Positions 1-47,642 of a stretch of DNA of 47,642 nt are shown here, piece by piece. How positions within the stretch are numbered: the stretch's first letter is position 1; the number at the start of each line of letters is the position of its first letter. This DNA comes from an uncultured Candidatus Peribacteria bacterium. Lineage in GTDB: Bacteria > Patescibacteriota > Gracilibacteria > UBA4473. Under the pieces are notes generated by a model. The model was not told the origin of the DNA and ran no database searches. It was given only the letters and a program-made list of their open reading frames with translations. The translations under genes and the position numbers were made by a program. Location of the stretch: assembly GCA_964451885.1 (NCBI GenBank), contig CAYVJW010000001.1, positions 1-47,642 of the forward strand. Reading direction: 5' to 3'.

Positions 1-210
1 GCAGGAGCACCAAGATCAAGAGCTGCGCCTTCTGCTGCTGGAGCAGGAGCACCAAGATCAAGAGCTGCACCTTCTTCTGCCGGAGCAGGAGCACCAAGAT
101 CAAGAGCTGCGCCTTCTTCTGCCGGAGTAGGGGCGCCAAGATCAAGAGTTGCGCTTTTCTCTGTAGGAGCAGGAGCGCCTAAGTCAACAGTAGCGCTTTC
201 TTTCGTTGTA
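1..210. repeat. 42-bp tandem repeat array, at least 5 units, continuing beyond the left edge
   Basis: Units at 1-42, 43-84 and 85-126 are nearly identical (gcaggagcaccaagatcaagagctgc[g/a]ccttct...). Units at 127-168 and 169-210 are progressively diverged. The repeat is in frame and encodes the 14-aa unit AALDLGAPAPAEEG on the minus strand. Confidence 0.85.
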
Positions 211-350
211 GCGGTGTCTTCTTTTTTTGTTGTTGTGTCATCTTGTGTTGTGGCAGTTGATGTGTCATCAGTTTGAGCTGTTCCTTGTGCGGAAGTTTCT
301 TCTTTTTTTTCTTCATCATCCTGTCCGAGGCCGAAATTGAATTTAACCAT
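1..350 (-). CDS. Partial CDS (N-terminal part, runs off the left edge): acidic repeat protein with 14-aa tandem repeats
   Basis: Absent from the ORF track because it is truncated by the window edge. The reverse complement of 348-350 is ATG. Translation reads MVKFNFGLGQDDEEKKEETSAQGTAQTDDTSTATTQDDTTTKKEDTATTKESATVDLGAPAPTEKSATLDLGAPTPAEEGAALDLGAPAPAEEGAALDLGAP... and stays open to position 1. No signal peptide is evident. Confidence 0.6.
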   Translation of the reverse strand, partial: MVKFNFGLGQDDEEKKEETSAQGTAQTDDTSTATTQDDTTTKKEDTATTKESATVDLGAPAPTEKSATLDLGAPTPAEEGAALDLGAPAPAEEGAALDLGAPAPAAEGAALDLGAP

Positions 351-434
351 TTTTGTTTTTAAAAGTTGACTTTTACTAAAATATCTAAATACTTTACCTG
401 GTTTTTGATAAAAAATCAAGTTTTTTTGAAATAA

Positions 435-1487
435 ATGGCTTTATCTGATCTAAAAGAACACATTTCCATTCTCTCTAAAGAAGCAAAAGATGTTTTCACT
501 GGCATTCGGAATTTAGAGGACTTAAATGCTTTTTCCGTGCGTTTTCTTGGCACAAAAAGCGACTTAAATGGAATACTTGCCTGTTTGAAAAATTTGTCCG
601 ATAAAGAAAGAAAAATTATCGGGCCTGAAGTTCAAGGGTTTCGCAGTTATTTTTTAGAAAAAGTTAAAGAAAAAAAGGAAAAATTGGAAATTGAGGCATT
701 AAATAAGGAATTGAAATCAGATTGGATTGATGTAACAAAAAGTATTCCTTTTCAAAAAGGAGCTTTGCATCCGCTCTCTTTGGTTCAAAATCGTGTTGAG
801 GAAATTTTTATGTCAATGGGATTTGAAATTGCGGATGGGCCGGAAGTAGAAACAGAATGGAATAATTTTGATGCTTTAAATATTCCCATGTCTCATCCGG
901 CGCGTGATATGCAGGATACTTTTTGGGTCAGGAGCGGTTTGGATGATCCTAATAAAAATTTGGTTCTTCGGACTCAAACCTCTAATGTTCAAATCCGAAA
1001 AATGAAAGAAAAAGGTTGTCCAATCAGATTAATTGCTCCGGGGCGAGTATTTAGGGCTGAGGCTGTAGATGCAAGCCATGATGCGGCGTTTTATCAGGTG
1101 GAAGGATTGTTGGTCGATGAAAATATTTCTTTGGCGCATCTGAAAGGAACAATGGAGATTTTTTTGACAGAGTTTTTTGAGAGAAAAGAAAAAGTTCGTT
1201 TGCGGCCCGGATATTTTCCTTTTGTTGAGCCGGGTTTGGAAGTTGATTTTTTGTGCGCTATTTGTGGGGGTAAGGGGTGTAAAACCTGTAAATATTCCGG
1301 ATGGGTTGAATTTATGGGAGCAGGAATGGTTCATCCCAATGTTCTCAGAAATTGCAATATTGATCCTGAAAAATATTCAGGCTTTGCCTTTGGGTTTGGT
1401 TTAACGAGGTTGGTAATGATGAAATACGGGATTGATGATATTCGGTTGTTATCGTCGCAGAAGAAAGAGTTTCTGGAACAGTTTTAA
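435..1487 (+). CDS. pheS: Phenylalanine--tRNA ligase alpha subunit
   Basis: 350 aa with class II aaRS motifs (HPARDMQDTF, RTQTSNVQIR, GAGMVHPNVL, FGFGLTRL). Includes the CxxC..CxxC insert (CAICGGKGCKTCK) also seen in Firmicute-type PheS. Confidence 0.95.
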   Translation: MALSDLKEHISILSKEAKDVFTGIRNLEDLNAFSVRFLGTKSDLNGILACLKNLSDKERKIIGPEVQGFRSYFLEKVKEKKEKLEIEALNKELKSDWIDVTKSIPFQKGALHPLSLVQNRVEEIFMSMGFEIADGPEVETEWNNFDALNIPMSHPARDMQDTFWVRSGLDDPNKNLVLRTQTSNVQIRKMKEKGCPIRLIAPGRVFRAEAVDASHDAAFYQVEGLLVDENISLAHLKGTMEIFLTEFFERKEKVRLRPGYFPFVEPGLEVDFLCAICGGKGCKTCKYSGWVEFMGAGMVHPNVLRNCNIDPEKYSGFAFGFGLTRLVMMKYGIDDIRLLSSQKKEFLEQF

Positions 1488-1518
1488 GTAATAATCATTA
1501 TTCATTAATCATTATTTT

Positions 1519-2676
1519 ATGGGAAAATTTCAAAATCGTATTGCCCGTTTTTCGAAAGAGCTTCAGACGCTGATTCAAAAAGGGCGGGAGCAAAAATTCA
1601 TTACGGAACAGGAATTGATACGGGTAGTGCCTGATATCGAGGAAAATATAGTAGTACTTGATGATTTGTATGAGCTTTTGTTTGATTTGGGGGTTGATGT
1701 TATTGATGTGAAAGAAGAAAAAATATGGAAGGCCTCTTTAAAGGCAAAAGAAGATAAGGAGAAGCATAAAAAGGTTGTTGTTTCCGAGGATGAAGCTTCT
1801 GAAGGAGAAGAAGAACCGGAGGAGGAAACAGAAATACCAAAGGTGGATTTATCTGAAATTGCAAATGATTCGGTTCGAATGTATTTGAATGAGATAGGTC
1901 GCATACCGCTACTCGATGCTAAAGAGGAGGTGGAGCTTGCGAAAAGAATCGAAAAAGGAGATCTTTCTGCAAAACAAAAATTAGCGGAATCAAACCTTCG
2001 GTTAGTTGTTTCCATAGCAAAACGCTATATCGGTCGAGGATTGCCGTTTTTGGATTTGATGCAGGAAGGAAATTTTGGGCTACTGCGGGCGGTGGAGAAG
2101 TTTGATTATCGGAAAGGATTTAAGTTTTCTACTTACGCGACGTGGTGGATACGCCAGGCAATTACGCGTGCGATAGCCGATCAGGCCAGAACCATTCGTA
2201 TTCCGGTTCATATGGTCGAGACGATTAATAAGCTGACCCATACGCAGCGCCGGCTTTTACAGGAGTTTGGGAGGGAGCCTCTGCCGGAGGAAATTGCGGC
2301 CGAAATGGATATGGACGTAAAGAAAGTGAACCATATTCTGAAAATCTCTCAGGATATTGTTTCTCTGGAGTCTCCAGTAGGAACAGAAGAAGATTCCAAG
2401 CTTGGGGATTTTATTGAAGATGAATCAGCTATCTCGCCTTTTGATTCTGCCCATCGGATTTTAATAAAAGAAAATATAGGGGATCTCCTGCAGTATCTTT
2501 CTCCTCGGGAACAGAAAATCATAAAAATGCGTTTTGGGTTGGAAGATGGCGTAACGCATACTTTGGAGGAAGTTGGACGGGAATTTAATGTTACGCGTGA
2601 GAGAATTCGGCAGATTGAAAGTAAGGTGCTGGAGAAGATGCGGGAGCATCCGATGTCGATCAAGATAACGGAATAG
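1519..2676 (+). CDS. rpoD: Primary RNA polymerase sigma factor (sigma-70 family, group 1)
   Basis: 385 aa. Region 2 reads [56 protein letters not shown]. Region 4 reads [24 protein letters not shown]. An acidic N-terminal spacer is present. Confidence 0.95.
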
Positions 2677-2686
2677 TTTTAGAGAC

Positions 2687-3550
2687 TTATAAAATCCTAA
2701 ACGAATCAAAAATCTTCTTCGAAATATCTATAAAGTTTGTGGCTAATCGTGAAGGAGTATTTGTTTCTATGAGAAATATTCCGTTAGTGGAGCTTTTTAC
2801 AAAATAACGGTTTATAAATACCTCTTTTTCCCCATTATTTGTGGCAAGAAAGCTTTCAGTGAACATTTGATTTTTTATGGCGGAGTTTAATTCGGCATTT
2901 GAGACATGAGCTCGTCTGTTTATTTTACTTGTTGTAAACAATTTTTTTTCCCGGTTGATGTTTTTAGAGAAATCTATGGAACAAGCGGTAAAACTGACAC
3001 CTTGGCAATTATCTGCCAAACGTGTTACTGAAACGGTGAATTCCGAAGAAGGGGAAATAAAAGAAAGGTTATCCTTATTGGTTGTAACAGGATGCCATAA
3101 ATGGGGAACTTGAATGGAAAAACTATCATTACTGTATGTTTCTAATGTTCTGATATCGCCCCCTATATTTTTATAATATACAACATGATTATTTTGGTTT
3201 TGTTTTTCTGCTGTTGTCCAACGTAGGGATTTACGGGCTTTCAGCAATTGATTAAAGTTAACGGAAGCAAAAGTATTTCGGATGTTTTGTGGTGTGTACT
3301 TTGAAGCCTTGGCAGCCAACTGCCGGGTTAATGGCTTGGGGGGGTGGGAATTTGCCTTCAAAGGAATGGAAAAAGCATATCGTCTTTTTGAAAATTTCCG
3401 GCTTCTTTGTGCGGTTTTTAAGGGCGTCTTAGAAATTCTTTTTTGTGAAAAGAAATAAGAATGATATGTGTTCCGGGAAGCCTCGGAAAACGGGAGGAGC
3501 GCACCGGCTAAAAATATGAATCCAATACCGAGGGAGATAGTTTTTTTCAT
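2687..3550 (-). CDS. Hypothetical secreted protein, divergent member of a 3-gene tandem paralogue family
   Basis: N-terminal signal peptide MKKTISLGIGFIFLAGALLPFSEA, then a basic linker. It shares a Cys pair (DNCQGVSFTACSIDF) and a C-terminal motif (..IFLIETN...KKIFDSFRIL) with the two neighbouring genes. Confidence 0.6.
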   Translation of the reverse strand: MKKTISLGIGFIFLAGALLPFSEASRNTYHSYFFSQKRISKTPLKTAQRSRKFSKRRYAFSIPLKANSHPPKPLTRQLAAKASKYTPQNIRNTFASVNFNQLLKARKSLRWTTAEKQNQNNHVVYYKNIGGDIRTLETYSNDSFSIQVPHLWHPVTTNKDNLSFISPSSEFTVSVTRLADNCQGVSFTACSIDFSKNINREKKLFTTSKINRRAHVSNAELNSAIKNQMFTESFLATNNGEKEVFINRYFVKSSTNGIFLIETNTPSRLATNFIDISKKIFDSFRIL

Positions 3551-3573
3551 GGGAAGAAAATTTTAATCATTAT

Positions 3574-4410
3574 TTAAAATCGAAAGCTTTCAAACACTTC
3601 AAACATAATTTTCGCTGCAGACGTTGTTTCCTGCTCATTGCCCACTGCTTCTATTCGGATTACGGATCCGTCTTTTGGGTCGAGGGTGTTGAAAATGAAA
3701 TAAACGTTATCAGATCCGAATGCGTTTCCTTTGAAGCTTTCAATGAATGTTGGGTATTTCAAAAAAGTATGGGCTCTTGATTGACTGCTTCTGGGGACTT
3801 TTATGTGGTGGGTTGTTGAACCTAGGTTTTGGGTGTTTTTAAAATGTTTATTTAGGCTGATAGCGCATAAATTAAAGTTTTTCGGTGTACATGTATATTT
3901 TTCAGGTGTTCTCACAATTCTAAAGGAAAGAGTGGATTTGTTATTTTTATAAACTCCATATTGATTTCTATTAAATTCTCTTGGGGTTTTGATGATATAT
4001 TCTTGCGGCTCGAGCAGTCTGGATCGGTCGTTTGTAAAAAGAATAGGTTTTTTTAAGCTTCTTGCTGTGTTTCCTCTTACGTGAAAGTTTCGGCGGACAG
4101 GAAAATTTCGCAGGACAGGTTTGTGGGTTTGATGTTTGTCCGGCATAGTGTTCTTGTCCTGAGAAACTCTTGTGTAGAAGGCAGCGAAGATGGAAGGCTT
4201 AAATTTTTGTACTGATCTGGACATCCAGTAAGTTTTTTTTTCTGAATAGTTATTAAACTTTTTTCGGTAACTGAACGGGCCGATTCTATTTGAAAATCGT
4301 CGGTGTTCTTTGAGGTTATTATAACCGGTGTTTCGTATGCCTTCAGAGGACGAGATAATCGTAGTGGCTAAGAATAATAGGCAAATGCTGAGTGAAATGA
4401 TTTTTTTCAT
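3574..4410 (-). CDS. Hypothetical secreted protein, tandem paralogue family member
   Basis: I moved the start to the internal ATG at 4410 (MKKIISLSICLLFLATTIISSSEG signal peptide). This removes the overlap with the upstream gene. C-terminus SVIRIEAVGNEQETTSAAKIMFEVFESFRF is clearly homologous to 4421-5200. Conserved Cys pair in YTCTPKNFNLCAISL. Confidence 0.65.
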   Translation of the reverse strand: MKKIISLSICLLFLATTIISSSEGIRNTGYNNLKEHRRFSNRIGPFSYRKKFNNYSEKKTYWMSRSVQKFKPSIFAAFYTRVSQDKNTMPDKHQTHKPVLRNFPVRRNFHVRGNTARSLKKPILFTNDRSRLLEPQEYIIKTPREFNRNQYGVYKNNKSTLSFRIVRTPEKYTCTPKNFNLCAISLNKHFKNTQNLGSTTHHIKVPRSSQSRAHTFLKYPTFIESFKGNAFGSDNVYFIFNTLDPKDGSVIRIEAVGNEQETTSAAKIMFEVFESFRF

Positions 4411-4420
4411 GGAGAGAATA

Positions 4421-5200
4421 TTATTTTTTAAACCTAAAGCTTTCAAATACCTTAAACATGGTTTTTGCTGCATATGCGGCTTCTTTTTTGTTTGCGATTG
4501 CTTCTATTCGGATTACAGATCTGTCATTCGGGTTAATGGTGCTGAGGATAAGATAAATGTTTTCGGTGCCGAACATAGTTGCTCGGAAGCTTTCGATGAA
4601 AGTTGGGTATTTTATGAAAGAGCGGGTTTGAGAAGCTACCTGGCGTGAACTTTTTGTGTAGTGTGATATGTGTGAGATGTTTTGTTTTCTTTTGAAATCT
4701 TTTCCTAAATTTATGGCACATAGATTAAAACTTTCCTGAACGCATTTGTATTTTTCCGGGGTTTTTAAAACTCGGAAAGTAAGGGATGATTTTTTATGGC
4801 GATAAATTCCGTCTGCATGTCGGTTGTACCCGTAAGGAGTTTGAATTATATATTTATAGGGGGAGAAAGTACGAAAGCGCGGATTTGGTAGCAGTTCGTT
4901 CTTTTGTTTTTTAATTAACGGACGTTTAACATAAAACTTTTGGTATTTTGAAAAATAAGGTTTGTGTCTGCGGGATGATTGGTTTGTCCAATAATTTTCT
5001 GGTTCGCTGTATTTCCTGCGTTTCGTTTTTCGGTGATAATTAAAAGGACTAGTTCTTTTTGAAAAATAACGGGCTTTTCGGTCGTGTCCTTTTTTTGAAG
5101 ATAGATAAGCGTGGTAGGTATATCGTGATGCTTCCGAAAGTGGAATTATAGTGATAACCAGGAAGGAAAGGCCGACAATTACGGCGATTGTTTTTCGCAT
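4421..5200 (-). CDS. Hypothetical secreted protein, tandem paralogue family member
   Basis: Signal peptide MRKTIAVIVGLSFLVITIIPLSEA, then a very basic K/R/Y-rich linker. Conserved motifs are YKCVQESFNLCAINL and SVIRIEAIANKKEAAYAAKTMFKVFESFRFKK. Confidence 0.65.
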   Translation of the reverse strand: MRKTIAVIVGLSFLVITIIPLSEASRYTYHAYLSSKKGHDRKARYFSKRTSPFNYHRKTKRRKYSEPENYWTNQSSRRHKPYFSKYQKFYVKRPLIKKQKNELLPNPRFRTFSPYKYIIQTPYGYNRHADGIYRHKKSSLTFRVLKTPEKYKCVQESFNLCAINLGKDFKRKQNISHISHYTKSSRQVASQTRSFIKYPTFIESFRATMFGTENIYLILSTINPNDRSVIRIEAIANKKEAAYAAKTMFKVFESFRFKK

Positions 5201-5224
5201 GAGTTTTTTGGAATTAAATAAAAT

Positions 5225-5255
5225 AAAAGAGCGCCTTTTTAAGGCTTACTCTTTT
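5225..5255 (-). terminator. Putative intrinsic terminator downstream of pheT
   Basis: aaaagag(5225-5231) pairs with ctctttt(5249-5255), with an inner gcctt/aaggc pairing. On the minus strand the hairpin is followed by a T-rich run (attttattt). Confidence 0.45.
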
Positions 5256-5313
5256 TATTTTTATTTTCTTGCCGCATTTTTATTTTAAAAAAAGCTTTTG
5301 TCAAGATGATTTT

Positions 5314-7686
5314 TTATCTTCCTTTCTCCTGATCAAACTTCAGCCTGAGTTTTGCTTTAAATTTTTTATTTAAAGCCTGGACGATGGCATTGAAATTTTC
5401 ATCGATTTCTTTTTCTTCCAGGGTTTTGTTGTCAGATCTGAATTCAAGGTGAAAGGCTAGATTTTTTAGGTTTTTTCCTAATTTTTTATTGTCACTGAAT
5501 TCATCGAAGAGTTTTATGCTTCGCAGGAGGGGGGAGCTGTTAAACGACACAGCTTCTACTTCTGACATCAGAGCTTTTGAATCAAGGACGATTGACATGT
5601 CCCGGTGTACGGATGGGAAAGGAGATATTTTGAGATATTTTATGTCTACTCGGCGGAAGTGTTCCAATAGTTTTTCAACATTAATTTCTGCAAAAACTAC
5701 GGCTGAATTTTTTACAGGTAAGTTGGCTGGATGGAGTACAGCAATATTTCCGATATTTTCTTCATTAATTATTATTTCTGCTGATTTTGAGGGATGAAAG
5801 TATTTTTTTGGATTTGAGGATGGGGTGTATTCGGGGGTAAGTCTCAGATGGGAAAAAAGTGCTGACAGTTCGCTTTTTAGATGAAAAAACAGGTTGTTTT
5901 CTTCTTTTGAAATTCTGGCTGAAAGTAGGGCAAAATGTAGAATTTCTTTGGGTTGAAATATTTTTCCGAATTCAAAGAAATTAACTTCTTTGTGTGTTCG
6001 AAGGTCGGATTCAAGATTTTTTACAAGATTATAAATGAGTGTTTGTCTGAGTTGGTTTTGTTCTTTTGAGAGTGGATTTTCAATTTCAACGGAATCTTCT
6101 TGCCCTGTAAAATTTCCTTCTTTGTTGTTCACAAAAGAGTAGTTATATGTTTCGAGGAAACCGCGTGAGGAGGCAAATTCTTTTATCTGCCATTCGAGTT
6201 CTCGAAGAATGTTTCGGCAGGGGGGGCACAGGGGAAGATTTGGGAGCTTTGATTTTATGTCTTCAAATCCGTGCAATCGAACGACTTCTTCGATTAAATC
6301 CTCCGGAATTTCAATGTCTTTTGTGGCACGGAAACTGGGAATGTTAATATTTAAATTTTTATTTTTTTTTGTTACTAAAAAACCGATTGATTCCAGTTTT
6401 TGGATGATTTCTTCATCCAAAATATCAATGCCTGATCGTGAACGGACAAGGTTTGGGTCAAGAATAATGGATTTTTGTGTTGGGGGGTACGGAAATTCAT
6501 CTGTAAGGTTTGTTTCAATTTTTGCTTCCGGACAAAGTTCAAGTAGTTTTTCGCTTGCCGCGAGCAATGCCGGACGGCAACTGAGGCTGTCAAGAGATTT
6601 TTCATACCGCATTGAGCTTTCAGAACGCAATCCAAGTCTTTTGGAAGTTTTTCTTATGGCGACCGGATCCCAATTGGCACATTCAAAAATTATTTCTTTT
6701 GTGTTTTCAGTGACTCCGGAAAAAGATCCTCCCATAATTCCGGCAACCGACAGAACTCCTTTTTTATCGGCTACTACTGTGTCCTGAGGAGTAAGTTCGT
6801 ATTCTTCGCCGTCAAGGGCGAGTAGTTTTTCTCCTTTTTTGGCTTGCCTGATAATAAGCGGGAGTAAAATTTTTTCGGCATCAAAGGCATGCATTGGTTG
6901 GCCAAATTCCAATAAAATCCGGTTTGTAGTATCTACGACGTTTGAAATGCTTCGTATTCCCAGGTTTTCAAGGCGTACTTGTGTTGCCAGGCATGAAGGA
7001 GTTATTTTTATTTTTGAAATTTTGAGGGCGCAAAAACGGCGGCATTTGTCAGATTTAATTATTACGGGAACGGGTTCTCCTTTGTGAGGTAATGATATTC
7101 TTGGACACTCTTTGAGTTTTCCTCCAAAAATAGCGGCAATTTCCCGGGCAAATCCGTGATGTCCCATTAAATCCGGCCGGTGAGTAAGGCTTTTGTTATC
7201 AATGTCGAATAAAGTGTCTTGAAATTCTATGCATATTTCAGGCAAACTTTTTCCGATAGTTTTTTCGGAAAAAGTTAAAAGTTCTTCATTTTTAAATCCC
7301 AGTTCGTTGTTATCGCAGATCATTCCTTCGGATTTTTCTCCTTTGATTTCGGTTTCTTTTATTTCAATGCCTGAGGCAAGTTTTGCGCCATTAATTGCGA
7401 TTGGATATATACTCCCTTTTTTTACTTTATGAACAGACCCAAAAATGATTTGTTTTTTCCTTTGTGGCCCCAAATCAAATGTTCCTATGTGCAATTTTTT
7501 AGCTTTCGGGTGTTGGGTCCAATTGAGAAGTTTTCCCGCAAAAATCCGGTCAAAGTATGGCTTAAGGGGGATTATTTCTTCAAGTTCTGCGGTGTGCAGC
7601 GTTAGTTTTTTCTCGACTTCTTCGGGAGTGGGGGGGGAAGTCGGGAAGGTTAGGAAAGTTTGTAGCCAATTCCAGGATAATTTCAT
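5314..7686 (-). CDS. pheT: Phenylalanine--tRNA ligase beta subunit
   Basis: 790 aa, typical bacterial PheT length and layout: N-terminal tRNA-binding domain (IFAGKLLNWTQHPKAKKLHIGTFDLG), B3/4 and B5 regions (NVVDTTNRILLEFGQPMHAFD, GIMGG), and a C-terminal FDX-ACB-like domain. Confidence 0.93.
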   Translation of the reverse strand: MKLSWNWLQTFLTFPTSPPTPEEVEKKLTLHTAELEEIIPLKPYFDRIFAGKLLNWTQHPKAKKLHIGTFDLGPQRKKQIIFGSVHKVKKGSIYPIAINGAKLASGIEIKETEIKGEKSEGMICDNNELGFKNEELLTFSEKTIGKSLPEICIEFQDTLFDIDNKSLTHRPDLMGHHGFAREIAAIFGGKLKECPRISLPHKGEPVPVIIKSDKCRRFCALKISKIKITPSCLATQVRLENLGIRSISNVVDTTNRILLEFGQPMHAFDAEKILLPLIIRQAKKGEKLLALDGEEYELTPQDTVVADKKGVLSVAGIMGGSFSGVTENTKEIIFECANWDPVAIRKTSKRLGLRSESSMRYEKSLDSLSCRPALLAASEKLLELCPEAKIETNLTDEFPYPPTQKSIILDPNLVRSRSGIDILDEEIIQKLESIGFLVTKKNKNLNINIPSFRATKDIEIPEDLIEEVVRLHGFEDIKSKLPNLPLCPPCRNILRELEWQIKEFASSRGFLETYNYSFVNNKEGNFTGQEDSVEIENPLSKEQNQLRQTLIYNLVKNLESDLRTHKEVNFFEFGKIFQPKEILHFALLSARISKEENNLFFHLKSELSALFSHLRLTPEYTPSSNPKKYFHPSKSAEIIINEENIGNIAVLHPANLPVKNSAVVFAEINVEKLLEHFRRVDIKYLKISPFPSVHRDMSIVLDSKALMSEVEAVSFNSSPLLRSIKLFDEFSDNKKLGKNLKNLAFHLEFRSDNKTLEEKEIDENFNAIVQALNKKFKAKLRLKFDQEKGR

Positions 7687-7770
7687 TTTTTATAATGAGT
7701 AATAAATAATGAACACTTTATGTTTTGGAGTAATTTATAAAATAGCTCTTATTATTTTCTGCCATGTTCC

Positions 7771-9078
7771 TTAATCATTATTCATTAAAAATGTTTCCAG
7801 TATTTCTCGGCACACAATTCTGTCGTCAAACGGAATCACCTGCGTCCCGATAGTTTGAGCCTTTTCGTGTCCTCGGCCGGCTATCAGTACTGTGTCACCT
7901 TTTTCTGCTGTTAGTATTGCGTATCGGATTGCTTCGTATCGGTCTTCAATTTCGAAGAAATTTTCGCCTTCTTTTCGGGGGATTTTTTCCCGGATCGCGG
8001 AAGCGATTTTTTTTGGATCTTCGTCGTACGGGTCGTCTGTGGAGAGAACGATTTCATCAGCCGTTTCCTCCAGGGCTTTTGCTGATTCCTGTATATTTTT
8101 TTTGGTTCTTCCTCCTGCTCCTCCCCAGACGGCAATTATTTTTCCGGGTGTAATATTGTGCAGTGTTTTTAATACAGCTGTTAAAGCGGAAGGTTTGTAT
8201 GAGAAATCTACCACTACGGAAAAATTCTGTCCAAGGTTTATTACTTCCAGCCTGCCCTCTATCCCGGGGAAGTGGGCTAAAGCTTTCTTCAGATTATTAA
8301 CTTTCACTCCGAATGAAATTACCGCTGAGACGGCGGCTAGTAAATTTTCCAAATTATGCATACCTACTAGCGGGACTTTAATATCTGATACATGATTGGG
8401 AATATGAAGTGTGAATTTTGTATTTTGGTTTGTTAATTTTATGTTTTCAGCGCGTATACTTGCCGGCCTTTTTGTGGAAAAGGTCCATTTTCGGTCAGCC
8501 GGAATTTCTTTAAAAATTTCAAAGCATGGGTCATCTCCGTTAACAACAGATGTTTTTTTTATGCCCGGTTTTCTGAATGACAAGTTTAATTTTTTAAAGA
8601 GTTTTGTTTTTGCTCGTATGTATTCAGCAAAAGTTCTGTGATAATCCAGGTGTTCGTTATCACGGATATTTGTTATAATGGCCGTGTCAACAGCAATGCC
8701 CCATATGCGATTTTGATCGATAGCGTGTGATGAAACCTCTAGAACGCAGAACTCCATTCCTTGCTGGACCATTTTTTGGAGCAGTTTTTGTGTTGTCCAT
8801 GGGCGGAGAGATGTCCTGAGGGTTGTATTGGTTTCTACCCTGTCTCCCAAATGAAAATTAATAGTCGAAATCCCGCCGCATTTTTTTCCGGCGCTTTGGA
8901 GCAGGTAATGGATAAGTTCGACGGTTGTTGATTTTCCGGAAGTACCGGTTACAGCAATGATTTTCAGGCGGTGGGAAGGGAATCGGTAATAAACAGCCGC
9001 CAATATTGCTGAAATTTTGTGGTACAGCAGGCGGAGTTTTGAACGAGGAGGGAGGATATTACGTAAGTAGTTTAGCAT
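7771..9078 (-). CDS. murE: Mur ligase family protein, MurE-like (UDP-N-acetylmuramoyl-tripeptide synthetase) with a short N-terminus
   Basis: P-loop AVTGTSGKSTT lies near residue 45, so the usual N-terminal domain is abbreviated. Other motifs: EVSSHAIDQNR, NIRDNEHLDYH, and C-terminal STDDPYDEDP...LIAGRGHEKAQTIGTQVIPFDDR, typical of MurE. The amino acid added cannot be read from sequence. Confidence 0.75.
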   Translation of the reverse strand: MLNYLRNILPPRSKLRLLYHKISAILAAVYYRFPSHRLKIIAVTGTSGKSTTVELIHYLLQSAGKKCGGISTINFHLGDRVETNTTLRTSLRPWTTQKLLQKMVQQGMEFCVLEVSSHAIDQNRIWGIAVDTAIITNIRDNEHLDYHRTFAEYIRAKTKLFKKLNLSFRKPGIKKTSVVNGDDPCFEIFKEIPADRKWTFSTKRPASIRAENIKLTNQNTKFTLHIPNHVSDIKVPLVGMHNLENLLAAVSAVISFGVKVNNLKKALAHFPGIEGRLEVINLGQNFSVVVDFSYKPSALTAVLKTLHNITPGKIIAVWGGAGGRTKKNIQESAKALEETADEIVLSTDDPYDEDPKKIASAIREKIPRKEGENFFEIEDRYEAIRYAILTAEKGDTVLIAGRGHEKAQTIGTQVIPFDDRIVCREILETFLMNND

Positions 9079-9090
9079 TTACAATAGTTT

Positions 9091-9123
9091 AATTAAAAAT
9101 TAAAAATTAAAAATTAAAAATTT
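9091..9123. repeat. Heptanucleotide tandem repeat (aattaaa x about 4.7) in a divergent intergenic region
   Basis: aattaaa aattaaa aattaaa aattaaa aattt lies between the murE-like start (9078, minus) and der (plus). Confidence 0.8.
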
Positions 9124-9172
9124 GAGGAAGTTGTAATTGTCAAATTCTAAAAAAAGTATTAATTTATTTTTG

Positions 9173-10594
9173 ATGAAAGCATCTACTCCTATTGTAGCCA
9201 TCATTGGCCGCCCAAATGTAGGGAAATCCACTCTTTTTAATGCTTTAGTCAAGTCGCAAAAAGCTATTGTTTCGGATATTTCCGGTACTACTCGGGATAG
9301 CCTTATGGAAAAAGTGATTTTCCAGGATAAGATTGCGTTTTGGCTGGTGGATACGGCGGGGTTAACAAACGAGAAAGGGGAAAATCTCGAACAGGAAATT
9401 CAGGCTCAGGTGAAAATTGCTATGGAAAATGCGGATGTGATTCTTTTTTTGATCGACGGAAAAAAGGAACTTACTGCGGACGATTTTTATGTTGTAGAAA
9501 AACTCAGAAAGTCTAACCTTGCAGTTATTATTGCAGCAAATAAGGTTGATGACGGGAGTGAATTACAGGTTTTAGAGTTTTCAAAACTGGGATTGGGGAC
9601 GCCTTTGGCTGTTTCGGCTAAGAATTACACAAATATTAGGGAGTTGCATGACGTTTTGGATCAAAAATTGCAAGAATTAGGTTTTGTTGCGGAAGAAAAA
9701 GTTTCGGATGACAATAAAGAAATAATAAATATTGCTCTTGTCGGTCGTCCGAATGTCGGCAAAAGTTCACTTCTTAATGCTTTTCTTGGTCACTCCAGGT
9801 CGGTTGTTTCTGATATTCCGGGAACAACTCGTGATACCATTGACACAGAATTTACAGATGCAAACGGACAGGAGTTTTGTTTTCTCGACACGGCTGGGCT
9901 TAGAAAATCCGGTAAAATCGGGCGAAATTTGGAATTCTGGGCATCGGTGCGCACTACTCGGGCTATAGAACGGGCTGATGTGTGTGTGCTGCTGATAGAT
10001 GCTCTTGATGGGGTAACCCATCAAGATTTAGCTATTGCGGGAAAAATAGTAAAGCAGGGAAAAGGAATTATTGTCGGAGTTAATAAGTTTGATCTTGTTC
10101 GTAATCAATCTCGGCAAAAAGAAGAGTCAGATGATTGTGAAGTGGCGGAGGTGAAAATGTGGGGGGAAGGGATTGATGAAATCCGAAAAAAATATCTTTC
10201 TTATTTGCATCGTAAAATTTCTTTTCTTCCTTGGGCTCCGGTTTTGTTTTTTTCCGCAAAAACAAGAAAGGGAATTTCAGAAATTCCGCCTTTGGCGAGG
10301 GAGATTTTTGAAGAAAGAAAAAAGCGTATTTCAACTTCTGAGTTAAACCGATGGATTCCGGAAATTTTTTACGGCAATGTTGCTCCGTCTGTGGGAACGA
10401 AACAGGGAAAAATAAAATATGTTTCCCAGGTGGATTCCTGTCCTCCGAAATTTGTATTTTTTGTGAATAACATAAAGGCGTTTCACTTCAGTTATCGGCG
10501 GTATTTGGAGAATAAGATTCGGGAGAAATACGGGTTTTTCGGGATACCGATTATAATTGAGTTGAGAGATGCTATGGAGAAGAGGAAGTCTTAG
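9173..10594 (+). CDS. der: Ribosome-associated GTPase Der (EngA), double GTPase domain
   Basis: Two G domains (GRPNVGKSTLFNAL...DTAG...NKVD and GRPNVGKSSLLNAF...DTAGLRK...NKFD) plus a KH-like C-terminus. The ORF track starts at TTG 9137. I prefer ATG 9173 (MKASTPIVAIIGRPNVGKS). Confidence 0.93.
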   Translation: MKASTPIVAIIGRPNVGKSTLFNALVKSQKAIVSDISGTTRDSLMEKVIFQDKIAFWLVDTAGLTNEKGENLEQEIQAQVKIAMENADVILFLIDGKKELTADDFYVVEKLRKSNLAVIIAANKVDDGSELQVLEFSKLGLGTPLAVSAKNYTNIRELHDVLDQKLQELGFVAEEKVSDDNKEIINIALVGRPNVGKSSLLNAFLGHSRSVVSDIPGTTRDTIDTEFTDANGQEFCFLDTAGLRKSGKIGRNLEFWASVRTTRAIERADVCVLLIDALDGVTHQDLAIAGKIVKQGKGIIVGVNKFDLVRNQSRQKEESDDCEVAEVKMWGEGIDEIRKKYLSYLHRKISFLPWAPVLFFSAKTRKGISEIPPLAREIFEERKKRISTSELNRWIPEIFYGNVAPSVGTKQGKIKYVSQVDSCPPKFVFFVNNIKAFHFSYRRYLENKIREKYGFFGIPIIIELRDAMEKRKS

Positions 10595-11643
10595 ACTTCG
10601 ATTTTCTGCACTTCCCCCAAAAAATTCCCAAAGTGTGAATCATGTGTGGTCGTAAAAAACACCTGCGATTCCTCGCATATTTGTTCCAAATGGGTTTGGC
10701 GGTGGGTATCCAGTTCTGAAAATACGTCATCTAACAGCAGTATTGGCTGTTGGCTGTTTTTTTCAGCGAGGATTTGTTTTTTTGTTGACAGCAGAGCTAG
10801 AAGCACGGAACGGATTTCTCCTCTGCTGGCGGAACTGAGAATTGGTTTTTCTCGTAGAGAAAATTCAAAATCATCCCGGTGTGGCCCCAGGAGTGTTTTT
10901 TGTGCGGAGGTTTCCCGGGTTTTGTGTTTTTTGAAAAATTCCAGGACGCCATTTGGTGTAGGGTCGAACTTTTCGGGGGTTTTTAAGGATATTTGTATTG
11001 GATTATCCGTTCCGGAAATTTTTTTTAATTCTTTCTGAAGCTGAGGATTAATTTTTTTAATGAAATTTTGGCGATCATTCCAGATAAGGGGAATTGTTTC
11101 GGAAAGGATTTTATTCCACGGGGATATTTCTTCGTAAATGTAAGGGTTAGTTTGTTCTCTAAAAGATTTAAGGATTGTGTTTTTTTGTTTTCGAGCTCTA
11201 TTAGCTCTTAGTAAATTATCTCTGTATGTTGGTGAAATTTGTGTCAGGAAACGGTCGAAATATTTCTGCCGGTTTGATTTAGTTCCCGCAAAAAGCTCTA
11301 GATGTTCTGGAACAAAAAGAAGAGAGGGGATAGTGCCAAAGTGATTTTTCAGGGGGATTTTTTTTTCGTTTCTTTCGAATGTTCGGCTGTGGGGAGAAAT
11401 TTTGATTTTAAAGGCATTTTCACCGGCAACTTTTGCTTGAATTAATGAGCTTTCTTGTCCATTTAAAATCAAATCAGTTCCTTTTGTTTCTCTCCAACTT
11501 TTTCCTACGCTCAAAATTGAGATTGCTTCCAGGATATTTGTCTTTCCTTTTCCGTTATTTCCCCAAAAGACCACTTTTTTTTTAAATTCGAAGTGTTTTT
11601 GGTCGTAATTTCGAAAGTCAAAGAGGGAGAGGGAATTTATCAT
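10591..11643 (-). CDS. recF: DNA replication and repair protein RecF
   Basis: 350 aa. Walker A is FWGNNGKGKTNILEAI. The signature/Walker B region is ASRGEIRSVLLALL...PILLLDDVFSELD. Its stop codon overlaps the der stop on the opposite strand. Confidence 0.9.
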   Translation of the reverse strand: MINSLSLFDFRNYDQKHFEFKKKVVFWGNNGKGKTNILEAISILSVGKSWRETKGTDLILNGQESSLIQAKVAGENAFKIKISPHSRTFERNEKKIPLKNHFGTIPSLLFVPEHLELFAGTKSNRQKYFDRFLTQISPTYRDNLLRANRARKQKNTILKSFREQTNPYIYEEISPWNKILSETIPLIWNDRQNFIKKINPQLQKELKKISGTDNPIQISLKTPEKFDPTPNGVLEFFKKHKTRETSAQKTLLGPHRDDFEFSLREKPILSSASRGEIRSVLLALLSTKKQILAEKNSQQPILLLDDVFSELDTHRQTHLEQICEESQVFFTTTHDSHFGNFLGEVQKIEV

Positions 11644-11784
11644 GCTTTTTTTATTCCTTATGGTATTTAAAAATACTTGAATATTGTGAATTGTTGGAAT
11701 TTTTCTTGAATTTTCAATTTCTAATTTCTAATTTTCAAACATAATATAAAAAATAGAGGCTTTAGGAATTAAAAGTTATTGGAC

Positions 11785-12459
11785 ATGGATATCAGGATTG
11801 ACAAAATCATGCGTTCAAAAAGAAGGTCTTTTGCTTTACAAATAGCAGAGGACGGGGATTTGATTGTTCGAGCTCCGAAATATGCGTCAATGGGGGCAAT
11901 ACAGAGGGTTGTAAATGATGCACAGCAGTGGATTCGTAAAAAACAGGCATTTCAACGGGAACGGTACAAGGTAATTGTTTCTAAAAAATTTGTAAACGGG
12001 GAGTCGTTTTTATATTTGGGGAGTGCTTATGAATTATTCATTACTGAATATGCGGACTGTCCTTTGGTTTTTGATAAGGGTTTTGTTCTGTCTCATGAAT
12101 ATATTGGAGAAGCTCAAAAGTTATTTACGGCTTGGTACAGAAAACAGGCGTTTTTGAAGATTTCAGAAAGAGTTGAGAGGTATGCTGTGATTTCGGGTAT
12201 GGAATATAATAAGGTGAAGATCACAAGCGCAAAAACCCGATGGGGTTCGTGCAGTGTTGTCGGAAATTTAAATTTTACCTGGCGTTTAATTATGGCGCCT
12301 TTGGAGGTGGTTGATTATGTGGTGGTTCATGAGTTGGTGCATATAGAGGAAAAAAACCATGGGAGAGGATTTTGGAATAAGGTAGAAATGATTTTTCCAG
12401 GTTACGGGCGGCAGAGGAAGTGGTTGAGGGAAAACGGACATTTGCTGATGTCCTTTTGA
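11785..12459 (+). CDS. YgjP-like (DUF45 / M48-related) metal-dependent hydrolase
   Basis: HExxH motif in VVHELVHIEEKNHGRGFW, and an N-terminal RSKRRSFALQI... pattern typical of the DUF45 family. The start could be TTG 11779 or ATG 11785. Confidence 0.8.
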   Translation: MDIRIDKIMRSKRRSFALQIAEDGDLIVRAPKYASMGAIQRVVNDAQQWIRKKQAFQRERYKVIVSKKFVNGESFLYLGSAYELFITEYADCPLVFDKGFVLSHEYIGEAQKLFTAWYRKQAFLKISERVERYAVISGMEYNKVKITSAKTRWGSCSVVGNLNFTWRLIMAPLEVVDYVVVHELVHIEEKNHGRGFWNKVEMIFPGYGRQRKWLRENGHLLMSF

Positions 12460-12512
12460 CTTTTGATTTTTAAGTTTTATTCTGAGTTTAAAATCATTAA
12501 TTTTTATTTAAA

Positions 12513-13034
12513 ATGAAGAAAAATATCGCTTTACTTTTGGTATTTTTTATGTTTCCTTTGTTGATAGCTTGTGATCAACAGGATGGGCAGATTGAGGATG
12601 AATCTTTGGAAGGGGAGGAAAAACAGAAAGAGGAATATACGTTTGATGATTCCGTTAAGGATTTGAAGGCGAATGTTATTGAGTCCACCGAAGAGGTGGA
12701 AGTAGATGACGGGGTGGAATTGAGAGTAGCAACTTTAATCGAAGGGGGTGGTCGAGAAATAAAGAAGGGGGATAATATTATTGTGGATTATGTAGGAATG
12801 TTTACGGACGGAAAAAAGTTTGATGCTAGCCAGGATTATGGGAAGCCTTTTGCTTTTACTCTTGGAGCTGGGCAGGTTATTCGGGGTTGGGATGAGGGCG
12901 TGGTAGGGATGAAAGTAGGAGAAAAAAGAAAACTGACTATTCCTCCAGAGCTTGCTTATGGAGATCTCAAACACGGAAGAATTCCTCCGAATTCAACGTT
13001 GGTTTTTGAAGTGGAATTGTTAGAAATAAAGTAG
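12513..13034 (+). CDS. FKBP-type peptidyl-prolyl cis-trans isomerase, lipoprotein
   Basis: Lipobox LLIAC after the signal peptide. FKBP core reads GDNIIVDYVGMFTDGKKFDAS..FAFTLGAGQVIRGWDEGVVGMKVGEKRKLTIPPELAYG. Confidence 0.9.
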   Translation: MKKNIALLLVFFMFPLLIACDQQDGQIEDESLEGEEKQKEEYTFDDSVKDLKANVIESTEEVEVDDGVELRVATLIEGGGREIKKGDNIIVDYVGMFTDGKKFDASQDYGKPFAFTLGAGQVIRGWDEGVVGMKVGEKRKLTIPPELAYGDLKHGRIPPNSTLVFEVELLEIK

Positions 13035-13035
13035 G

Positions 13036-13063
13036 GGGTGAATCTGCGTGTTCGCCCTTTTTT
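13036..13063 (+). terminator. Putative intrinsic terminator after the FKBP gene
   Basis: gggtgaa(13036-13042) pairs with ttcgccc(13051-13057) as a 7-bp stem including one G-U. It is followed by tttttt (13058-13063). Confidence 0.6.
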
Positions 13064-13086
13064 GGGCAGACACATAAGTCTAGTCC

Positions 13087-13371
13087 CTACGGAGTGGCAG
13101 CTGCTTCTTCCGCTTGTTCTTGTGTGGGGAGTGTTTCCGAATCGATGCAGGTTACGTTGATAAGGTCTACTTTTTGTTCTCCCACGAAGAGGTTGATCGG
13201 TTGGCAGGCAGGATCGATAGTTCTGCCCACTATTTCGGTAATAATCGAGGCGGCTCCTGATTCGAATGCTCGTTGTTCAATGTAGTGTTTTCCTGCCCAT
13301 AGTCCGTAGCCGATGAGAATTATTAGTAATAAGATTGAAATAATTTTTGTTGCTGATTTCTTTTTTGTCAT
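13087..13371 (-). CDS. Hypothetical small membrane-anchored protein
   Basis: 94 aa with an N-terminal TM segment IISILLLIILIGYGLWA and two Cys residues in the C-terminal part. I recognise no family. Confidence 0.45.
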   Translation of the reverse strand: MTKKKSATKIISILLLIILIGYGLWAGKHYIEQRAFESGAASIITEIVGRTIDPACQPINLFVGEQKVDLINVTCIDSETLPTQEQAEEAAATP

Positions 13372-13482
13372 GGATTTTATTTAGATAGTAAGTTCTTGTT
13401 AAGTTTAAAAATCTCTTCAGGTAAATGCAAGCTAATTGTTAATAACTCGCCAACTTGCTAATTTTATGCTACTGTTCTCGCG

Positions 13483-14040
13483 ATGCTATCTCCGGAAGAT
13501 ATCGAAAATCTCGTAAATAAAGCGCAAAGTGGAAGTGAAAAAAGTTTTTCAAAACTTTTTGACCATTTTTTTCCGAAGGTGTTTCGGCATGTGTCTTTTC
13601 GTGTGTCTGATGAAAACACAGAAGACATAACGTCGGATATTTTTTTAAAGATAGTGCAACATTTGGGGAAATATGTTCCTCAAAGAAATGCGGGATTTTC
13701 TGCTTGGATTTTTCGTATTGTCCATAATGCCATAATAGACCACTATCGGAAAAAGAAAGAACTACTCGGAATAGATAATGAGGAGAAAGATTTTTTTGCT
13801 GAAATCCCGGATGAAGAAGATTTACATCCTGATAATTTGGCAAACCGGGATTTTGATATTCGAAAAATGCATGTACTTTTAAGGGAACTGCCGGCGATTC
13901 AGCGGACAATTTTGGAACTTAAATATTTGGAGGAATTTTCAAATGCTGAAATATCTTATGTTACGGGAAAATCAGAAGGGAATGTTCGAATAATCCAGTT
14001 GAGGGCGTTGAGGAAAATGAGAAAGGAGTGGAAAAAATAA
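13483..14040 (+). CDS. ECF-type (group 4) sigma-70 family RNA polymerase sigma factor
   Basis: 185 aa. The region 2-like segment is FSAWIFRIVHNAIIDHYRKKK. The region 4 HTH is ILELKYLEEFSNAEISYVTGKSEGNVRIIQLRALRKMRK. Confidence 0.85.
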   Translation: MLSPEDIENLVNKAQSGSEKSFSKLFDHFFPKVFRHVSFRVSDENTEDITSDIFLKIVQHLGKYVPQRNAGFSAWIFRIVHNAIIDHYRKKKELLGIDNEEKDFFAEIPDEEDLHPDNLANRDFDIRKMHVLLRELPAIQRTILELKYLEEFSNAEISYVTGKSEGNVRIIQLRALRKMRKEWKK

Positions 14041-14045
14041 AAATG

Positions 14046-14387
14046 CTACAGTTCTGACTTAAAGTCTGGGCTAAGCAAGTGCAAATGCACTCTTGGTACC
14101 ACCTGTCCTGCCGTTTCATCGACGTTCATATGTAGTTTATAGCCTTCCAGTTCTAAGCTTTCGGCGATTTGTTTGGCGGCTAAAAACATTTCTCCGAACA
14201 ATTTCAAGTTTTTTTCTTCTACTTCTTTTGCTGTCTTTAAAGCTTCTTTTGGGACAATAATAATATGTATTTTTGCTTTGGGATTTATATCTTTAAAGGC
14301 GATCATTCGGTCGGTTTCAAAGACGATATCGGAGGGAATTTCACGGGCAATGATTTTTGCGAAAACATCAGTATCTAAGAATGGCAT
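14046..14387 (-). CDS. HIT (histidine triad) family nucleotide hydrolase
   Basis: 113 aa. C-terminal histidine triad in QVVPRVHLHLLS, and an N-terminal FAKIIAREIPS motif. Confidence 0.85.
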   Translation of the reverse strand: MPFLDTDVFAKIIAREIPSDIVFETDRMIAFKDINPKAKIHIIIVPKEALKTAKEVEEKNLKLFGEMFLAAKQIAESLELEGYKLHMNVDETAGQVVPRVHLHLLSPDFKSEL

Positions 14388-14425
14388 TATATTTGAATTT
14401 AAGAATTATAATTTAGGAATAAATC

Positions 14426-15619
<1,194 letters not shown>

Positions 15620-16372
15620 CTAAAGCACCTTCTTCCTCCTCCCTCTCCAAACAAGAAAGATAATAATAACAAGATCTATGATTTGTTCTATTCTCAGCAT
15701 TTCGTAAAGCAAATAGGTTTTATCTCCATAGAGAAACTGTAGAAAAAAGTCAGCCATAAAAAATAGTATTCCGGTGCGGATGGCTAGTTTTTCGGGAAAG
15801 CGTTCATATGTTTTTTCATGGCCTTTTGTCCAATACAAGAGCCAGAGGTGGATGAAAAAGGCGTAGAGGGATATCGGGTGGACGGGGTTGAGGATGTCTA
15901 CGCCGAAAGTCTGGTATTGGATTCCCCAAGGGAGGGTGGTTTCTTTTCCGTAAGTGGCACCGGTTAAAAAAGCTGCTATGTCGGTGATTAATATTCCTAG
16001 AAGTATGGATGGAATGGCTATGTCTATCCATTGGGAAAAAGTATAGCCGTGTTTTTTAAGGTCCCACCGGGCTGTCAGCAGGCATCCTATTAGGCTTCCG
16101 TAAAAATTTATTCCACCGTCCCAGAAGGTTAAAAAAAAGTAAATACCGTTTTTTTCTATGATGCCGGGTTCAAGCAGTATTGCAAAAATTCTTCCTACTA
16201 TTATTGCCCCCAGTACCCATTTCCAAAAATGATGAAGGAAAAAATCAACCAGGATGGTTCTTTTTTGAAGCCTTTTATAATAATTCCAAGCTCCGGCTAT
16301 GAAGGCCAAAGACAGCAGGATTCCGTATATTTTGAGACTGAAGAAGCCGAAGGAAAGTTGGTAGAAGTTCAT
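15620..16372 (-). CDS. lgt: Prolipoprotein diacylglyceryl transferase, divergent paralogue 1
   Basis: Polytopic membrane protein with Lgt-like motifs: FSLKIYGILLSLAFIAGAW, WDGGINFYGSLIG, ATYGKETTLPWGIQY. I prefer ATG 16372 (MNFYQLSF) over the GTG at 16405, which overlaps the upstream gene's stop. Confidence 0.7.
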   Translation of the reverse strand: MNFYQLSFGFFSLKIYGILLSLAFIAGAWNYYKRLQKRTILVDFFLHHFWKWVLGAIIVGRIFAILLEPGIIEKNGIYFFLTFWDGGINFYGSLIGCLLTARWDLKKHGYTFSQWIDIAIPSILLGILITDIAAFLTGATYGKETTLPWGIQYQTFGVDILNPVHPISLYAFFIHLWLLYWTKGHEKTYERFPEKLAIRTGILFFMADFFLQFLYGDKTYLLYEMLRIEQIIDLVIIIFLVWRGRRKKVL

Positions 16373-16401
16373 GGATATCAAAAGTAAGTTTTTTATTACT
16401 C

Positions 16402-17262
16402 TCACACTCTAATTACTATGTCAACTTTCTCATCATGATCTTCTCTTGGGGTCTCTTTTACAATAGAAAATTTTGGCAGTACTATTACTTTTAGTGTTTT
16501 AATGCTTGATAAAACCCGGTCGTAAAACCCCATTCCCTGTCCCAGTCTGTTATTTTCATTGTCAGCTGCTACTGCAGGAATGAAAGCGATGTTGATTTCA
16601 GAAAGATCATATTTACTTTGAGTATTTGGTTCGGGGATATTAAACTTTCCTGGTTTTAATTTTTCATACGTTGAAGCATAAAACTTCATTTCGTCATTTC
16701 TAATTAATGGGAAATAATATTTCTTTTCCGGAAATGTCTTACATAGTTTTTCTACAAAATTTATTTCGTTATTAATTGGGGCGTAGATAAGTACGTGTGA
16801 GGCAGTTTTAAACTTAGGAAGATGCAATATTTTTTCTATGGCGGTCGTGGCCCATGCTTCTTTTTGTTCCGGTGAGACAGTTTGCCATTTTTTATTTATT
16901 TCTTGGCGGAGAAAGAATTTTCGTGCTCGGAGGATGTCTTTTTCCACTTGTGAGAAAAGCGCATCGGCGTTTTGGAAAGTTTTAGTCGGGCGGTCGAACT
17001 TTAATGTGTCAATCTCCATAATTTCATTATAAATTTGTTTGTCAAAATCCAGGATGTGGACTTCGACGGAAAAGTTGCCTCCAAAAGTTTGTCTTTCTCC
17101 GTAATGAAGTACTGCATTAAAATGCTTTCCTCCCAAAAAAACTTGAACAAAATAAACACCGTGTTTAAGGTTGGCACGTCCAATAATTTTGAGGTTGGCA
17201 GTGGCGATTCCAAACTTTGTTCCTATGGAAACGCCGGGGATTACTTGGCCTGTGAATTTCAT
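16402..17262 (-). CDS. Fusion protein: riboflavin kinase domain (N-terminal) + 5-formyltetrahydrofolate cyclo-ligase domain (C-terminal)
   Basis: The N-terminal roughly 115 aa reads GQVIPGVSIGTKFGIATANL...HGVYFVQV...HYGERQTFGG..VEVHILDFDKQIYNEIMEI, the RibF C-terminal riboflavin kinase pattern. The C-terminal roughly 170 aa reads VLIYAPINNEINF...KPGKFNIPEP...IAFIPAVAADNENNRLGQGMGFYDR...PREDHDEKVDIVI, the MTHFS pattern. Confidence 0.8.
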   Translation of the reverse strand: MKFTGQVIPGVSIGTKFGIATANLKIIGRANLKHGVYFVQVFLGGKHFNAVLHYGERQTFGGNFSVEVHILDFDKQIYNEIMEIDTLKFDRPTKTFQNADALFSQVEKDILRARKFFLRQEINKKWQTVSPEQKEAWATTAIEKILHLPKFKTASHVLIYAPINNEINFVEKLCKTFPEKKYYFPLIRNDEMKFYASTYEKLKPGKFNIPEPNTQSKYDLSEINIAFIPAVAADNENNRLGQGMGFYDRVLSSIKTLKVIVLPKFSIVKETPREDHDEKVDIVIRV

Positions 17263-17282
17263 TTGTGTAGATTGTAGTAAAA

Positions 17283-17903
17283 ATGAAATATCTTATGAAA
17301 AGATTTTGGTTTGGACTATTGATATTGGTTTTAACCGGTTGTGGTATAGCTGAAGATAAGTCGGGTTCATTTCCTTCTTACATCATCCTTCAAAACTCAG
17401 ATGGCAGAGTAATTGGAGCAGCTACTGAGATTGAAGCAAATGTTTTTGTAACGGCAGATCATTTACTGGAAAAATCAAAATCATTATTTCATGAAGGACA
17501 AAAAGTTCAAATATTAGGTCGGGATTTTGAGCATGATTTGATGGTTTTTTCCTTAGGGATCCCACGACTAAAATCATGGGTTAACGAGCATAATATATTG
17601 GTTAATGAGGGACAAGTAGGAGATAAGGTTTTCTGGTTTGATGGAGAACAATTTCGAGAGGAATCAATACTTTCGGTTTTAGAAGATTTTATTATTGAGG
17701 ATCATGTAAAAAAGAATCTTATGGTTTTATCCGGTATAATTTCTCCTGGGGATTCGGGGATGCCGGTATTTAATAATGAGGGTGGAATTCAGGGGATTTT
17801 GATTGGGGCGGACAAGGCTGAAAATATTTCTTTTGCCGTTTCGGCAGATATTATTCTGCAATTTATTACAGAAAATATTGACGAACGAGTAAATTATCCC
17901 TAA
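17283..17903 (+). CDS. Trypsin-like (S1 family) serine protease, lipoprotein
   Basis: Lipobox LVLTGC. Candidate catalytic triad: His in VFVTADHLLE, Asp in FEHDLMVF, Ser in SPGDSGMPVF. Confidence 0.7.
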   Translation: MKYLMKRFWFGLLILVLTGCGIAEDKSGSFPSYIILQNSDGRVIGAATEIEANVFVTADHLLEKSKSLFHEGQKVQILGRDFEHDLMVFSLGIPRLKSWVNEHNILVNEGQVGDKVFWFDGEQFREESILSVLEDFIIEDHVKKNLMVLSGIISPGDSGMPVFNNEGGIQGILIGADKAENISFAVSADIILQFITENIDERVNYP

Positions 17904-17940
17904 GGTGCATGCAGCTTAAGTGACTATGTAAATTGTAAAA

Positions 17941-18204
17941 ATGCAAAGGACGGAAAAAAAGGGCATCATCAAAAAATTTCAAACCCACGGAAAAGATTCC
18001 GGGTCAGCACAGGTTCAGGTGGCTATTCTTACTAAAAGGATAGAGGCTTTGACTGAGCATTTAAAAGCCCATAAAAAAGATAAGCATTCCCGGCGCGGGT
18101 TGATTGGGATGGTTGGAAAAAGAAGAAGGCTTCTCAAATATCTTCAGATGAATGATACAAGGCAATATTCTGAAGTCACTAAGTCTCTGGGTCTCCGCAA
18201 ATGA
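17941..18204 (+). CDS. rpsO: 30S ribosomal protein S15
   Basis: 87 aa. Motifs are [34 protein letters not shown] and [10 protein letters not shown]. Confidence 0.97.
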
Positions 18205-18311
18205 TTTTTTTAATTCGGAGCAAGACCTGGTGTTTTTCTTTGATTTAAGAAGAATTCCAAAGCTTTGTTCCGAATATCGATTGCGGGGATTAAAAAACAG
18301 TCAATCAGAAA

Positions 18312-18331
18312 GCGCGGTCTGCAGGTCGCGC
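18312..18331 (+). promoter_or_regulatory. GC-rich hairpin in the rpsO-pnp spacer (candidate pnp leader processing/autoregulation stem)
   Basis: gcgcggtc tgca ggtcgcgc forms an 8-bp stem (6 Watson-Crick, 2 G-U) with a 4-nt loop. It is the only GC-rich patch in the AT-rich 160-nt spacer, about 35 nt upstream of the pnp start. Confidence 0.4.
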
Positions 18332-18365
18332 CTAAGCACTAAATAAACTATTTTTAATCCTCTTT

Positions 18366-20477
18366 ATGATGACAAAAAATGTAAAAACTCATTCCGTTGA
18401 GATTGACGGAAAGGATCTTATTTTTGAGTCCGGCCGGTTAGCCCATCAGGCAGATGGGGCAATATTTGCTACTTACGGAGACATTGCCATATTAGCTACT
18501 GTCGGGATGTCAGATGCTCCCCGGGAAGGAATTGACTTCTTTCCTCTTATGGTAGACTTTGAGGAGAAATTTTATGCGGCCGGGAAGCTAAAAGGTTCAC
18601 GTTTTATGAAACGCGAAGGGAGGCCCTCCGACATGGCAGTGCTGAACTCGAGGATGATTGACCGTCCGCTTCGTCCGCTTTTTCCGAAGGGAATGAAAAA
18701 TGAGGTGCAGATTATTTGTACGATGCTTCAGACCGACGAAAAACGTTCGGCTGTTTCGGTTGCTATGTGTGCGGCTTCTATGGCTTTGCAAATTTCAGGG
18801 ATTCCGATTGAAGCTCCGGTTGCAGGAGTAAGGGTGGGGATAAATGAGGATGGGCAATTTATCCTTGAGCCTACTTTTGAAGAAGCGGAAAAAGGAAAGC
18901 TGGATCTTATGGTGGCTGGTACTCAGGATGCTATTACTATGGTGGAAGCCGGAGCGGATTTGATTTCTAATGAACAAATGTTGGAGGCGCTTGCTTTTGC
19001 TCACGAGGAAATCAAGAAGATATGTAAAGCTCAAAAAGAGTTTGCTACTAAACATAAAGTAACGTCTAAAGAGCCGACATTTGCTGATGAACCGGAGGCG
19101 GAAATGCATGCGGTGGATGAATTTATTTCAGAAAAAGATTTGGACAAAATAAGCGGGACGACTAAATCGGAAGTAAAAGAAAAAATGCATGATTTGGAGG
19201 ATAAATTATTGGAGCATTTTGCAAAGGAAATCGAAGAAGAAACTTTGTCTGCCAAGAAATTGAAAGAATGTCTTGGGAAAAGGTTTTCGAAAAATATGAG
19301 AAAGCAGGTTTTTGAAACCGGAAAAAGGGTTGACGGACGGGCTGTTGATGAAGTGCGGCCTATTCATATCGAGCTTGGGGTTTTGCCGAGACTTCATGGG
19401 TCGGCGATTTTTCAGAGGGGGGAAACGCAGGCACTTTCTGTTGTTACCCTTGGTGGGCCCGGAGATGCCAAGATTATAGATACGCCGCATCGTCCGGAAG
19501 AAAAAAAATATTATATTCATCACTACAATTTCCCGCCTTATTCAGTAGGAGAGGTGAAAATGCTTCGGGGAACTAACAGAAGGGAAATTGGGCACGGAGC
19601 ATTGGCGGAAAAAGCTTTGAAGCTAATGATGCCTACGGCCGAAGATGATTTTCCCTACACGGTTAGGGTTGTTTCTGAGATTTTATCTTGTAACGGATCA
19701 TCTTCCATGGCTTCCGTCTGTGGTTCGACTTTGAGCTTGATGGACGCAGGGGTGCCTATAAAACACCCCATAGCCGGGATTGCCATGGGGCTTTTGATGG
19801 ACGGGGAAACGGGGGATTATCGGATTCTTACCGATATCCAGGGACTTGAGGACTTTGATGGGGATATGGATTTTAAGGTAGCGGGGGATGAAAACGGGAT
19901 TACGGCTCTTCAATTGGATATTAAAGTAAAAGGTTTAAAACTGGATCTTCTTAAAGAGGCTTTGGAAAGAGCGCACATGGGTAAGAATTTCATCCTTGAA
20001 AAGATGAAAGCGGCGATTCCTGCTTCGAGATTGCATATGAATCCTTTTGCTCCGCGTATAGAGTCCATCCGTATTAATCCTGACTTTATCCGAGAAGTAA
20101 TAGGAAAAGGAGGGGAAACCATACAAAAACTTTGCGCTGATTATGATGTGTCGATCGATATCGAAGATGATGGCTTGGTGATGGTTACATCCACAAATCA
20201 AGAAAATGGGGCGAAGGCTGTAGGGGCCATTAAAAAAATTGCTTATGAGCCGGTGGTGGGAGAAGTTTTTGAAAATGCTGAAGTGAAATCTATTATGGAT
20301 TTTGGCGCTTTTGTTGAGTATTTACCCCGGAAAGAAGCGCTTGTGCATGTTTCGGAAATTGCTAATGAAAGAGTAGAAAAAGTTAGTGATTATTTGAAAG
20401 AAGGGCAGAAGATAAAGGTGAAGATTATTGGGATTGATAATTTGGGAAGGGTGAAATTGTCTATGAAACAGACGTAA
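18366..20477 (+). CDS. pnp: Polyribonucleotide nucleotidyltransferase (PNPase)
   Basis: 703 aa with two RNase PH domains (FFPLMVDFEEKFYAAGKLKGSRFMKREGRPSD; HGSAIFQRGETQAL; NGSSSMASVCGSTLSLMDAGVP), then KH (IGKGGETIQKL) and S1 (GEVFENAEVKSIMDFGAFVEY) domains. Confidence 0.97.
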   Translation: MMTKNVKTHSVEIDGKDLIFESGRLAHQADGAIFATYGDIAILATVGMSDAPREGIDFFPLMVDFEEKFYAAGKLKGSRFMKREGRPSDMAVLNSRMIDRPLRPLFPKGMKNEVQIICTMLQTDEKRSAVSVAMCAASMALQISGIPIEAPVAGVRVGINEDGQFILEPTFEEAEKGKLDLMVAGTQDAITMVEAGADLISNEQMLEALAFAHEEIKKICKAQKEFATKHKVTSKEPTFADEPEAEMHAVDEFISEKDLDKISGTTKSEVKEKMHDLEDKLLEHFAKEIEEETLSAKKLKECLGKRFSKNMRKQVFETGKRVDGRAVDEVRPIHIELGVLPRLHGSAIFQRGETQALSVVTLGGPGDAKIIDTPHRPEEKKYYIHHYNFPPYSVGEVKMLRGTNRREIGHGALAEKALKLMMPTAEDDFPYTVRVVSEILSCNGSSSMASVCGSTLSLMDAGVPIKHPIAGIAMGLLMDGETGDYRILTDIQGLEDFDGDMDFKVAGDENGITALQLDIKVKGLKLDLLKEALERAHMGKNFILEKMKAAIPASRLHMNPFAPRIESIRINPDFIREVIGKGGETIQKLCADYDVSIDIEDDGLVMVTSTNQENGAKAVGAIKKIAYEPVVGEVFENAEVKSIMDFGAFVEYLPRKEALVHVSEIANERVEKVSDYLKEGQKIKVKIIGIDNLGRVKLSMKQT

Positions 20478-20478
20478 A

Positions 20479-20564
20479 GAACATACCTGCTACACGGAAA
20501 GATGGTAGAACTTAGAGCTTAGAACTTAGAAAAGAATCTGTATTATTCCTCTAAGTTCTATTTT
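20479..20564 (+). repeat. Intergenic hairpin repeat, copy 1 (probably also the pnp terminator)
   Basis: gaacatacctgctacacggaaagatggtagaacttagagcttagaacttagaaaagaatctgtattattcctctaagttcta+tttt starts 2 nt after the pnp stop. Its reverse complement is about 85-90 % identical by eye to 39535-39636 and 41908-41989. The internal stem is tagaacttaga(20520-30)/tctaagttcta(20550-60), followed by TTTT. Confidence 0.85.
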
Positions 20565-20591
20565 CCGAGATAGAAATTGAAAATTTTTTTC

Positions 20592-21500
20592 ATGGTGCTT
20601 CACGAATCTTTTCAAATACTTTCCTCAGAATCTAACCTCCGTATCGAGGTCCTTTGTGCTAAAAAATTTCCGCAATTTTCCAGAACTTACTGGCAGAAAT
20701 ATGGGAGTTTTTTTGTTGGGGGGAAAGAAATGCCGGGGAAGACAAAAGTTGGGGAGGGGGAGGTTTGGGAGGTTGAATGTACTTCTGAAGGCGAAAGCTC
20801 GAGCTTTCGCCTTCAAAAGGTTGAGCCGTGGGATTATCCATTAAAAATCCTCAAAGAATCCAAAACATGGGTGGTTATAGAAAAACCGGAAGGAATTTCG
20901 GTTCATCCTTCTTCTTCCGAGAGGAGCAATAAGACTGTTGTGAATGCTTTAGTTTATCATTTTGGAAAGAATCTGTCAGTCTCCCCCCGAACAATCGAGG
21001 AAGAATTTTTTCGTCCTGGCATAATACACCGTTTAGATAAGGTGACTTCTGGGGTGTTGTTAATCGCGAAAACGAATGCGACGCATCGGTTTTTTCAGAA
21101 AAATTGGAATAAAGTTGAGAAAACGTATTATGCCCTTGTTCAGGGAAAGCCTCCGAAAAAAGGAAAAATAGAGGCAGGAATCTTACGTGACACAAAGGAT
21201 AGAAAAAAGATGGCCGTTTCGAATGAAGAAAAAGCGAAGGAGGCAGTTACTTTTTTTGAAACAGTCGAGGGAGATGGAAAATTATCTCTTTTAAAAATAA
21301 TTATTCCCACCGGACGCACACATCAAATTCGCGTTCATTTAAGTGCCATTGGTTTTCCGATATTAGGAGACGAAAAATATGGAGGTAGTAAAGCTGATCG
21401 GGTTTATTTGCACGCGGAGAAGTTGGTTTTTCCTGATCCAGATAAAGAAAATATCATTTGCAAAGCGTCTTTGTCACTTCCAAAAAAATTTATAATTTAA
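20592..21500 (+). CDS. RluA-family 23S rRNA/tRNA pseudouridine synthase (RluD-like)
   Basis: Catalytic motif GIIHRLDKVTSGVLLIAK, a later YYALVQG, and GRTHQIRVHLSAIGFPILGDEKYG. The N-terminal S4-like region is degenerate. The start is ambiguous between TTG 20577 and ATG 20592. Confidence 0.85.
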   Translation: MVLHESFQILSSESNLRIEVLCAKKFPQFSRTYWQKYGSFFVGGKEMPGKTKVGEGEVWEVECTSEGESSSFRLQKVEPWDYPLKILKESKTWVVIEKPEGISVHPSSSERSNKTVVNALVYHFGKNLSVSPRTIEEEFFRPGIIHRLDKVTSGVLLIAKTNATHRFFQKNWNKVEKTYYALVQGKPPKKGKIEAGILRDTKDRKKMAVSNEEKAKEAVTFFETVEGDGKLSLLKIIIPTGRTHQIRVHLSAIGFPILGDEKYGGSKADRVYLHAEKLVFPDPDKENIICKASLSLPKKFII

Positions 21501-21505
21501 ATCCA

Positions 21506-22600
21506 ATGAAACTAAAGATTGGCATTGTCGGCCTTCCGAATGTGGGAAAATCCACGCTTTTTAATGCGCTTACAAGATCCAGTCAAGCCGATGCGCAGAA
21601 TTTCCCTTTTTGCACTATTGATCCGAATGTAGGGATTGTTGCGGTGTCGGATAGCCGGCTTCATAAGTTGGAGGAAATAGTTGTGCCGGAGAAAGTAATC
21701 CCTTCTACGGTTGAATTTGTGGATATTGCGGGTTTAGTTGCGGGGGCTTCGAAAGGGGAAGGGTTGGGAAATAAGTTTCTTTCCCACATACGAGAATGCC
21801 ACGGTATATGCCATGTGCTTCGGGATTTTGAAAATACTGATGTCCATCATGTTTCAGGGAATGTAGACGCAAAGCGGGATTTGGAAATTATTCTTACGGA
21901 ACTTGTTTTAGCGGATCTTCAAAGTGTGGAAAAACAAATTGAGAGAGTAGAGCGAAAAGCTAGGTCGGGAGACAAAGAGGCAAAAGCAGAACTGGGATTG
22001 CTTGAAAGAGTGAAGGGGGTATTGGCGGAGGATCGGTTGGCGAGTAGTATGGAATTGACAGATGAAGAGCAAGTAATATTTGATCGTTTTCATTGTATTA
22101 CGGATAAGAAATTTTTGATTGTTGCGAATTTGAGTGAAGCAGATTTCGTCAGTTTTGATGAAAATGAGTTTCGAAAAGAAATACACGCTGATCCTCGTTT
22201 TCCGATCATTCCGATATCGGCACAGGTGGAGTCAGAGCTGGCGGATTTATCGGATGAGGAAGCTTCTGAATTTCTCAAGGAACTGGGTGCGGAACGTTCG
22301 GGATTGGAAAACCTGATCCAGAAGAGTTTTGAAGTATTGGGGTTGGAAAATTATTTTACAGCGGGGGAAAAAGAAGTTCGTTCATGGACTATAAAAAAAG
22401 GATCAACAGCGCCTATAGCTGCCGGGGAAATTCACACAGATTTTGAAAAAGGCTTTATCAAAGCCGATGTGATTTCGTATGATGATTACATTGCCTGCGG
22501 CGGGGAGCAGGGGGCGAAAGAGGCCGGAAAATTACGGTCGGAGGGGAAGGAGTATATTGTGCAGGATGGGGATGTGATACATTTTAAGTTTAATGTTTGA
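21506..22600 (+). CDS. ychF: Ribosome-binding ATPase YchF
   Basis: MKLKIGIVGLPNVGKSTLFNALT, FPFCTIDPNVG, VDIAGLVAGASKGEGLGNKFL, and a C-terminal TGS-like domain (RSWTIKKGSTAPIAAGEIHTDFEKGFI). The track ORF begins earlier (21458), but that start overlaps the upstream gene. Confidence 0.95.
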   Translation: MKLKIGIVGLPNVGKSTLFNALTRSSQADAQNFPFCTIDPNVGIVAVSDSRLHKLEEIVVPEKVIPSTVEFVDIAGLVAGASKGEGLGNKFLSHIRECHGICHVLRDFENTDVHHVSGNVDAKRDLEIILTELVLADLQSVEKQIERVERKARSGDKEAKAELGLLERVKGVLAEDRLASSMELTDEEQVIFDRFHCITDKKFLIVANLSEADFVSFDENEFRKEIHADPRFPIIPISAQVESELADLSDEEASEFLKELGAERSGLENLIQKSFEVLGLENYFTAGEKEVRSWTIKKGSTAPIAAGEIHTDFEKGFIKADVISYDDYIACGGEQGAKEAGKLRSEGKEYIVQDGDVIHFKFNV

Positions 22601-22609
22601 GTTTAGTTC

Positions 22610-23059
22610 TTACTTTTCAAACCTTTCCTTCGCTCCTTCCACCAAATACACGTCCCTTATTTTTGCCTCAATCATTGAATTCCAACAGTCTTCACAACAC
22701 CACCAGTGTCCCCAGAGGTATAAGTCGGCGTTTTTTGGGTTATTTCCTGTTTCCAGAGTATTTCGAATGCTTGATGGTTCGGCATGGTTTTTTGGGTGAC
22801 AGCCTTCACAGAGTTCATAGCTTTCCCCGGTAGGAATGCCTTTTCTTTTTCGTTCGCAACCGTATTGAGCATGATATATTGATCCATTGGCTCCACGGCC
22901 GATGATTTCATCATTCAATACCACGACGGCTCCGGTTTGATGTTTTGAGTCCAGTGACAGTTCTTCAGCGGCTTTTTTAGCTGCTTGCATGAATTCATTA
23001 TTCTCCGGAACGTATAGAATGGTTCGTTCTTCCGGCAAATATGGGAGCTCTATTGACAT
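22610..23059 (-). CDS. dCMP deaminase (cytidine/deoxycytidylate deaminase family)
   Basis: 149 aa. The Zn motifs are HAEPSSI and a Cys pair in WWCCEDCW. An additional Cys/His cluster (CEGCHPKNH) is consistent with the second, structural zinc site of dCMP deaminases. Confidence 0.8.
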   Translation of the reverse strand: MSIELPYLPEERTILYVPENNEFMQAAKKAAEELSLDSKHQTGAVVVLNDEIIGRGANGSIYHAQYGCERKRKGIPTGESYELCEGCHPKNHAEPSSIRNTLETGNNPKNADLYLWGHWWCCEDCWNSMIEAKIRDVYLVEGAKERFEK

Positions 23060-23083
23060 TGATTTCTTTAATTAATACCTAAA

Positions 23084-23734
23084 TTAATATCTATTCTTCT
23101 TCAGCCCTTCAAAATCCCCTTTTTTTATAAACTCTATTTCTTCTTCTGCATCTTTCCTGGAAGCCAATTCTTTTGCCTCGGATCCTTCATATTTTGCAGT
23201 TGAAACTCCGTGGAGCATTGCTTCATCTCGATTGAGGGAGGAGGTGAGTTTATTGAATACGATTTGGCAGATTCGCTCACCGGGGTAGATTCTTATTACT
23301 TGTGTGGCGGTTTTGTTTAGAATCGGGATCATCAGATGTCCCGAATAGTGGGCGTCTACTATTCCCGTTAGGTCAACGGATAAGCCCCGCCGGTTTATGG
23401 AACTTCGTGGATAGAGTATCCCCATCAAATCTGACTGATTGAGGGATATTTTTTCTAATGTAGAAGTAATGATTGATTCTCCGGGAGCTAGTTCAAAAAA
23501 CTTCCCTGGAGAGAGTTCGATTTTTTCAAAATTGTCCCCGGCTGACTTGGTGACGTCGACGGTTAATATCTCTCTGCCTCGGTTGGTTAATTTCCAGGTT
23601 TTTGGCAGGTAAAAAACAGTTCCCAGTCTTAGATCCACGGCATGTGGTTGGTTTTGAAATTTGTCTAAAATAGGCTCGAAGATGAGCTTTTTCGATCTTA
23701 TCAGTTCGGAAATTTCGCGGCGGGTGAGGATCAT
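23084..23734 (-). CDS. dcd: dCTP deaminase (dUTPase-fold), with a charged C-terminal extension
   Basis: MILTRREISELIRSKKLIFEP...HAVDLRLG...GILYPRSSINRRGL...DAHYSGHLMIPILN...IYPGERICQIVF. The last roughly 35 aa (..EGSEAKELASRKDAEEEIEFIKKGDFEGLKKNRY) extend beyond the usual Dcd length. Confidence 0.85.
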   Translation of the reverse strand: MILTRREISELIRSKKLIFEPILDKFQNQPHAVDLRLGTVFYLPKTWKLTNRGREILTVDVTKSAGDNFEKIELSPGKFFELAPGESIITSTLEKISLNQSDLMGILYPRSSINRRGLSVDLTGIVDAHYSGHLMIPILNKTATQVIRIYPGERICQIVFNKLTSSLNRDEAMLHGVSTAKYEGSEAKELASRKDAEEEIEFIKKGDFEGLKKNRY

Positions 23735-23747
23735 GGGGAGTTAATTT

Positions 23748-24251
23748 CTAATTTCTAACTTTGTATTTTGCGTAGATTGATTTCTTCCCCAGCCGTTCCA
23801 CTTTCTCAAGTTCCAGTTCCATTGATATCTCGGGGGTAAAAAGTGACAGGCCTTTGCCGAAAATTATCGGGGAGATGGTGACGATTATTTCATCGATCAG
23901 TTTTTCCTTGGCAAAGAGGGTGTTTATTATGGCGCCGCCGATGAGGATGGCTTCCTTGAAACCTTCTTTTTTCAGGTTAGCCAGTATTTTTTTAGGAGGC
24001 TCGTCTGTGTAGAGGAGATCTTTATGATCGGAAATTCGATCTTTGTTTCGTGTCATAACGATGTTTTTTCTTCCTGGGAGTGGTTTATTGAAGGTGTCGT
24101 ATGTTTTTGAACCCATTATCATTACTCCTGCTTTTTTTGTTACTTCTACAAAAAGCTTTTTATCGGCCTTTTCTGTCCAGTCGGGGAGATGATCGGAATA
24201 TTTCGCTATTTTCCCGTCGAGAGTTATAGCCATGAGGAGGGATACTTTCAT
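23748..24251 (-). CDS. Dihydrofolate reductase family protein (RibD C-terminal-like reductase)
   Basis: MKVSLLMAITLDGKIAK...MGSKTYDTF..LPGRKNIVMTRN...ILIGGAIINTLF matches the RibD_C/DHFR-like fold family. I prefer ATG 24251 over TTG 24260. Confidence 0.75.
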   Translation of the reverse strand: MKVSLLMAITLDGKIAKYSDHLPDWTEKADKKLFVEVTKKAGVMIMGSKTYDTFNKPLPGRKNIVMTRNKDRISDHKDLLYTDEPPKKILANLKKEGFKEAILIGGAIINTLFAKEKLIDEIIVTISPIIFGKGLSLFTPEISMELELEKVERLGKKSIYAKYKVRN

Positions 24252-24340
24252 CGCAGGCAATATAACAGAAGATTCGTAAATGCGGAATGATTTTGAATTA
24301 AATCTTCAGTTCATTATTCTTTTATTATAATCATTACTCA

Positions 24341-25564
24341 ATGAAAATTACTTCTGTTCACGCTCGTGAAATTCTTGATTCCCGTGGAAATCCTACGGTT
24401 GAAGTGGAAATGTCTGACGGGGTTCATACTGTCTCTGCGGCGGTTCCTTCCGGTGCTTCGACGGGAGTGCATGAGGCGTTGGAGCTTCGGGACGGGGATA
24501 AGTCCCGGTATAATGGTAAGGGGGTGTTGAAGGCGGTGGGGAATGTAAATGAAGTGATTGCTTCGGAGGTTGTGGGATTAGATCCTGCCGAACAAGAAAG
24601 CCTTGATAAAAAAATGCTGGATTTAGACGGAACAGAAAATAAATCCCGTTTGGGGGCGAATGCTATCCTGGGGGTTTCTTTGGCTGCTGCCAGACTGACG
24701 GCAAAGCAGAAAAATAGGCCTCTTTTTCAGCATATAAATGATCTTTTCGGAGGGAAGGTTAGTTTGCCGCGTCCTATGATGAATATCATCAATGGCGGAG
24801 CACATGCGGATTCGGGTTTGGCGATTCAAGAATTCATGGTCATGCCTCAGTTTGATGATTTTTCAGAAAATCTCAGAGCAGGAGCAGAAATTTTTCAGGC
24901 CTTGAAAAAAATTCTCAAAGGGCGTGGGGAGGCTATCGGTGTGGGGGACGAGGGAGGATTTGCTCCTCATTTGCCGAAAGTGGCGGATGCTTTTGACGTG
25001 ATACTGGAGGCCATTGAGGCAGCGAGTTATAATACGGAAAATGTAAAGTTGGCGATAGATGTGGCGGCTTCGGAGTTTTTTGAAGAGGAAAAATATATGG
25101 TTGATGGAAAAGTTTTTTCTTCTTCTGATTTGGTGGGTTTTTACGGGGATCTCTTGAAAAAATATCCTTTAATATCCATTGAGGATTCGCATTCGGAGGA
25201 TGATTTTGAGGGATTTATTCAGATGCAGAAAAAGTTTGGCGATAAGATTCAGCTGGTGGGGGATGATCTCTTTGTGACGAATAAAAAACGTCTACAGGCA
25301 GGGATTGATGAGGGACAGGCGAATGCGATTTTGATAAAAGTCAATCAGATAGGGTCATTGACAGAGACTTTTGCAACGATGAAGTTGGCGAAGGCCAATG
25401 GTTTTGGGACGGTTATTTCTCATCGTTCTGGGGAAACGGAAGACTGCTTCATAGCTGATCTTGCGGTGGGGACGGATGCGGGGCAGATAAAGACGGGGTC
25501 GCTGAGCCGGTCGGAGCGGATTTGTAAGTATAATCAGTTGCTGAGGATTGGGGAGAGGTTATGA
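24341..25564 (+). CDS. eno: Enolase (phosphopyruvate hydratase)
   Basis: 407 aa. Motifs are [76 protein letters not shown]. Confidence 0.97.
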
Positions 25565-25969
25565 AAAAATCTTCGTAATCCCTGCTGCTAGGATAGCAAT
25601 GAATAAACTAACCATTCCCCATTGCCAGCCAAAAGTTACTTTTACTTTATGACGAGCTTGATATATTTCATCAAGCCGATCTCGTTCTCTATTTTGATTA
25701 TTTTCGACACGTTCAATACTTCTCTCTACAATGTCCAAACGTTTGTCCATTTGATCCAAACGTTTATCCATTTGCTCAAAGCGTCGGTCAATCTGCTCAA
25801 AACGTTGGTCAATCTGCTCAAAACGTTGGTCAATCTGCTCAAAACGTTGGTCAATTTGATTAAAACGCTGGTCAATTTGATTAAAACGCTGGTCAATCTG
25901 ACTAAAGCGTTGGTCGACATCTGCTCGAAAATCTTTTAGTAATTGTAAGATGGTGTCTTCTTTTGTCAT
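25559..25969 (-). CDS. Tail-anchored coiled-coil protein built from perfect heptad repeats (QIDQRFE)n
   Basis: [79 protein letters not shown]... ending in a C-terminal TM segment [20 protein letters not shown] prefer ATG 25969 over TTG 26005. Confidence 0.65.
25745..25912. repeat. 21-bp tandem repeat array (8 units; degenerate units flank it)
   Basis: Three identical units gtcaatctgctcaaaacgttg lie at 25787-25849. Two identical units gtcaatttgattaaaacgctg lie at 25850-25891. Diverged units sit on both sides. The array is in frame and encodes the heptads of the 25559-25969 protein. Confidence 0.9.
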
Positions 25970-26085
25970 TGTGTATATTTTATTATAATTAATTAAGGAT
26001 GTCAAAAATAAAGGAAAAAATAAGACTTTCGTTTGATTTATATATATTTTTATGGTAAAATCAAGAGATTTGATAATTTTAAACC

Positions 26086-26865
26086 ATGAAAAATCACTAT
26101 CGGTTTCGTTTTGAAGGGGGGTGTCGTTTTGTTTTTTTTAGGAGGATTGGGGTAGAGGTAATGAATTCGGAAGTTGATGCAAATAAGGAATGGGCGAAAG
26201 AAATGAAAGATGCGAAAATTTGGGCGAAGGATGCACAGGATGAGTTGGCGGGAGAGATTGAGAGAAATTTGTCGAAAAATAGTGATAATGTTCGGGAGGT
26301 TCAACGTGGCGATACGATGTACACGATTGTTCGAGGGATGAAAGGATTGAAAAGCTTTTCGTGGAGAAAAGATAAAAATATGGAAGTGGAATACAGAGGG
26401 GTTTCTGAAAAACAGCTTAGAAAAAATAAGGCAGAGACCGGTACGGGAAAATTAAATGATGCCGGTCGGATTTATCCGGGGCAATATGTGTGGCTGGAAG
26501 GGGAAAAAGTGATAGTTTCTACTACTCCGCCTGAGGAGAAAATTGCTACCGATGAGAGACTTCCGGAGTATTCGAAGGCGGATTTGGAGATGTACAAAAA
26601 TGTCGAATTTCCTGTTTTGAGCTTTCACGAAGGGATGGAATTGGAGGCTTTTGTGGCCAGAGAATTTTTGGGGGCAAGGCGTGTTGCTCCTAAAGAATTG
26701 AAATATCGGGTGATAGAAAAGAAGGAAGAAAGCGGGCAAACTTCAAGGAAAAGTTTGGGACAGTTGAGAGCTTGTCGACATCTTCCGGTTCATGATGGGG
26801 AAAAAGTTACAGTGAGGCCGGATCCTGTATCAGAGGGAGTGGTGATTATTTGGGAAAAGAAATAA
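26086..26865 (+). CDS. Hypothetical protein with a LysM-like segment, no signal peptide
   Basis: VQRGDTMYTIVRGM...GRIYPGQYVWLEGEKVIV resembles an expanded LysM peptidoglycan-binding motif (GDTl..Ia ... GQ.l.ip). An alternative start is ATG 26161 (MNSEVDANKEW). Confidence 0.5.
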   Translation: MKNHYRFRFEGGCRFVFFRRIGVEVMNSEVDANKEWAKEMKDAKIWAKDAQDELAGEIERNLSKNSDNVREVQRGDTMYTIVRGMKGLKSFSWRKDKNMEVEYRGVSEKQLRKNKAETGTGKLNDAGRIYPGQYVWLEGEKVIVSTTPPEEKIATDERLPEYSKADLEMYKNVEFPVLSFHEGMELEAFVAREFLGARRVAPKELKYRVIEKKEESGQTSRKSLGQLRACRHLPVHDGEKVTVRPDPVSEGVVIIWEKK

Positions 26866-27299
26866 GAGTGAACAAATAGCAAAATTGAGAAGTTTTTATT
26901 GACTTTGTTTTTTTGATAAGTAAAAAGTCTACAACAAGAATATTTTTCCACTCGGGCTGTTGTAGGATATTATTTACAAATACTTGTAGAGATTTTCTTA
27001 TAACATTGCATTGTTAAGTAGTATTCGACATAAAAAAATTCCGTATTTTTTTAGTAATCCGCTTATGGGCTCATCTTTACTTAGTCTTGTTATAAACGAG
27101 GATAAAATTGTACAGAGTCGTCTGCTCTTAATGTGGGCTGTAGGCTTTATTGACATTTTGCTTGACTTTTCTTGGCAAATAATGTAGGTTGAATTTAAGT
27201 AGACAAAAAGTAAAAAAACAAAAAATAAAAAACAAAAAATAAAAAGGAGTGAAGGAGATATTTTCCGGTTACTTTACTTTGTTCTTTTACATATCGTTT

Positions 27300-27402
27300 C
27301 TATTACCCTTCTCGTGTGGGTTTTGACATATATGAGAGCTTTCTTTTTATGAGAATGTTCGAATCATCTGTCGAAGCCCCGTCACACCCGGAAGGGTAAT
27401 AG
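27300..27402 (+). promoter_or_regulatory. 12-bp perfect inverted repeat framing the leader of the GC-rich gene
   Basis: ctattacccttc (27300-27311) and gaagggtaatag (27391-27402) are exact reverse complements. Extra gtgtg/cacac pairing is possible just inside. The structure ends about 37 nt before the ATG at 27440, where composition switches from AT-rich to GC-rich. Confidence 0.45.
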
Positions 27403-27439
27403 TGGAAAGTTTTTTTAACACCAACCAAGGGGAAACAGC

Positions 27440-28963
27440 ATGAGCGAGAGCGTGCAAGACGGCTCTGGTTCCCAGCCGCAAAGCGGGGATCAAGGGGCTT
27501 CCCCCCCTGACGGGGGTGAAGCAATGGATCAACAGGACCAGGACAACAACGGAGGAGGTGAACCCATCGATGTGAAAGTAAACGAACAAGAGGACACCGA
27601 AGGGGATGCTTTCCCCGAGGAAACTGAGGTCGAACCGCAGATGTATGATGACCAACCGCAGATGAATGATCACCCCATTACAAAAGAGGATGCTATGGAC
27701 AACACCAAACCCAACAAACTGGATCAACTCAAACAGGAGGTAGTTGACGAGCAGCGCCTCCGCAGTGATCTTGCCGCCGAGGTGGCGAGTTCCAAACAGG
27801 CCGCTGAGTTGCTTAGTGCGGTGGCGAACAAGTTGAATACGCCGCCTCCGCATGCGCAGGTGGCTGGGGCCATCGACAACGCTGCTACTGCCTTTACCGG
27901 AGCGGCCACGGCCATACAGGAGGCGGCGGTCAAGGTTGCTGAGAGCAATCAGGCGGCCAATTCTGGTGACGGAAGTAACGGCCAGCAGCCGGAGGGTGAC
28001 GGGAAGATTCCTTTGAAGACCATCGTGATTTCGGTGCGGTTGGCCAAGGACACCAAGGGGCTCCACATCAGGTCGATCATTCCTGGCAAGGGGCTGCGTA
28101 GTGGTATCATCAAGAAGCGTAGCACTATGGCGGTGGATGTGAGTGGGAACATCAAGTTCATGACCAACGATGGGACAATTTATCAAGGGCGTATCCGCGA
28201 TGGTCAGGTAGTGACTGGACGGTTCTTGGAAGCCATGGTGACGGAAGTTGTCAATGGTGTTACCTTGACTACCGATCCCATCGAGCATCATGTGAACAAT
28301 CCCTGGGAGGAGGTTGTCACGGCGTTCCCGACTAACACCATCACTCCGGACGATCCGCATGAGGTGGACATCGAGGATGACACCGATGATGTTCCGGGTC
28401 AGGAAAAGACGCCATCTCGCGGTTTCTGGAATAAATCCAACAAATCGGATTCGACCGGCGCCTCTGCTCCGACATCATCGACTCAGGAGCCGAAATCCGG
28501 TGTCTCGCCGTTATGGATTGTGGTGGCTGTGATCGGGACTGCGCTGGCTGGAGGAGGCATGTATACGGCCAATCAACTCGGGATGTTTGGCGCCACAGTG
28601 GCGTCGCAGCAGGCGCAGATTGCCAATTTTAACGGGTTCCTGAGCGGCCAAAACCAATCGCTTCTTGGCCAGATTGGGGAGCTTGAGGCTCAGCTTGACG
28701 CGGCCCAGCACAAGGTGAATAACGCGGAAGCGCAGGTTCAGGTGTCCCGCAATCAGGTGACCCAGTTGAATAAGAAGTTGACCAAGACCAGCACGGCCAA
28801 TTTCGATCGCATAAACCGCAAGTTGCAGAACGCCCAGAAGCGCTATGCGGATGCGAGGGCGGCCGAAAAGCGGGCCATTGCGGACCTGACTGCTCTTGAG
28901 AAAACCCTGAAAGAGGCGGAGAAGCATGCGAGCAACGCCAAGGGTCGATTGGGAGTCATGTGA
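27440..28963 (+). CDS. Compositionally foreign (GC-rich) bitopic membrane protein: acidic disordered N-terminus, central beta-rich domain, one TM, C-terminal coiled coil
   Basis: 507 aa. A GGGGA ribosome-binding site lies 6 nt upstream. The TM segment is PLWIVVAVIGTALAGGGMY (about 28502-28565). The C-terminal heptad-rich region reads LGQIGELEAQLDAAQHKVNNAEAQVQVSRNQVTQLNKKL... Codon choice (GCC, GTG, CTG, CAG) is unlike neighbouring genes. I recognise no family. Confidence 0.7.
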   Translation: MSESVQDGSGSQPQSGDQGASPPDGGEAMDQQDQDNNGGGEPIDVKVNEQEDTEGDAFPEETEVEPQMYDDQPQMNDHPITKEDAMDNTKPNKLDQLKQEVVDEQRLRSDLAAEVASSKQAAELLSAVANKLNTPPPHAQVAGAIDNAATAFTGAATAIQEAAVKVAESNQAANSGDGSNGQQPEGDGKIPLKTIVISVRLAKDTKGLHIRSIIPGKGLRSGIIKKRSTMAVDVSGNIKFMTNDGTIYQGRIRDGQVVTGRFLEAMVTEVVNGVTLTTDPIEHHVNNPWEEVVTAFPTNTITPDDPHEVDIEDDTDDVPGQEKTPSRGFWNKSNKSDSTGASAPTSSTQEPKSGVSPLWIVVAVIGTALAGGGMYTANQLGMFGATVASQQAQIANFNGFLSGQNQSLLGQIGELEAQLDAAQHKVNNAEAQVQVSRNQVTQLNKKLTKTSTANFDRINRKLQNAQKRYADARAAEKRAIADLTALEKTLKEAEKHASNAKGRLGVM

Positions 28964-29166
28964 AGTGAATGATGTTCTCCTCAAACTTTCCGTCAAGGGA
29001 ATTCGTCCTTGACAATAAGTATGTGTTCCCCCGGCTTGCCGGGGGGGCGCATCCTGCCCCCTTAAATCCTTCCGGGTGAAAAAGGAGGAAGGGAAATGTT
29101 GATCATCATTGATCAGAAAACATCTTCCCTTTCTCTTCAACAAATAAAAATTCAACAAACAGAACT

Positions 29167-29226
29167 TAGTTTTTAGTTGTTAGTTTTTAGTAATTTTATT
29201 TTTCTAAAGACTAGTAACTAAAAACT
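29167..29226 (+). promoter_or_regulatory. Direct + inverted repeat cluster upstream of the 1192-aa gene (operator-like)
   Basis: ttagtttttagt occurs twice in tandem (29167-29178 and 29181-29192). An inverted partner ctagtaactaaaaact lies at 29211-29226, making an 11 bp + 3 bp stem with 29168-29183. The cluster ends about 33 nt upstream of ATG 29259. Confidence 0.4.
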
Positions 29227-29258
29227 TATTTTCTTCCAAGCTCTAACAACTACTCCCA

Positions 29259-32200
29259 ATGTCTCTTGAACAAACCACCTCTCCGACCTTAGACCAGGCT
29301 GTAACTTTACACGAAGTTGCGGCGGCTTTTGCGTATGGGGAAGGGGCGGAGGCGAGACAAGTACTCAATCCCTCACGGCCTGATGATTTGGTGTTGCTTA
29401 AGAGGCGGAGTGTGCAGAATCTATTGGAAAATGCTAAATTACCTGTTTCGGGGCTTTTATATGCAGAGGTAGATACCGCGCTTCCTCCTGACATTGAAAG
29501 ATCTCTTCGAAAACTGAAAAATGCGCCCAATGAGGCGGAACGAGTGGCGGTAAAAATGATAGAGGATATTCAGAAAAGCCTGGTGAATATTTCTTCAAAA
29601 TTAAAGGGACTTGAACGGGCTTCTTACGATACAAGACGTCGGGAATTTAGCAGGTTAAATAGTTTATTTTTGGATTATATCCCCAGAGCGTTTGTGCATT
29701 CTAAATTTCCTTTGGGGTACCTTCCTGCTCAAAGTCCGCGTAGATCAGAACTTAATAACTCTCTTCAAGATTTGGTGTCATTGGGACAGAATGTAGAAAG
29801 AACATATGGTTTAGTTGTCTCCTTCAATCAAGAGGCAACACTAGCCAATCTTCGTGGTAGTATTGAGCGAGTCAGTGCTGTAGTGTCGATAGATCCTCCA
29901 TCCTTATTAGACACTCCGGAAGTGGGTTGGCAGGAAAAAGGTTGGCAAATAGCTGATAGAATTATTCCGCAAAAGTTAATCCAATGGGGGAGGCAGTGGA
30001 CAAGTGGGAACGAAGAGGGCGGGGACAGAGAAAATGTTGATAGGATAGATTATGAAGCACTTGGGTTTGATTCCTCTCAGTACGAATATCTGAGAAGGCT
30101 GGAGAGATGGGAAGAAAAAACAGGCGCTTACTTGAAAAAAACAGAAGATTATTTATTGGCTCGTCATCCTTCCTGGCAAAAAGATTTTCCAGATATATGG
30201 GATGCGTTTAACCGGCTTTATACAGTTCAAAGGCAGATAGAAGTGGAAATCAGAACTTTGCGTCGTGCTTCTGAAAGCAATTCTTCCGGGGCGGTTTTGA
30301 AAGGCCTGGAAGAAAATTCAATTGCTCCATCATCCGATAAAGTAGAACAGGTTACTGATTATTTACTAAACCAGCTTCCTGCTTCTATTCGTTCAAAACC
30401 GGTTTGTTCAGCGGCTTTGGGTTTTTTAAATGAACATTTTGGAGTGGACGTCGGGTTTAGCATGAGGGCAACTTCCGCGTGGGCGCTTGCGGGGCATATG
30501 ACTAAGCTTCATTCTACCAATAGAGCTAAATTTAAAAAGGTTGATGAGGGGGAGTATCAGCTTTCTTCTGTGTCGTTGAGGAAGCAGGATGTCCGGCCGA
30601 TTTATATGGCATTGGGGGGAATAAATGAAGGGGATGAAAGAAATGGAGCGAAAAAATATATTACTTTTGTTTATGAGGCTTCTGAGTTTAAGGATAATGC
30701 GGCTCGGGCTTTTGCTAAGAGTCCGGATTCTGTCCGGCCAAATACGCATGTGATGGAGGTGTTTGGGCGGAAAAAGTTTTTGGTTCGTGTTGATTCGCCA
30801 GTAAGATTGAGAGATTTTTTGAAAAAACAGTTTGTTCCCCGAGATTACATAGGAGATACACGTAAACCTGCATCGCACGTGGATTCAGATGCTTTTTTAA
30901 TTGAACTTGTTAAGGTTCTTAATTTAAAAATAAATGGCATGTCTGTGTCTATGGATTTGAATAGGCAATTTGAGGGGGAAGTTGAGTGGGAAGATTTTAT
31001 GGGAATGGATTTTATTCATGTGAGAGATCCTTTGAATAAAAAGGCGGAAATTCCAAAAATAAGGTTATTGCCGCTTTCAACAATGCTCCTGGATAAGAGA
31101 TTCGTTCCCGTGGACGTATTGGAAACACAGTCAACGGCTATAGAAAGCATTCCAACCGATCAACTCATTCAAAAATTATCAGAAGCTCAGTGGGGATACT
31201 TAAGAGGAAGATCCGTCAAGGTTAGCTATCTGCAAGTGGCTTTGGAGAGGATTGGATTGTCGCCAGGTTCGTTTGACGGGTATTATGCTACGAATGGGGT
31301 ATTGAATAAACTAAATAAAACGAGAGGTGCGGAAAGAATCACGTATCTTGATAATCTTGGGATGGGAAAAGGAGGAGATACGGCCAGGGCCGTGATGGCT
31401 TACCAAAGGATTAGGGGGTTTTCGGAGGATGGACTGGCTGGGGAACATACGGTGGCGGGTGTAGTTGAAGATTTGAGAATAGGCAACAGAATTTCCATTC
31501 CTCGGAGAGTAGAACTGGCAGAGCCGCTATTGACCTATCAGGAAGAACCATTGAAGATAGTGGATTTTGCGCAGGAATTAAATAGAAAGCAAGCTTTGAG
31601 GTTTATAGAAAGAAAATTACATAAACTTGGTGTATCGAGGATAAGAAATGCGGCTCAAGTGGAAGGATTGAGAGATAATATATATGAAGCAGTAGAGGGA
31701 TCTGGTATAAAAATTACTCCGGGGAATATGTCTTATATTGTTTCCGTGCAATACCTGGAATCTTCTTTTGGTTTGGGACAGCGGTTTGGAGAAGGAATTT
31801 ATAATAATTTTATAAACGGTCTTTCCTGGTACGAGAAATATACCGTTGAATCGGCTTTGGATGTGGTAAAAGGAATAGAAATAGCCGGTTTTAGCGGTGA
31901 AGAGAGAGTTGATTCTTTTTTGGCCTGTAAGACAAAAAAAGATTTGTATCGGTGGGCACAGGATACAGTGAGTATGCTGCAAAATCCTGAACTGCAAAGC
32001 GAGATTGAGAATAAGTTTTTCTTTAATAGTGCCTTGAAGATAGTGTTGGATTTTTTTGAAATAGAATATGAAGGCGATGATTATTATGAAGCCGCGGTTG
32101 CAAGACTGGCAGAAGAACCTTCTTCCTTGGGAATTTTTCAGGTAAATGTGGATTCTTTTATAAGGATTTTGGAAAGTCGGAAGGAAGAATGGAAAAACGA

Positions 32201-32837
32201 TACTCGATGGAGAGCTCTTTTGCGGGGAGAAAGAATAGATAGGGATTTGCTTGCTAGGTCTTTATTGGAAGATTCGGATCGTTTAGATATTTTGTCAAAG
32301 GTGGATATAGAGGCGCTTGTCATTCGGTATTATTTGAAGCCTATAATGGAAAGATATGATTTTAATGGAGATGGATCCGTGGGATTGAACGAAGTTGGGC
32401 TTATTACTGCGGATTTTCATGCGGGCAGTTTTTCTCCCCGAAACGCAGCTGTGCAACAAGCTTTAAGTCGAGTGCTTGGAACAAGTCTGATTTTGGATGG
32501 AGATTTGTCTTTTTATGATAAAGAAGGAAACCCGGTTTTTTGGGAGGGGGCGGAAACGGTACAAAGTCTTATGAAATTTTCCGAAAGTTTGACATCAGAG
32601 CAAAGAAAAGGACTATCCTCTCGAGAATTTGTAGAAAGTTTTGTTGTTTTGTCTAATTCTCCCGATCTGGAGAGACACCAGCTTTATAGTGTTTTGATGC
32701 AGGCGGGGGAAGATCGATGGATCATTCCTGTGGGAGCCAGGATAAAAAGTGGGTTTGCAACAGTGAGTGGGATTGAATCTGTCAGTGCGAAGGCTTATGT
32801 CCAAAGAGCTCAGGAGGTGTATTTGGCAGGACATTGA
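29259..32837 (+). CDS. Large multidomain protein: shared novel N-terminal domain + peptidoglycan-binding (PG_binding_1-like) repeat + EF-hand Ca loop, no signal peptide
   Basis: 1192 aa. The N-terminal roughly 335 aa are paralogous to the N-terminus of 32862-34400. VSYLQVALERIGLSPGSFDG...GDTARAVMAYQRIRGFSEDGLAGEHTVAGV (about 31221-31475) fits the PG_binding_1 pattern with an insertion. DFNGDGSVGLNE (32358-32393) is a canonical EF-hand loop. EEPSSLGIFQVN is only weakly reminiscent of lytic-transglycosylase ES..GLMQ motifs. Confidence 0.75.
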   Translation: MSLEQTTSPTLDQAVTLHEVAAAFAYGEGAEARQVLNPSRPDDLVLLKRRSVQNLLENAKLPVSGLLYAEVDTALPPDIERSLRKLKNAPNEAERVAVKMIEDIQKSLVNISSKLKGLERASYDTRRREFSRLNSLFLDYIPRAFVHSKFPLGYLPAQSPRRSELNNSLQDLVSLGQNVERTYGLVVSFNQEATLANLRGSIERVSAVVSIDPPSLLDTPEVGWQEKGWQIADRIIPQKLIQWGRQWTSGNEEGGDRENVDRIDYEALGFDSSQYEYLRRLERWEEKTGAYLKKTEDYLLARHPSWQKDFPDIWDAFNRLYTVQRQIEVEIRTLRRASESNSSGAVLKGLEENSIAPSSDKVEQVTDYLLNQLPASIRSKPVCSAALGFLNEHFGVDVGFSMRATSAWALAGHMTKLHSTNRAKFKKVDEGEYQLSSVSLRKQDVRPIYMALGGINEGDERNGAKKYITFVYEASEFKDNAARAFAKSPDSVRPNTHVMEVFGRKKFLVRVDSPVRLRDFLKKQFVPRDYIGDTRKPASHVDSDAFLIELVKVLNLKINGMSVSMDLNRQFEGEVEWEDFMGMDFIHVRDPLNKKAEIPKIRLLPLSTMLLDKRFVPVDVLETQSTAIESIPTDQLIQKLSEAQWGYLRGRSVKVSYLQVALERIGLSPGSFDGYYATNGVLNKLNKTRGAERITYLDNLGMGKGGDTARAVMAYQRIRGFSEDGLAGEHTVAGVVEDLRIGNRISIPRRVELAEPLLTYQEEPLKIVDFAQELNRKQALRFIERKLHKLGVSRIRNAAQVEGLRDNIYEAVEGSGIKITPGNMSYIVSVQYLESSFGLGQRFGEGIYNNFINGLSWYEKYTVESALDVVKGIEIAGFSGEERVDSFLACKTKKDLYRWAQDTVSMLQNPELQSEIENKFFFNSALKIVLDFFEIEYEGDDYYEAAVARLAEEPSSLGIFQVNVDSFIRILESRKEEWKNDTRWRALLRGERIDRDLLARSLLEDSDRLDILSKVDIEALVIRYYLKPIMERYDFNGDGSVGLNEVGLITADFHAGSFSPRNAAVQQALSRVLGTSLILDGDLSFYDKEGNPVFWEGAETVQSLMKFSESLTSEQRKGLSSREFVESFVVLSNSPDLERHQLYSVLMQAGEDRWIIPVGARIKSGFATVSGIESVSAKAYVQRAQEVYLAGH

Positions 32838-32861
32838 ATTCAATTTTTAATTTCTAATTAA

Positions 32862-34400
32862 ATGACTATTGAGCAGAGTGGTGTGTCGACGTTAGATCAG
32901 GCTGTTACGATGCAGGAGGTAGCAGATGCTTTTGCTTATAGTGATAGAGTGGAAAAGAGGCAAGTGTTAGATCCTTCAAATCCTGATGATGTGGTGTTAC
33001 TGCAGAGATGGAATGTGAGTGAACTATTGGATTCATTTAGGATGCCTGTTTCAGGGTCCGTGTATGCTTCAGCACAAGGGGAGATGATGTCTGACGCAAA
33101 TGTTGCACTTTTCTCAAATATGGAAAGGGATATTCAAAAACTGAAAAGATTGATATTTCGTCAAGCGAAAGAAAAATCTGAAAAAGCGATTGAGGACATT
33201 CGCGAGAGTATTAATAATATCACTTCAAAACTGAGAGAATTCGAGAGTCGGCCTCATGAAGAAAGAATTCAGGAGTTGGAAAGGCTTCATAGTTTGATGC
33301 GAGAATATATTCCCAGAGCGGAAATGCATTTGGAGGCTTTTTTTGAGGATTTGTCTCCAAAAAGTGATTCCAGAATTATTCTTTCCAAATCGATTCGTGA
33401 ATTAAAAGAACTTGAGCAAAAATTAGGAAAGCATCTTGAATTAGCGCTTCAATTTGATCCAGCCATCACGCTTAGAGATATTCAGAAGAGCATTGATAAG
33501 TCAAAAGACGAACTGACTTTGCGTTCAGGAGAATCCATCGATTATTTGCGTCGAATAAAAGCCTGGGTAGAAAAAGCCAAGGCTTATGAGAAAAAAGCAA
33601 AACTTTATTTAAGAGCTCGTGCTCCCAATTGGAGAAAAGATTTTCCGGAAATTAAAAAAGCGCTTAGGGCGCTTTTTGCGTTTCGTAGAGGGATAGAACG
33701 TAAAATTTCTCGTCCTGGTATTGAATCTGTTCTTTTAAATGGAAGTGTAATTCCGGGAAAATATTTAAGCTCAGCCAGAAAGACAGAACGATCAATTGAC
33801 GGGGAGGAGGGGCATCGCCTCGAAAAAATTTTTCAGCCGGAGTTGGATTTTTTGGCTGGCAAGATGGGGAAGGGGGATTATGTTTTGTTGGCAGATGTTT
33901 CTCAAAAAGAGCAACTGGACGGAGGGCCTTTTCAGCAGCTTTATTGGGTGCGACGGACGGCGGACGGTTTTATTTTTGAAAAGCGGTTTATCATGTCAGG
34001 GAGTAAGGTAGAACCCGGAAAAAATGTAACAAGTTCATTTAGTACTCCTTATGGACTTCATAAAATTGCTTCTATAGTAAAAGGTGATTTTGCTTCCGTT
34101 ATTAAGGGAAGAAGAGTCCAAAGAAGGAAGGTAGAAAATATTTCAACCGGAGATGCGAGAATTTTAACTACGGCAGCTCTGTATTTGAAAGGCCTGGAAA
34201 GGGGGATAAATGATTTGTCTAACCCTCGGGGGATTGCTATCCATGGAACTCCTTTTGAAAGGAGATTAGGGAGGCCGGCTTCTCACGGTTGTATTTGGCT
34301 TTCGAATGCGGATATTTTAAATCTTTTGGAGATGATAAATCGGAATCCAGAAAAGGGGTGGGCGTATATAACAGATCAGAAGAATCATCGCAATTTGTAA
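32862..34400 (+). CDS. Shared novel N-terminal domain fused to a YkuD-type L,D-transpeptidase catalytic domain, no signal peptide
   Basis: 512 aa. The N-terminus MTIEQSGVSTLDQAVTMQEVADAFAY...YLRRIKAWVEKAKAYEKKAKLYLRARAPNWRKDFPEI parallels the 1192-aa protein. The C-terminus carries TPYGLHKI...GIAIHGTPFERRLGRPASHGCIWLSNADILNL, the YkuD H-G/SHGC motif. The catalytic Cys codon is at 34290-34292. Confidence 0.8.
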   Translation: MTIEQSGVSTLDQAVTMQEVADAFAYSDRVEKRQVLDPSNPDDVVLLQRWNVSELLDSFRMPVSGSVYASAQGEMMSDANVALFSNMERDIQKLKRLIFRQAKEKSEKAIEDIRESINNITSKLREFESRPHEERIQELERLHSLMREYIPRAEMHLEAFFEDLSPKSDSRIILSKSIRELKELEQKLGKHLELALQFDPAITLRDIQKSIDKSKDELTLRSGESIDYLRRIKAWVEKAKAYEKKAKLYLRARAPNWRKDFPEIKKALRALFAFRRGIERKISRPGIESVLLNGSVIPGKYLSSARKTERSIDGEEGHRLEKIFQPELDFLAGKMGKGDYVLLADVSQKEQLDGGPFQQLYWVRRTADGFIFEKRFIMSGSKVEPGKNVTSSFSTPYGLHKIASIVKGDFASVIKGRRVQRRKVENISTGDARILTTAALYLKGLERGINDLSNPRGIAIHGTPFERRLGRPASHGCIWLSNADILNLLEMINRNPEKGWAYITDQKNHRNL

Positions 34401-34627
34401 ACAATAACCGACAATGTTTTTATTGGTGAGAATGAAATATGCTTGACTTTCCATAGAGACAGTGCTACAAAGTAATTAGTTTTTTTCTTCTCAATAAAAC
34501 TCGGCTAAAAATTCGAAGTTTTTTGAGAAAAAAATCATTATTTGCTCTTTTTCATATCGATAATTTACCATCATTTTTTTCGTATTATCATTGGTCTAAG
34601 AGGCCAGAACTCAAGAGGAGGATAGGT

Positions 34628-35131
34628 ATGCTCAAAAAACCGTGGTTTTGGATAATCATCCTTTCGTTGATGCTAGGGGCGGAAGCTTTCTGGATCTTCA
34701 ATGGAAGGGGAGAAGCGGCGGCTGGTCATGGATCTGACCCGCCTTTTGTTAACCAACAGGTTGACGCGGACTGGTTAGATGACCTTGATAAATTTCGGCA
34801 GTCAGTTGCTGATGAGGCATTGGCGCGGCGCGACGGGGATAAAAATCTTAGTCGCCAAGTCAAGAAGCTTCGCACTCAGATGGAGGTTGTTGCTCGGAAA
34901 CATGAATCGTTGACTCGCCGGGTCGATGAGAGTGATCGGAATTGGGCTCGTCTGGCAGAAGGGCGTCATGAAGCCGAAACAATGGCAAAACAGTATTGGG
35001 AACATGATGCAAACAATTCTCTTTGCGGCTCTTTCTACTCCATGGGCCATTGTCCGGAAGTTCTTCCATGGAAGGAGTACCTCGAAAGGGCGCTTCGGGA
35101 AGCAGGTGTATTCTTCTTTCCCGAGAGATGA
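34628..35131 (+). CDS. Hypothetical N-terminally anchored membrane protein, elevated GC
   Basis: The start moves to ATG 34628, preceded by a strong AGGAGG ribosome-binding site (gaggaggataggtATG). The TM segment is WFWIIILSLMLGAEAFWIF. The remainder is charged and helical (LRTQMEVVARKHESLTRRVDESDRNWARLAEGRHEAE). The track ORF begins at 34523. Confidence 0.6.
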   Translation: MLKKPWFWIIILSLMLGAEAFWIFNGRGEAAAGHGSDPPFVNQQVDADWLDDLDKFRQSVADEALARRDGDKNLSRQVKKLRTQMEVVARKHESLTRRVDESDRNWARLAEGRHEAETMAKQYWEHDANNSLCGSFYSMGHCPEVLPWKEYLERALREAGVFFFPER

Positions 35132-35225
35132 TGTGGTGGGATCGGTATAGAGAGAGCTGGGGGGTGGCATAGATGTCGCCCTCCTCTTTTTTGCTTTTTT
35201 TCTTGTAAGATGGTAGAATATAAAG

Positions 35226-36275
35226 ATGGAAAATAAGGATCAATCATCGCTTCCTAAACAACCGGGTGAAAAACCTGTGTCGGGGGAGGGGAAAACTCCT
35301 TCGGGAGAGGCTTTATTGCCGCCTAAACTGCCTCAAGTAGCCGTAGTAGAGGGGGAGGGGATAAAAGTGGGAAGTGAAGAAGAACAATTAAAAATTAAAA
35401 ATGAAAATAATGAAAGGAATGAAGAAAATGAGAAGAATGAAGAGGTAGAATCTGAAGATGAGTTGATTGTTGAAGAAGAGGAGGATTTTTTCTGGGTGGT
35501 TCAGCGTGTTGTGTGGGGGATTGTAAAAACAGTTTTTATATTGGGGCTTATCGGATTTTTTGTTTGGATCATATGGGGACCGGATAAAAAATCGTTTTCG
35601 GAACTCGAAAAAGCAAAATCGGTTGTTTTGGAGGTTTCTAAAGAAAAGGGGGTTTCGATTCAGAAGGAGAAATTGCTGCCAAGGAAATATATTTCACCTG
35701 CCGACCGCTTGATTGAGCTGGAAGAAATGTTTGATCCGGCAAATCAAAAAAGTTCGATTATCAGTTCTGTGCTGTGGTTGGAAAAAGCTGGCGCTTTTTT
35801 GAATAAATCTGCTTTTGAACTGATACCGAGTTCTGTTCCTCAAATTCGGAAGCAAAGAGTGGAATTTGTTCTCAAAGAAATTCGGCAGTTGATCGAGTAT
35901 TCAGAGGTTATTCAAGGGAGGGTAATGCAGGAAATTAACGCGTTTTCACAGCGATCTAAACAGGCCAATGAAGATTCTGTTTTAAATGAAACCGCTTTTT
36001 TTGAGGCACTTCGGCACTTTGAAGGAGTGGAGGCGGAAATTTTTCTTGCCCAGAAAGTCGATGCTGAAAAACTGGTGATGGCAAATTCGACTTTTGCCAG
36101 CGGGAGGAAAATTTTACTGCAGAATATTCAGCGTTATGATAAGCGGCTTCGTAGTTTATACGAAAATGTTGAGGCTAATAAAGAGGCGTTGATCCATGAT
36201 GTGCGTGTGGTTGATTTTCCGGAGAGTACGTTGGAGATTATTTTGAGCCCGAGGGAGTGGAGGGAGGGGCAGTGA
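35226..36275 (+). CDS. Hypothetical bitopic membrane protein with an acidic N-terminal region
   Basis: 349 aa. The low-complexity N-terminus is rich in E/N/K (EEQLKIKNENNERNEENEKNEEVESEDELIVEEEED). One TM segment is VVWGIVKTVFILGLIGFFVWIIWG. The C-terminal domain is helical. I recognise no family. Confidence 0.6.
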   Translation: MENKDQSSLPKQPGEKPVSGEGKTPSGEALLPPKLPQVAVVEGEGIKVGSEEEQLKIKNENNERNEENEKNEEVESEDELIVEEEEDFFWVVQRVVWGIVKTVFILGLIGFFVWIIWGPDKKSFSELEKAKSVVLEVSKEKGVSIQKEKLLPRKYISPADRLIELEEMFDPANQKSSIISSVLWLEKAGAFLNKSAFELIPSSVPQIRKQRVEFVLKEIRQLIEYSEVIQGRVMQEINAFSQRSKQANEDSVLNETAFFEALRHFEGVEAEIFLAQKVDAEKLVMANSTFASGRKILLQNIQRYDKRLRSLYENVEANKEALIHDVRVVDFPESTLEIILSPREWREGQ

Positions 36276-36285
36276 GTTATGAAAT

Positions 36286-38628
36286 TTACTCTTGAAAAAT
36301 AAAACTGATATTCTTCGCTACTTTCTTTCTCATTTTTGGAGATAATTGAATTTTTCGTTGTGAAACAATGATTTTTTGTTTTTTTTCAGGCGGGGAGGAC
36401 GGCTTTTCAACTGCTTCATATTGAGGATATGGAATAAAAGCCGCTTCTTTTCGCTTTTTTTCTTCTATTTTTTGTAAAAATTCAGGGTTAACTCGATCAA
36501 TAAAATGTTGAAAAAATTGAGGAGAGGTATTATTTTTTGTTTCGAGGGTAAGGTCAAGAGCTCTTGCTTTCGGCACTTTTTTTATCAGTATTTTTTCCAG
36601 CCAGGATTTTAGCGGGCGGTCAATGTGCGTGGAGGCTCCTCCGGAGGCGTAGGTTTCTATGGTTATTTCTTCTGAATCAGTTTGCCCTGAAAAATCAGTG
36701 ACGGTAAGGGTGAGGGTGTATCTGTCGGGATTGTTTAGTTTTTGATTCGGCGGGTTCATTACATTCGAAAAAACTTTGTTGTTAAGCTTCCATTCAAATA
36801 GTTGTAAGTCATAGTTTCCGTTGGGGTCGGTGGAACCTTCTCCCGTTACATTTAGTGAAAAGGGGATAGCGCCTGATATTTTTCCTGATCCTTGAATTTT
36901 GATTACGGCTGTGGGGGGGGAATTTACGGTTTCGTTTATTTTTCCTAGGGATCCGTTGAAGTGTCGAAAAAAATCGGAAGGCATATTGTGGTCTTCGTAA
37001 TTGACAAATCTGGCGATGGATTCGTTTTTGATGATGCCTTCGATATCAATACATGGCTCGGTCCAATTATCGGCTTCTCTGTTTTTTTCTACTCGCGAAG
37101 CTTCTGTGGCGCTGAGTTCTGTCTTTTTCCAACAAATAAAATCTTCTGTTGTTTCAAAGCTTGTTCCGGAAAATAAAATCACTTCCACGGTTCCCGATCC
37201 GCTGGAAATGCCTCCTTCTTTGAGGGAATGTATTTCATAAGGAGAAGCGCTGTTTATAATATCGGAAGTTTCCTGGTCAGGTTTGATAACCAAAAAATCT
37301 CCTTCACGTACTCGAAAATCATAATTTATGTTTATCAACGAAGTTCCGTTGTGTTTTATCTCCAGGTATTTTAGGTTTATGGGGTTAGTATTGGCGGATT
37401 TTATGTAAAGTTCGATGAAATCCGGTCCTGTTTCGCTGTCGCGGTTTGGGGAAATTTCGGAAATCAGTAGTTCTATGTCTTCCGGATAGGTAGGCGCATC
37501 AAAATTTTCTTCGCCCTGTGTGTGCCGAAAATTCGAATCTTTGTTGTTTTTGTAAATGAGAGGAAAGAGAGAGTTTTTTTCTTTATGTGCATTCCATATT
37601 TCCGACCACTCTACTGCCAAAGAAGTTCCTGATTTAGCTTTTTCATAATTTATTTCTGCCTTAGTTTCATTGTTTTCGTTCAAAATTTGTATTGTTCCGT
37701 TATCGTTTGGGAGAGAGATGGGGGATTTGGTCCAGAAAAATCGGGCTGTTTCTTGCGGCAAAAAAATTAACCGGTTTTCGTCCAGGATAACGGTTGTTCC
37801 CAATCCGGATATTTCTTCCGAAATCACAGTTCCTGATTCGGTCAGCTCTACTTCTCGCCCTGCCAAATTTACGGCTCCTGAAGCAAGAATTAGATCATTT
37901 TTTGAGTCAAGGAATTTTATTGTCGAACTTGTGCCGTTAGATATCTGCCAATCAGAAATGTCTATCGCTTCATTTCCTTCGATTTCAAATTCAAACCATT
38001 CCTCCATATTCTCAATTTTATGCGGCTGTATTTCCGTGATCCGAACCGTTGCATCTCCGGATTTGAATTGAATGTCTTCTTCTTTCTCTTCTTGCTCGCT
38101 TATCTCCTCGCCCGCTTGTCCGCTATTCTCCCCTGGTGTTCCATGTTCGGTTGATAATTGCCAACTTTCAAGAAGAGAGGGATCGGCTCTGGCAGAAATC
38201 CGTTCCAAGCTTTTCCCGCTTTCGCATGAGGGATATGTGAATTGCTCGCCGAGTTCTATATCATCGTTTTCATCTCTAAGGGCGATTTCTTCTCCGGAAT
38301 TTTTCAGGCTACTCCAAGATGAATCAAAAACCTGCCCGGAAAAGTTAGGAAAAATGGTTAAAAATTCTTCTTCTTTATCGACTATTATGGCTCTTACGTT
38401 TGGTAGCAGGGTATTTTCATCATCGGACTGATTAATTGAATGGTTTGTGCCTTGTTCAAGAAACTTCCATTTAGTCAGATCAACCGGTTCTTCCGAAACA
38501 TTCCACACTTCGATCCATTCGGCATTTCCGGGTTCGCAGGCGCCGATTTCTGTGATGATGATTTTTGGAGATGCGAAAATAAGTTGAGGATAAAGAAAAA
38601 GCCACAGGCTAAATATTGTCCGTTTCAT
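36286..38628 (-). CDS. Secreted lamin-tail-domain (LTD) repeat protein with a PKD-like domain
   Basis: Signal peptide MKRTIFSLWLFLYPQLIFA. At least three LTD-like modules are present: IIITEIGACEPGNAEWIEVWNVSEEPVDLTKWKF; VRITEIQPHKIENMEEWFEFEIEGNEAIDISDWQI; LLISEISPNRDSETGPDFIELYIK...INLKYLEI. The PKD-like segment is PFSLNVTGEGSTDPNGNYDLQLFEWKL...YTLTLTVTDFSGQTDSEEITIE. Alternative starts are at 38634 and 38649. Confidence 0.75.
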   Translation of the reverse strand: MKRTIFSLWLFLYPQLIFASPKIIITEIGACEPGNAEWIEVWNVSEEPVDLTKWKFLEQGTNHSINQSDDENTLLPNVRAIIVDKEEEFLTIFPNFSGQVFDSSWSSLKNSGEEIALRDENDDIELGEQFTYPSCESGKSLERISARADPSLLESWQLSTEHGTPGENSGQAGEEISEQEEKEEDIQFKSGDATVRITEIQPHKIENMEEWFEFEIEGNEAIDISDWQISNGTSSTIKFLDSKNDLILASGAVNLAGREVELTESGTVISEEISGLGTTVILDENRLIFLPQETARFFWTKSPISLPNDNGTIQILNENNETKAEINYEKAKSGTSLAVEWSEIWNAHKEKNSLFPLIYKNNKDSNFRHTQGEENFDAPTYPEDIELLISEISPNRDSETGPDFIELYIKSANTNPINLKYLEIKHNGTSLININYDFRVREGDFLVIKPDQETSDIINSASPYEIHSLKEGGISSGSGTVEVILFSGTSFETTEDFICWKKTELSATEASRVEKNREADNWTEPCIDIEGIIKNESIARFVNYEDHNMPSDFFRHFNGSLGKINETVNSPPTAVIKIQGSGKISGAIPFSLNVTGEGSTDPNGNYDLQLFEWKLNNKVFSNVMNPPNQKLNNPDRYTLTLTVTDFSGQTDSEEITIETYASGGASTHIDRPLKSWLEKILIKKVPKARALDLTLETKNNTSPQFFQHFIDRVNPEFLQKIEEKKRKEAAFIPYPQYEAVEKPSSPPEKKQKIIVSQRKIQLSPKMRKKVAKNISFIFQE

Positions 38629-38889
38629 ATTCATTTGTATTTTTACCAAAATTACTTATAAAATCTAGTAAATGCAAAATACGAAAAACTTTGGTTTTGA
38701 TTTCCAAAAAAACCAAAAAATAAGCCAAATCGACCATCAAAAATTGGATAAAGAACTGGAGCATTTTTTCGGCATGCAAAGTTTCAGAACTTCCAGTCGT
38801 TTTGCAATTACAATGGAGGAATGATGATTGGATATTGGTTCGCTGCGGTGAATGTACTTTGAACAATTAGCCATTTAACCATTTAATTT

Positions 38890-39525
38890 ATGCCTAACCC
38901 TCATCCTTCCATAAAAACAAAAACAGAAAGCTCGGAGTTTATAGACTTTCTGGGGGATAGAACAGTGGGTGCGTTCAAAAGCGCGTTTGATTTTTTATTT
39001 GAAAATATAGGGACAGTGTTGGGAGCTATTCTTACTTTCGGGGTATTGGGATTTATTTATTATAAACTGCATAAAAAACAGGCATACATACAAAAAATCT
39101 GGCTTTATACGCTTTTTTTCCTGACAAAACGCCAAATGACTATTCCGTTAGTCTATTCTTTGGCGAAGAAAGATAAAGTATTGGATGAAAATGAGCTTAA
39201 CGAGCTTCTGGAAATACGGGCAAAATGCCGCCATGTTTCCCTTCGTAAAAGCCCTGCACAGAGGCTGAAGCTGGAGAAAAAGGTGTCACTTTTTCTTTTT
39301 GATTATTTTTCAACGATTGAAAAAGAGGGAAAACTTCGGAAAGGGTCGAGATTTGAACGGGTTGTCCGGGATTTGGAGTTTATTGATAAAAAATTGGTGG
39401 ATTTACAGAAGTTTTATAATCTGGAGGTTGTAGGGTGGAATAAGATGGTAAATATTCCAATTTTGAAGTATGTTTTTCAGGTTTTTCGACTGCAGAGGTT
39501 TGAGAAATTTAAAGTATCAGAATGA
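38890..39525 (+). CDS. LemA-like membrane protein (tentative)
   Basis: TM segment VLGAILTFGVLGFIYY. The TKRQMTIPLVYSLAKK and FYNLEVVGWNKMVNIPILKYVF segments resemble LemA family motifs (rR.dLiPnLv ... YN..v..yN..i..FP). The assignment is tentative. Confidence 0.5.
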   Translation: MPNPHPSIKTKTESSEFIDFLGDRTVGAFKSAFDFLFENIGTVLGAILTFGVLGFIYYKLHKKQAYIQKIWLYTLFFLTKRQMTIPLVYSLAKKDKVLDENELNELLEIRAKCRHVSLRKSPAQRLKLEKKVSLFLFDYFSTIEKEGKLRKGSRFERVVRDLEFIDKKLVDLQKFYNLEVVGWNKMVNIPILKYVFQVFRLQRFEKFKVSE

Positions 39526-39534
39526 CCTGGAAAA

Positions 39535-39636
39535 TAGAACTTAGTTGGTAGATGGTAGAACTTAGAAGAATACAGATTTTTTTTCTAAGTTCTAAGCTCT
39601 AAGTTCTACCATCTTTTCCGTGTATCAGGTATGTTC
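39535..39636 (-). repeat. Intergenic hairpin repeat, copy 2 (longest copy)
   Basis: tagaacttagttggtagatggtagaacttagaagaatacagattttttttctaagttctaagctctaagttctaccatcttttccgtgtatcaggtatgttc. It carries a 16-17 bp inverted repeat, gatggtagaacttaga(39551-66)/tctaagttctaccatc(39597-612). It lies between the LemA-like gene and lgt paralogue 2. Confidence 0.85.
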
Positions 39637-39668
39637 AGAATTTATTAGACATTTTTAGTACTTCAAAC

Positions 39669-40424
39669 ATGACCTGGAACCTCGATCCCATCGCTTTCTC
39701 CCTCTTTGGTCTCGATGTTCGATGGTACGGTTTGTCGTATGTTCTTGGATTTTTTCTTGTTTTGATTATCGGGCATAAAATCATTTTGCGAACGGGATTG
39801 AAAGTGTCTAAATCAGATTTTGAGAATCTTGTTTTCGGTTTGTTTTTTATTGGAATTGTAGGGGGGAGGTTGGGAGAGTTTTTGTTTTATGCGCCGCAAA
39901 CTTTTTTGGAAGATCCTTTGGAGGTTTTCAAGATTTGGCACGGTGGGATGTCTATTCACGGGGGGATTTTGGCGGCCATTTTGTTTGGGGTTTGGTGGGC
40001 GAAAAAGCATAAGATTTCGTTTTATTGTCTGGCCGACAGTTTAGTTATTCCTCTGGCGATTGCTTTGGGGGTTGGCCGGATTGCGAATTTTATTAATGGA
40101 GAACTCGTTGGAATTCCGACAGATCAGAGCTGGGGGGTGATTTTTCCGCATGTGGACGATCTGTTTCGGCATCCGTCGCAGCTTTATGAAGCGGGGAAGA
40201 ATTTTATTTTGGCGGGGTTGTTAATGTGGCTGTTGATTAAAGATTTTTGGAAAAAGCCGGGATTTTTATTTTCGGTTTTTCTTATAGGGTACGGGGTTTT
40301 GAGATTTATTATTGAGTTTTGTCGGGAGCCGGACGGGATGATTTGGGTTTTGTCGACGGGACAGGTTTTGTGTTTGGGGATGGTTGTTTTCGGCTTGACA
40401 ATTCGAAAATTTTCATTTACATGA
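39669..40424 (+). CDS. lgt: Prolipoprotein diacylglyceryl transferase, canonical paralogue 2
   Basis: 251 aa. Motifs are DVRWYGLSYVLGF, IWHGGMSIHGGILAAILFG, GRIANFINGELVGIPTDQSWGVIFP, RHPSQLYEA. Confidence 0.92.
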   Translation: MTWNLDPIAFSLFGLDVRWYGLSYVLGFFLVLIIGHKIILRTGLKVSKSDFENLVFGLFFIGIVGGRLGEFLFYAPQTFLEDPLEVFKIWHGGMSIHGGILAAILFGVWWAKKHKISFYCLADSLVIPLAIALGVGRIANFINGELVGIPTDQSWGVIFPHVDDLFRHPSQLYEAGKNFILAGLLMWLLIKDFWKKPGFLFSVFLIGYGVLRFIIEFCREPDGMIWVLSTGQVLCLGMVVFGLTIRKFSFT

Positions 40425-40558
40425 ATCTAACTCAAAAGGTGCCGGATTCGATTCTCTTTAAATTTTGATTTGGAGAAGGATGAGATGAAAGCTCCGGAGA
40501 GGATTGTGTCTGGTTCTTTGGCAGTTCGTTAAAAACACATCAACTTTCAACAGAAAGG

Positions 40559-41200
40559 ATGTTTATCATGAACAAGAAACAGTCTGTTGGTGCAGTTGGG
40601 GTTGTGGTTGGCATAGTGGGATTGGTGACTGCCTATCTTGCTTATGCTTTTCCGGTGGAGAGTGGGCAGTCTCTTCCTTCTAAGGTTCTCTACACAATGG
40701 TGGTGATTCCGGGACTCTGTTTGTTCTATGGCCTCTTGCAGTTTCGGAGAAGCAAGGCGGTTCTCCTCTGGGGGCTTGCGTTGGCAATAATGTGTTTTTC
40801 GGGAGGGGCGTTTGTTTTGGGAGTTGATCCGTTGATTGTCTCGAAAACTTTTACCGAGTTCTGTGTGTTTATCATTTGGACCTGGGCTCTTTTTCCTCTG
40901 TGGAAAGGGGCGGAAGTTTGGCCATTCGCAAAGGATGAAAACCGGAAAGTTTTCATTTGGACAACGACTCCGGTTCTCCTGATCGTTGGGACAGTCCTGT
41001 TTTTCTTGGGGACGGAGGGAATTGATTCCGTGGTGGAGTATGTTTCTTCATCTTCCCACTGGGTACAGGAGGCGATATTGTGCGGCGTTGTGTTGCTGAT
41101 TTCCTTGTGGATGCTCATCACCAAGTCCATTCTGTTTCTTCGCGTATTGAAGAGCAAAAATGCCGGCTTGGATAAACCGGTTACGGATGAGGTCGAGTAG
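40559..41200 (+). CDS. Hypothetical polytopic membrane protein (about 6 TM), somewhat elevated GC
   Basis: 213 aa of successive hydrophobic segments (VGVVVGIVGLVTAYLAYAF, MVVIPGLCLFYGLL, LLWGLALAIMCFSGGAFVLGV, FCVFIIWTWALFPLW, VLLIVGTVLFFLG, AILCGVVLLISLWMLI). I recognise no family. Confidence 0.6.
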   Translation: MFIMNKKQSVGAVGVVVGIVGLVTAYLAYAFPVESGQSLPSKVLYTMVVIPGLCLFYGLLQFRRSKAVLLWGLALAIMCFSGGAFVLGVDPLIVSKTFTEFCVFIIWTWALFPLWKGAEVWPFAKDENRKVFIWTTTPVLLIVGTVLFFLGTEGIDSVVEYVSSSSHWVQEAILCGVVLLISLWMLITKSILFLRVLKSKNAGLDKPVTDEVE

Positions 41201-41280
41201 ATGATGAGGCTCCCCGAGGAGCTGGATGCTCCGGTTGGGTAGCTCAGAAGACAGTCAAATCAGGTGCAATTTTCAGATTT

Positions 41281-41319
41281 CCCCTTCCCGGCGCGGTTGT
41301 GCTGGGGGGGAGTTTTTTT
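41281..41319 (+). terminator. Putative intrinsic terminator
   Basis: ccccttccc...ggggggg forms a G/C-rich stem with G-U pairs. It is followed by agttttttt (41311-41319), about 80 nt after the stop of 40559-41200. Confidence 0.4.
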
Positions 41320-41493
41320 AATGTAGGGAGAGAATCTATGTGTTCGTCTTTTATGTAAATACATCCTCACAATAAATCACGCTTTAGTTCAACCTAAAAA
41401 ATTTGACACAAATGTATTGTGCGAATACAATACTTTGATAATTAAATTTAATTGATCTTTTACAGGCCGGAATAAGTGGAGAGGATAGAGTAA

Positions 41494-41586
41494 ATGAAAT
41501 TACTTCCGCTTGGAAAAATAATATATCATTTACTCTCATCTCTCTGCTTTGCGATGTCGCTTATGAAGCCTAAACCACTTAAATAA
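41494..41586 (+). CDS. Candidate 30-aa small hydrophobic/basic peptide ORF with a sequestered ribosome-binding site
   Basis: Below the ORF-track size cut-off. ATG 41494 is preceded by GGAGAGGA. Translation is MKLLPLGKIIYHLLSSLCFAMSLMKPKPLK, ending at TAA 41584-41586. The RBS and ATG (41479-41497) can pair with 41526-41544 inside the ORF (11 bp, 2 mismatches, then 6 bp). Confidence 0.3.
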   Translation: MKLLPLGKIIYHLLSSLCFAMSLMKPKPLK

Positions 41587-41907
41587 GCGCACCGTAAAAC
41601 ATTGAGAAAAACGGTTGATTTTGTAAAGACAATTCTTGAATTAACTTTTCCAAAAACTGCCTTTTCTCTACCAACCGTTTTACGGTCTTCCAAAAAATCT
41701 GTTCGTATCCTACATCAAATTAGCAAGTAAGTCAAATTACTTCTAAATCCACAGTAAGATACATCAAGAACACCGTAGGTAATACGGATTATTACCAAAG
41801 CAAGGCGAGAGTACTTATCGAGGTGGGTTTGCCTCAGAAACCGGTTCAGGATTGTTCTACTTCATAAATGAAGTTCTCGAATAACTCCGGCCGGTTTCGC
41901 TATGGGG

Positions 41908-41989
41908 ATAGAACTTAGAAGAATACAGATTCTTTTTCTATGCTCTAAGCTCTAAGTTCTACCATCTTTTCCGCGTAGCGGATATGTTC
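41908..41989 (-). repeat. Intergenic hairpin repeat, copy 3
   Basis: atagaacttagaagaatacagattctttttctatgctctaagctctaagttctaccatcttttccgcgtagcggatatgttc lies about 20 nt downstream of the stop of the minus-strand PBP gene. Relative to its upstream gene it has the same orientation as copy 1. Confidence 0.85.
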
Positions 41990-42010
41990 TTGTTGAAATT
42001 CCTATAGATA

Positions 42011-45000
42011 TCACAGGTTCGTTATCTTTTCTGGACTCTCCACTGGCTCCTCTTTGCCAAAAAACTTTGTTGTTAGTTTTACTCTCGCTTTCCCCATTCT
42101 ATTCTTCGGTACATGAAATTGGGCTGATTTTCCGTTTACTTCGAATTTCTTTTGGAACGGGACGGTTTGCCCTTGGATGACTAGAAGCTCTGCCCATTCT
42201 ATGTTTTTTGGGTTTGGAAAGATCATGTCAATGGAAATGGTGTTTCGGTAGTTTGTGATTTTGGAAATCTCGGGAGTGCTTCCTTTCAAGAGTTTTTCGC
42301 GGTCATACAGGATCGGGATGGTTTTTTCGGAAAAATTACCGTGTTCATCCCAGGCGCGGGCCATGATATGGTGGCGTCCCAGGTTGCCTTTTGCGACAAA
42401 AGTTTGTTGGAATGGTTCAAGCAGTACTTCTCCCAGGTTTTTTTCATCGACCCAAAATTCCGCTTTTTTTACCCGGGATTCGTAGTCTTTTATGTCCGCT
42501 AATATATGGACCATTGAGTTTACGGGGACGTGTTGGTTTCCTTTTGGGCCGAGGAAATTTATTTCCGGTCCTTCATAATCGCCGCCTATTATTACTTCGA
42601 TTTCGTGTTCTCCCATGTTGTAAAGCCAATCGATAGCTACGGCTCGTAAGGTATGGGTGGTTCCGATTTTAGCTTGTGAAGGGAGGGCAAATCGGCCTTT
42701 CCATGGATAATGTTCACTGTCAGTAATGAGAATATCATCAAAGTAAAATTCAACCCCTTTCATTTCTGATTTTGCAGAAACGGAAACGTTAATTTCTATT
42801 TCTCCTGGAGACAGTGTGCCTCCGTCTTTGGGGCTTATAATTTTTATGAGCGGTATATTTCTTTGTTTTAAGGCATTCGGGATTTTATCGAGTAGTGTTC
42901 TTCGTCTTCGGTAAAAAGGGGAAAAGCTTAACCGGTTTTCGTTTTTCAGTTCTTCTTTTTCTGTCTCATTGCCTTCTTCATCTTCGTCTTCCTCTTCATC
43001 CATAATTTCTCCCAGAGACGACATAAATTCGGGATGGGTGGTGATCCATTCTTCTACCGGTTCTCGCCAGTGGGGCAGGTCGGAGCGTATGGATTTTAGA
43101 TCCAGGACGGTTTGTTCTATTCGCGCAAAACGCGGGGTAAACCGTGTCGGAGGTTGGCCGGTAAAACTGTCGATTTCTTCCGTTTTTATCGATTCGTCTA
43201 GTTTAGAGGGAACGGCAAAGGGGGCAAATACTTCTTCCTGCACTACGGAAAGAGGGGTAAGTTCTGTGGCCAGGTGTCCGGAAAATTTGTTTACTTTTCG
43301 GGTTTCCAGTTCTATTTCTACGTACGGTTTTTTTGGATCGGCTCCTTTCTCGACCAGATTTTTATGGGCATCAAGCATGAACCTTTTCCAGATTGGGGCG
43401 GCTACGGCCAGACCTGTGGCCCCTGGCTTCATTGGTTCTCCGCGGTTATTTCCGACCCATACGCCGGTTACCAGATGAGGGGTGAATCCGATCGTCCAGG
43501 AGTCTCCGGGAACGGTGATGGTTTTTGGATTTTCTTCTTCGTCTTCTTCCTCTTCTTCATTAAAATCCGGATTTTCCACTTTGCGGTTGGAGGTTCCGGT
43601 TTTTGATCCGTTATCGAATTTTCCGAGTTGTAGCAGTTTATTCCATTCAAATTCTTCTGTAACCGGGCGGGTGGTTTCATCAGTAAGGATGTTTCGTACC
43701 AAGGCGGCAACTTCCGGTTGGATGGCTTCCTTTTTCGTTTTTGAGGCATCGAATTTTTCCAATACTTTTCCGTTTGCGTCCTGTACTTCCAGGATGGCTG
43801 TGGGGTCGAAGTAACTTCCGTTATTTACAAACACCTGAAAGGCCGAGATATGGGAAAGTGGTTCGACTTCCGCCACTCCTACGCCCAATGCTACTCCATG
43901 TCGATCGGCATCTCCTTCAAATTTGATTCCTACTTTTTCTGCCAGGTCCAGGATGCTTTGGGGAGTGGCGAGAAAGGCCATCTTTACGGCCGGGATGTTC
44001 AGGCTGTGGTTTAGAGCGATTCTGGCTGAAACGGGGCCTATAAAATTCCCGTCAAAGTTTTGCGGCTGGTAATTGCCCCCGAAATCCGTTTCCACGTCGA
44101 AAACCGCTGTGGCGGGGGAGTATCCTTTTTCAAAAGACGCTGCGTACACGAACGGCTTAAAACTTGATCCCGGTTGTCTTCGGGCGGTGAGTATGTTTAC
44201 CTGTCCGTCGTTTTCCGTATCAAAATAATCTTTGCCGCCCACAAAGGCGAGTAGTTCTCCGGATTCCGGGTTTATGGCAGCTAAAGCTGCGTTTTTAGCT
44301 TCGTGCGTATCGAGATAGTGCTCGGTTTTTTCAGAAATAGTTTCTTCGGCGATATTTTGCAAATCAGGATTTAAGGTGGTGTAGATTCTGAGTCCTCCGT
44401 ACCGGAGGAATTCTTTGCCGTATTTTTCTTCCATTTTTTCCCTTACGTAAAATACGAAATGTGGGGCCTTGATGTCGGTTTTGTATTTTCTGAATTCCAC
44501 TTCTTTGCTTTCTGCCCAGGCGGTTTTGAACTGCTCGAAGGTAATCATCTCCAGGTCAAGCATCCGTTTAAGCACCAGGTCTTTACGGCCTTTCTTGTAA
44601 ACTCTTTCCCCTGTTTCCGAATTTTCTTCATAAAATCCGGTGAGAAGTTTTTTATTGGCTCCATAGGGGGAAAATCTGGTCGGAGCTACTGGTAGGCAAG
44701 CGAGGATTGCAGATTCGGCGAGGGTGAGCTCTCTGGCGGATTTTCCGAAAAAGGTTTTTGCGGCGGCTTCTACTCCGTGGGCATTGTGTCCGTAGGGAAT
44801 TTTATTCAGGTACATTTCCAGGATTTCGTCTTTTGTGTAGTACCATTCGACTTTCATGGAGAGAAGGAGTTCTTTGAATTTTCGTGTGATGGTTTTTTCC
44901 CGGGAAAGAAAAGAGTTTTTTACCAGTTGTTGGGTAATAGTGGATCCTCCACGGCTTGTGCCGATTCCGAAAAAACGGTTCAGGACAGCTTTTGTAAGAC

Positions 45001-45406
45001 CGCCTACATCGAATCCGAAGTGATCGTAAAATTGATCGTCTTCAATCGCGATAGTGGCTTTTTTCATCCATTCTGGGATTTCTGTAAGCGGTAAATATTC
45101 CCGGTTTTCGTCTCCGTGGATGACGTAGAGGACGTGATCGTTAGGATTTTCTTCGGGATCAAGAGCTCCTCGATCGTAGATGACGGTGGATTCGGAAAAT
45201 TGCAGTTGGGAGGCGTTTTCAACCGAAGGAAGAAAATATGCTCCGTAGGCAAATAGTCCGACAAAGGCAAGAATAAAAAGCCCAAGAAGCCATTTCCACC
45301 ACTTGGATTTTTTCCTTGGGGCAGTAGGCTTTTTATGCATAAAAAACGATCGTACTTTTCGCCAAAAGGGAGTGTATTGGCGGATTCTTCTTCTTCGAAG
45401 GAGCAT
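42011..45406 (-). CDS. Class A penicillin-binding protein (bifunctional glycosyltransferase/transpeptidase) with a long C-terminal Ig-like extension
   Basis: GT51 motifs are AIEDDQFYDHFGFD and RGGSTITQQLVKN. Transpeptidase motifs are PGSSFKPFVY (SxxK), HSLN (SxN) and KTGTS (KTG). An N-terminal TM anchor WWKWLLGLFILAFVGLFAYGAYF is present. An acidic insert NEEEEEDEEENP lies just after KTGTS. About 300 aa of C-terminal beta-rich repeats follow. An alternative start is ATG 45340. Confidence 0.92.
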   Translation of the reverse strand: MLLRRRRIRQYTPFWRKVRSFFMHKKPTAPRKKSKWWKWLLGLFILAFVGLFAYGAYFLPSVENASQLQFSESTVIYDRGALDPEENPNDHVLYVIHGDENREYLPLTEIPEWMKKATIAIEDDQFYDHFGFDVGGLTKAVLNRFFGIGTSRGGSTITQQLVKNSFLSREKTITRKFKELLLSMKVEWYYTKDEILEMYLNKIPYGHNAHGVEAAAKTFFGKSARELTLAESAILACLPVAPTRFSPYGANKKLLTGFYEENSETGERVYKKGRKDLVLKRMLDLEMITFEQFKTAWAESKEVEFRKYKTDIKAPHFVFYVREKMEEKYGKEFLRYGGLRIYTTLNPDLQNIAEETISEKTEHYLDTHEAKNAALAAINPESGELLAFVGGKDYFDTENDGQVNILTARRQPGSSFKPFVYAASFEKGYSPATAVFDVETDFGGNYQPQNFDGNFIGPVSARIALNHSLNIPAVKMAFLATPQSILDLAEKVGIKFEGDADRHGVALGVGVAEVEPLSHISAFQVFVNNGSYFDPTAILEVQDANGKVLEKFDASKTKKEAIQPEVAALVRNILTDETTRPVTEEFEWNKLLQLGKFDNGSKTGTSNRKVENPDFNEEEEEDEEENPKTITVPGDSWTIGFTPHLVTGVWVGNNRGEPMKPGATGLAVAAPIWKRFMLDAHKNLVEKGADPKKPYVEIELETRKVNKFSGHLATELTPLSVVQEEVFAPFAVPSKLDESIKTEEIDSFTGQPPTRFTPRFARIEQTVLDLKSIRSDLPHWREPVEEWITTHPEFMSSLGEIMDEEEDEDEEGNETEKEELKNENRLSFSPFYRRRRTLLDKIPNALKQRNIPLIKIISPKDGGTLSPGEIEINVSVSAKSEMKGVEFYFDDILITDSEHYPWKGRFALPSQAKIGTTHTLRAVAIDWLYNMGEHEIEVIIGGDYEGPEINFLGPKGNQHVPVNSMVHILADIKDYESRVKKAEFWVDEKNLGEVLLEPFQQTFVAKGNLGRHHIMARAWDEHGNFSEKTIPILYDREKLLKGSTPEISKITNYRNTISIDMIFPNPKNIEWAELLVIQGQTVPFQKKFEVNGKSAQFHVPKNRMGKARVKLTTKFFGKEEPVESPEKITNL

Positions 45407-45526
45407 GGGAAAAGAAATTCAAAAATCAAAATTCAAAGTGCAAAATCACAATTATAAAATACAAAAATAACAAAAAACTGCAAGATTCTCTTGTAAAACT
45501 TCTCACAGCATACTAAATATTTAATT

Positions 45527-45922
45527 CTAATTTCTCACCTCCTTCTTGTTACTCTCCGAAAACACCTCTTCCGTTTCCGGATTATGGATTATAGCCCAAA
45601 AGACATCTCCAAGTTTGATTTCGGTTTTTTCCCGAATGAGGAGATCTTCCCTTTTTCCGGTCCATTGGACATGGGCGGCGTTGTTTTTTTTATTTGAACC
45701 GGGGCGGGGGGTGAAGGTTGGACAGCCGCTTTGGGAGTTTGATGCGGGGATTTCGGGGCAGAGGTCGGCGGAATCAGGGAGTCCGTCGTTGTCGGTATCG
45801 GATGTTGTTTGGGCAAATCCGAATGAAATAATGGATAATGAAAGAATGAAAGCAATGAAGAAAATGAAAATAATGAAAAGAGGAAATATGTTTTTTTTCT
45901 TGATTCTTGATTCTTGATTCAT
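45527..45922 (-). CDS. Small secreted/anchored protein with a thrombospondin type-3-like Ca-binding repeat
   Basis: I prefer ATG 45922 (MNQESRIKKKNIFPLFIIFIFFIAFILSLSIISFGFA), which avoids overlap with the divergent GT gene. It is followed by DTDNDGLPDSADLCPE, the TSP3 pattern DxDxDGxxDxxDxCP. Confidence 0.55.
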   Translation of the reverse strand: MNQESRIKKKNIFPLFIIFIFFIAFILSLSIISFGFAQTTSDTDNDGLPDSADLCPEIPASNSQSGCPTFTPRPGSNKKNNAAHVQWTGKREDLLIREKTEIKLGDVFWAIIHNPETEEVFSESNKKEVRN

Positions 45923-45976
45923 AATTCTTGGGGTGAAACAGTGTAATTCTATTCTTTTAAGATTTATTTTCCAAGT

Positions 45977-47170
45977 ATGGGGCATCAAAAAACGAAAATG
46001 ATTACCTTCTTTCTCGACCAAGGCGAATTTCTCGGCGGCGCCGAGCGTTTCCTTATTGATTTTTTGAAAAGTCTGGATGAGGCGGATAAGAAAAGAATTA
46101 ATCCGGTTGTTGTGGGGGGAAAAGATAAAAAATATCGTGAATTGTTATTGGGCATATCGTTTGAAGATTTTGATTATCCTTCGGTTAGGGGGAATGTTTT
46201 TCAGAAATTTATGGCTGTGTTTCGGCTTATTTCTGCGGCGTGGAAGTTGAAGAAGTTGGCGGAGAAGAATGAAGTTAGATGTTTTTTTTCAAACTCCCCT
46301 CGGACGCACTTTGTTATGTTTCTGGCAAAAACTATCTTTCGGATTCCCGGGAAGTGGATATGTATGTTCCATGATCTTACCGTGCCGGATTTTTTATTAA
46401 GGCAAATTGCTTTGCGGGCGGATGTTTTGGTGGCCAATGGTATTCCGATGCAAAAAAAACTTAAGGCTTGTATATCTCAAGTATGCTGTAAAAAGATTGA
46501 AATTATATCAAATGGGATAGATTCTTATATCGCACCGAAAGCAAGTATTCCGAAAGAAATTAAGAATATTTTGGTTTTGGGACGACTTGATCCGAGAAAA
46601 GGGCAGATGTTTGCTTTGGAGGCGGCTGATTTGTTAAAAGAGCGATATCCTGACGTTAAATTTACTTTTGTCGGGAGTTCGGTGGTTTCTGATTTACGGA
46701 CGGTGGAGTATGAGAAGAAGCTTTTGGATTTTGTGAAAACCAGGGAGTTATCGAATGTTGAGTTTGTGCCGGAAGTGGAAAATCCTTTTGAAGTTATTAA
46801 TGAATCAGCCTTGGTGCTGTTTCTTCCCACAGAGCCGGAGACTTTCGGGCGGGTGGTGATTGAGGCTTTGGCTTTGGGGAAGCTGGTGTTGGCTTTTGAT
46901 GAGGTGGGACCGAGGGAGATACTGAAGGAATATGAAGAATTTTTGGGGAAATGTGAAAGTCACTCGCTCACGAAACGTGAAAGTCACCCGCCCACGGGTG
47001 ATTTAAGAGTGAAATGTCGGAATTCAAAAATTCTTGCTAAACAAATTGAATATTTTTTGGAAAATCCTTCTTTGATTTCTTTTTATACGAAAAGGGGGAG
47101 GGCGTTTGTGGAGGGGAGGTATTCTTTGGAGAGGACTAAGAAGGGGTTGGTGGGGGTTATCAGTGATTAA
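45977..47170 (+). CDS. Glycosyltransferase, GT-B fold (family 4/1-like)
   Basis: 397 aa. N-terminal GGAERF. C-terminal E-x7-E region reads LFLPTEPETFGRVVIEALALGKLVLAFDEVGPREIL. Confidence 0.85.
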   Translation: MGHQKTKMITFFLDQGEFLGGAERFLIDFLKSLDEADKKRINPVVVGGKDKKYRELLLGISFEDFDYPSVRGNVFQKFMAVFRLISAAWKLKKLAEKNEVRCFFSNSPRTHFVMFLAKTIFRIPGKWICMFHDLTVPDFLLRQIALRADVLVANGIPMQKKLKACISQVCCKKIEIISNGIDSYIAPKASIPKEIKNILVLGRLDPRKGQMFALEAADLLKERYPDVKFTFVGSSVVSDLRTVEYEKKLLDFVKTRELSNVEFVPEVENPFEVINESALVLFLPTEPETFGRVVIEALALGKLVLAFDEVGPREILKEYEEFLGKCESHSLTKRESHPPTGDLRVKCRNSKILAKQIEYFLENPSLISFYTKRGRAFVEGRYSLERTKKGLVGVISD

Positions 47171-47294
47171 TGAAAAATCAGATTGTTTTTCTGTGGGGGC
47201 GAACCGTGAAAATAATAATTAAACAAAACAAAATTTGACCTCTTTACCCCCCCTAACCCCCTTAACAGAGGGGAATTGTAATTTTACACACATC

Positions 47295-47594
47295 TCAACA
47301 ACTGAAGGGGAGGTTTCCCAACCTCGCCGTATAGCAGAAGCAACGTTTGTATTCGGCGAAGATATGAATCATCGCCTTCAAATTATGTTTTATATTTGGC
47401 TTTGTTTGAACGTGTGTAAAATTACGGGGAATTAGTTGACGAATTCGTAAATATCTGATGATAAGATGCAGATCTTTCACTTTCTCCAATTTGTAAGAGT
47501 CTTCGCCATTGGTTAGATATGGCGAACGTAGGAGCATATTGATAATTATCCACAAAGTCCACCCACTCGAAAGGGGTACGAAACATGAAGGCAA
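47295..47594 (-). CDS. Hypothetical ORF (doubtful)
   Basis: This is a 99-aa ORF with no recognisable motifs, no obvious ribosome-binding site and odd composition. It spans a region carrying a 14-bp inverted repeat. It may be non-coding or a gene fragment. Confidence 0.2.
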   Translation of the reverse strand: MPSCFVPLSSGWTLWIIINMLLRSPYLTNGEDSYKLEKVKDLHLIIRYLRIRQLIPRNFTHVQTKPNIKHNLKAMIHIFAEYKRCFCYTARLGNLPFSC

Positions 47595-47642
47595 AGTTCC
47601 ATTTTGATGTGATGTGTTGAGAAGTAAACTGATAAAAATATA

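Follow-up and report, generated by a model that had tools for sequence, protein, structure and literature searches.

The DNA analysed here, a window of 47,642 nucleotides, comes from a Peribacteria-like bacterium (class Gracilibacteria, Patescibacteria/CPR) and contains a run of plus-strand ORFs between the enolase gene (24341-25564) and a minus-strand gene for an LTD protein (36286-38649). The consecutive plus-strand run agrees with the preliminary description of this region, which counted seven genes within positions 26086 to 36275; our own ORF list and the JGI gene calls give only six, here called P1 to P6. The Peribacteria relative L006 has the order enolase, P6, LTD, LemA and LGT, and because no gene separates enolase from the directly adjoining P6 in L006, we place the variable block at about 25565 to 35225, ending at the terminator downstream of P5. 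Judged by gene order, the block appears to be accessory relative to the sole relative that keeps the flanking synteny; with one such relative only, an insertion here and a deletion in L006 would look the same. The proposed island interrupting the housekeeping backbone holds in so far as the block is absent from L006, but P6 (35226..36275, plus strand), a bitopic membrane protein of 349 aa, belongs to the conserved backbone. Its homologue in L006 (43% identity) lies directly after enolase, which rules out P6 as a member of the accessory block, and a second homologue is found in L021. The same gene arrangement was observed on contigs from four samples; all contigs found with these genes represent one near-identical population, and the clusters at 90% identity have one or two members each.

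Inside the variable block lies a minus-strand gene that had been missed, Pm1 (25559..26005), whose 148-aa product contains seven QIDQRF(E/N) heptad repeats, encoded by a 7 x 21-nt tandem repeat, and ends in a TM helix (residues 125-148). Pm1 was not found in the syntenic L006. It matches phrog_6701 (E 4e-23) and, weakly, XhlA, and its phage homologues sit outside lysis cassettes. P1 (26086..26865, plus strand) encodes a soluble protein without a signal, of 259 aa or, with the start at 26161, of 234 aa, the form given by the NCBI/ENA gene calls. The earlier LysM call for P1 could not be upheld, as the whole protein has no match in Pfam, NCBIfam, PHROG or PADLOC and a fragment reaches 12.9 bits, below the cut-off of 20.9 (E 0.11), in an alignment of 10 residues.

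P2 (27440-28963, 507 aa) is located in a plus-strand cassette (27380..29110), the only compositionally foreign part of the block. It is indeed a GC-rich TM/coiled-coil protein as first described, with a GC content of 0.56 and a GC3 of 0.65 versus 0.34-0.46 in the neighbouring genes. The protein begins with an acidic stretch of low complexity, is rich in beta structure in its middle part and has a single TM helix (~354-376) ahead of a C-terminal coiled coil. The GC boundaries of the cassette are sharp, and its tetranucleotide correlation is r = 0.085 versus 0.93 for the background. Composition, which had been put forward as a means to delimit the whole island, marks the P2 cassette as foreign but not P3 and P4, which look native in composition and start-codon context and hence are established genes rather than recent junk. 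By these measures P2 appears to be a separately acquired foreign single-gene cassette. No homologues of P2 were found, only sub-threshold matches to coiled-coil-type families, and a tape-measure PHROG is matched weakly (E 2.7e-4).

P4 starts 25 nt downstream of P3 with no ORF in the gap, P5 comes next, and the unit ends at a strong terminator. P5 (34628..35131, plus strand), a gene with a hydrophobic segment, ends the block. Its start would most likely be the ATG at 34628, which has AGGAGG 7 nt upstream, and the product is therefore 167 aa long, as in the gene call. It has a signal peptide of the Sec type (MLKKPWFWIIILSLMLGAEA, directly followed by F), a coiled coil and, at the C-terminus, a pair of Cys residues. 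The terminator is an intrinsic-terminator-like hairpin of 11 pairs, seven of them G-C, with a T-tract (35159..35184, plus strand), closing the block before P6. A single TM or signal segment is present in each of P2, P5 and P6, in agreement with the further single-TM proteins reported for the region.

P3 (29259-32837, plus strand, 1192 aa) starts with an orphan N-terminal domain, after which come a middle region, a module for peptidoglycan binding and a C-terminus that resembles YaiW/DUF1615 and carries a calcium loop. The middle region (residues ~345-647, 30291..31199) has a pLDDT below 50 in the AF2 model; no Pfam match was found for residues 341-700 at E <= 10, and no PDB sequence match for residues 361-600. 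A Cys...His...Asp spacing resembling that of a C39-type peptidase can be seen in this region, by eye only. The PG_binding_1-like domain (residues ~648-740, 31200..31478) has a marginal match to PF01471 with 24.8 bits at a cut-off of 23 (E 2.5e-5), covering residues 705-732, i.e. positions 27-54 of the 57 in the profile; its first half was located by eye at ~648-675, ahead of an insert of ~25 aa that splits the domain. The EF-hand-type calcium-binding loop DFNGDGSVGLNEV (residues 1034-1046, 32358..32396) fits the PS00018-type pattern as a regular expression, and just 0.5% of P3 shuffles do so. Both the peptidoglycan-binding repeat and the EF-hand loop previously noticed in this protein are thus recovered.

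The C-terminus of P3 matches DUF1615 (PF07759), the family of YaiW, at residues 1051-1147 (32409..32699) with E 1.9e-11 and 44-47 bits (cut-off 25), over positions 184-270 of the 319 in the profile only (~27%). P3 has the ADF(H/N)AG...RNAA.Q.A...LDGDL block of Escherichia coli YaiW, to which it is 54% identical in a pairwise match limited to 39 aa. Unlike the YaiW/DUF1615 lipoproteins of Proteobacteria, P3 lacks a lipoprotein signal and has three times their length, and it is from a CPR bacterium of the monoderm type; the family itself has no known biochemical function. This match was absent from the preliminary description and is new here. Both the P3 C-terminus and YaiW bear a likeness to lytic-transglycosylase motifs that was seen by eye only. 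The P3 C-terminus was rejected as a family-1 lytic transglycosylase (SLT), since Pfam gave no SLT match at E <= 10 and hhalign, with four E. coli SLT domains as the counterpart, returned probabilities of 0.4% for P3 and 1.8% for YaiW.

P4 (32862-34400, plus strand, 512 aa) carries the orphan N-terminal domain followed by a YkuD (L,D-transpeptidase/carboxypeptidase) catalytic domain at residues 375-493 (33984..34340), which matches PF03734 with 37.5 bits (cut-off 23.4, E 4.3e-9). Its catalytic motif is intact, H461-GTPFERRLGRPA-S474-H-G-C477, and fits H-x(13-17)-[ST]-H-G-C, so the YkuD L,D-transpeptidase fusion proposed before is confirmed; two of the three original domain calls, PG_binding and YkuD, survived the profile check and LysM did not. 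The domain and the His...Ser-His-Gly-Cys motif are the same as in the L,D-transpeptidases YkuD of Bacillus subtilis and LdtA-E and YcbB of E. coli, while P4 has Trp after Gly-Cys-Ile and not the usual Arg or Asn. The catalytic domain of this family is commonly joined to LysM or PG_binding_1, whereas here PG_binding_1 is found in the paralogue P3.

P3 and P4 have an N-terminal domain of ~300-340 aa in common, covering residues 1-344 of P3 (29259..30290) and 1-293 of P4 (32862..33740), both on the plus strand. The sharing, first noticed by inspection of the translations, is confirmed by BLASTP (40% identity over 213 aa with E 7e-40, and 50% over 56 aa) and by phmmer (E 1e-50). Conservation is high over the first ~70 aa, and long helices come next, which AF2 places at ~77-209 in P3 (pLDDT roughly 60-80) and at 78-282 in P4 (pLDDT about 70-80 except for a dip near residue 220). 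The overall confidence of the two models is low, with pLDDT 36 and 51, and Foldseek found no match at E <= 0.001 for these low-confidence models. Between P3 and P4 the dN/dS of the domain is 0.25 at residues 1-70 versus 0.44-0.56 beyond, with dS ~1.3, and the pair seems to stem from an old duplication under purifying selection, strongest at residues 1-70.

Our searches found this N-terminal domain in P3 and P4 only. Its HMM, run against 1.84 billion representatives, recovered P3, P4 (truncated form) and one spurious repeat protein; the word-index, viral-contig and metagenome scans gave no homologues, and the comparison with Pfam at E <= 10 gave sub-threshold coiled-coil-type noise and no recognised toxin-trafficking family. 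P3 and P4 have the appearance of a lineage-restricted pair of tandem paralogues, and since no homologue turned up elsewhere in these searches, the role of the domain can purely be inferred.

P3 and P4 are both devoid of signal peptides, TM helices and hydrophobic segments. The maximum Kyte-Doolittle score over 19 residues is 1.25 for P3 and 0.78 for P4, the N-terminus of P4 is acidic, and P4 shows no lipobox or TM anchor of the kind found in extracytoplasmic YkuD proteins. We looked for cryptic signals and alternative upstream starts in both proteins and found none; an upstream extension is impossible because the ORFs start at the first start codon past the upstream stop. The adjacent LTD protein and P5 carry classical signals. 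Of the three peptidoglycan-module proteins said to have no Sec/Tat-type signal, P3 and P4 remain, and the third, P1, drops out with its unsupported LysM module. The classical YkuD members are exported or membrane-anchored, whereas P4 is leaderless and has an orphan helical N-terminal domain of ~290 aa.

Our analysis suggests, tentatively and with somewhat less than even confidence, that P3 and P4 could be leaderless enzymes of wall remodelling, specific to this lineage, with some non-Sec route to the wall. In its favour are the paralogous N-terminal domains and the selection on them, the PG_binding_1, YkuD and DUF1615 matches above the Pfam cut-offs (DUF1615 including YaiW, a lipoprotein exported to the cell surface), the intact YkuD motif, the lack of export signals, the close spacing of P3 and P4 with P5 and the terminator behind them, the native look of both genes, the recurrence in four samples and the absence from L006. 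Against it stand the orphan state of the N-terminal domain, the missing export machinery and holin in the window, the low-confidence models, the cytoplasmic ElsL, the marginal PG_binding_1 score, the partial DUF1615 match and the single syntenic relative. The two putative enzymes would be made in the cytoplasm and get to the peptidoglycan, be it of the cell itself or of a host, through a membrane lesion or lysis, in the manner of leaderless autolysins and phage endolysins, or they might leave the cell via an export step yet to be found. Pneumococcal LytA and lysins of the phiKZ gp144 type (PG_binding_1 plus a transglycosylase) are leaderless and gain access to the wall via membrane lesions, holins or lysis. 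P3 and P4 are similar to these proteins in having wall-binding and wall-acting modules without an export signal, but they show no phage sequence kinship, are much larger and have a helical N-terminal domain of 300 aa that is unlike endolysins. The shared domain may be a common handle for the exit step or a regulatory or docking pro-domain, and the exported P5 may modulate P3 and P4 outside the membrane. A leaderless pair of cell-wall-acting enzymes with an orphan helical front end would be mildly intriguing, and nothing shows that the two form a new secretion or effector system.

An alternative hypothesis could be that P3 and P4 work in cytoplasmic peptidoglycan-fragment metabolism, with P4 as an ElsL-like L,D-carboxypeptidase trimming imported tetrapeptides, P3 binding or processing muropeptides in the cytoplasm and the shared domain as a scaffold or oligomerisation module. 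We consider this rather unlikely, though the precedent of ElsL makes it a serious rival. ElsL of Acinetobacter baumannii is a leaderless YkuD L,D-carboxypeptidase that was found experimentally to be cytoplasmic (PMC8649774), which weakens the earlier view that a YkuD domain has to work extracytoplasmically. P4 has a leaderless YkuD domain as well, and the ElsL model NF040925 is its best NCBIfam match (E 1.9e-10). The missing export signals of P3 and P4, in an organism that uses classical ones elsewhere, and the native, housekeeping-like composition of both genes also speak for a cytoplasmic role. However, the score of P4 against the ElsL model, 40.8 bits, is far under the cut-off of 270, and the study of ElsL, which left out proteins with PG-binding domains, describes its orthologues as 105-200 aa long with a single domain, most of them belonging to Proteobacteria and Verrucomicrobia (PMC8649774), whereas P4 has 512 aa, an extra domain and a paralogue with a wall-binding module. 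We rejected ElsL-type membership of P4 on this score and this length. P3, moreover, has the PG_binding_1 module together with a domain that elsewhere belongs to an exported lipoprotein of the cell surface, the absence of the block from a close relative would be odd for a core recycling function, and none of the genes noticed in the window is a recycling gene of the AmpG, AmpD or Mpl type.

It seems unlikely that P3 and P4 belong to a polymorphic effector system, as the preliminary description had suggested, in which the shared domain would be the loading or export handle, P3 and P4 would hit the wall of a competitor or host, and the membrane proteins would be exporter, anchor or immunity components. 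The likeness to T7SS LXG, Rhs/CDI and T6SS MIX/PAAR proteins lies in a common leaderless N-terminal module joined to two different wall-directed C-termini, with a small exported protein downstream. The extreme N-terminus is the best-conserved part, the block is accessory, P5 sits after P4 at the position expected of an immunity protein, and cultivated Patescibacteria, a few Gracilibacteria among them, grow on host cells or together with them in co-culture. But such a grammar calls for a single handle joined to many different C-termini in different genomes, and here it rests on one paralogue pair, because the handle is present just twice, both times in one near-clonal population, and no polymorphism was observed. 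The domain falls outside the known trafficking families, neither PADLOC nor PHROG gives support, and no secretion ATPase or channel was found among the genes of the window, which are housekeeping or envelope genes. P3 has no immunity gene after it, as P4 follows directly, and P5 is a candidate only. The membrane neighbours, taken earlier for an export, anchoring or immunity set, are heterogeneous, P6 being backbone and P2 a seemingly separate foreign acquisition.

More improbable still would be a phage or mobile-element remnant, with P3 and P4 derived from virion-associated or endolysin-type lysins (which are not known to carry signals) and Pm1, P2 or P5 as holin- or XhlA-like leftovers: P3 joins a wall-binding and a further wall-directed module, as also occurs in phage lysins, P3 and P4 are leaderless, the block is accessory, P2 is foreign in composition, and Pm1 and P2 have the PHROG matches given above, but P1, P3, P4 and P5 have none, tblastn against 50,697 phage records gave nothing for P3 and a generic YkuD match only for P4, the scan of viral contigs with the shared domain was empty, the phage relatives of Pm1 lie outside lysis cassettes, P3 and P4 are native in composition, and the window has no recognisable holin and no integrase, capsid, terminase, tRNA or flanking att-like repeat.

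Upstream of P3, an AT-rich 23-bp hairpin (inverted repeat I2; 29168..29226, plus strand) folds at -24.6 kcal/mol with z = -6.0, a value equalled by none of 200 shuffles. This hairpin may be the terminator of the P2 cassette or a 5' regulatory structure.

The centre of the 26086-36275 region is a pair of neighbouring plus-strand genes, P3 (29259-32837, 1192 aa) and P4 (32862-34400, 512 aa). They encode tandem leaderless paralogues with peptidoglycan-related C-terminal modules, a small exported protein (P5) is encoded downstream of them, and the pair is restricted to this lineage. The preliminary description counted seven consecutive plus-strand genes in the region; the ORF list and the JGI gene calls agree on six, and a seventh was found in neither. 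The other four plus-strand genes are P1 (26086-26865, 259 aa, or 234 aa with a start at 26161), P2 (27440-28963, 507 aa), P5 (34523 or 34628 to 35131, 202 or 167 aa) and P6 (35226-36275, 349 aa). A minus-strand gene missing from that count, Pm1 (25559-26005, 148 aa), lies between the enolase gene and P1, and the 3' ends of Pm1 and the enolase gene overlap by 6 nt. The remaining genes of the window are housekeeping and envelope genes, i.e. PheS/PheT, sigma-70, a Mur ligase, Der, RecF, TGT, two LGT paralogues, PNPase, YchF, dCMP deaminase, DCD, DHFR, enolase, a lamin-tail-domain (LTD) protein carrying a classical signal peptide, LemA, a class-A PBP and a GT4 glycosyltransferase. The organism groups with Peribacteria and other Gracilibacteria-class CPR bacteria in an enolase scan of species-representative genomes, where the top identities are 81-77%.

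The N-terminal ~300-340 residues (hereafter the N-domain) are common to P3 and P4, as had been proposed. In BLASTP they are 40% identical over 213 aa (E 7e-40) and 50% over another 56 aa, and the phmmer E-value for the N-domain is ~1e-50. The dS of the paralogue pair is ~1.3 and dN/dS reaches its minimum of 0.25 in the first 70 residues, which points to an old duplication with the constraint centred on the extreme N-terminus. The YkuD domain fused to the N-domain in P4 is supported by Pfam (37.5 bits against a cut-off of 23.4), with H461 and the S-H-G-C477 motif intact. The peptidoglycan-binding module of P3 (PG_binding_1) passes its Pfam cut-off barely, at 24.8 against 23 bits. P3 also has a clear match to DUF1615 (E 2e-11), but this is confined to profile positions 184-270 of 319. 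The surface-exposed lipoprotein YaiW of E. coli belongs to DUF1615, and P3 and YaiW have a 39-residue block in common at 54% identity. The EF-hand-type loop noticed earlier in P3 lies at residue 1034 (DFNGDGSVGLNEV) and is real as a pattern, which 0.5% of shuffles match.

Neither P3 nor P4 has a hydrophobic stretch (maximum 19-residue hydropathy 1.25 and 0.78, respectively), and the N-termini of both are acidic. In both ORFs no possible start lies between the upstream stop and the start used, and hence no cryptic signal is hidden upstream; the suggestion that the two proteins are signal-less is upheld by hydropathy and ORF limits alike. The AlphaFold2 models, built on two-row alignments, are poor, with mean pLDDT 36 for P3 and 51 for P4, and the long helices of the N-domain (about residues 80-280) are the sole part with pLDDT 70-80. 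Foldseek found nothing at E <= 0.001 for the P4 model against the PDB, and this model was set aside. The search of PDB sequences gave nothing meaningful for P3, its middle region or its C-terminal region, and no match for YaiW as the DUF1615 reference; P4 had sub-threshold YkuD/L,D-transpeptidase and noise matches only (best E 0.061).

Judged by its sequence, the N-domain is an orphan. An HMM of the P3/P4 N-domain alignment recovered P3, a shortened P4 and one spurious tandem-repeat protein from 1.84 billion 50%-identity representatives. The word-index search with P3 against 5.8 billion clusters returned P3 itself only, and those with the C-terminal 553 aa of P3 and with P2 returned the query or nothing. 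One viral-contig and two metagenome-contig scans with the N-domain or P4 were empty; they also missed the source contig, so their power is low. The 90%-identity clusters have 1-2 members, and the locus is present on contigs from four samples that are 99.9-100% identical to each other. One cluster linking P2 with a 53-aa representative is a clustering artefact, the sequences being unrelated.

The genes around the pair do not form a single island. In L006, a Peribacteria MAG with an enolase 77% identical, the gene order is DHFR, enolase, a P6 homologue (11289-12365; 43% identity, 71 nt past enolase), LTD, LemA and LGT, with no counterparts of Pm1 and P1-P5. P6 homologues lie beside or near enolase in several Peribacteria and Gracilibacteria genomes, including a second relative (L021, 5141-6373) with a primase gene in between. 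Because of these homologues near enolase in both relatives, P6, once placed in the island, is instead part of the conserved backbone. The variable block is ~25565-35225, and a strong terminator-like hairpin at 35159-35184, right after P5, closes it. No tRNA genes, integrase or att-like flanking repeats were found, and Rfam and tRNA scans gave no match. With one syntenic relative, insertion here cannot be distinguished from deletion in L006.

Composition delimits only one part of the block sharply. The P2 cassette (27380-29110) is the sole foreign part, with GC 0.56 and GC3 0.65 against 0.34-0.46 in the neighbouring genes, in a surrounding genome of ~40% GC. In tetranucleotide usage the cassette correlates with the remaining window at 0.085, against a background of 0.93 +/- 0.03, its edges are sharp with AT-rich spacers on either side, and a G+C-rich hairpin (~29037-29057) follows the P2 stop codon. 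The cassette has the look of a piece acquired recently from a donor of higher GC, and sequence searches, the word-index one included, found no P2 homologue. P1, P3 and P4 look native in tetranucleotides (r ~0.9), and the AT-rich, Shine-Dalgarno-free start context of P3 and P4 is typical of the genome. Nearly all genes in the whole window, P3 and P4 included, are preceded by such a context; a Shine-Dalgarno sequence is present at P5 and, more weakly, at P2. Strong AGGAGG-type sites stand before P5 (ATG 34628), the alternative P1 start (26161) and a 26-codon ORF (29096-29176), which hints at a different origin for these. Since only the P2 cassette is foreign and the start contexts are mixed, the block is a mosaic rather than one co-inherited module.

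We suggest that P3 and P4 might act on the wall following non-Sec release or export, with the common N-domain as a shared handle or regulator of that step. Extracytoplasmic action is favoured because P3 joins a wall-binding module to a domain whose other known occurrence is in an exported lipoprotein, and the two paralogues presumably sit in the same compartment. The leading alternative is that P4 is a cytoplasmic enzyme, by analogy with ElsL, in which a leaderless YkuD domain works as a cytoplasmic L,D-carboxypeptidase (PMC8649774). ElsL is indeed the top NCBIfam match of P4, but it scores just 40.8 bits against a cut-off of 270.

The idea of a polymorphic-effector system, in which the N-domain is the export handle and the neighbouring membrane proteins are components, is not supported and has a low probability, every comparative hallmark being missing. 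The family has two members only, the N-domain contains no known trafficking domain, no secretion apparatus is encoded within 47 kb, and the gap between P3 and P4 holds no gene. Of the proposed partners, P6 is backbone and P2 was acquired separately. Complete Peribacteria genomes have been described as carrying a type II secretion system, type IV pili and genes for sortase and an S-layer, and flagella did not come up in a term search of the paper (PMC4736985). In Patescibacteria, T4SS loci contain VirB1-like hydrolases, but the VirB4 that defines them (PMC12102498) is absent from the window.

Pm1 contains seven tandem 21-nt repeats encoding QIDQRF(E/N) heptads and, after them, a TM helix at the C-terminus. 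Its match to the phage family phrog_6701 is strong (E 4e-23), that to XhlA weak. A phage remnant or lysis cassette is rejected as the main reading: it is favoured by this PHROG match and a general endolysin-like logic and by nothing else, P3 and P4 have no phage relatives, and the phage homologues of Pm1 adjoin repressor, integrase or helicase genes rather than lysis genes.

The locus is best filed as encoding putative peptidoglycan enzymes that are modular and leaderless and begin with an orphan domain. The first observation is largely real after four corrections (six genes, LysM unsupported, P6 outside the block, P2 a foreign single-gene cassette). The case is one paralogue pair in one uncultured population, a modest lead and not a system. 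If P3 and P4 do act on peptidoglycan outside the cell, leaderless wall enzymes of a second kind would exist, here in a monoderm-type, ultra-small bacterium; the N-domain would mark a poorly understood export or release step, and the pair would have a bearing on wall remodelling by CPR bacteria or on their breaching of a host wall. We consider it improbable that an undescribed non-Sec route recognises the N-domain, chiefly its conserved first ~70 residues, as a handle and so delivers peptidoglycan-modifying enzymes outside the Peribacteria-type CPR cell, possibly onto a host wall, with accessory or immunity roles for P5 and a membrane partner. The locus is most useful now as a caution that leaderless YkuD proteins are not necessarily extracytoplasmic and that the membrane-protein genes beside P3 and P4 are not one co-inherited module.

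For P1, P2, P5 and P6, searches of Pfam, NCBIfam, PHROGs and PADLOC gave no significant family. The LysM assignment of P1 falls away, as it was seen with a fragment only (E 0.11 across 10 residues). P2 and P5 have sub-threshold family matches only, mostly of coiled-coil type. PADLOC gives no defence-system match for P1, P3, P4, P5 and P6, and for P2 weak coiled-coil-type matches only (JetC E 7.8e-4, PbeC E 1.9e-3). The portrayal of P2 as a GC-rich TM/coiled-coil protein stands for its GC content and one TM helix (~354-376); its family matches of coiled-coil type are sub-threshold. Of the two downstream proteins thought to have a single TM helix, P6 has one (~91-116), between an acidic N-terminus and a ~230-aa C-terminal domain, and is bitopic. 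P5 is instead best read from ATG 34628, with AGGAGG 7 nt upstream, a start that yields an N-terminal Sec-type signal.

Some further features were noticed in the window. Residues ~388-520 of P3 (30420-30820) contain KPVCSAALGFLNEHFG ... THVMEVFGRKKFLVRVDSP, where, by eye, Cys, His and Asp stand in the order of C39-type papain-like peptidases with a C39-like His-to-Asp spacing; no Pfam profile or PDB sequence supports this motif. Also by eye, QQES, GGPMQV and ADFNAG of YaiW resemble ES / GLMQ / AYNAG of family-1 lytic transglycosylases, and P3 has the similar motifs YLESSFG (832), SLGIFQV (956) and ADFHAGS (1051) within 31750-32430. Comparison by hhalign of DUF1615 and the P3 C-terminus with Slt70, MltC, MltD and MltE was not significant, and a lysozyme-like nature is speculation only. 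An AT-rich 23-bp hairpin (29168-29226; -24.6 kcal/mol, z = -6) precedes the P3 start by ~30-90 nt, and could be the terminator of the P2 cassette or a regulatory element of P3-P4-P5. Three consecutive genes between sigma-70 and PheT (2687-5200, minus strand; 287, 299 and 259 aa) have no Pfam match. The two LGT (prolipoprotein diacylglyceryl transferase) paralogues are less than 25 kb apart, at 15620-16405 (minus) and 39669-40424 (plus). The 787-aa secreted LTD protein (36286-38649, minus strand), with lamin-tail-domain sequence in three stretches and weak PKD-like matches, is kept in L006 and is a typical example of the large extracellular proteins that Peribacteria are described to have.

Follow-up and report, generated by a model that had tools for sequence, protein, structure and literature searches.

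A single protein-coding gene fills a GC-rich block within the window, by which we mean the whole 47.6-kb stretch of contig that was analyzed (Table 1). It lies in the chromosome of an uncultured CPR bacterium of the Gracilibacteria/Peribacteria group with the standard genetic code; genetic code 25 was considered for this genome and rejected, as TGA ends 12 of the 39 genes and the ORFs are intact under translation table 11. The gene was also predicted by the JGI gene caller, and the probability that 507 codons would stay open by chance in DNA of its composition was calculated at 6e-10. An RNA gene behind the rise in GC was rejected as well: the 507-codon frame is open, and no Rfam match was detected at the gathering threshold or at E <= 1, with the exception of a microRNA match at the AT-rich hairpin at 29161-29234, which was far below threshold and spurious. 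AT-rich spacers bound the block on both sides (26866-27330, GC 0.26-0.35; and 29100-29258, GC 0.27-0.33), and the GC enrichment extends beyond the coding sequence into its leader and trailer. An SD-like sequence, AAGGGGA, is positioned at -14 to -8 of the start codon, while the native genes are without an SD motif.

The regions that flank the coding sequence were found to be structured. The leader hairpin folds with a z-score of -4.3, with none of 200 shuffled sequences folding equally well. On the 3' side, the region from the stop codon to the start of the next gene (28964-29258) folds with a minimum free energy of -96.5 kcal/mol compared with -59.5 ± 4.75 kcal/mol for the shuffles (z = -7.8), the strongest among the intergenic regions of the contig. 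Structured flanks were nonetheless rejected as a feature unique to this gene, since other intergenic regions reach z-scores of -4 to -6. The three stem-loops past the stop codon are terminator-like but lack a T-run (a terminator scan found none with one), and their sequences occur once in the window with no dispersed copies; the AT-rich hairpin further downstream is likewise unique in the window. A single complete gene, flanked by a structured leader and terminator-like hairpins of its own, makes up the whole block, which lies between AT-rich spacers.

Table 1. Features of the GC-rich locus and segments of the encoded protein (nucleotide positions are those of the window).
Feature	Location	Strand	Basis or description
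Lineage-specific block, six genes, 9.6 kb	25559-35131		Missing from L005, a collinear relative
GC-rich compositional block, about 1.76 kb	27340-29100		150-nt profile; GC z = 6.2, tetranucleotide z = -9.3, Karlin delta* z = 5.2
Long imperfect 5'-leader hairpin	27300-27402	+	Closed by a perfect 12-nt inverted repeat (CTATTACCCTTC / GAAGGGTAATAG)
Shadow ORF, 337 aa, not a gene	27347-28360	-	Codon-position GC mirrors the sense frame; R/L/S/H-rich; broken where the sense ORF continues
Protein-coding gene, 507 aa, ORFan	27440-28963	+	Sole ORF across the whole block; ATG start, TGA stop
Shadow ORF, 215 aa, not a gene	28511-29158	-	Codon-position GC mirrors the sense frame
Three successive stem-loops just past the stop codon	28985-29137	+	Fold
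First post-stop stem-loop	28992-29013	+	
Second post-stop stem-loop	29021-29052	+	14-bp GC-rich stem (CCCCCGGC/GCCGGGGG)
Third post-stop stem-loop	29083-29137	+	About 23 bp
AT-rich 23-bp hairpin	29161-29234	+	Inverted repeat and fold; in native-composition spacer just upstream of big1192 (start 29259)
Acidic disordered head	Residues 1-95		Net charge -22
Ala-rich helices	Residues 92-174		
Beta-rich middle	Residues 196-300		
Acidic/Ser-Thr linker	Residues 301-355		
Single TM segment	Residues about 354-378		Kyte-Doolittle 1.75
C-terminal helix, 130 residues	Residues 377-505		AlphaFold2 pLDDT 72-90

Base composition and codon usage

The original prediction had described the gene as a compositional outlier from hand counts of 55-68 % GC and had noted a switch to G/C-ending codons. 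Both observations were confirmed by computation, with GC, GC3, and tetranucleotide usage all found to deviate. The GC content of the gene is 0.562, compared with 0.410 for the whole window and 0.405 for gene-sized windows of 1,524 nt (z = 6.2). By codon position, GC1 is 0.61, GC2 is 0.42, and GC3 is 0.654, the last at a z-score of 4.2 relative to the 32 native genes (mean 0.395, SD 0.061, maximum 0.568), and GC3 is elevated across all segments of the gene (0.57-0.73). When 150-nt windows were examined, 78 % of those inside the ORF had a GC of at least 0.54 compared with 1.3 % of those outside the GC-rich block. The shift to G/C-ending codons covers nearly every amino acid, as seen in the shares of the gene versus the native set for GAG (0.68 vs 0.28), AAG (0.65 vs 0.24), TTC (0.70 vs 0.19), and CGC (0.47 vs 0.08). 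The oligonucleotide signature was similarly divergent: when GC-normalized tetranucleotide usage was correlated with that of the remaining contig, the gene gave 0.34 and other windows 0.81 ± 0.05 (z = -9.3), and the Karlin delta*, a dinucleotide measure, was 0.161 compared with 0.064 ± 0.019 (z = 5.2).

These values bear on the alternative that the gene is native, with its codons held by selection (for expression or mRNA structure) or by amino-acid content, and with a protein that evolves too fast for its homologues to be visible. The protein is rich in Ala, Gly, Asp, Gln, and Thr, and this content combined with native synonymous usage lifts the expected overall GC to 0.476; however, it covers only about 7 of the 15 GC points and yields an expected GC3 of 0.408. 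Amino-acid content does not account for the G/C-ending codons of the gene. Some native genes do reach a GC3 of 0.57, and CPR genomes hold many fast-evolving lineage-specific proteins, with the neighboring big1192 likewise without homologue. Counter to a native origin, the highly expressed eno and pnp genes display no such codon bias, the signature remains alien even when base composition is removed (z about -9), the GC enrichment includes non-coding leader and trailer, and the gene is missing from all related loci. We consider a native origin very unlikely.

The GC of the source genome was derived from the codon positions by regressions reportedly those of Lawrence and Ochman (1997). Positions 1, 2, and 3 imply a source of 55.4, 57.0, and 57.7 % GC, respectively; from this agreement we infer that the source genome had about 55-58 % GC and that amelioration toward the 41 % of the CPR genome is not visible, an argument that is imprecise in that the GC1 and GC2 of one gene depend on amino-acid content.

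The two antisense ORFs opposite the gene, which had been noted from the outset as long shadow ORFs, are longer than any other non-gene ORF in the window, the largest of the others measuring 192 aa. Minus-strand coding at this site was rejected. Both ORFs are marked as shadows by a codon-position GC that mirrors that of the sense frame and by translations in which R, L, S, H, and C make up 39-42 % of the residues.

Architecture of the encoded protein and searches for relatives

The gene most likely encodes a membrane-anchored helical protein. Residue-level analysis, together with the AlphaFold2 model of the helix, matched the architecture foreseen in the original prediction (acidic disordered head, beta-rich middle, one TM segment, and C-terminal coiled coil), with a long helix at the C-terminus. 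Single-sequence AlphaFold2 modeling performed poorly, reaching pLDDT 50 on the full protein and 39 on the isolated beta-rich middle, and the C-terminal helix shows a modest heptad signal. With low confidence, the product is predicted to be a bitopic membrane protein without a signal peptide, whose N-terminal 355 residues (acidic head, helical hairpin, and small beta domain) would be cytoplasmic because the flank N-terminal of the TM segment is slightly positive and the N-terminal region strongly acidic. The C-terminal 130-residue helix, about 19 nm if extended, might point outward as a stalk or coiled coil. Such a product could act as an envelope/surface scaffold, adhesion, or exclusion-type protein, a tentative role that fits the cell-wall genes around it.

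The protein had been said to match no known family, and this was upheld. Pfam gave no match; the matches from NCBIfam, PHROGs, and PADLOC were coiled-coil noise that fell far short of the cut-offs; and an exhaustive HMMER scan of 1.84 billion representatives returned a single match (P0001, E = 1e-5), a repetitive coiled-coil protein that was rejected as a homologue, the match being compositional. The best of the weak NCBIfam matches all lie within residues about 315-503, including (i) the SEC10/PgrA family TIGR04320, at 24 bits against a curated cut-off of 70 (E = 2e-5, residues 376-503 only); (ii) the CT392 family NF047362, at 20.7 bits against a cut-off of 160; and (iii) a HemX-type profile, at 21.4 bits against a cut-off of 414. 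These families resemble the protein in having a long helix or coiled coil beside a membrane anchor. In contrast to them, it has no LPXTG motif and no signal peptide, and the likeness is regarded as compositional because the N-terminal 350 residues are unmatched and the scores are far below cut-off. The phage tape-measure family phrog_1535 was matched over residues 388-503 only (E = 2.7e-4, 20 bits), with no phage genes nearby.

No homologue was found by a word-indexed search of 5.8 billion clustered proteins, and no match was detected in JGI metagenomes, IMG/VR, INPHARED phages, PLSDB plasmids, or PDB sequences; within the window, no paralogue was found. A 53-aa protein of the same 90 % cluster (P0004, from TARA contigs L162-L171) was rejected as a clustering artefact, as it has no protein or DNA similarity to the gene and its contigs look eukaryotic. 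Homology searching, which was to have identified the donor taxa, revealed no donor among the 1.84 billion representatives and the phage, plasmid, viral, and metagenome sets.

Genomic context and integrity of the contig

The gene is one of six in a 9.6-kb block, the others being cc148, hyp259, big1192 (DUF1615 and PG_binding_1), a 512-aa YkuD L,D-transpeptidase, and hyp202, all of native composition. The cc148 protein matches phrog_6701 (E = 4e-23) and an XhlA-like 'hemolysin', largely through a coiled-coil-plus-TM resemblance. In the relative L005 the gene order is dcd-dhfr-eno-(70 nt)-hyp349-LTD-lemA-lgt2, which is collinear with the window on both sides; since eno is joined directly to hyp349 in this genome, the whole 9.6-kb block is lineage-specific. 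Presence or absence in sister genomes had been proposed as a check; in the collinear relative L005 the gene is missing together with its five block neighbors rather than alone, so its absence at this site does not date the gene specifically. No counterpart was found in about 160 related loci. Downstream of eno, L003 and L004 depart from the gene order of the window, and the genes at the corresponding position were rejected as counterparts, being unrelated housekeeping genes. An enolase scan placed the closest relatives at no more than 81 % identity (77-81 % for the nearest comparable genome), and a sister-genome scan with big1192 returned nothing, this protein having no homologue except itself.

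The same context was considered in relation to an assembly chimera, by which a 1.76-kb GC-rich piece of another organism in the metagenome would have been stitched into the CPR contig. The window rests on a single metagenome assembly, with JGI contig Ga0118727_1002460 and its trimmed NCBI/ENA copy representing the same assembly, and the gene is absent from every other assembly searched. In addition, two contigs retrieved via hyp259 from independent assemblies of the same population (L173 and L174), which are 100 % identical to the window, both break in the spacer before the block, at 27034 and 27121, or 220-300 nt short of its left junction. However, these are low-coverage contigs of 1.2 kb, and their breaks are unremarkable because each is also broken at its opposite end, within a tandem repeat. 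A chimera would require two false joins, whereas the collinearity of dcd-dhfr-eno and hyp349-LTD-lemA-lgt2 in L005 assigns both flanks to one lineage and, for this reason, makes such an artefact unlikely. Furthermore, the piece corresponds to exactly one complete gene with leader and hairpins, placed in a spacer with no gene disrupted, and the flanks have no common repeat that could mislead the assembler.

Origin of the gene

The segment at about 27340-29100 is probably a single foreign gene (an 'islet') that entered a spacer between genes of a cell-envelope block specific to this lineage, and its best reading is a recent single-gene horizontal acquisition from a source of about 55-58 % GC. 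The original prediction of a recent acquisition from a high-GC donor was sustained as to the acquisition, by the alien composition, the lack of amelioration, and the absence from the related loci, but not as to the donor, whose implied GC is moderate (about 56 %) rather than high. The arrival is taken to be recent because GC1, GC2, and GC3 stand at the values of a 55-58 % GC genome with no drift to 41 %; this timing draws on composition alone, as the best relative is only 81 % identical in enolase. The gene would have arrived by transfer of one gene into the spacer, disrupting none, from a poorly sampled source, for which another CPR bacterium, or else a phage or mobile element of that community, is the most plausible candidate. 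Genomic islands and singly transferred genes are common in Patescibacteria, with donors that are mostly other Patescibacteria (PMC12455944).

The window was also inspected for signatures of mobility. It has no tRNA, and Pfam scans of all ORFs across the 47.6 kb detected neither an integrase or transposase nor a phage structural gene. Neither flanking repeats nor a target-site duplication were found, the flanks sharing only A-rich low-complexity matches; a 22-nt repeat of 77 % identity at 27241/29079 was rejected as not above chance. An attC-like core pair (R''-RYYYAAC ... GTTRRRY-R') was absent from both flanks on either strand. By these mobility signatures the gene is not a genomic island, prophage, or integrative element, nor is it an integron cassette. 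The lack of an integrase, tRNA, att site, and target-site duplication suggests that the DNA may have been taken up and then joined by illegitimate or homology-facilitated recombination.

A phage or mobile-element moron or remnant, delivered by a CPR phage or plasmid of which only the cargo gene is left, is judged rather unlikely. Phage morons are typically ORFans that form self-contained transcription units with terminator hairpins, and this gene has both traits; its neighbor cc148 also matches phage families of unknown function, largely through the coiled-coil-plus-TM resemblance described above. Yet the 47.6 kb hold no integrase, phage structural gene, att site, or tRNA site; IMG/VR, INPHARED, and PLSDB are without a match; and the PHROG matches of the gene itself are limited to the coiled-coil segment at E about 3e-4. 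Bacterial ORFans more generally are thought to derive largely from phages, a view reportedly put forward by Daubin and Ochman in 2004. The gene resembles such ORFans in its lack of homologues, its location in a variable region, and its self-contained form; however, it is long, at 507 aa, and exceeds its host by 15 GC points, whereas ORFans of the classical type are short and have a higher AT content than the genomes that carry them.

The original prediction had speculated that the donor was a high-GC host of the bacterium, and capture from a GC-richer bacterial host of the presumed episymbiont was examined accordingly. CPR bacteria are generally inferred to be host-dependent (PMC6851277, PMC12455944), a source of about 56 % GC is typical of many Proteobacteria, and the tetranucleotide correlation of the gene is about 0.64 to generic mid-/high-GC genomes compared with 0.53 to its own contig. 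On the other hand, no homologue was found among about 15 billion proteins, and a host donor is unsupported and somewhat disfavored because a well-sampled host phylum should leave detectable relatives. A donor search by oligonucleotide signature over 160 loci gave a best correlation of 0.64, far under the 0.74-0.87 of self-fragments, such that none of the fetched genomes matches, and the published survey has Patescibacteria receiving mostly from their own phylum (PMC12455944). A host-derived gene is in our estimation highly improbable. Little weight is likewise given to a recent capture from the host, or from a phage moving between host and episymbiont, in which the outward helix would form a stalk for host attachment or competitor exclusion.

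Comparison with known systems and significance

The gene of probable foreign origin is similar to transferred genes and islets recognized by composition (Lawrence and Ochman framework; PMC12455944) in its deviation of GC, GC3, codon usage, and oligonucleotide usage, and it shares with transferred islets the sharp intergenic edges, the absence from a collinear relative (one that lacks the whole block), and a phylum with documented transfers. It is unlike published transfers and islands in that (i) no donor or homologue is at hand for phylogenetic criteria; (ii) no mobility gene, tRNA, or repeat is associated with it; and (iii) it comprises one gene only. Events of this kind are well documented and ordinary, and on present evidence this is one more example of a known phenomenon.

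If the junctions are real, the locus would be a clean case of one gene gained by a streamlined CPR genome and left unameliorated, and would indicate that such genomes still gain and retain foreign DNA without recognizable mobile-element machinery. As a predicted membrane protein without family in a lineage-specific envelope block, the product is a candidate for the cell-surface biology that episymbionts rely on. Were the improbable capture from a host or phage to be true, the gene would record gene flow from host to episymbiont directly and in a form that can be dated, and it would found a new protein family.

A related case is the closed genome of a Gracilibacteria (BD1-5) bacterium, which carries a hypervariable PTD-repeat surface gene whose repeat is common to the co-occurring Colwellia (PMC6851277). 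Like the gene described here, it belongs to the Gracilibacteria group, is unannotatable, and is probably surface-related, and a putative host has been discussed as its exchange partner. The two differ in kind: the BD1-5 gene is hypervariable in its repeats within a population and lies in a code-25 genome of 29 % GC, whereas the present gene is non-repetitive and of foreign composition, in a code-11 genome of 41 % GC.

Composition and boundaries of the GC-rich gene

The ORF at 27440-28963 (+), encoding 507 aa, was found to have a GC content of 0.562 (GC1 0.61, GC2 0.42, GC3 0.654) compared with 0.410 for the window, and GC3 was at most 0.57 in every other ORF of the window. GC3 averaged 0.395 ± 0.061 in the native genes (n = 32), which places this gene at z = 4.2, and was raised in all of its segments (0.57-0.73). 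When native synonymous preferences were applied to its amino acids, an overall GC of 0.476 and a GC3 of 0.408 were expected; thus, amino-acid content accounts for less than half of the rise in GC, and the remainder is codon choice. The strong GC outlier and the switch to G/C-ending codons described in the original prediction were, therefore, both confirmed. The deviation goes beyond base composition: (i) for the mononucleotide-normalized tetranucleotide profile, the correlation with the remainder of the contig was r = 0.34 (z = -9.3), compared with 0.81 ± 0.05 (minimum 0.655) for 169 other gene-sized windows; and (ii) Karlin's dinucleotide delta* was 0.161 vs 0.064 ± 0.019. At 150-nt resolution, the GC-rich block extends from about 27340 to about 29100, between spacers of 26-35% GC. 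The synonymous-site and oligonucleotide evidence, together with the GC-enriched untranslated flanks, contradicts a native gene of deviant composition. The antisense ORFs at 27347-28360 and 28511-29158, previously taken for shadows, are the two longest non-gene ORFs of the window and behave as such, since GC at their codon positions mirrors that of the sense frame, R, L, S, and H are abundant in their products, and they are interrupted at points that the sense frame reads through. In DNA of this composition, 507 open codons would arise by chance with a probability of 6e-10.

The 295-nt trailer of the gene folds into four stem-loops in a row (z = -7.8), of which three lie in GC-rich DNA immediately past the stop codon. 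In the leader, a perfect 12-nt inverted repeat closes a hairpin of about 100 nt (z = -4.3). Structured spacers were also detected at four other sites on the contig (z of -4 to -6), so these flanks differ in degree and not in kind. The hairpin sequences had no second copy in the window and no match to an Rfam family. The block flanks shared no significant sequence, neither of them carried an attC-like core pair, and no tRNA, integrase, transposase, or phage gene was found in the window. A Shine-Dalgarno motif is absent from nearly all native genes, whose upstream regions are AT-rich; the GC-rich gene, in contrast, is preceded by AAGGGGA (-14 to -8). A 26-codon ORF (29096-29176) preceded by AAGGAGG falls within the third downstream hairpin.

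Encoded protein and search for relatives

The acidic head, beta-rich middle, and single transmembrane segment (TM) anticipated for the protein were all recovered as predicted features; the anticipated C-terminal coiled coil corresponds to a long predicted helix, in which the heptad signal was only moderate. No signal peptide was detected. As the few basic residues that flank the TM sit on its N-terminal side and the first 355 residues carry a strongly acidic composition, we infer a tentative N-in/C-out topology, in which the C-terminal helix would lie outside the membrane. The single-sequence AlphaFold2 model was unreliable outside this helix, and modeling the beta region alone gave a pLDDT of 39, worse than in the full-length model.

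Predicted features of the 507-aa protein encoded by the GC-rich gene
Feature	Residues	Remark
Acidic low-complexity head	1-95	net charge -22
Two Ala-rich helices	92-132 and 138-174	after acidic head
Gly/Ser linker		between Ala-rich helices and beta-rich region
Beta-rich region	196-300	followed by acidic/Ser-Thr linker
Single hydrophobic segment	~354-378	Kyte-Doolittle 1.75
Single long helix	377-505	AlphaFold2 pLDDT 72-90

Consistent with the earlier statement that the protein belongs to no recognizable family, Pfam gave no match, and NCBIfam, PHROGs, and PADLOC gave only weak matches restricted to the helical tail, 3- to 20-fold under curated cut-offs. Identities as SEC10/PgrA (24 vs a cut-off of 70 bits) and CT392 (20.7 vs 160 bits) were rejected, as were the equally confined, sub-threshold matches to HemX, SMC, a tape-measure protein, and JetC. 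A word-indexed search of 5.8 billion clusters revealed no relative, and an exhaustive HMMER scan of 1.84 billion representatives returned one match (E = 1e-5), in which residues 385-457 align with a repetitive coiled-coil protein; this match was judged compositional. No match came from translated searches against metagenomes, IMG/VR, phages, and plasmids or from PDB sequences, and the window contains no paralogue. The 90% identity cluster containing the protein is represented by an unrelated 53-aa protein (P0004) from ten TARA ocean contigs that are eukaryote-like, with C2 and Hint domains and sparse genes; this supposed cluster-mate was rejected as a relative, and the shared membership is a clustering artefact of the protein collection, not biology.

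Neighborhood and integrity of the assembly

The GC-rich gene lies between the gene hyp259 and big1192, whose 1192-aa product matches PG_binding_1 and DUF1615 and had no homologue except itself among 5.8 billion clusters. In the relative L005, whose enolase is 77% identical, the genes run dcd-dhfr-eno-hyp349-LTD-lemA-lgt2, and just 70 nt separate eno from the hyp349 homologue. Compared with L005, the window has six extra genes at 25559-35131 (9.6 kb), encoding a tail-anchored coiled-coil protein, hyp259, the GC-rich gene product, big1192, a 512-aa YkuD L,D-transpeptidase, and hyp202; this indel in otherwise conserved synteny places the GC-rich gene within a lineage-specific, envelope-related block. 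In the comparison with related genomes, the gene was missing from L005, but along with all five of its block neighbors and at a distance of 77% enolase identity. Two further loci (L003 and L004, 79% enolase identity) carry unrelated housekeeping genes downstream of eno, and no genome closer than 81% enolase identity was found in the searched collections. The other five block genes are of native composition, which implies either a separate, later arrival of the GC-rich gene or another source for it.

A chimeric assembly, in which the GC-rich block was falsely joined into the contig, is unlikely. It would require two false joins that place exactly one intact gene in a spacer, and the flanks of the block are collinear in L005. 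Two independently assembled contigs of this population match the window at 100% identity and stop at 27034 and 27121, before the block. These assemblies (L173, ENA ERZ23499038, SAMN10231901; L174, JGI 3300013119) place the population in at least two other samples, at 100% identity over 1.2 kb. At their other ends, both break within an array of at least seven tandem 21-nt repeats (25713-25922) that encodes QIDQRF(E/N) heptads inside the ORF at 25559-26005 (minus strand). Its product (148 aa), a coiled-coil protein that has a C-terminal TM, matches XhlA-like 'hemolysin' profiles as well as phage families without assigned function (phrog_6701, E = 4e-23).

Origin of the GC-rich gene

The simplest account is that a single, self-contained gene was recently acquired by horizontal transfer, and a foreign origin is likely. 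Codon-position GC is reportedly related to genomic GC by the cross-genome regressions of Lawrence and Ochman from 1997; with these regressions, GC1, GC2, and GC3 of the gene imply a source of 55.4, 57.0, and 57.7% GC, and the values of the host itself are in keeping with its 41%. That all three positions agree suggests that amelioration was slight or absent, single-gene GC1 and GC2 being noisy. Of the recent transfer from a high-GC donor originally proposed, the foreign composition (GC3 and tetranucleotide) stands, the donor is put at 55.4-57.7% GC, and the transfer is, judging by composition, probably recent. The homology search yielded no homologue that could point to a donor taxon. The oligonucleotide signature was also compared with 160 fetched loci from many phyla, none of which matched at the level of self-fragments (best r = 0.64 vs 0.74-0.87 for genomes' own fragments).

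The suggestion that a host organism was the donor is purely speculative, and the absence of homologues among about 15 billion proteins argues against a well-sampled source, such as a typical proteobacterial or actinobacterial host. A poorly sampled source, either another CPR lineage or a mobile element, fits better. Similar GC occurs in some CPR lineages (e.g., 56% in L028). Most transfers into Patescibacteria were from other Patescibacteria in a published survey, in which islands and single genes made up to 13% of genome length (PMC12455944). Carriage as a phage moron would be compatible with the ORFan status of the gene but is a less likely reading. The GC-rich gene is, overall, a clear but ordinary case, within a CPR genome, of an ORFan with alien composition.

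Chromosomal context

The window corresponds to JGI metagenome contig Ga0118727_1002460 (47,726 bp; sample 3300009128) in trimmed form and carries ordinary chromosomal genes, including pheS, rpoD, pheT, murE, der, tgt, two lgt, rpsO, pnp, rluD, ychF, dcd, dhfr, eno, and a class A PBP gene. Its enolase is 74-81% identical to those of MAGs labeled Candidatus Peribacteria, Gracilibacteria, or Altimarinota, identifying the organism as a CPR bacterium. The ORFs are unbroken under table 11 and 12 of the 39 genes stop at TGA, indicating the standard code rather than code 25 of BD1-5 Gracilibacteria. GC skew is positive nearly throughout (1-47642) whatever the gene orientation, and its cumulative curve climbs monotonically; the whole contig thus seems to belong to a single replichore, of which the + strand is the leading strand. 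The two prolipoprotein diacylglyceryl transferase (Lgt) paralogues differ, with that at 15620-16405 much more divergent (Pfam E = 5e-26) than that at 39669-40424 (8e-71). For three adjacent ORFs at 2687-5200 (minus strand; 287, 299, and 259 aa), Pfam gave no match, and their codon-position pattern is odd (GC1 < GC2). Lastly, a gene-free convergent spacer of 810 nt (41201-42010) separates a membrane-protein gene (40559-41200) from the PBP1A gene; its predicted structure is strong (z = -5.95), its ORFs do not exceed 55 aa, and Rfam gave no credible match. Either a decayed gene or a non-coding RNA not described before may lie here.

Follow-up and report, generated by a model that had tools for sequence, protein, structure and literature searches.

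Two adjacent leaderless proteins of a Candidatus Peribacteria bacterium share an orphan N-terminal head and differ in their envelope-type C-terminal domains

The gene pair and its shared head

The stretch of DNA analysed here (the window, 47.6 kb) is chromosomal, and its PNPase places it in the Peribacteria/Peregrinibacteria of the CPR (74% identity to the best MAG). Two neighbouring genes on the same strand, denoted A and B and separated by 24 bp, have the following features.

29259..32837, + strand: gene A, open reading frame of 1192 aa
29259..30263, + strand: head of A, residues 1-335, from BLASTP and MAFFT comparison with the head of B; no family match
29259-29468, + strand: strongly conserved N-terminal segment of the head of A, residues 1-70; a helical region follows
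29913-30086, + strand: insertion in the head of A, residues 219-276, not in B
30264..31196, + strand: middle region of A, residues 336-646, no recognisable domain
31197..31475, + strand: PG_binding_1 domain of A (PF01471), residues 647-739, split by an insertion
31662..32714, + strand: DUF1615/YaiW-like domain of A (PF07759, hhalign), residues ~802-1152
32862..34400, + strand: gene B, open reading frame of 512 aa
32862..33716, + strand: head of B, residues 1-285, paralogue of the head of A (BLASTP, MAFFT)
33873..34376, + strand: YkuD domain of B (L,D-transpeptidase/carboxypeptidase, PF03734), residues 338-505

The starts given for both genes are the most upstream possible ones, and the alignment of the two proteins begins at residue 1. 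Using BLASTP, residues 1-204 of A align with residues 1-213 of B (40% identity, E 7e-40) and residues 276-331 of A with residues 227-282 of B (50% identity, E 4e-9), and no further segment scores better than E 0.78. The phmmer values are 8e-51 / 2e-51, and the MAFFT alignment has 42% identity across 280 shared columns, with the insertion in A accounting for 58 residues that are missing from B. The first-pass annotation, made from the sequence alone, had described a head common to the two proteins from their first residues and followed by unrelated tails. These values bear it out, and both peptide pairs that it quoted are present in A and B. The common head measures about 290-335 residues; in B, a linker of ~50 residues (286-337) separates it from the YkuD domain. 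When the window is translated in all six frames, no open reading frame besides these two matches the head, the tail of A or the tail of B.

We estimated the divergence of the two heads from their synonymous and nonsynonymous substitutions. dS is approximately 1.3-2.0 and hence saturated, and dN is 0.26 in residues 1-47 versus 0.65 in residues 48-227. dN/dS is below 1 in the head and lowest in residues 1-47 (0.26/1.99). The duplication is old and the selection on the head is purifying, most strongly so on residues 1-47. The saturated dS rules out recent gene conversion as the source of the similarity and, taken together with dN/dS below 1, indicates that the head has been kept by selection and not by conversion. 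In an AF2 model of the head of B, which was built on two sequences, residues 85-285 form helices (pLDDT 77-88; pTM 0.49 for the model) and residues 1-84 have pLDDT below 50, the best-conserved part thus being the one that lacks a confident model.

Signal peptide and membrane segment are absent in both proteins, as the first-pass annotation had stated for the signal peptide. The maximum Kyte-Doolittle mean over 19 residues is 1.25 in A and 0.78 in B, compared to a membrane cut-off of 1.6.

C-terminal domains

The middle region of A has no Pfam match at E<=10 and matches only itself in the protein database. A short resemblance of 'RKPASH' in this region to YkuD was rejected by hmmsearch. The PG_binding_1 domain that follows is interrupted by residues 678-705 plus a few flanking residues. 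Intact A reaches 24.8 bits with PF01471, from a match confined to the second half of the profile. Once the insertion is removed, the score rises to 44.7 bits (E 1.6e-11) and the match takes in profile positions 4-55 of 57. The domain is complete and belongs to the family.

The large C-terminal domain of A scores 44.2 and 47.7 bits with PF07759 against a cut-off of 25, HMMER spanning profile positions 184-270 only. Using hhalign against four DUF1615 proteins, the match extends over 258 columns (probability 97.1%, E 7e-11) and covers positions 52-322 of 372 of the DUF1615 profile. The invariant motifs of the family are kept in A as YLE834SSF, LGIFQVNV, ADFHAGSFSPRNAAVQ and LDGDL, corresponding to QES, G-x-x-QV, ADF-x-AG, RNAA-x-Q and LDGDL. 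The domain is full-length but divergent. The examined members of the family are lipoproteins of Proteobacteria of 360-390 aa, all four with the lipobox L-A-[GA]-C, whereas the domain in A is the C-terminus of a leaderless CPR protein, has approximately 20% identity and longer loops, and lies 800 residues from an N-terminus that is not hydrophobic and has no lipoprotein signal. In Escherichia coli, the annotation of YaiW, from the sbmA-yaiW gene pair, is that of an outer-membrane lipoprotein exposed at the surface.

We also looked for the motifs of family-1 lytic transglycosylases (SLT, PF01464), namely E-S, G-L-M-Q and A-Y-N-x-G. By eye, YLES, GIFQ and DFHAG in A and QES, GPMQ and DFNAG in DUF1615 are similar to them. 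However, the domain of A has no match to Pfam SLT even at E<=10, and in hhalign comparisons with five E. coli SLT domains only the motif-I region aligns (E 0.021, probability 2%). The resemblance of DUF1615/YaiW to lytic transglycosylases lacks statistical support in these comparisons. A single-sequence AF2 model of the domain had a pLDDT of 36 and was unusable. The first-pass annotation had assigned peptidoglycan-directed C-termini to both proteins; this holds for the YkuD domain of B and for PG_binding_1 in A, but the large domain of A belongs with DUF1615/YaiW, and members of that family are not established as peptidoglycan enzymes.

The tail of B was assigned to YkuD by PF03734 (cut-off 23.4), which scores 40.0 bits on the isolated tail and 37.5 bits on full-length B. 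A profile of B and 16 relatives matches the Bacillus subtilis YkuD structures 2mtz, 1y7m and 4a1i at about 1e-12 (best 6e-13). The catalytic motif H-x(14-17)-[S/T]-H-G-C is present as IAIH461GTPFERRLGRPASHGC477, with His461 and Cys477 intact and their columns invariant in the alignment with the relatives. Two residues after the catalytic Cys, where the family is expected to have Arg or Asn (G-C-h-R/N), B reads GCIW479L, and all 16 relatives have Arg. Since Trp479 replaces a nearly invariant Arg near the catalytic Cys, the activity of B may be altered. Most of the closest YkuD relatives of B are small proteins with a signal peptide or lipobox, and B, with neither, differs from typical members, as it does in having a 285-residue orphan head and a linker before the domain. 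Some of its nearest relatives (P0014, P0016 and P0018) are leaderless and ~160 aa long. Together with the lipoboxes of the DUF1615 proteins, the signals of most YkuD relatives show that both tail families are normally extracytoplasmic.

Genomic context

The following features flank the pair.

25559-26005, - strand: XhlA-like gene, coiled coil with a C-terminal membrane segment
27440..28963, + strand: upstream coiled-coil membrane protein of 507 aa, single-pass, membrane segment at residues 354-376
34628..35131, + strand: downstream small membrane protein, 167 aa from the Met after AGGAGG, also 167 aa in the JGI gene call
35159..35184, + strand: terminator-like hairpin with an 11-bp stem (7 GC pairs) followed by a T-run, the first strong one 3' of A and B

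GC and GC3 of A and B are those of the surrounding genome, which argues that they are native genes. The upstream 507-aa gene is a composition outlier (GC 0.562 and GC3 0.654 versus 0.33-0.45 in its neighbours); its protein has only weak, coiled-coil-type matches and is a possible partner of A and B. The downstream protein, which would be 202 aa if started from the first TTG, has an N-terminal anchor (membrane segment at residues 41-59 of the 202-aa form) and a coiled coil with cysteines, and no family match was found for it in Pfam, NCBIfam or PHROGs. Read directly from the sequence, a promoter-like site and a strong ribosome-binding site belong to this gene and are lacking in A and B. Whether it is connected with A and B is uncertain.

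The rest of the window contains housekeeping genes and genes of the envelope (PBP1A, two Lgt, LemA and a glycosyltransferase). Members of the Peribacteria/Peregrinibacteria have peptidoglycan synthesis and genes for Sec, type II secretion and type IV pili (PMC4736985). Co-occurring membrane or ATPase genes had been proposed as a check on the pair, and the window contains no secretion ATPase or apparatus gene, including no type VII EssC-type ATPase. It likewise contains no phage structural or integration genes, and housekeeping genes lie on both flanks. No secretion or holin gene in it is demonstrably linked to A and B.

Searches for relatives of the head

We searched for the head exhaustively with HMMER in 1.84 billion representatives, a set that stands for ~15 billion proteins in public databases. 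Besides A itself, the only matches were a fragment of B and a single spurious repeat protein, and a larger family combining the head with other tails did not appear. The head had no family match in Pfam, NCBIfam, PHROGs or PADLOC and no structural match in PDB or BFVD (Foldseek); against Pfam, the head of A gives nothing even at E<=10 and the head of B only weak coiled-coil-type matches. Pattern scans of GTDB genomes, JGI metagenomes and IMG/VR, the latter with a two-head profile on its contigs, and a tblastn search of the head of A against 50,697 phage genomes had no match either. There was also no match to LXG, WXG100, Rhs, MafB or PAAR, consistent with the earlier statement that the head is unlike the first four. 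The locus is 99.94-100% identical among contigs of three samples and is not polymorphic. As the head is absent elsewhere among ~15 billion proteins, it is a curiosity of this one locus and does not define a new and widespread family of effectors. A lack of other homologues with alternative tails had been named beforehand as refuting the parallel with polymorphic effectors, and this lack is what the search shows.

Discussion

Both tail families are elsewhere delivered to the envelope, and here the signals are missing and the same head is found instead; the role of the head is therefore most likely non-catalytic. We favour, at a probability of roughly 40%, a reading of the head as a targeting or docking module peculiar to this lineage, which took the place of the Sec or lipoprotein signals on two envelope-type modules. 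A and B are old tandem paralogues in which a lineage-specific N-terminal module, consisting of a leader-like conserved segment of ~70 residues and a helical bundle of ~200 residues, was fused to two different cell-wall modules. The head would bring both enzymes to a common site or binding partner at the envelope of the cell, travelling independently of Sec or attaching to a membrane-anchored protein, for example one of the flanking single-pass coiled-coil proteins. At the envelope, the tail of B would trim or cross-link stem peptides, and the sacculus would be both bound and acted on by that of A.

Alternatively, the pair may be cytoplasmic. B would be an ElsL-like L,D-carboxypeptidase trimming recycled or scavenged tetrapeptides, A would bind muropeptides via PG_binding_1, and the head would join them in a complex. 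CPR bacteria depend on scavenging, and the lack of any signal peptide or membrane segment as well as the leaderless relatives of B of ~160 aa are in accordance with such a role. ElsL of Acinetobacter baumannii is likewise leaderless, its YkuD domain working in the cytoplasm (PMC8649774), and ElsL (NF040925) is the best NCBIfam match of the tail of B. However, this match has 40.8 bits against a cut-off of 270, enzymes of this type are single-domain proteins of ~165 aa and not 512 aa, signal peptides occur in most close relatives of B, and PG_binding_1 and DUF1615 are envelope-type modules. We consider a cytoplasmic pair rather unlikely. We would also judge unlikely, and to a slightly greater degree, that A and B are effectors directed at a host or competitor, with the head serving an unrecognised export pathway of an episymbiotic CPR cell as its trafficking domain, the tails attacking foreign peptidoglycan and a neighbouring membrane protein protecting the producer. 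Polymorphic toxins (LXG/WXG100, Rhs, MafB) and Tlde1-type effectors do have one N-terminal module, differing enzymatic C-termini, no Sec signal and adjacent genes, and a small membrane-anchored protein is encoded directly downstream of B. The peptidoglycan-targeting tails are like known types, Tlde1 being a YkuD-type T6SS effector with the immunity protein Tldi1 (PMC13478106), and secretion of peptidoglycan hydrolases against hosts has been predicted for CPR predators (PMC8080830). Yet the head has two members only and no sequence or fold match to the heads of these toxins, cognate secretion genes are missing from the window, the three samples do not differ, the base composition of A and B is native, and the downstream gene has expression signals of its own.

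A phage-type lysis remnant, in which A and B would be leaderless lysins passing through a holin-like lesion for autolysis, content release or type-10-like secretion, is in our estimate highly improbable. Both proteins are leaderless wall enzymes and, as in many endolysins such as B. subtilis XlyA, A combines PG_binding_1 with a putative wall-active domain; in addition, the gene at 25559-26005 matches phrog_6701 (1.5e-23), a 'hemolysin' PHROG (2.6e-6) and, weakly, Pfam XhlA. However, that gene is on the opposite strand and 3.2 kb off. A and B have no PHROG match, the searches of phage genomes and IMG/VR contigs did not find the head, and the surroundings are not those of a phage. At 1192 aa, A is also far above endolysin size, and its PG_binding_1 is split and paired with DUF1615, not with an amidase or lysozyme.

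Returning to the head as a targeting or docking module, its presence in two proteins of one uncultured population allows no generalisation yet and limits its importance. A bolder version would have it direct export or targeting in CPR bacteria without Sec, as a kind of module not seen before, with the segment of ~70 residues read by a membrane machine, possibly the flanking coiled-coil proteins, and both enzymes delivered to the cell's own wall or that of a host; the pair would be the starting point for a new class of secretion substrates that have no leader and evolve too fast for sequence searches to trace. We regard this version as quite unlikely. If the head does replace a signal peptide, CPR bacteria would have a route of export or envelope docking that is invisible to current annotation. 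The shared module also ties DUF1615/YaiW to PG_binding_1 and to a YkuD enzyme. This gives a testable indication that proteins of the YaiW type may act on the cell wall.

Two adjacent genes with a common N-terminal module

The two genes considered here are co-directional and separated by a gap of 24 bp:
29259-32837, forward strand: gene A, 1192 aa
32862-34400, forward strand: gene B, 512 aa

Compared by BLASTP, the module common to both products (the head; residues 1-335 of A and 1-285 of B) falls into two aligned segments: A 1-204 against B 1-213 (40% identity, E 7e-40) and A 276-331 against B 227-282 (50% identity, E 4e-9). No further segment was better than E 0.78. The observation of one head on two different tails, made in the first-pass annotation, is therefore real and well beyond chance. 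In the MAFFT alignment the heads share 280 columns at 42% identity, and relative to B there are 58 inserted residues in A (residues 219-276). The listed starts are the furthest upstream available in each ORF, and the proteins align from residue 1. When phmmer was run on a six-frame translation of the whole window, neither the head nor either tail recurred elsewhere.

Codon alignment of the heads gave a dS of 1.3-2.0, which is saturated, so the similarity reflects an old duplication and gene conversion is ruled out as its source. The corresponding dN was 0.26 for residues 1-47, 0.65 for residues 48-227 and 0.49 for the last conserved block. These codon comparisons indicate that purifying selection acts on the head, most strongly over its first ~50 residues. 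GC and GC3 (0.42 and 0.36 for A, 0.405 and 0.34 for B) match the surrounding genes. This shows that the genes are native and rules out their recent horizontal transfer. The absence of a signal peptide also held: in both proteins the Kyte-Doolittle mean over 19 residues peaks below the membrane threshold of 1.6 (1.25 in A, 0.78 in B), so that neither contains a hydrophobic segment.

C-terminal domains

The following domains were found with Pfam:
A residues 647-739, forward strand: PG_binding_1, complete and split by an insertion
A residues ~802-1152, forward strand: DUF1615, 44-48 bits against a cut-off of 25
B residues 338-505, forward strand: YkuD, 37.5-40 bits against a cut-off of 23.4

PG_binding_1 is matched over its second half only when the insertion is left in place (24.8 bits); with the insertion spliced out, the match rises to 44.7 bits and covers profile positions 4-55 of 57. 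Residues 336-646 of A have no recognisable Pfam domain. A degenerate YkuD domain was suspected in this middle region from 'RKPASH' and was rejected, since the YkuD profile had no hit there in hmmsearch. Residues 336-1192 matched only themselves in the protein database and had no sequence match in the PDB.

The DUF1615 assignment was examined by hhalign of four family members against A (probability 97.1%, E 7e-11, 258 columns), in which the invariant motifs of the family pair with YLE834SSF, LGIFQVNV, ADFHAGSFSPRNAAVQ and LDGDL. DUF1615 is the family of E. coli YaiW (tblastn, plasmid and chromid records), which is annotated as a surface-exposed outer-membrane lipoprotein and whose gene adjoins sbmA. 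Genes of this family lie near the D-Ala-D-Ala ligase gene ddlA in E. coli CP061270.1 and near alanine racemase in Eleftheria terrae NZ_CP106952.1. These neighbourhoods, together with the PG_binding_1 fusion in A, hint that the YaiW family is tied to peptidoglycan. Family-1 lytic transglycosylases carry the motifs E-S, G-L-M-Q and A-Y-N-x-G, which the motifs of A and DUF1615 resemble. When DUF1615 was aligned by hhalign with five E. coli SLT domains, only the first motif was aligned, without significance (E 0.021), and Pfam gave no SLT match in A. That DUF1615 may be an SLT-type lytic transglycosylase is therefore no more than a lead. A single-sequence AlphaFold2 model of this C-terminal domain had a pLDDT of 36, too low to use.

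The YkuD domain of B was aligned with 16 relatives. The catalytic His461 and Cys477 are present, and B has Trp479 in a column that is Arg in all 16. The profile of B and these relatives matches B. subtilis YkuD structures at about 1e-12. The nearest relatives of this tail are small proteins (160-270 aa, 33-41% identity), the majority with signal peptides or lipoboxes and a few leaderless. The top NCBIfam model is ElsL, at 40.8 bits against a cut-off of 270. The earlier description of both tails as peptidoglycan-directed thus stands for B and for PG_binding_1 of A, and is a suspicion for the large C-terminal domain of A.

Relatives and predicted fold of the head

The head had no family match in Pfam, NCBIfam, PHROG or PADLOC, and the PADLOC defence-system models matched neither A nor B, in agreement with the first reading of it as unrecognised. 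The head profile was also searched exhaustively with HMMER against 1.84 billion sequences that represent about 15 billion proteins. Three matched: A itself, a B fragment of 367 aa that comes from a different sample of this population, and a tandem-repeat protein (database handle P0003). The last was spurious as a homologue, as it shares only one short 'IKDSMNNITSKL'-like peptide. Scans of GTDB genomes, JGI metagenomes and IMG/VR contigs for the head were negative, as were tblastn of phage genomes and hmmsearch of all 160 retrieved loci translated in six frames. A word-index protein search with the two-head profile found only the B fragment and missed A, although A is in the collection; this miss is a tool artefact, and the negative result for the head relies on the exhaustive HMMER search.

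AlphaFold2 with the two-sequence alignment predicted residues 85-285 to be helical (pLDDT 77-88), while residues 1-84 had a pLDDT below 50 despite having the best conservation; the pTM was 0.49. In Foldseek the head resembled nothing but generic helical bundles, among them spectrin repeats, BAR domains and designed bundles, with best E values of 0.27 (PDB) and 0.25 (BFVD). Judged by these searches, the head is an orphan, known from exactly two proteins, both of one uncultured population. A and B are modular proteins of the cell-wall-enzyme type with an unprecedented, lineage-restricted N-terminal module.

Taxonomic placement and gene neighbourhood

The window is bacterial chromosome, with genes for TGT, two Lgt, PNPase, RluD-like, YchF, dCTP deaminase, DHFR, enolase, PheT, EngA, a class A PBP, a glycosyltransferase and a Mur-ligase-type protein (Mur_ligase_M and C domains). 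In a scan of relatives with flanks of 1 kb only, PNPase showed identities of 74%, 63%, 62% and 61% with MAGs classed as Candidatus Peribacteria or Gracilibacteria or left unclassified, and of about 55% with those of Peregrinibacteria. This places the bacterium among CPR/Patescibacteria, in the Peribacteria/Peregrinibacteria group. In published genomes of Peribacteria, genes for complete peptidoglycan synthesis, Sec, type II secretion and type IV pili are present (PMC4736985). The locus occurs on contigs of three samples (JGI 3300009128, JGI 3300009375 and ENA ERZ23498658) at 99.94-100% identity; these represent one population without polymorphism. Among the matches listed, a metagenome scan with Lgt gave only distant loci (at most 46% identity).

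A and B are surrounded by the following features, of which the four genes had no informative family match:
25559-26005, reverse strand: single-pass membrane coiled-coil gene
27440-28963, forward strand: single-pass membrane coiled-coil gene
34523/34628-35131, forward strand: single-pass membrane coiled-coil gene
35226-36275: single-pass membrane coiled-coil gene
35159-35184: terminator-like hairpin, the first strong one past A and B

Unlike A and B, the small gene before this hairpin is preceded by a promoter-like site of its own and by a strong AGGAGG ribosome-binding site. Scanning the window for Rfam families and tRNAs found nothing, so there is no riboswitch upstream of A.

The gene at 25559-26005 encodes 148 aa, in which 'QRFxQIDQRF' is repeated in tandem and the C-terminus forms a membrane segment. 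Its product matches phrog_6701 (1.5e-23), a 'hemolysin' PHROG (2.6e-6) and, weakly, Pfam XhlA, and this phage-type gene sits between enolase and the orphan gene cluster.

Possible roles of the head

Both tail families normally reach the envelope through Sec or lipoprotein signals, which A and B lack. With the same selected head on both proteins, the most economical reading is a targeting or docking role. We tentatively give a probability of about 0.4 to the head being a non-catalytic module of this kind, which would bring both wall-active modules to a common envelope site or partner. Both the export of A and B and the docking role are what we infer. A further reading, in which CPR bacteria would use the head as a new kind of Sec-independent targeting module for wall enzymes, is quite doubtful.

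The missing leaders would suit a cytoplasmic pair that processes muropeptides, and ElsL, a cytoplasmic L,D-carboxypeptidase, provides a precedent for a leaderless YkuD protein (PMC8649774). However, PG_binding_1 and DUF1615 are envelope-type modules and B scores low against ElsL, so we consider such a pair unlikely. A constant head with different tails had suggested a parallel to polymorphic effectors, and effectors aimed at a host or competitor, with the head serving for trafficking, would agree with the CPR lifestyle (PMC8080830). This parallel did not survive the exhaustive search, because no further head homologues with alternative tails were found among the 1.84 billion representatives; secretion genes and a clear immunity gene are likewise missing from the window, and the lack of polymorphism across the three samples is a further point against effectors, which we regard as rather improbable. 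Phage-type lysins that depend on a holin are very improbable, the sole hint being the XhlA-like gene, 3.2 kb upstream and on the other strand. Targeting or docking at the envelope is thus the reading that we prefer.

Other features of the window

The 507-aa protein directly upstream of A (27440-28963, forward strand) has a GC of 0.562 and a GC3 of 0.654, compared to a GC3 of 0.33-0.45 in almost all other window genes, and its high GC gives rise to a long antisense ORF (27347-28360) that is spurious. The gene is a strong outlier in composition and may be a recent acquisition; no informative homologue was found. Its partner in a 90% cluster (P0006) is an unrelated 53-aa representative from eukaryote-like TARA contigs and was rejected as a clustering artefact. 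The orphan cluster is followed directly downstream, on the other strand, by a gene for a large secreted protein of 787 aa (36286-38649, reverse strand), which has a hydrophobic N-terminus, three matches to lamin-tail domains and a weak PKD-like region.

An intergenic element of 81-84 bp occurs in three copies with ~90% identity:
20479-20560, reverse strand: intergenic element
39556-39636, forward strand: intergenic element
41909-41989, forward strand: intergenic element

It folds as a long hairpin with a U-run behind it (-30.8 kcal/mol, z-score -5.8) and has no Rfam match. Its core 13-mer, TAGAACTTAGAAG, has 14 matches with at most 2 mismatches, compared to 1.4 expected. The element looks like a repeated terminator or a REP-like element.

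The two Lgt paralogues differ in score, one being canonical (238.6 bits) and the other divergent (91.9 bits):
15620-16405, reverse strand: Lgt paralogue
39669-40424, forward strand: Lgt paralogue

Finally, the gene at 16402-17262 (reverse strand, 285 aa) fuses a riboflavin-kinase domain to a 5-formyltetrahydrofolate cyclo-ligase domain.
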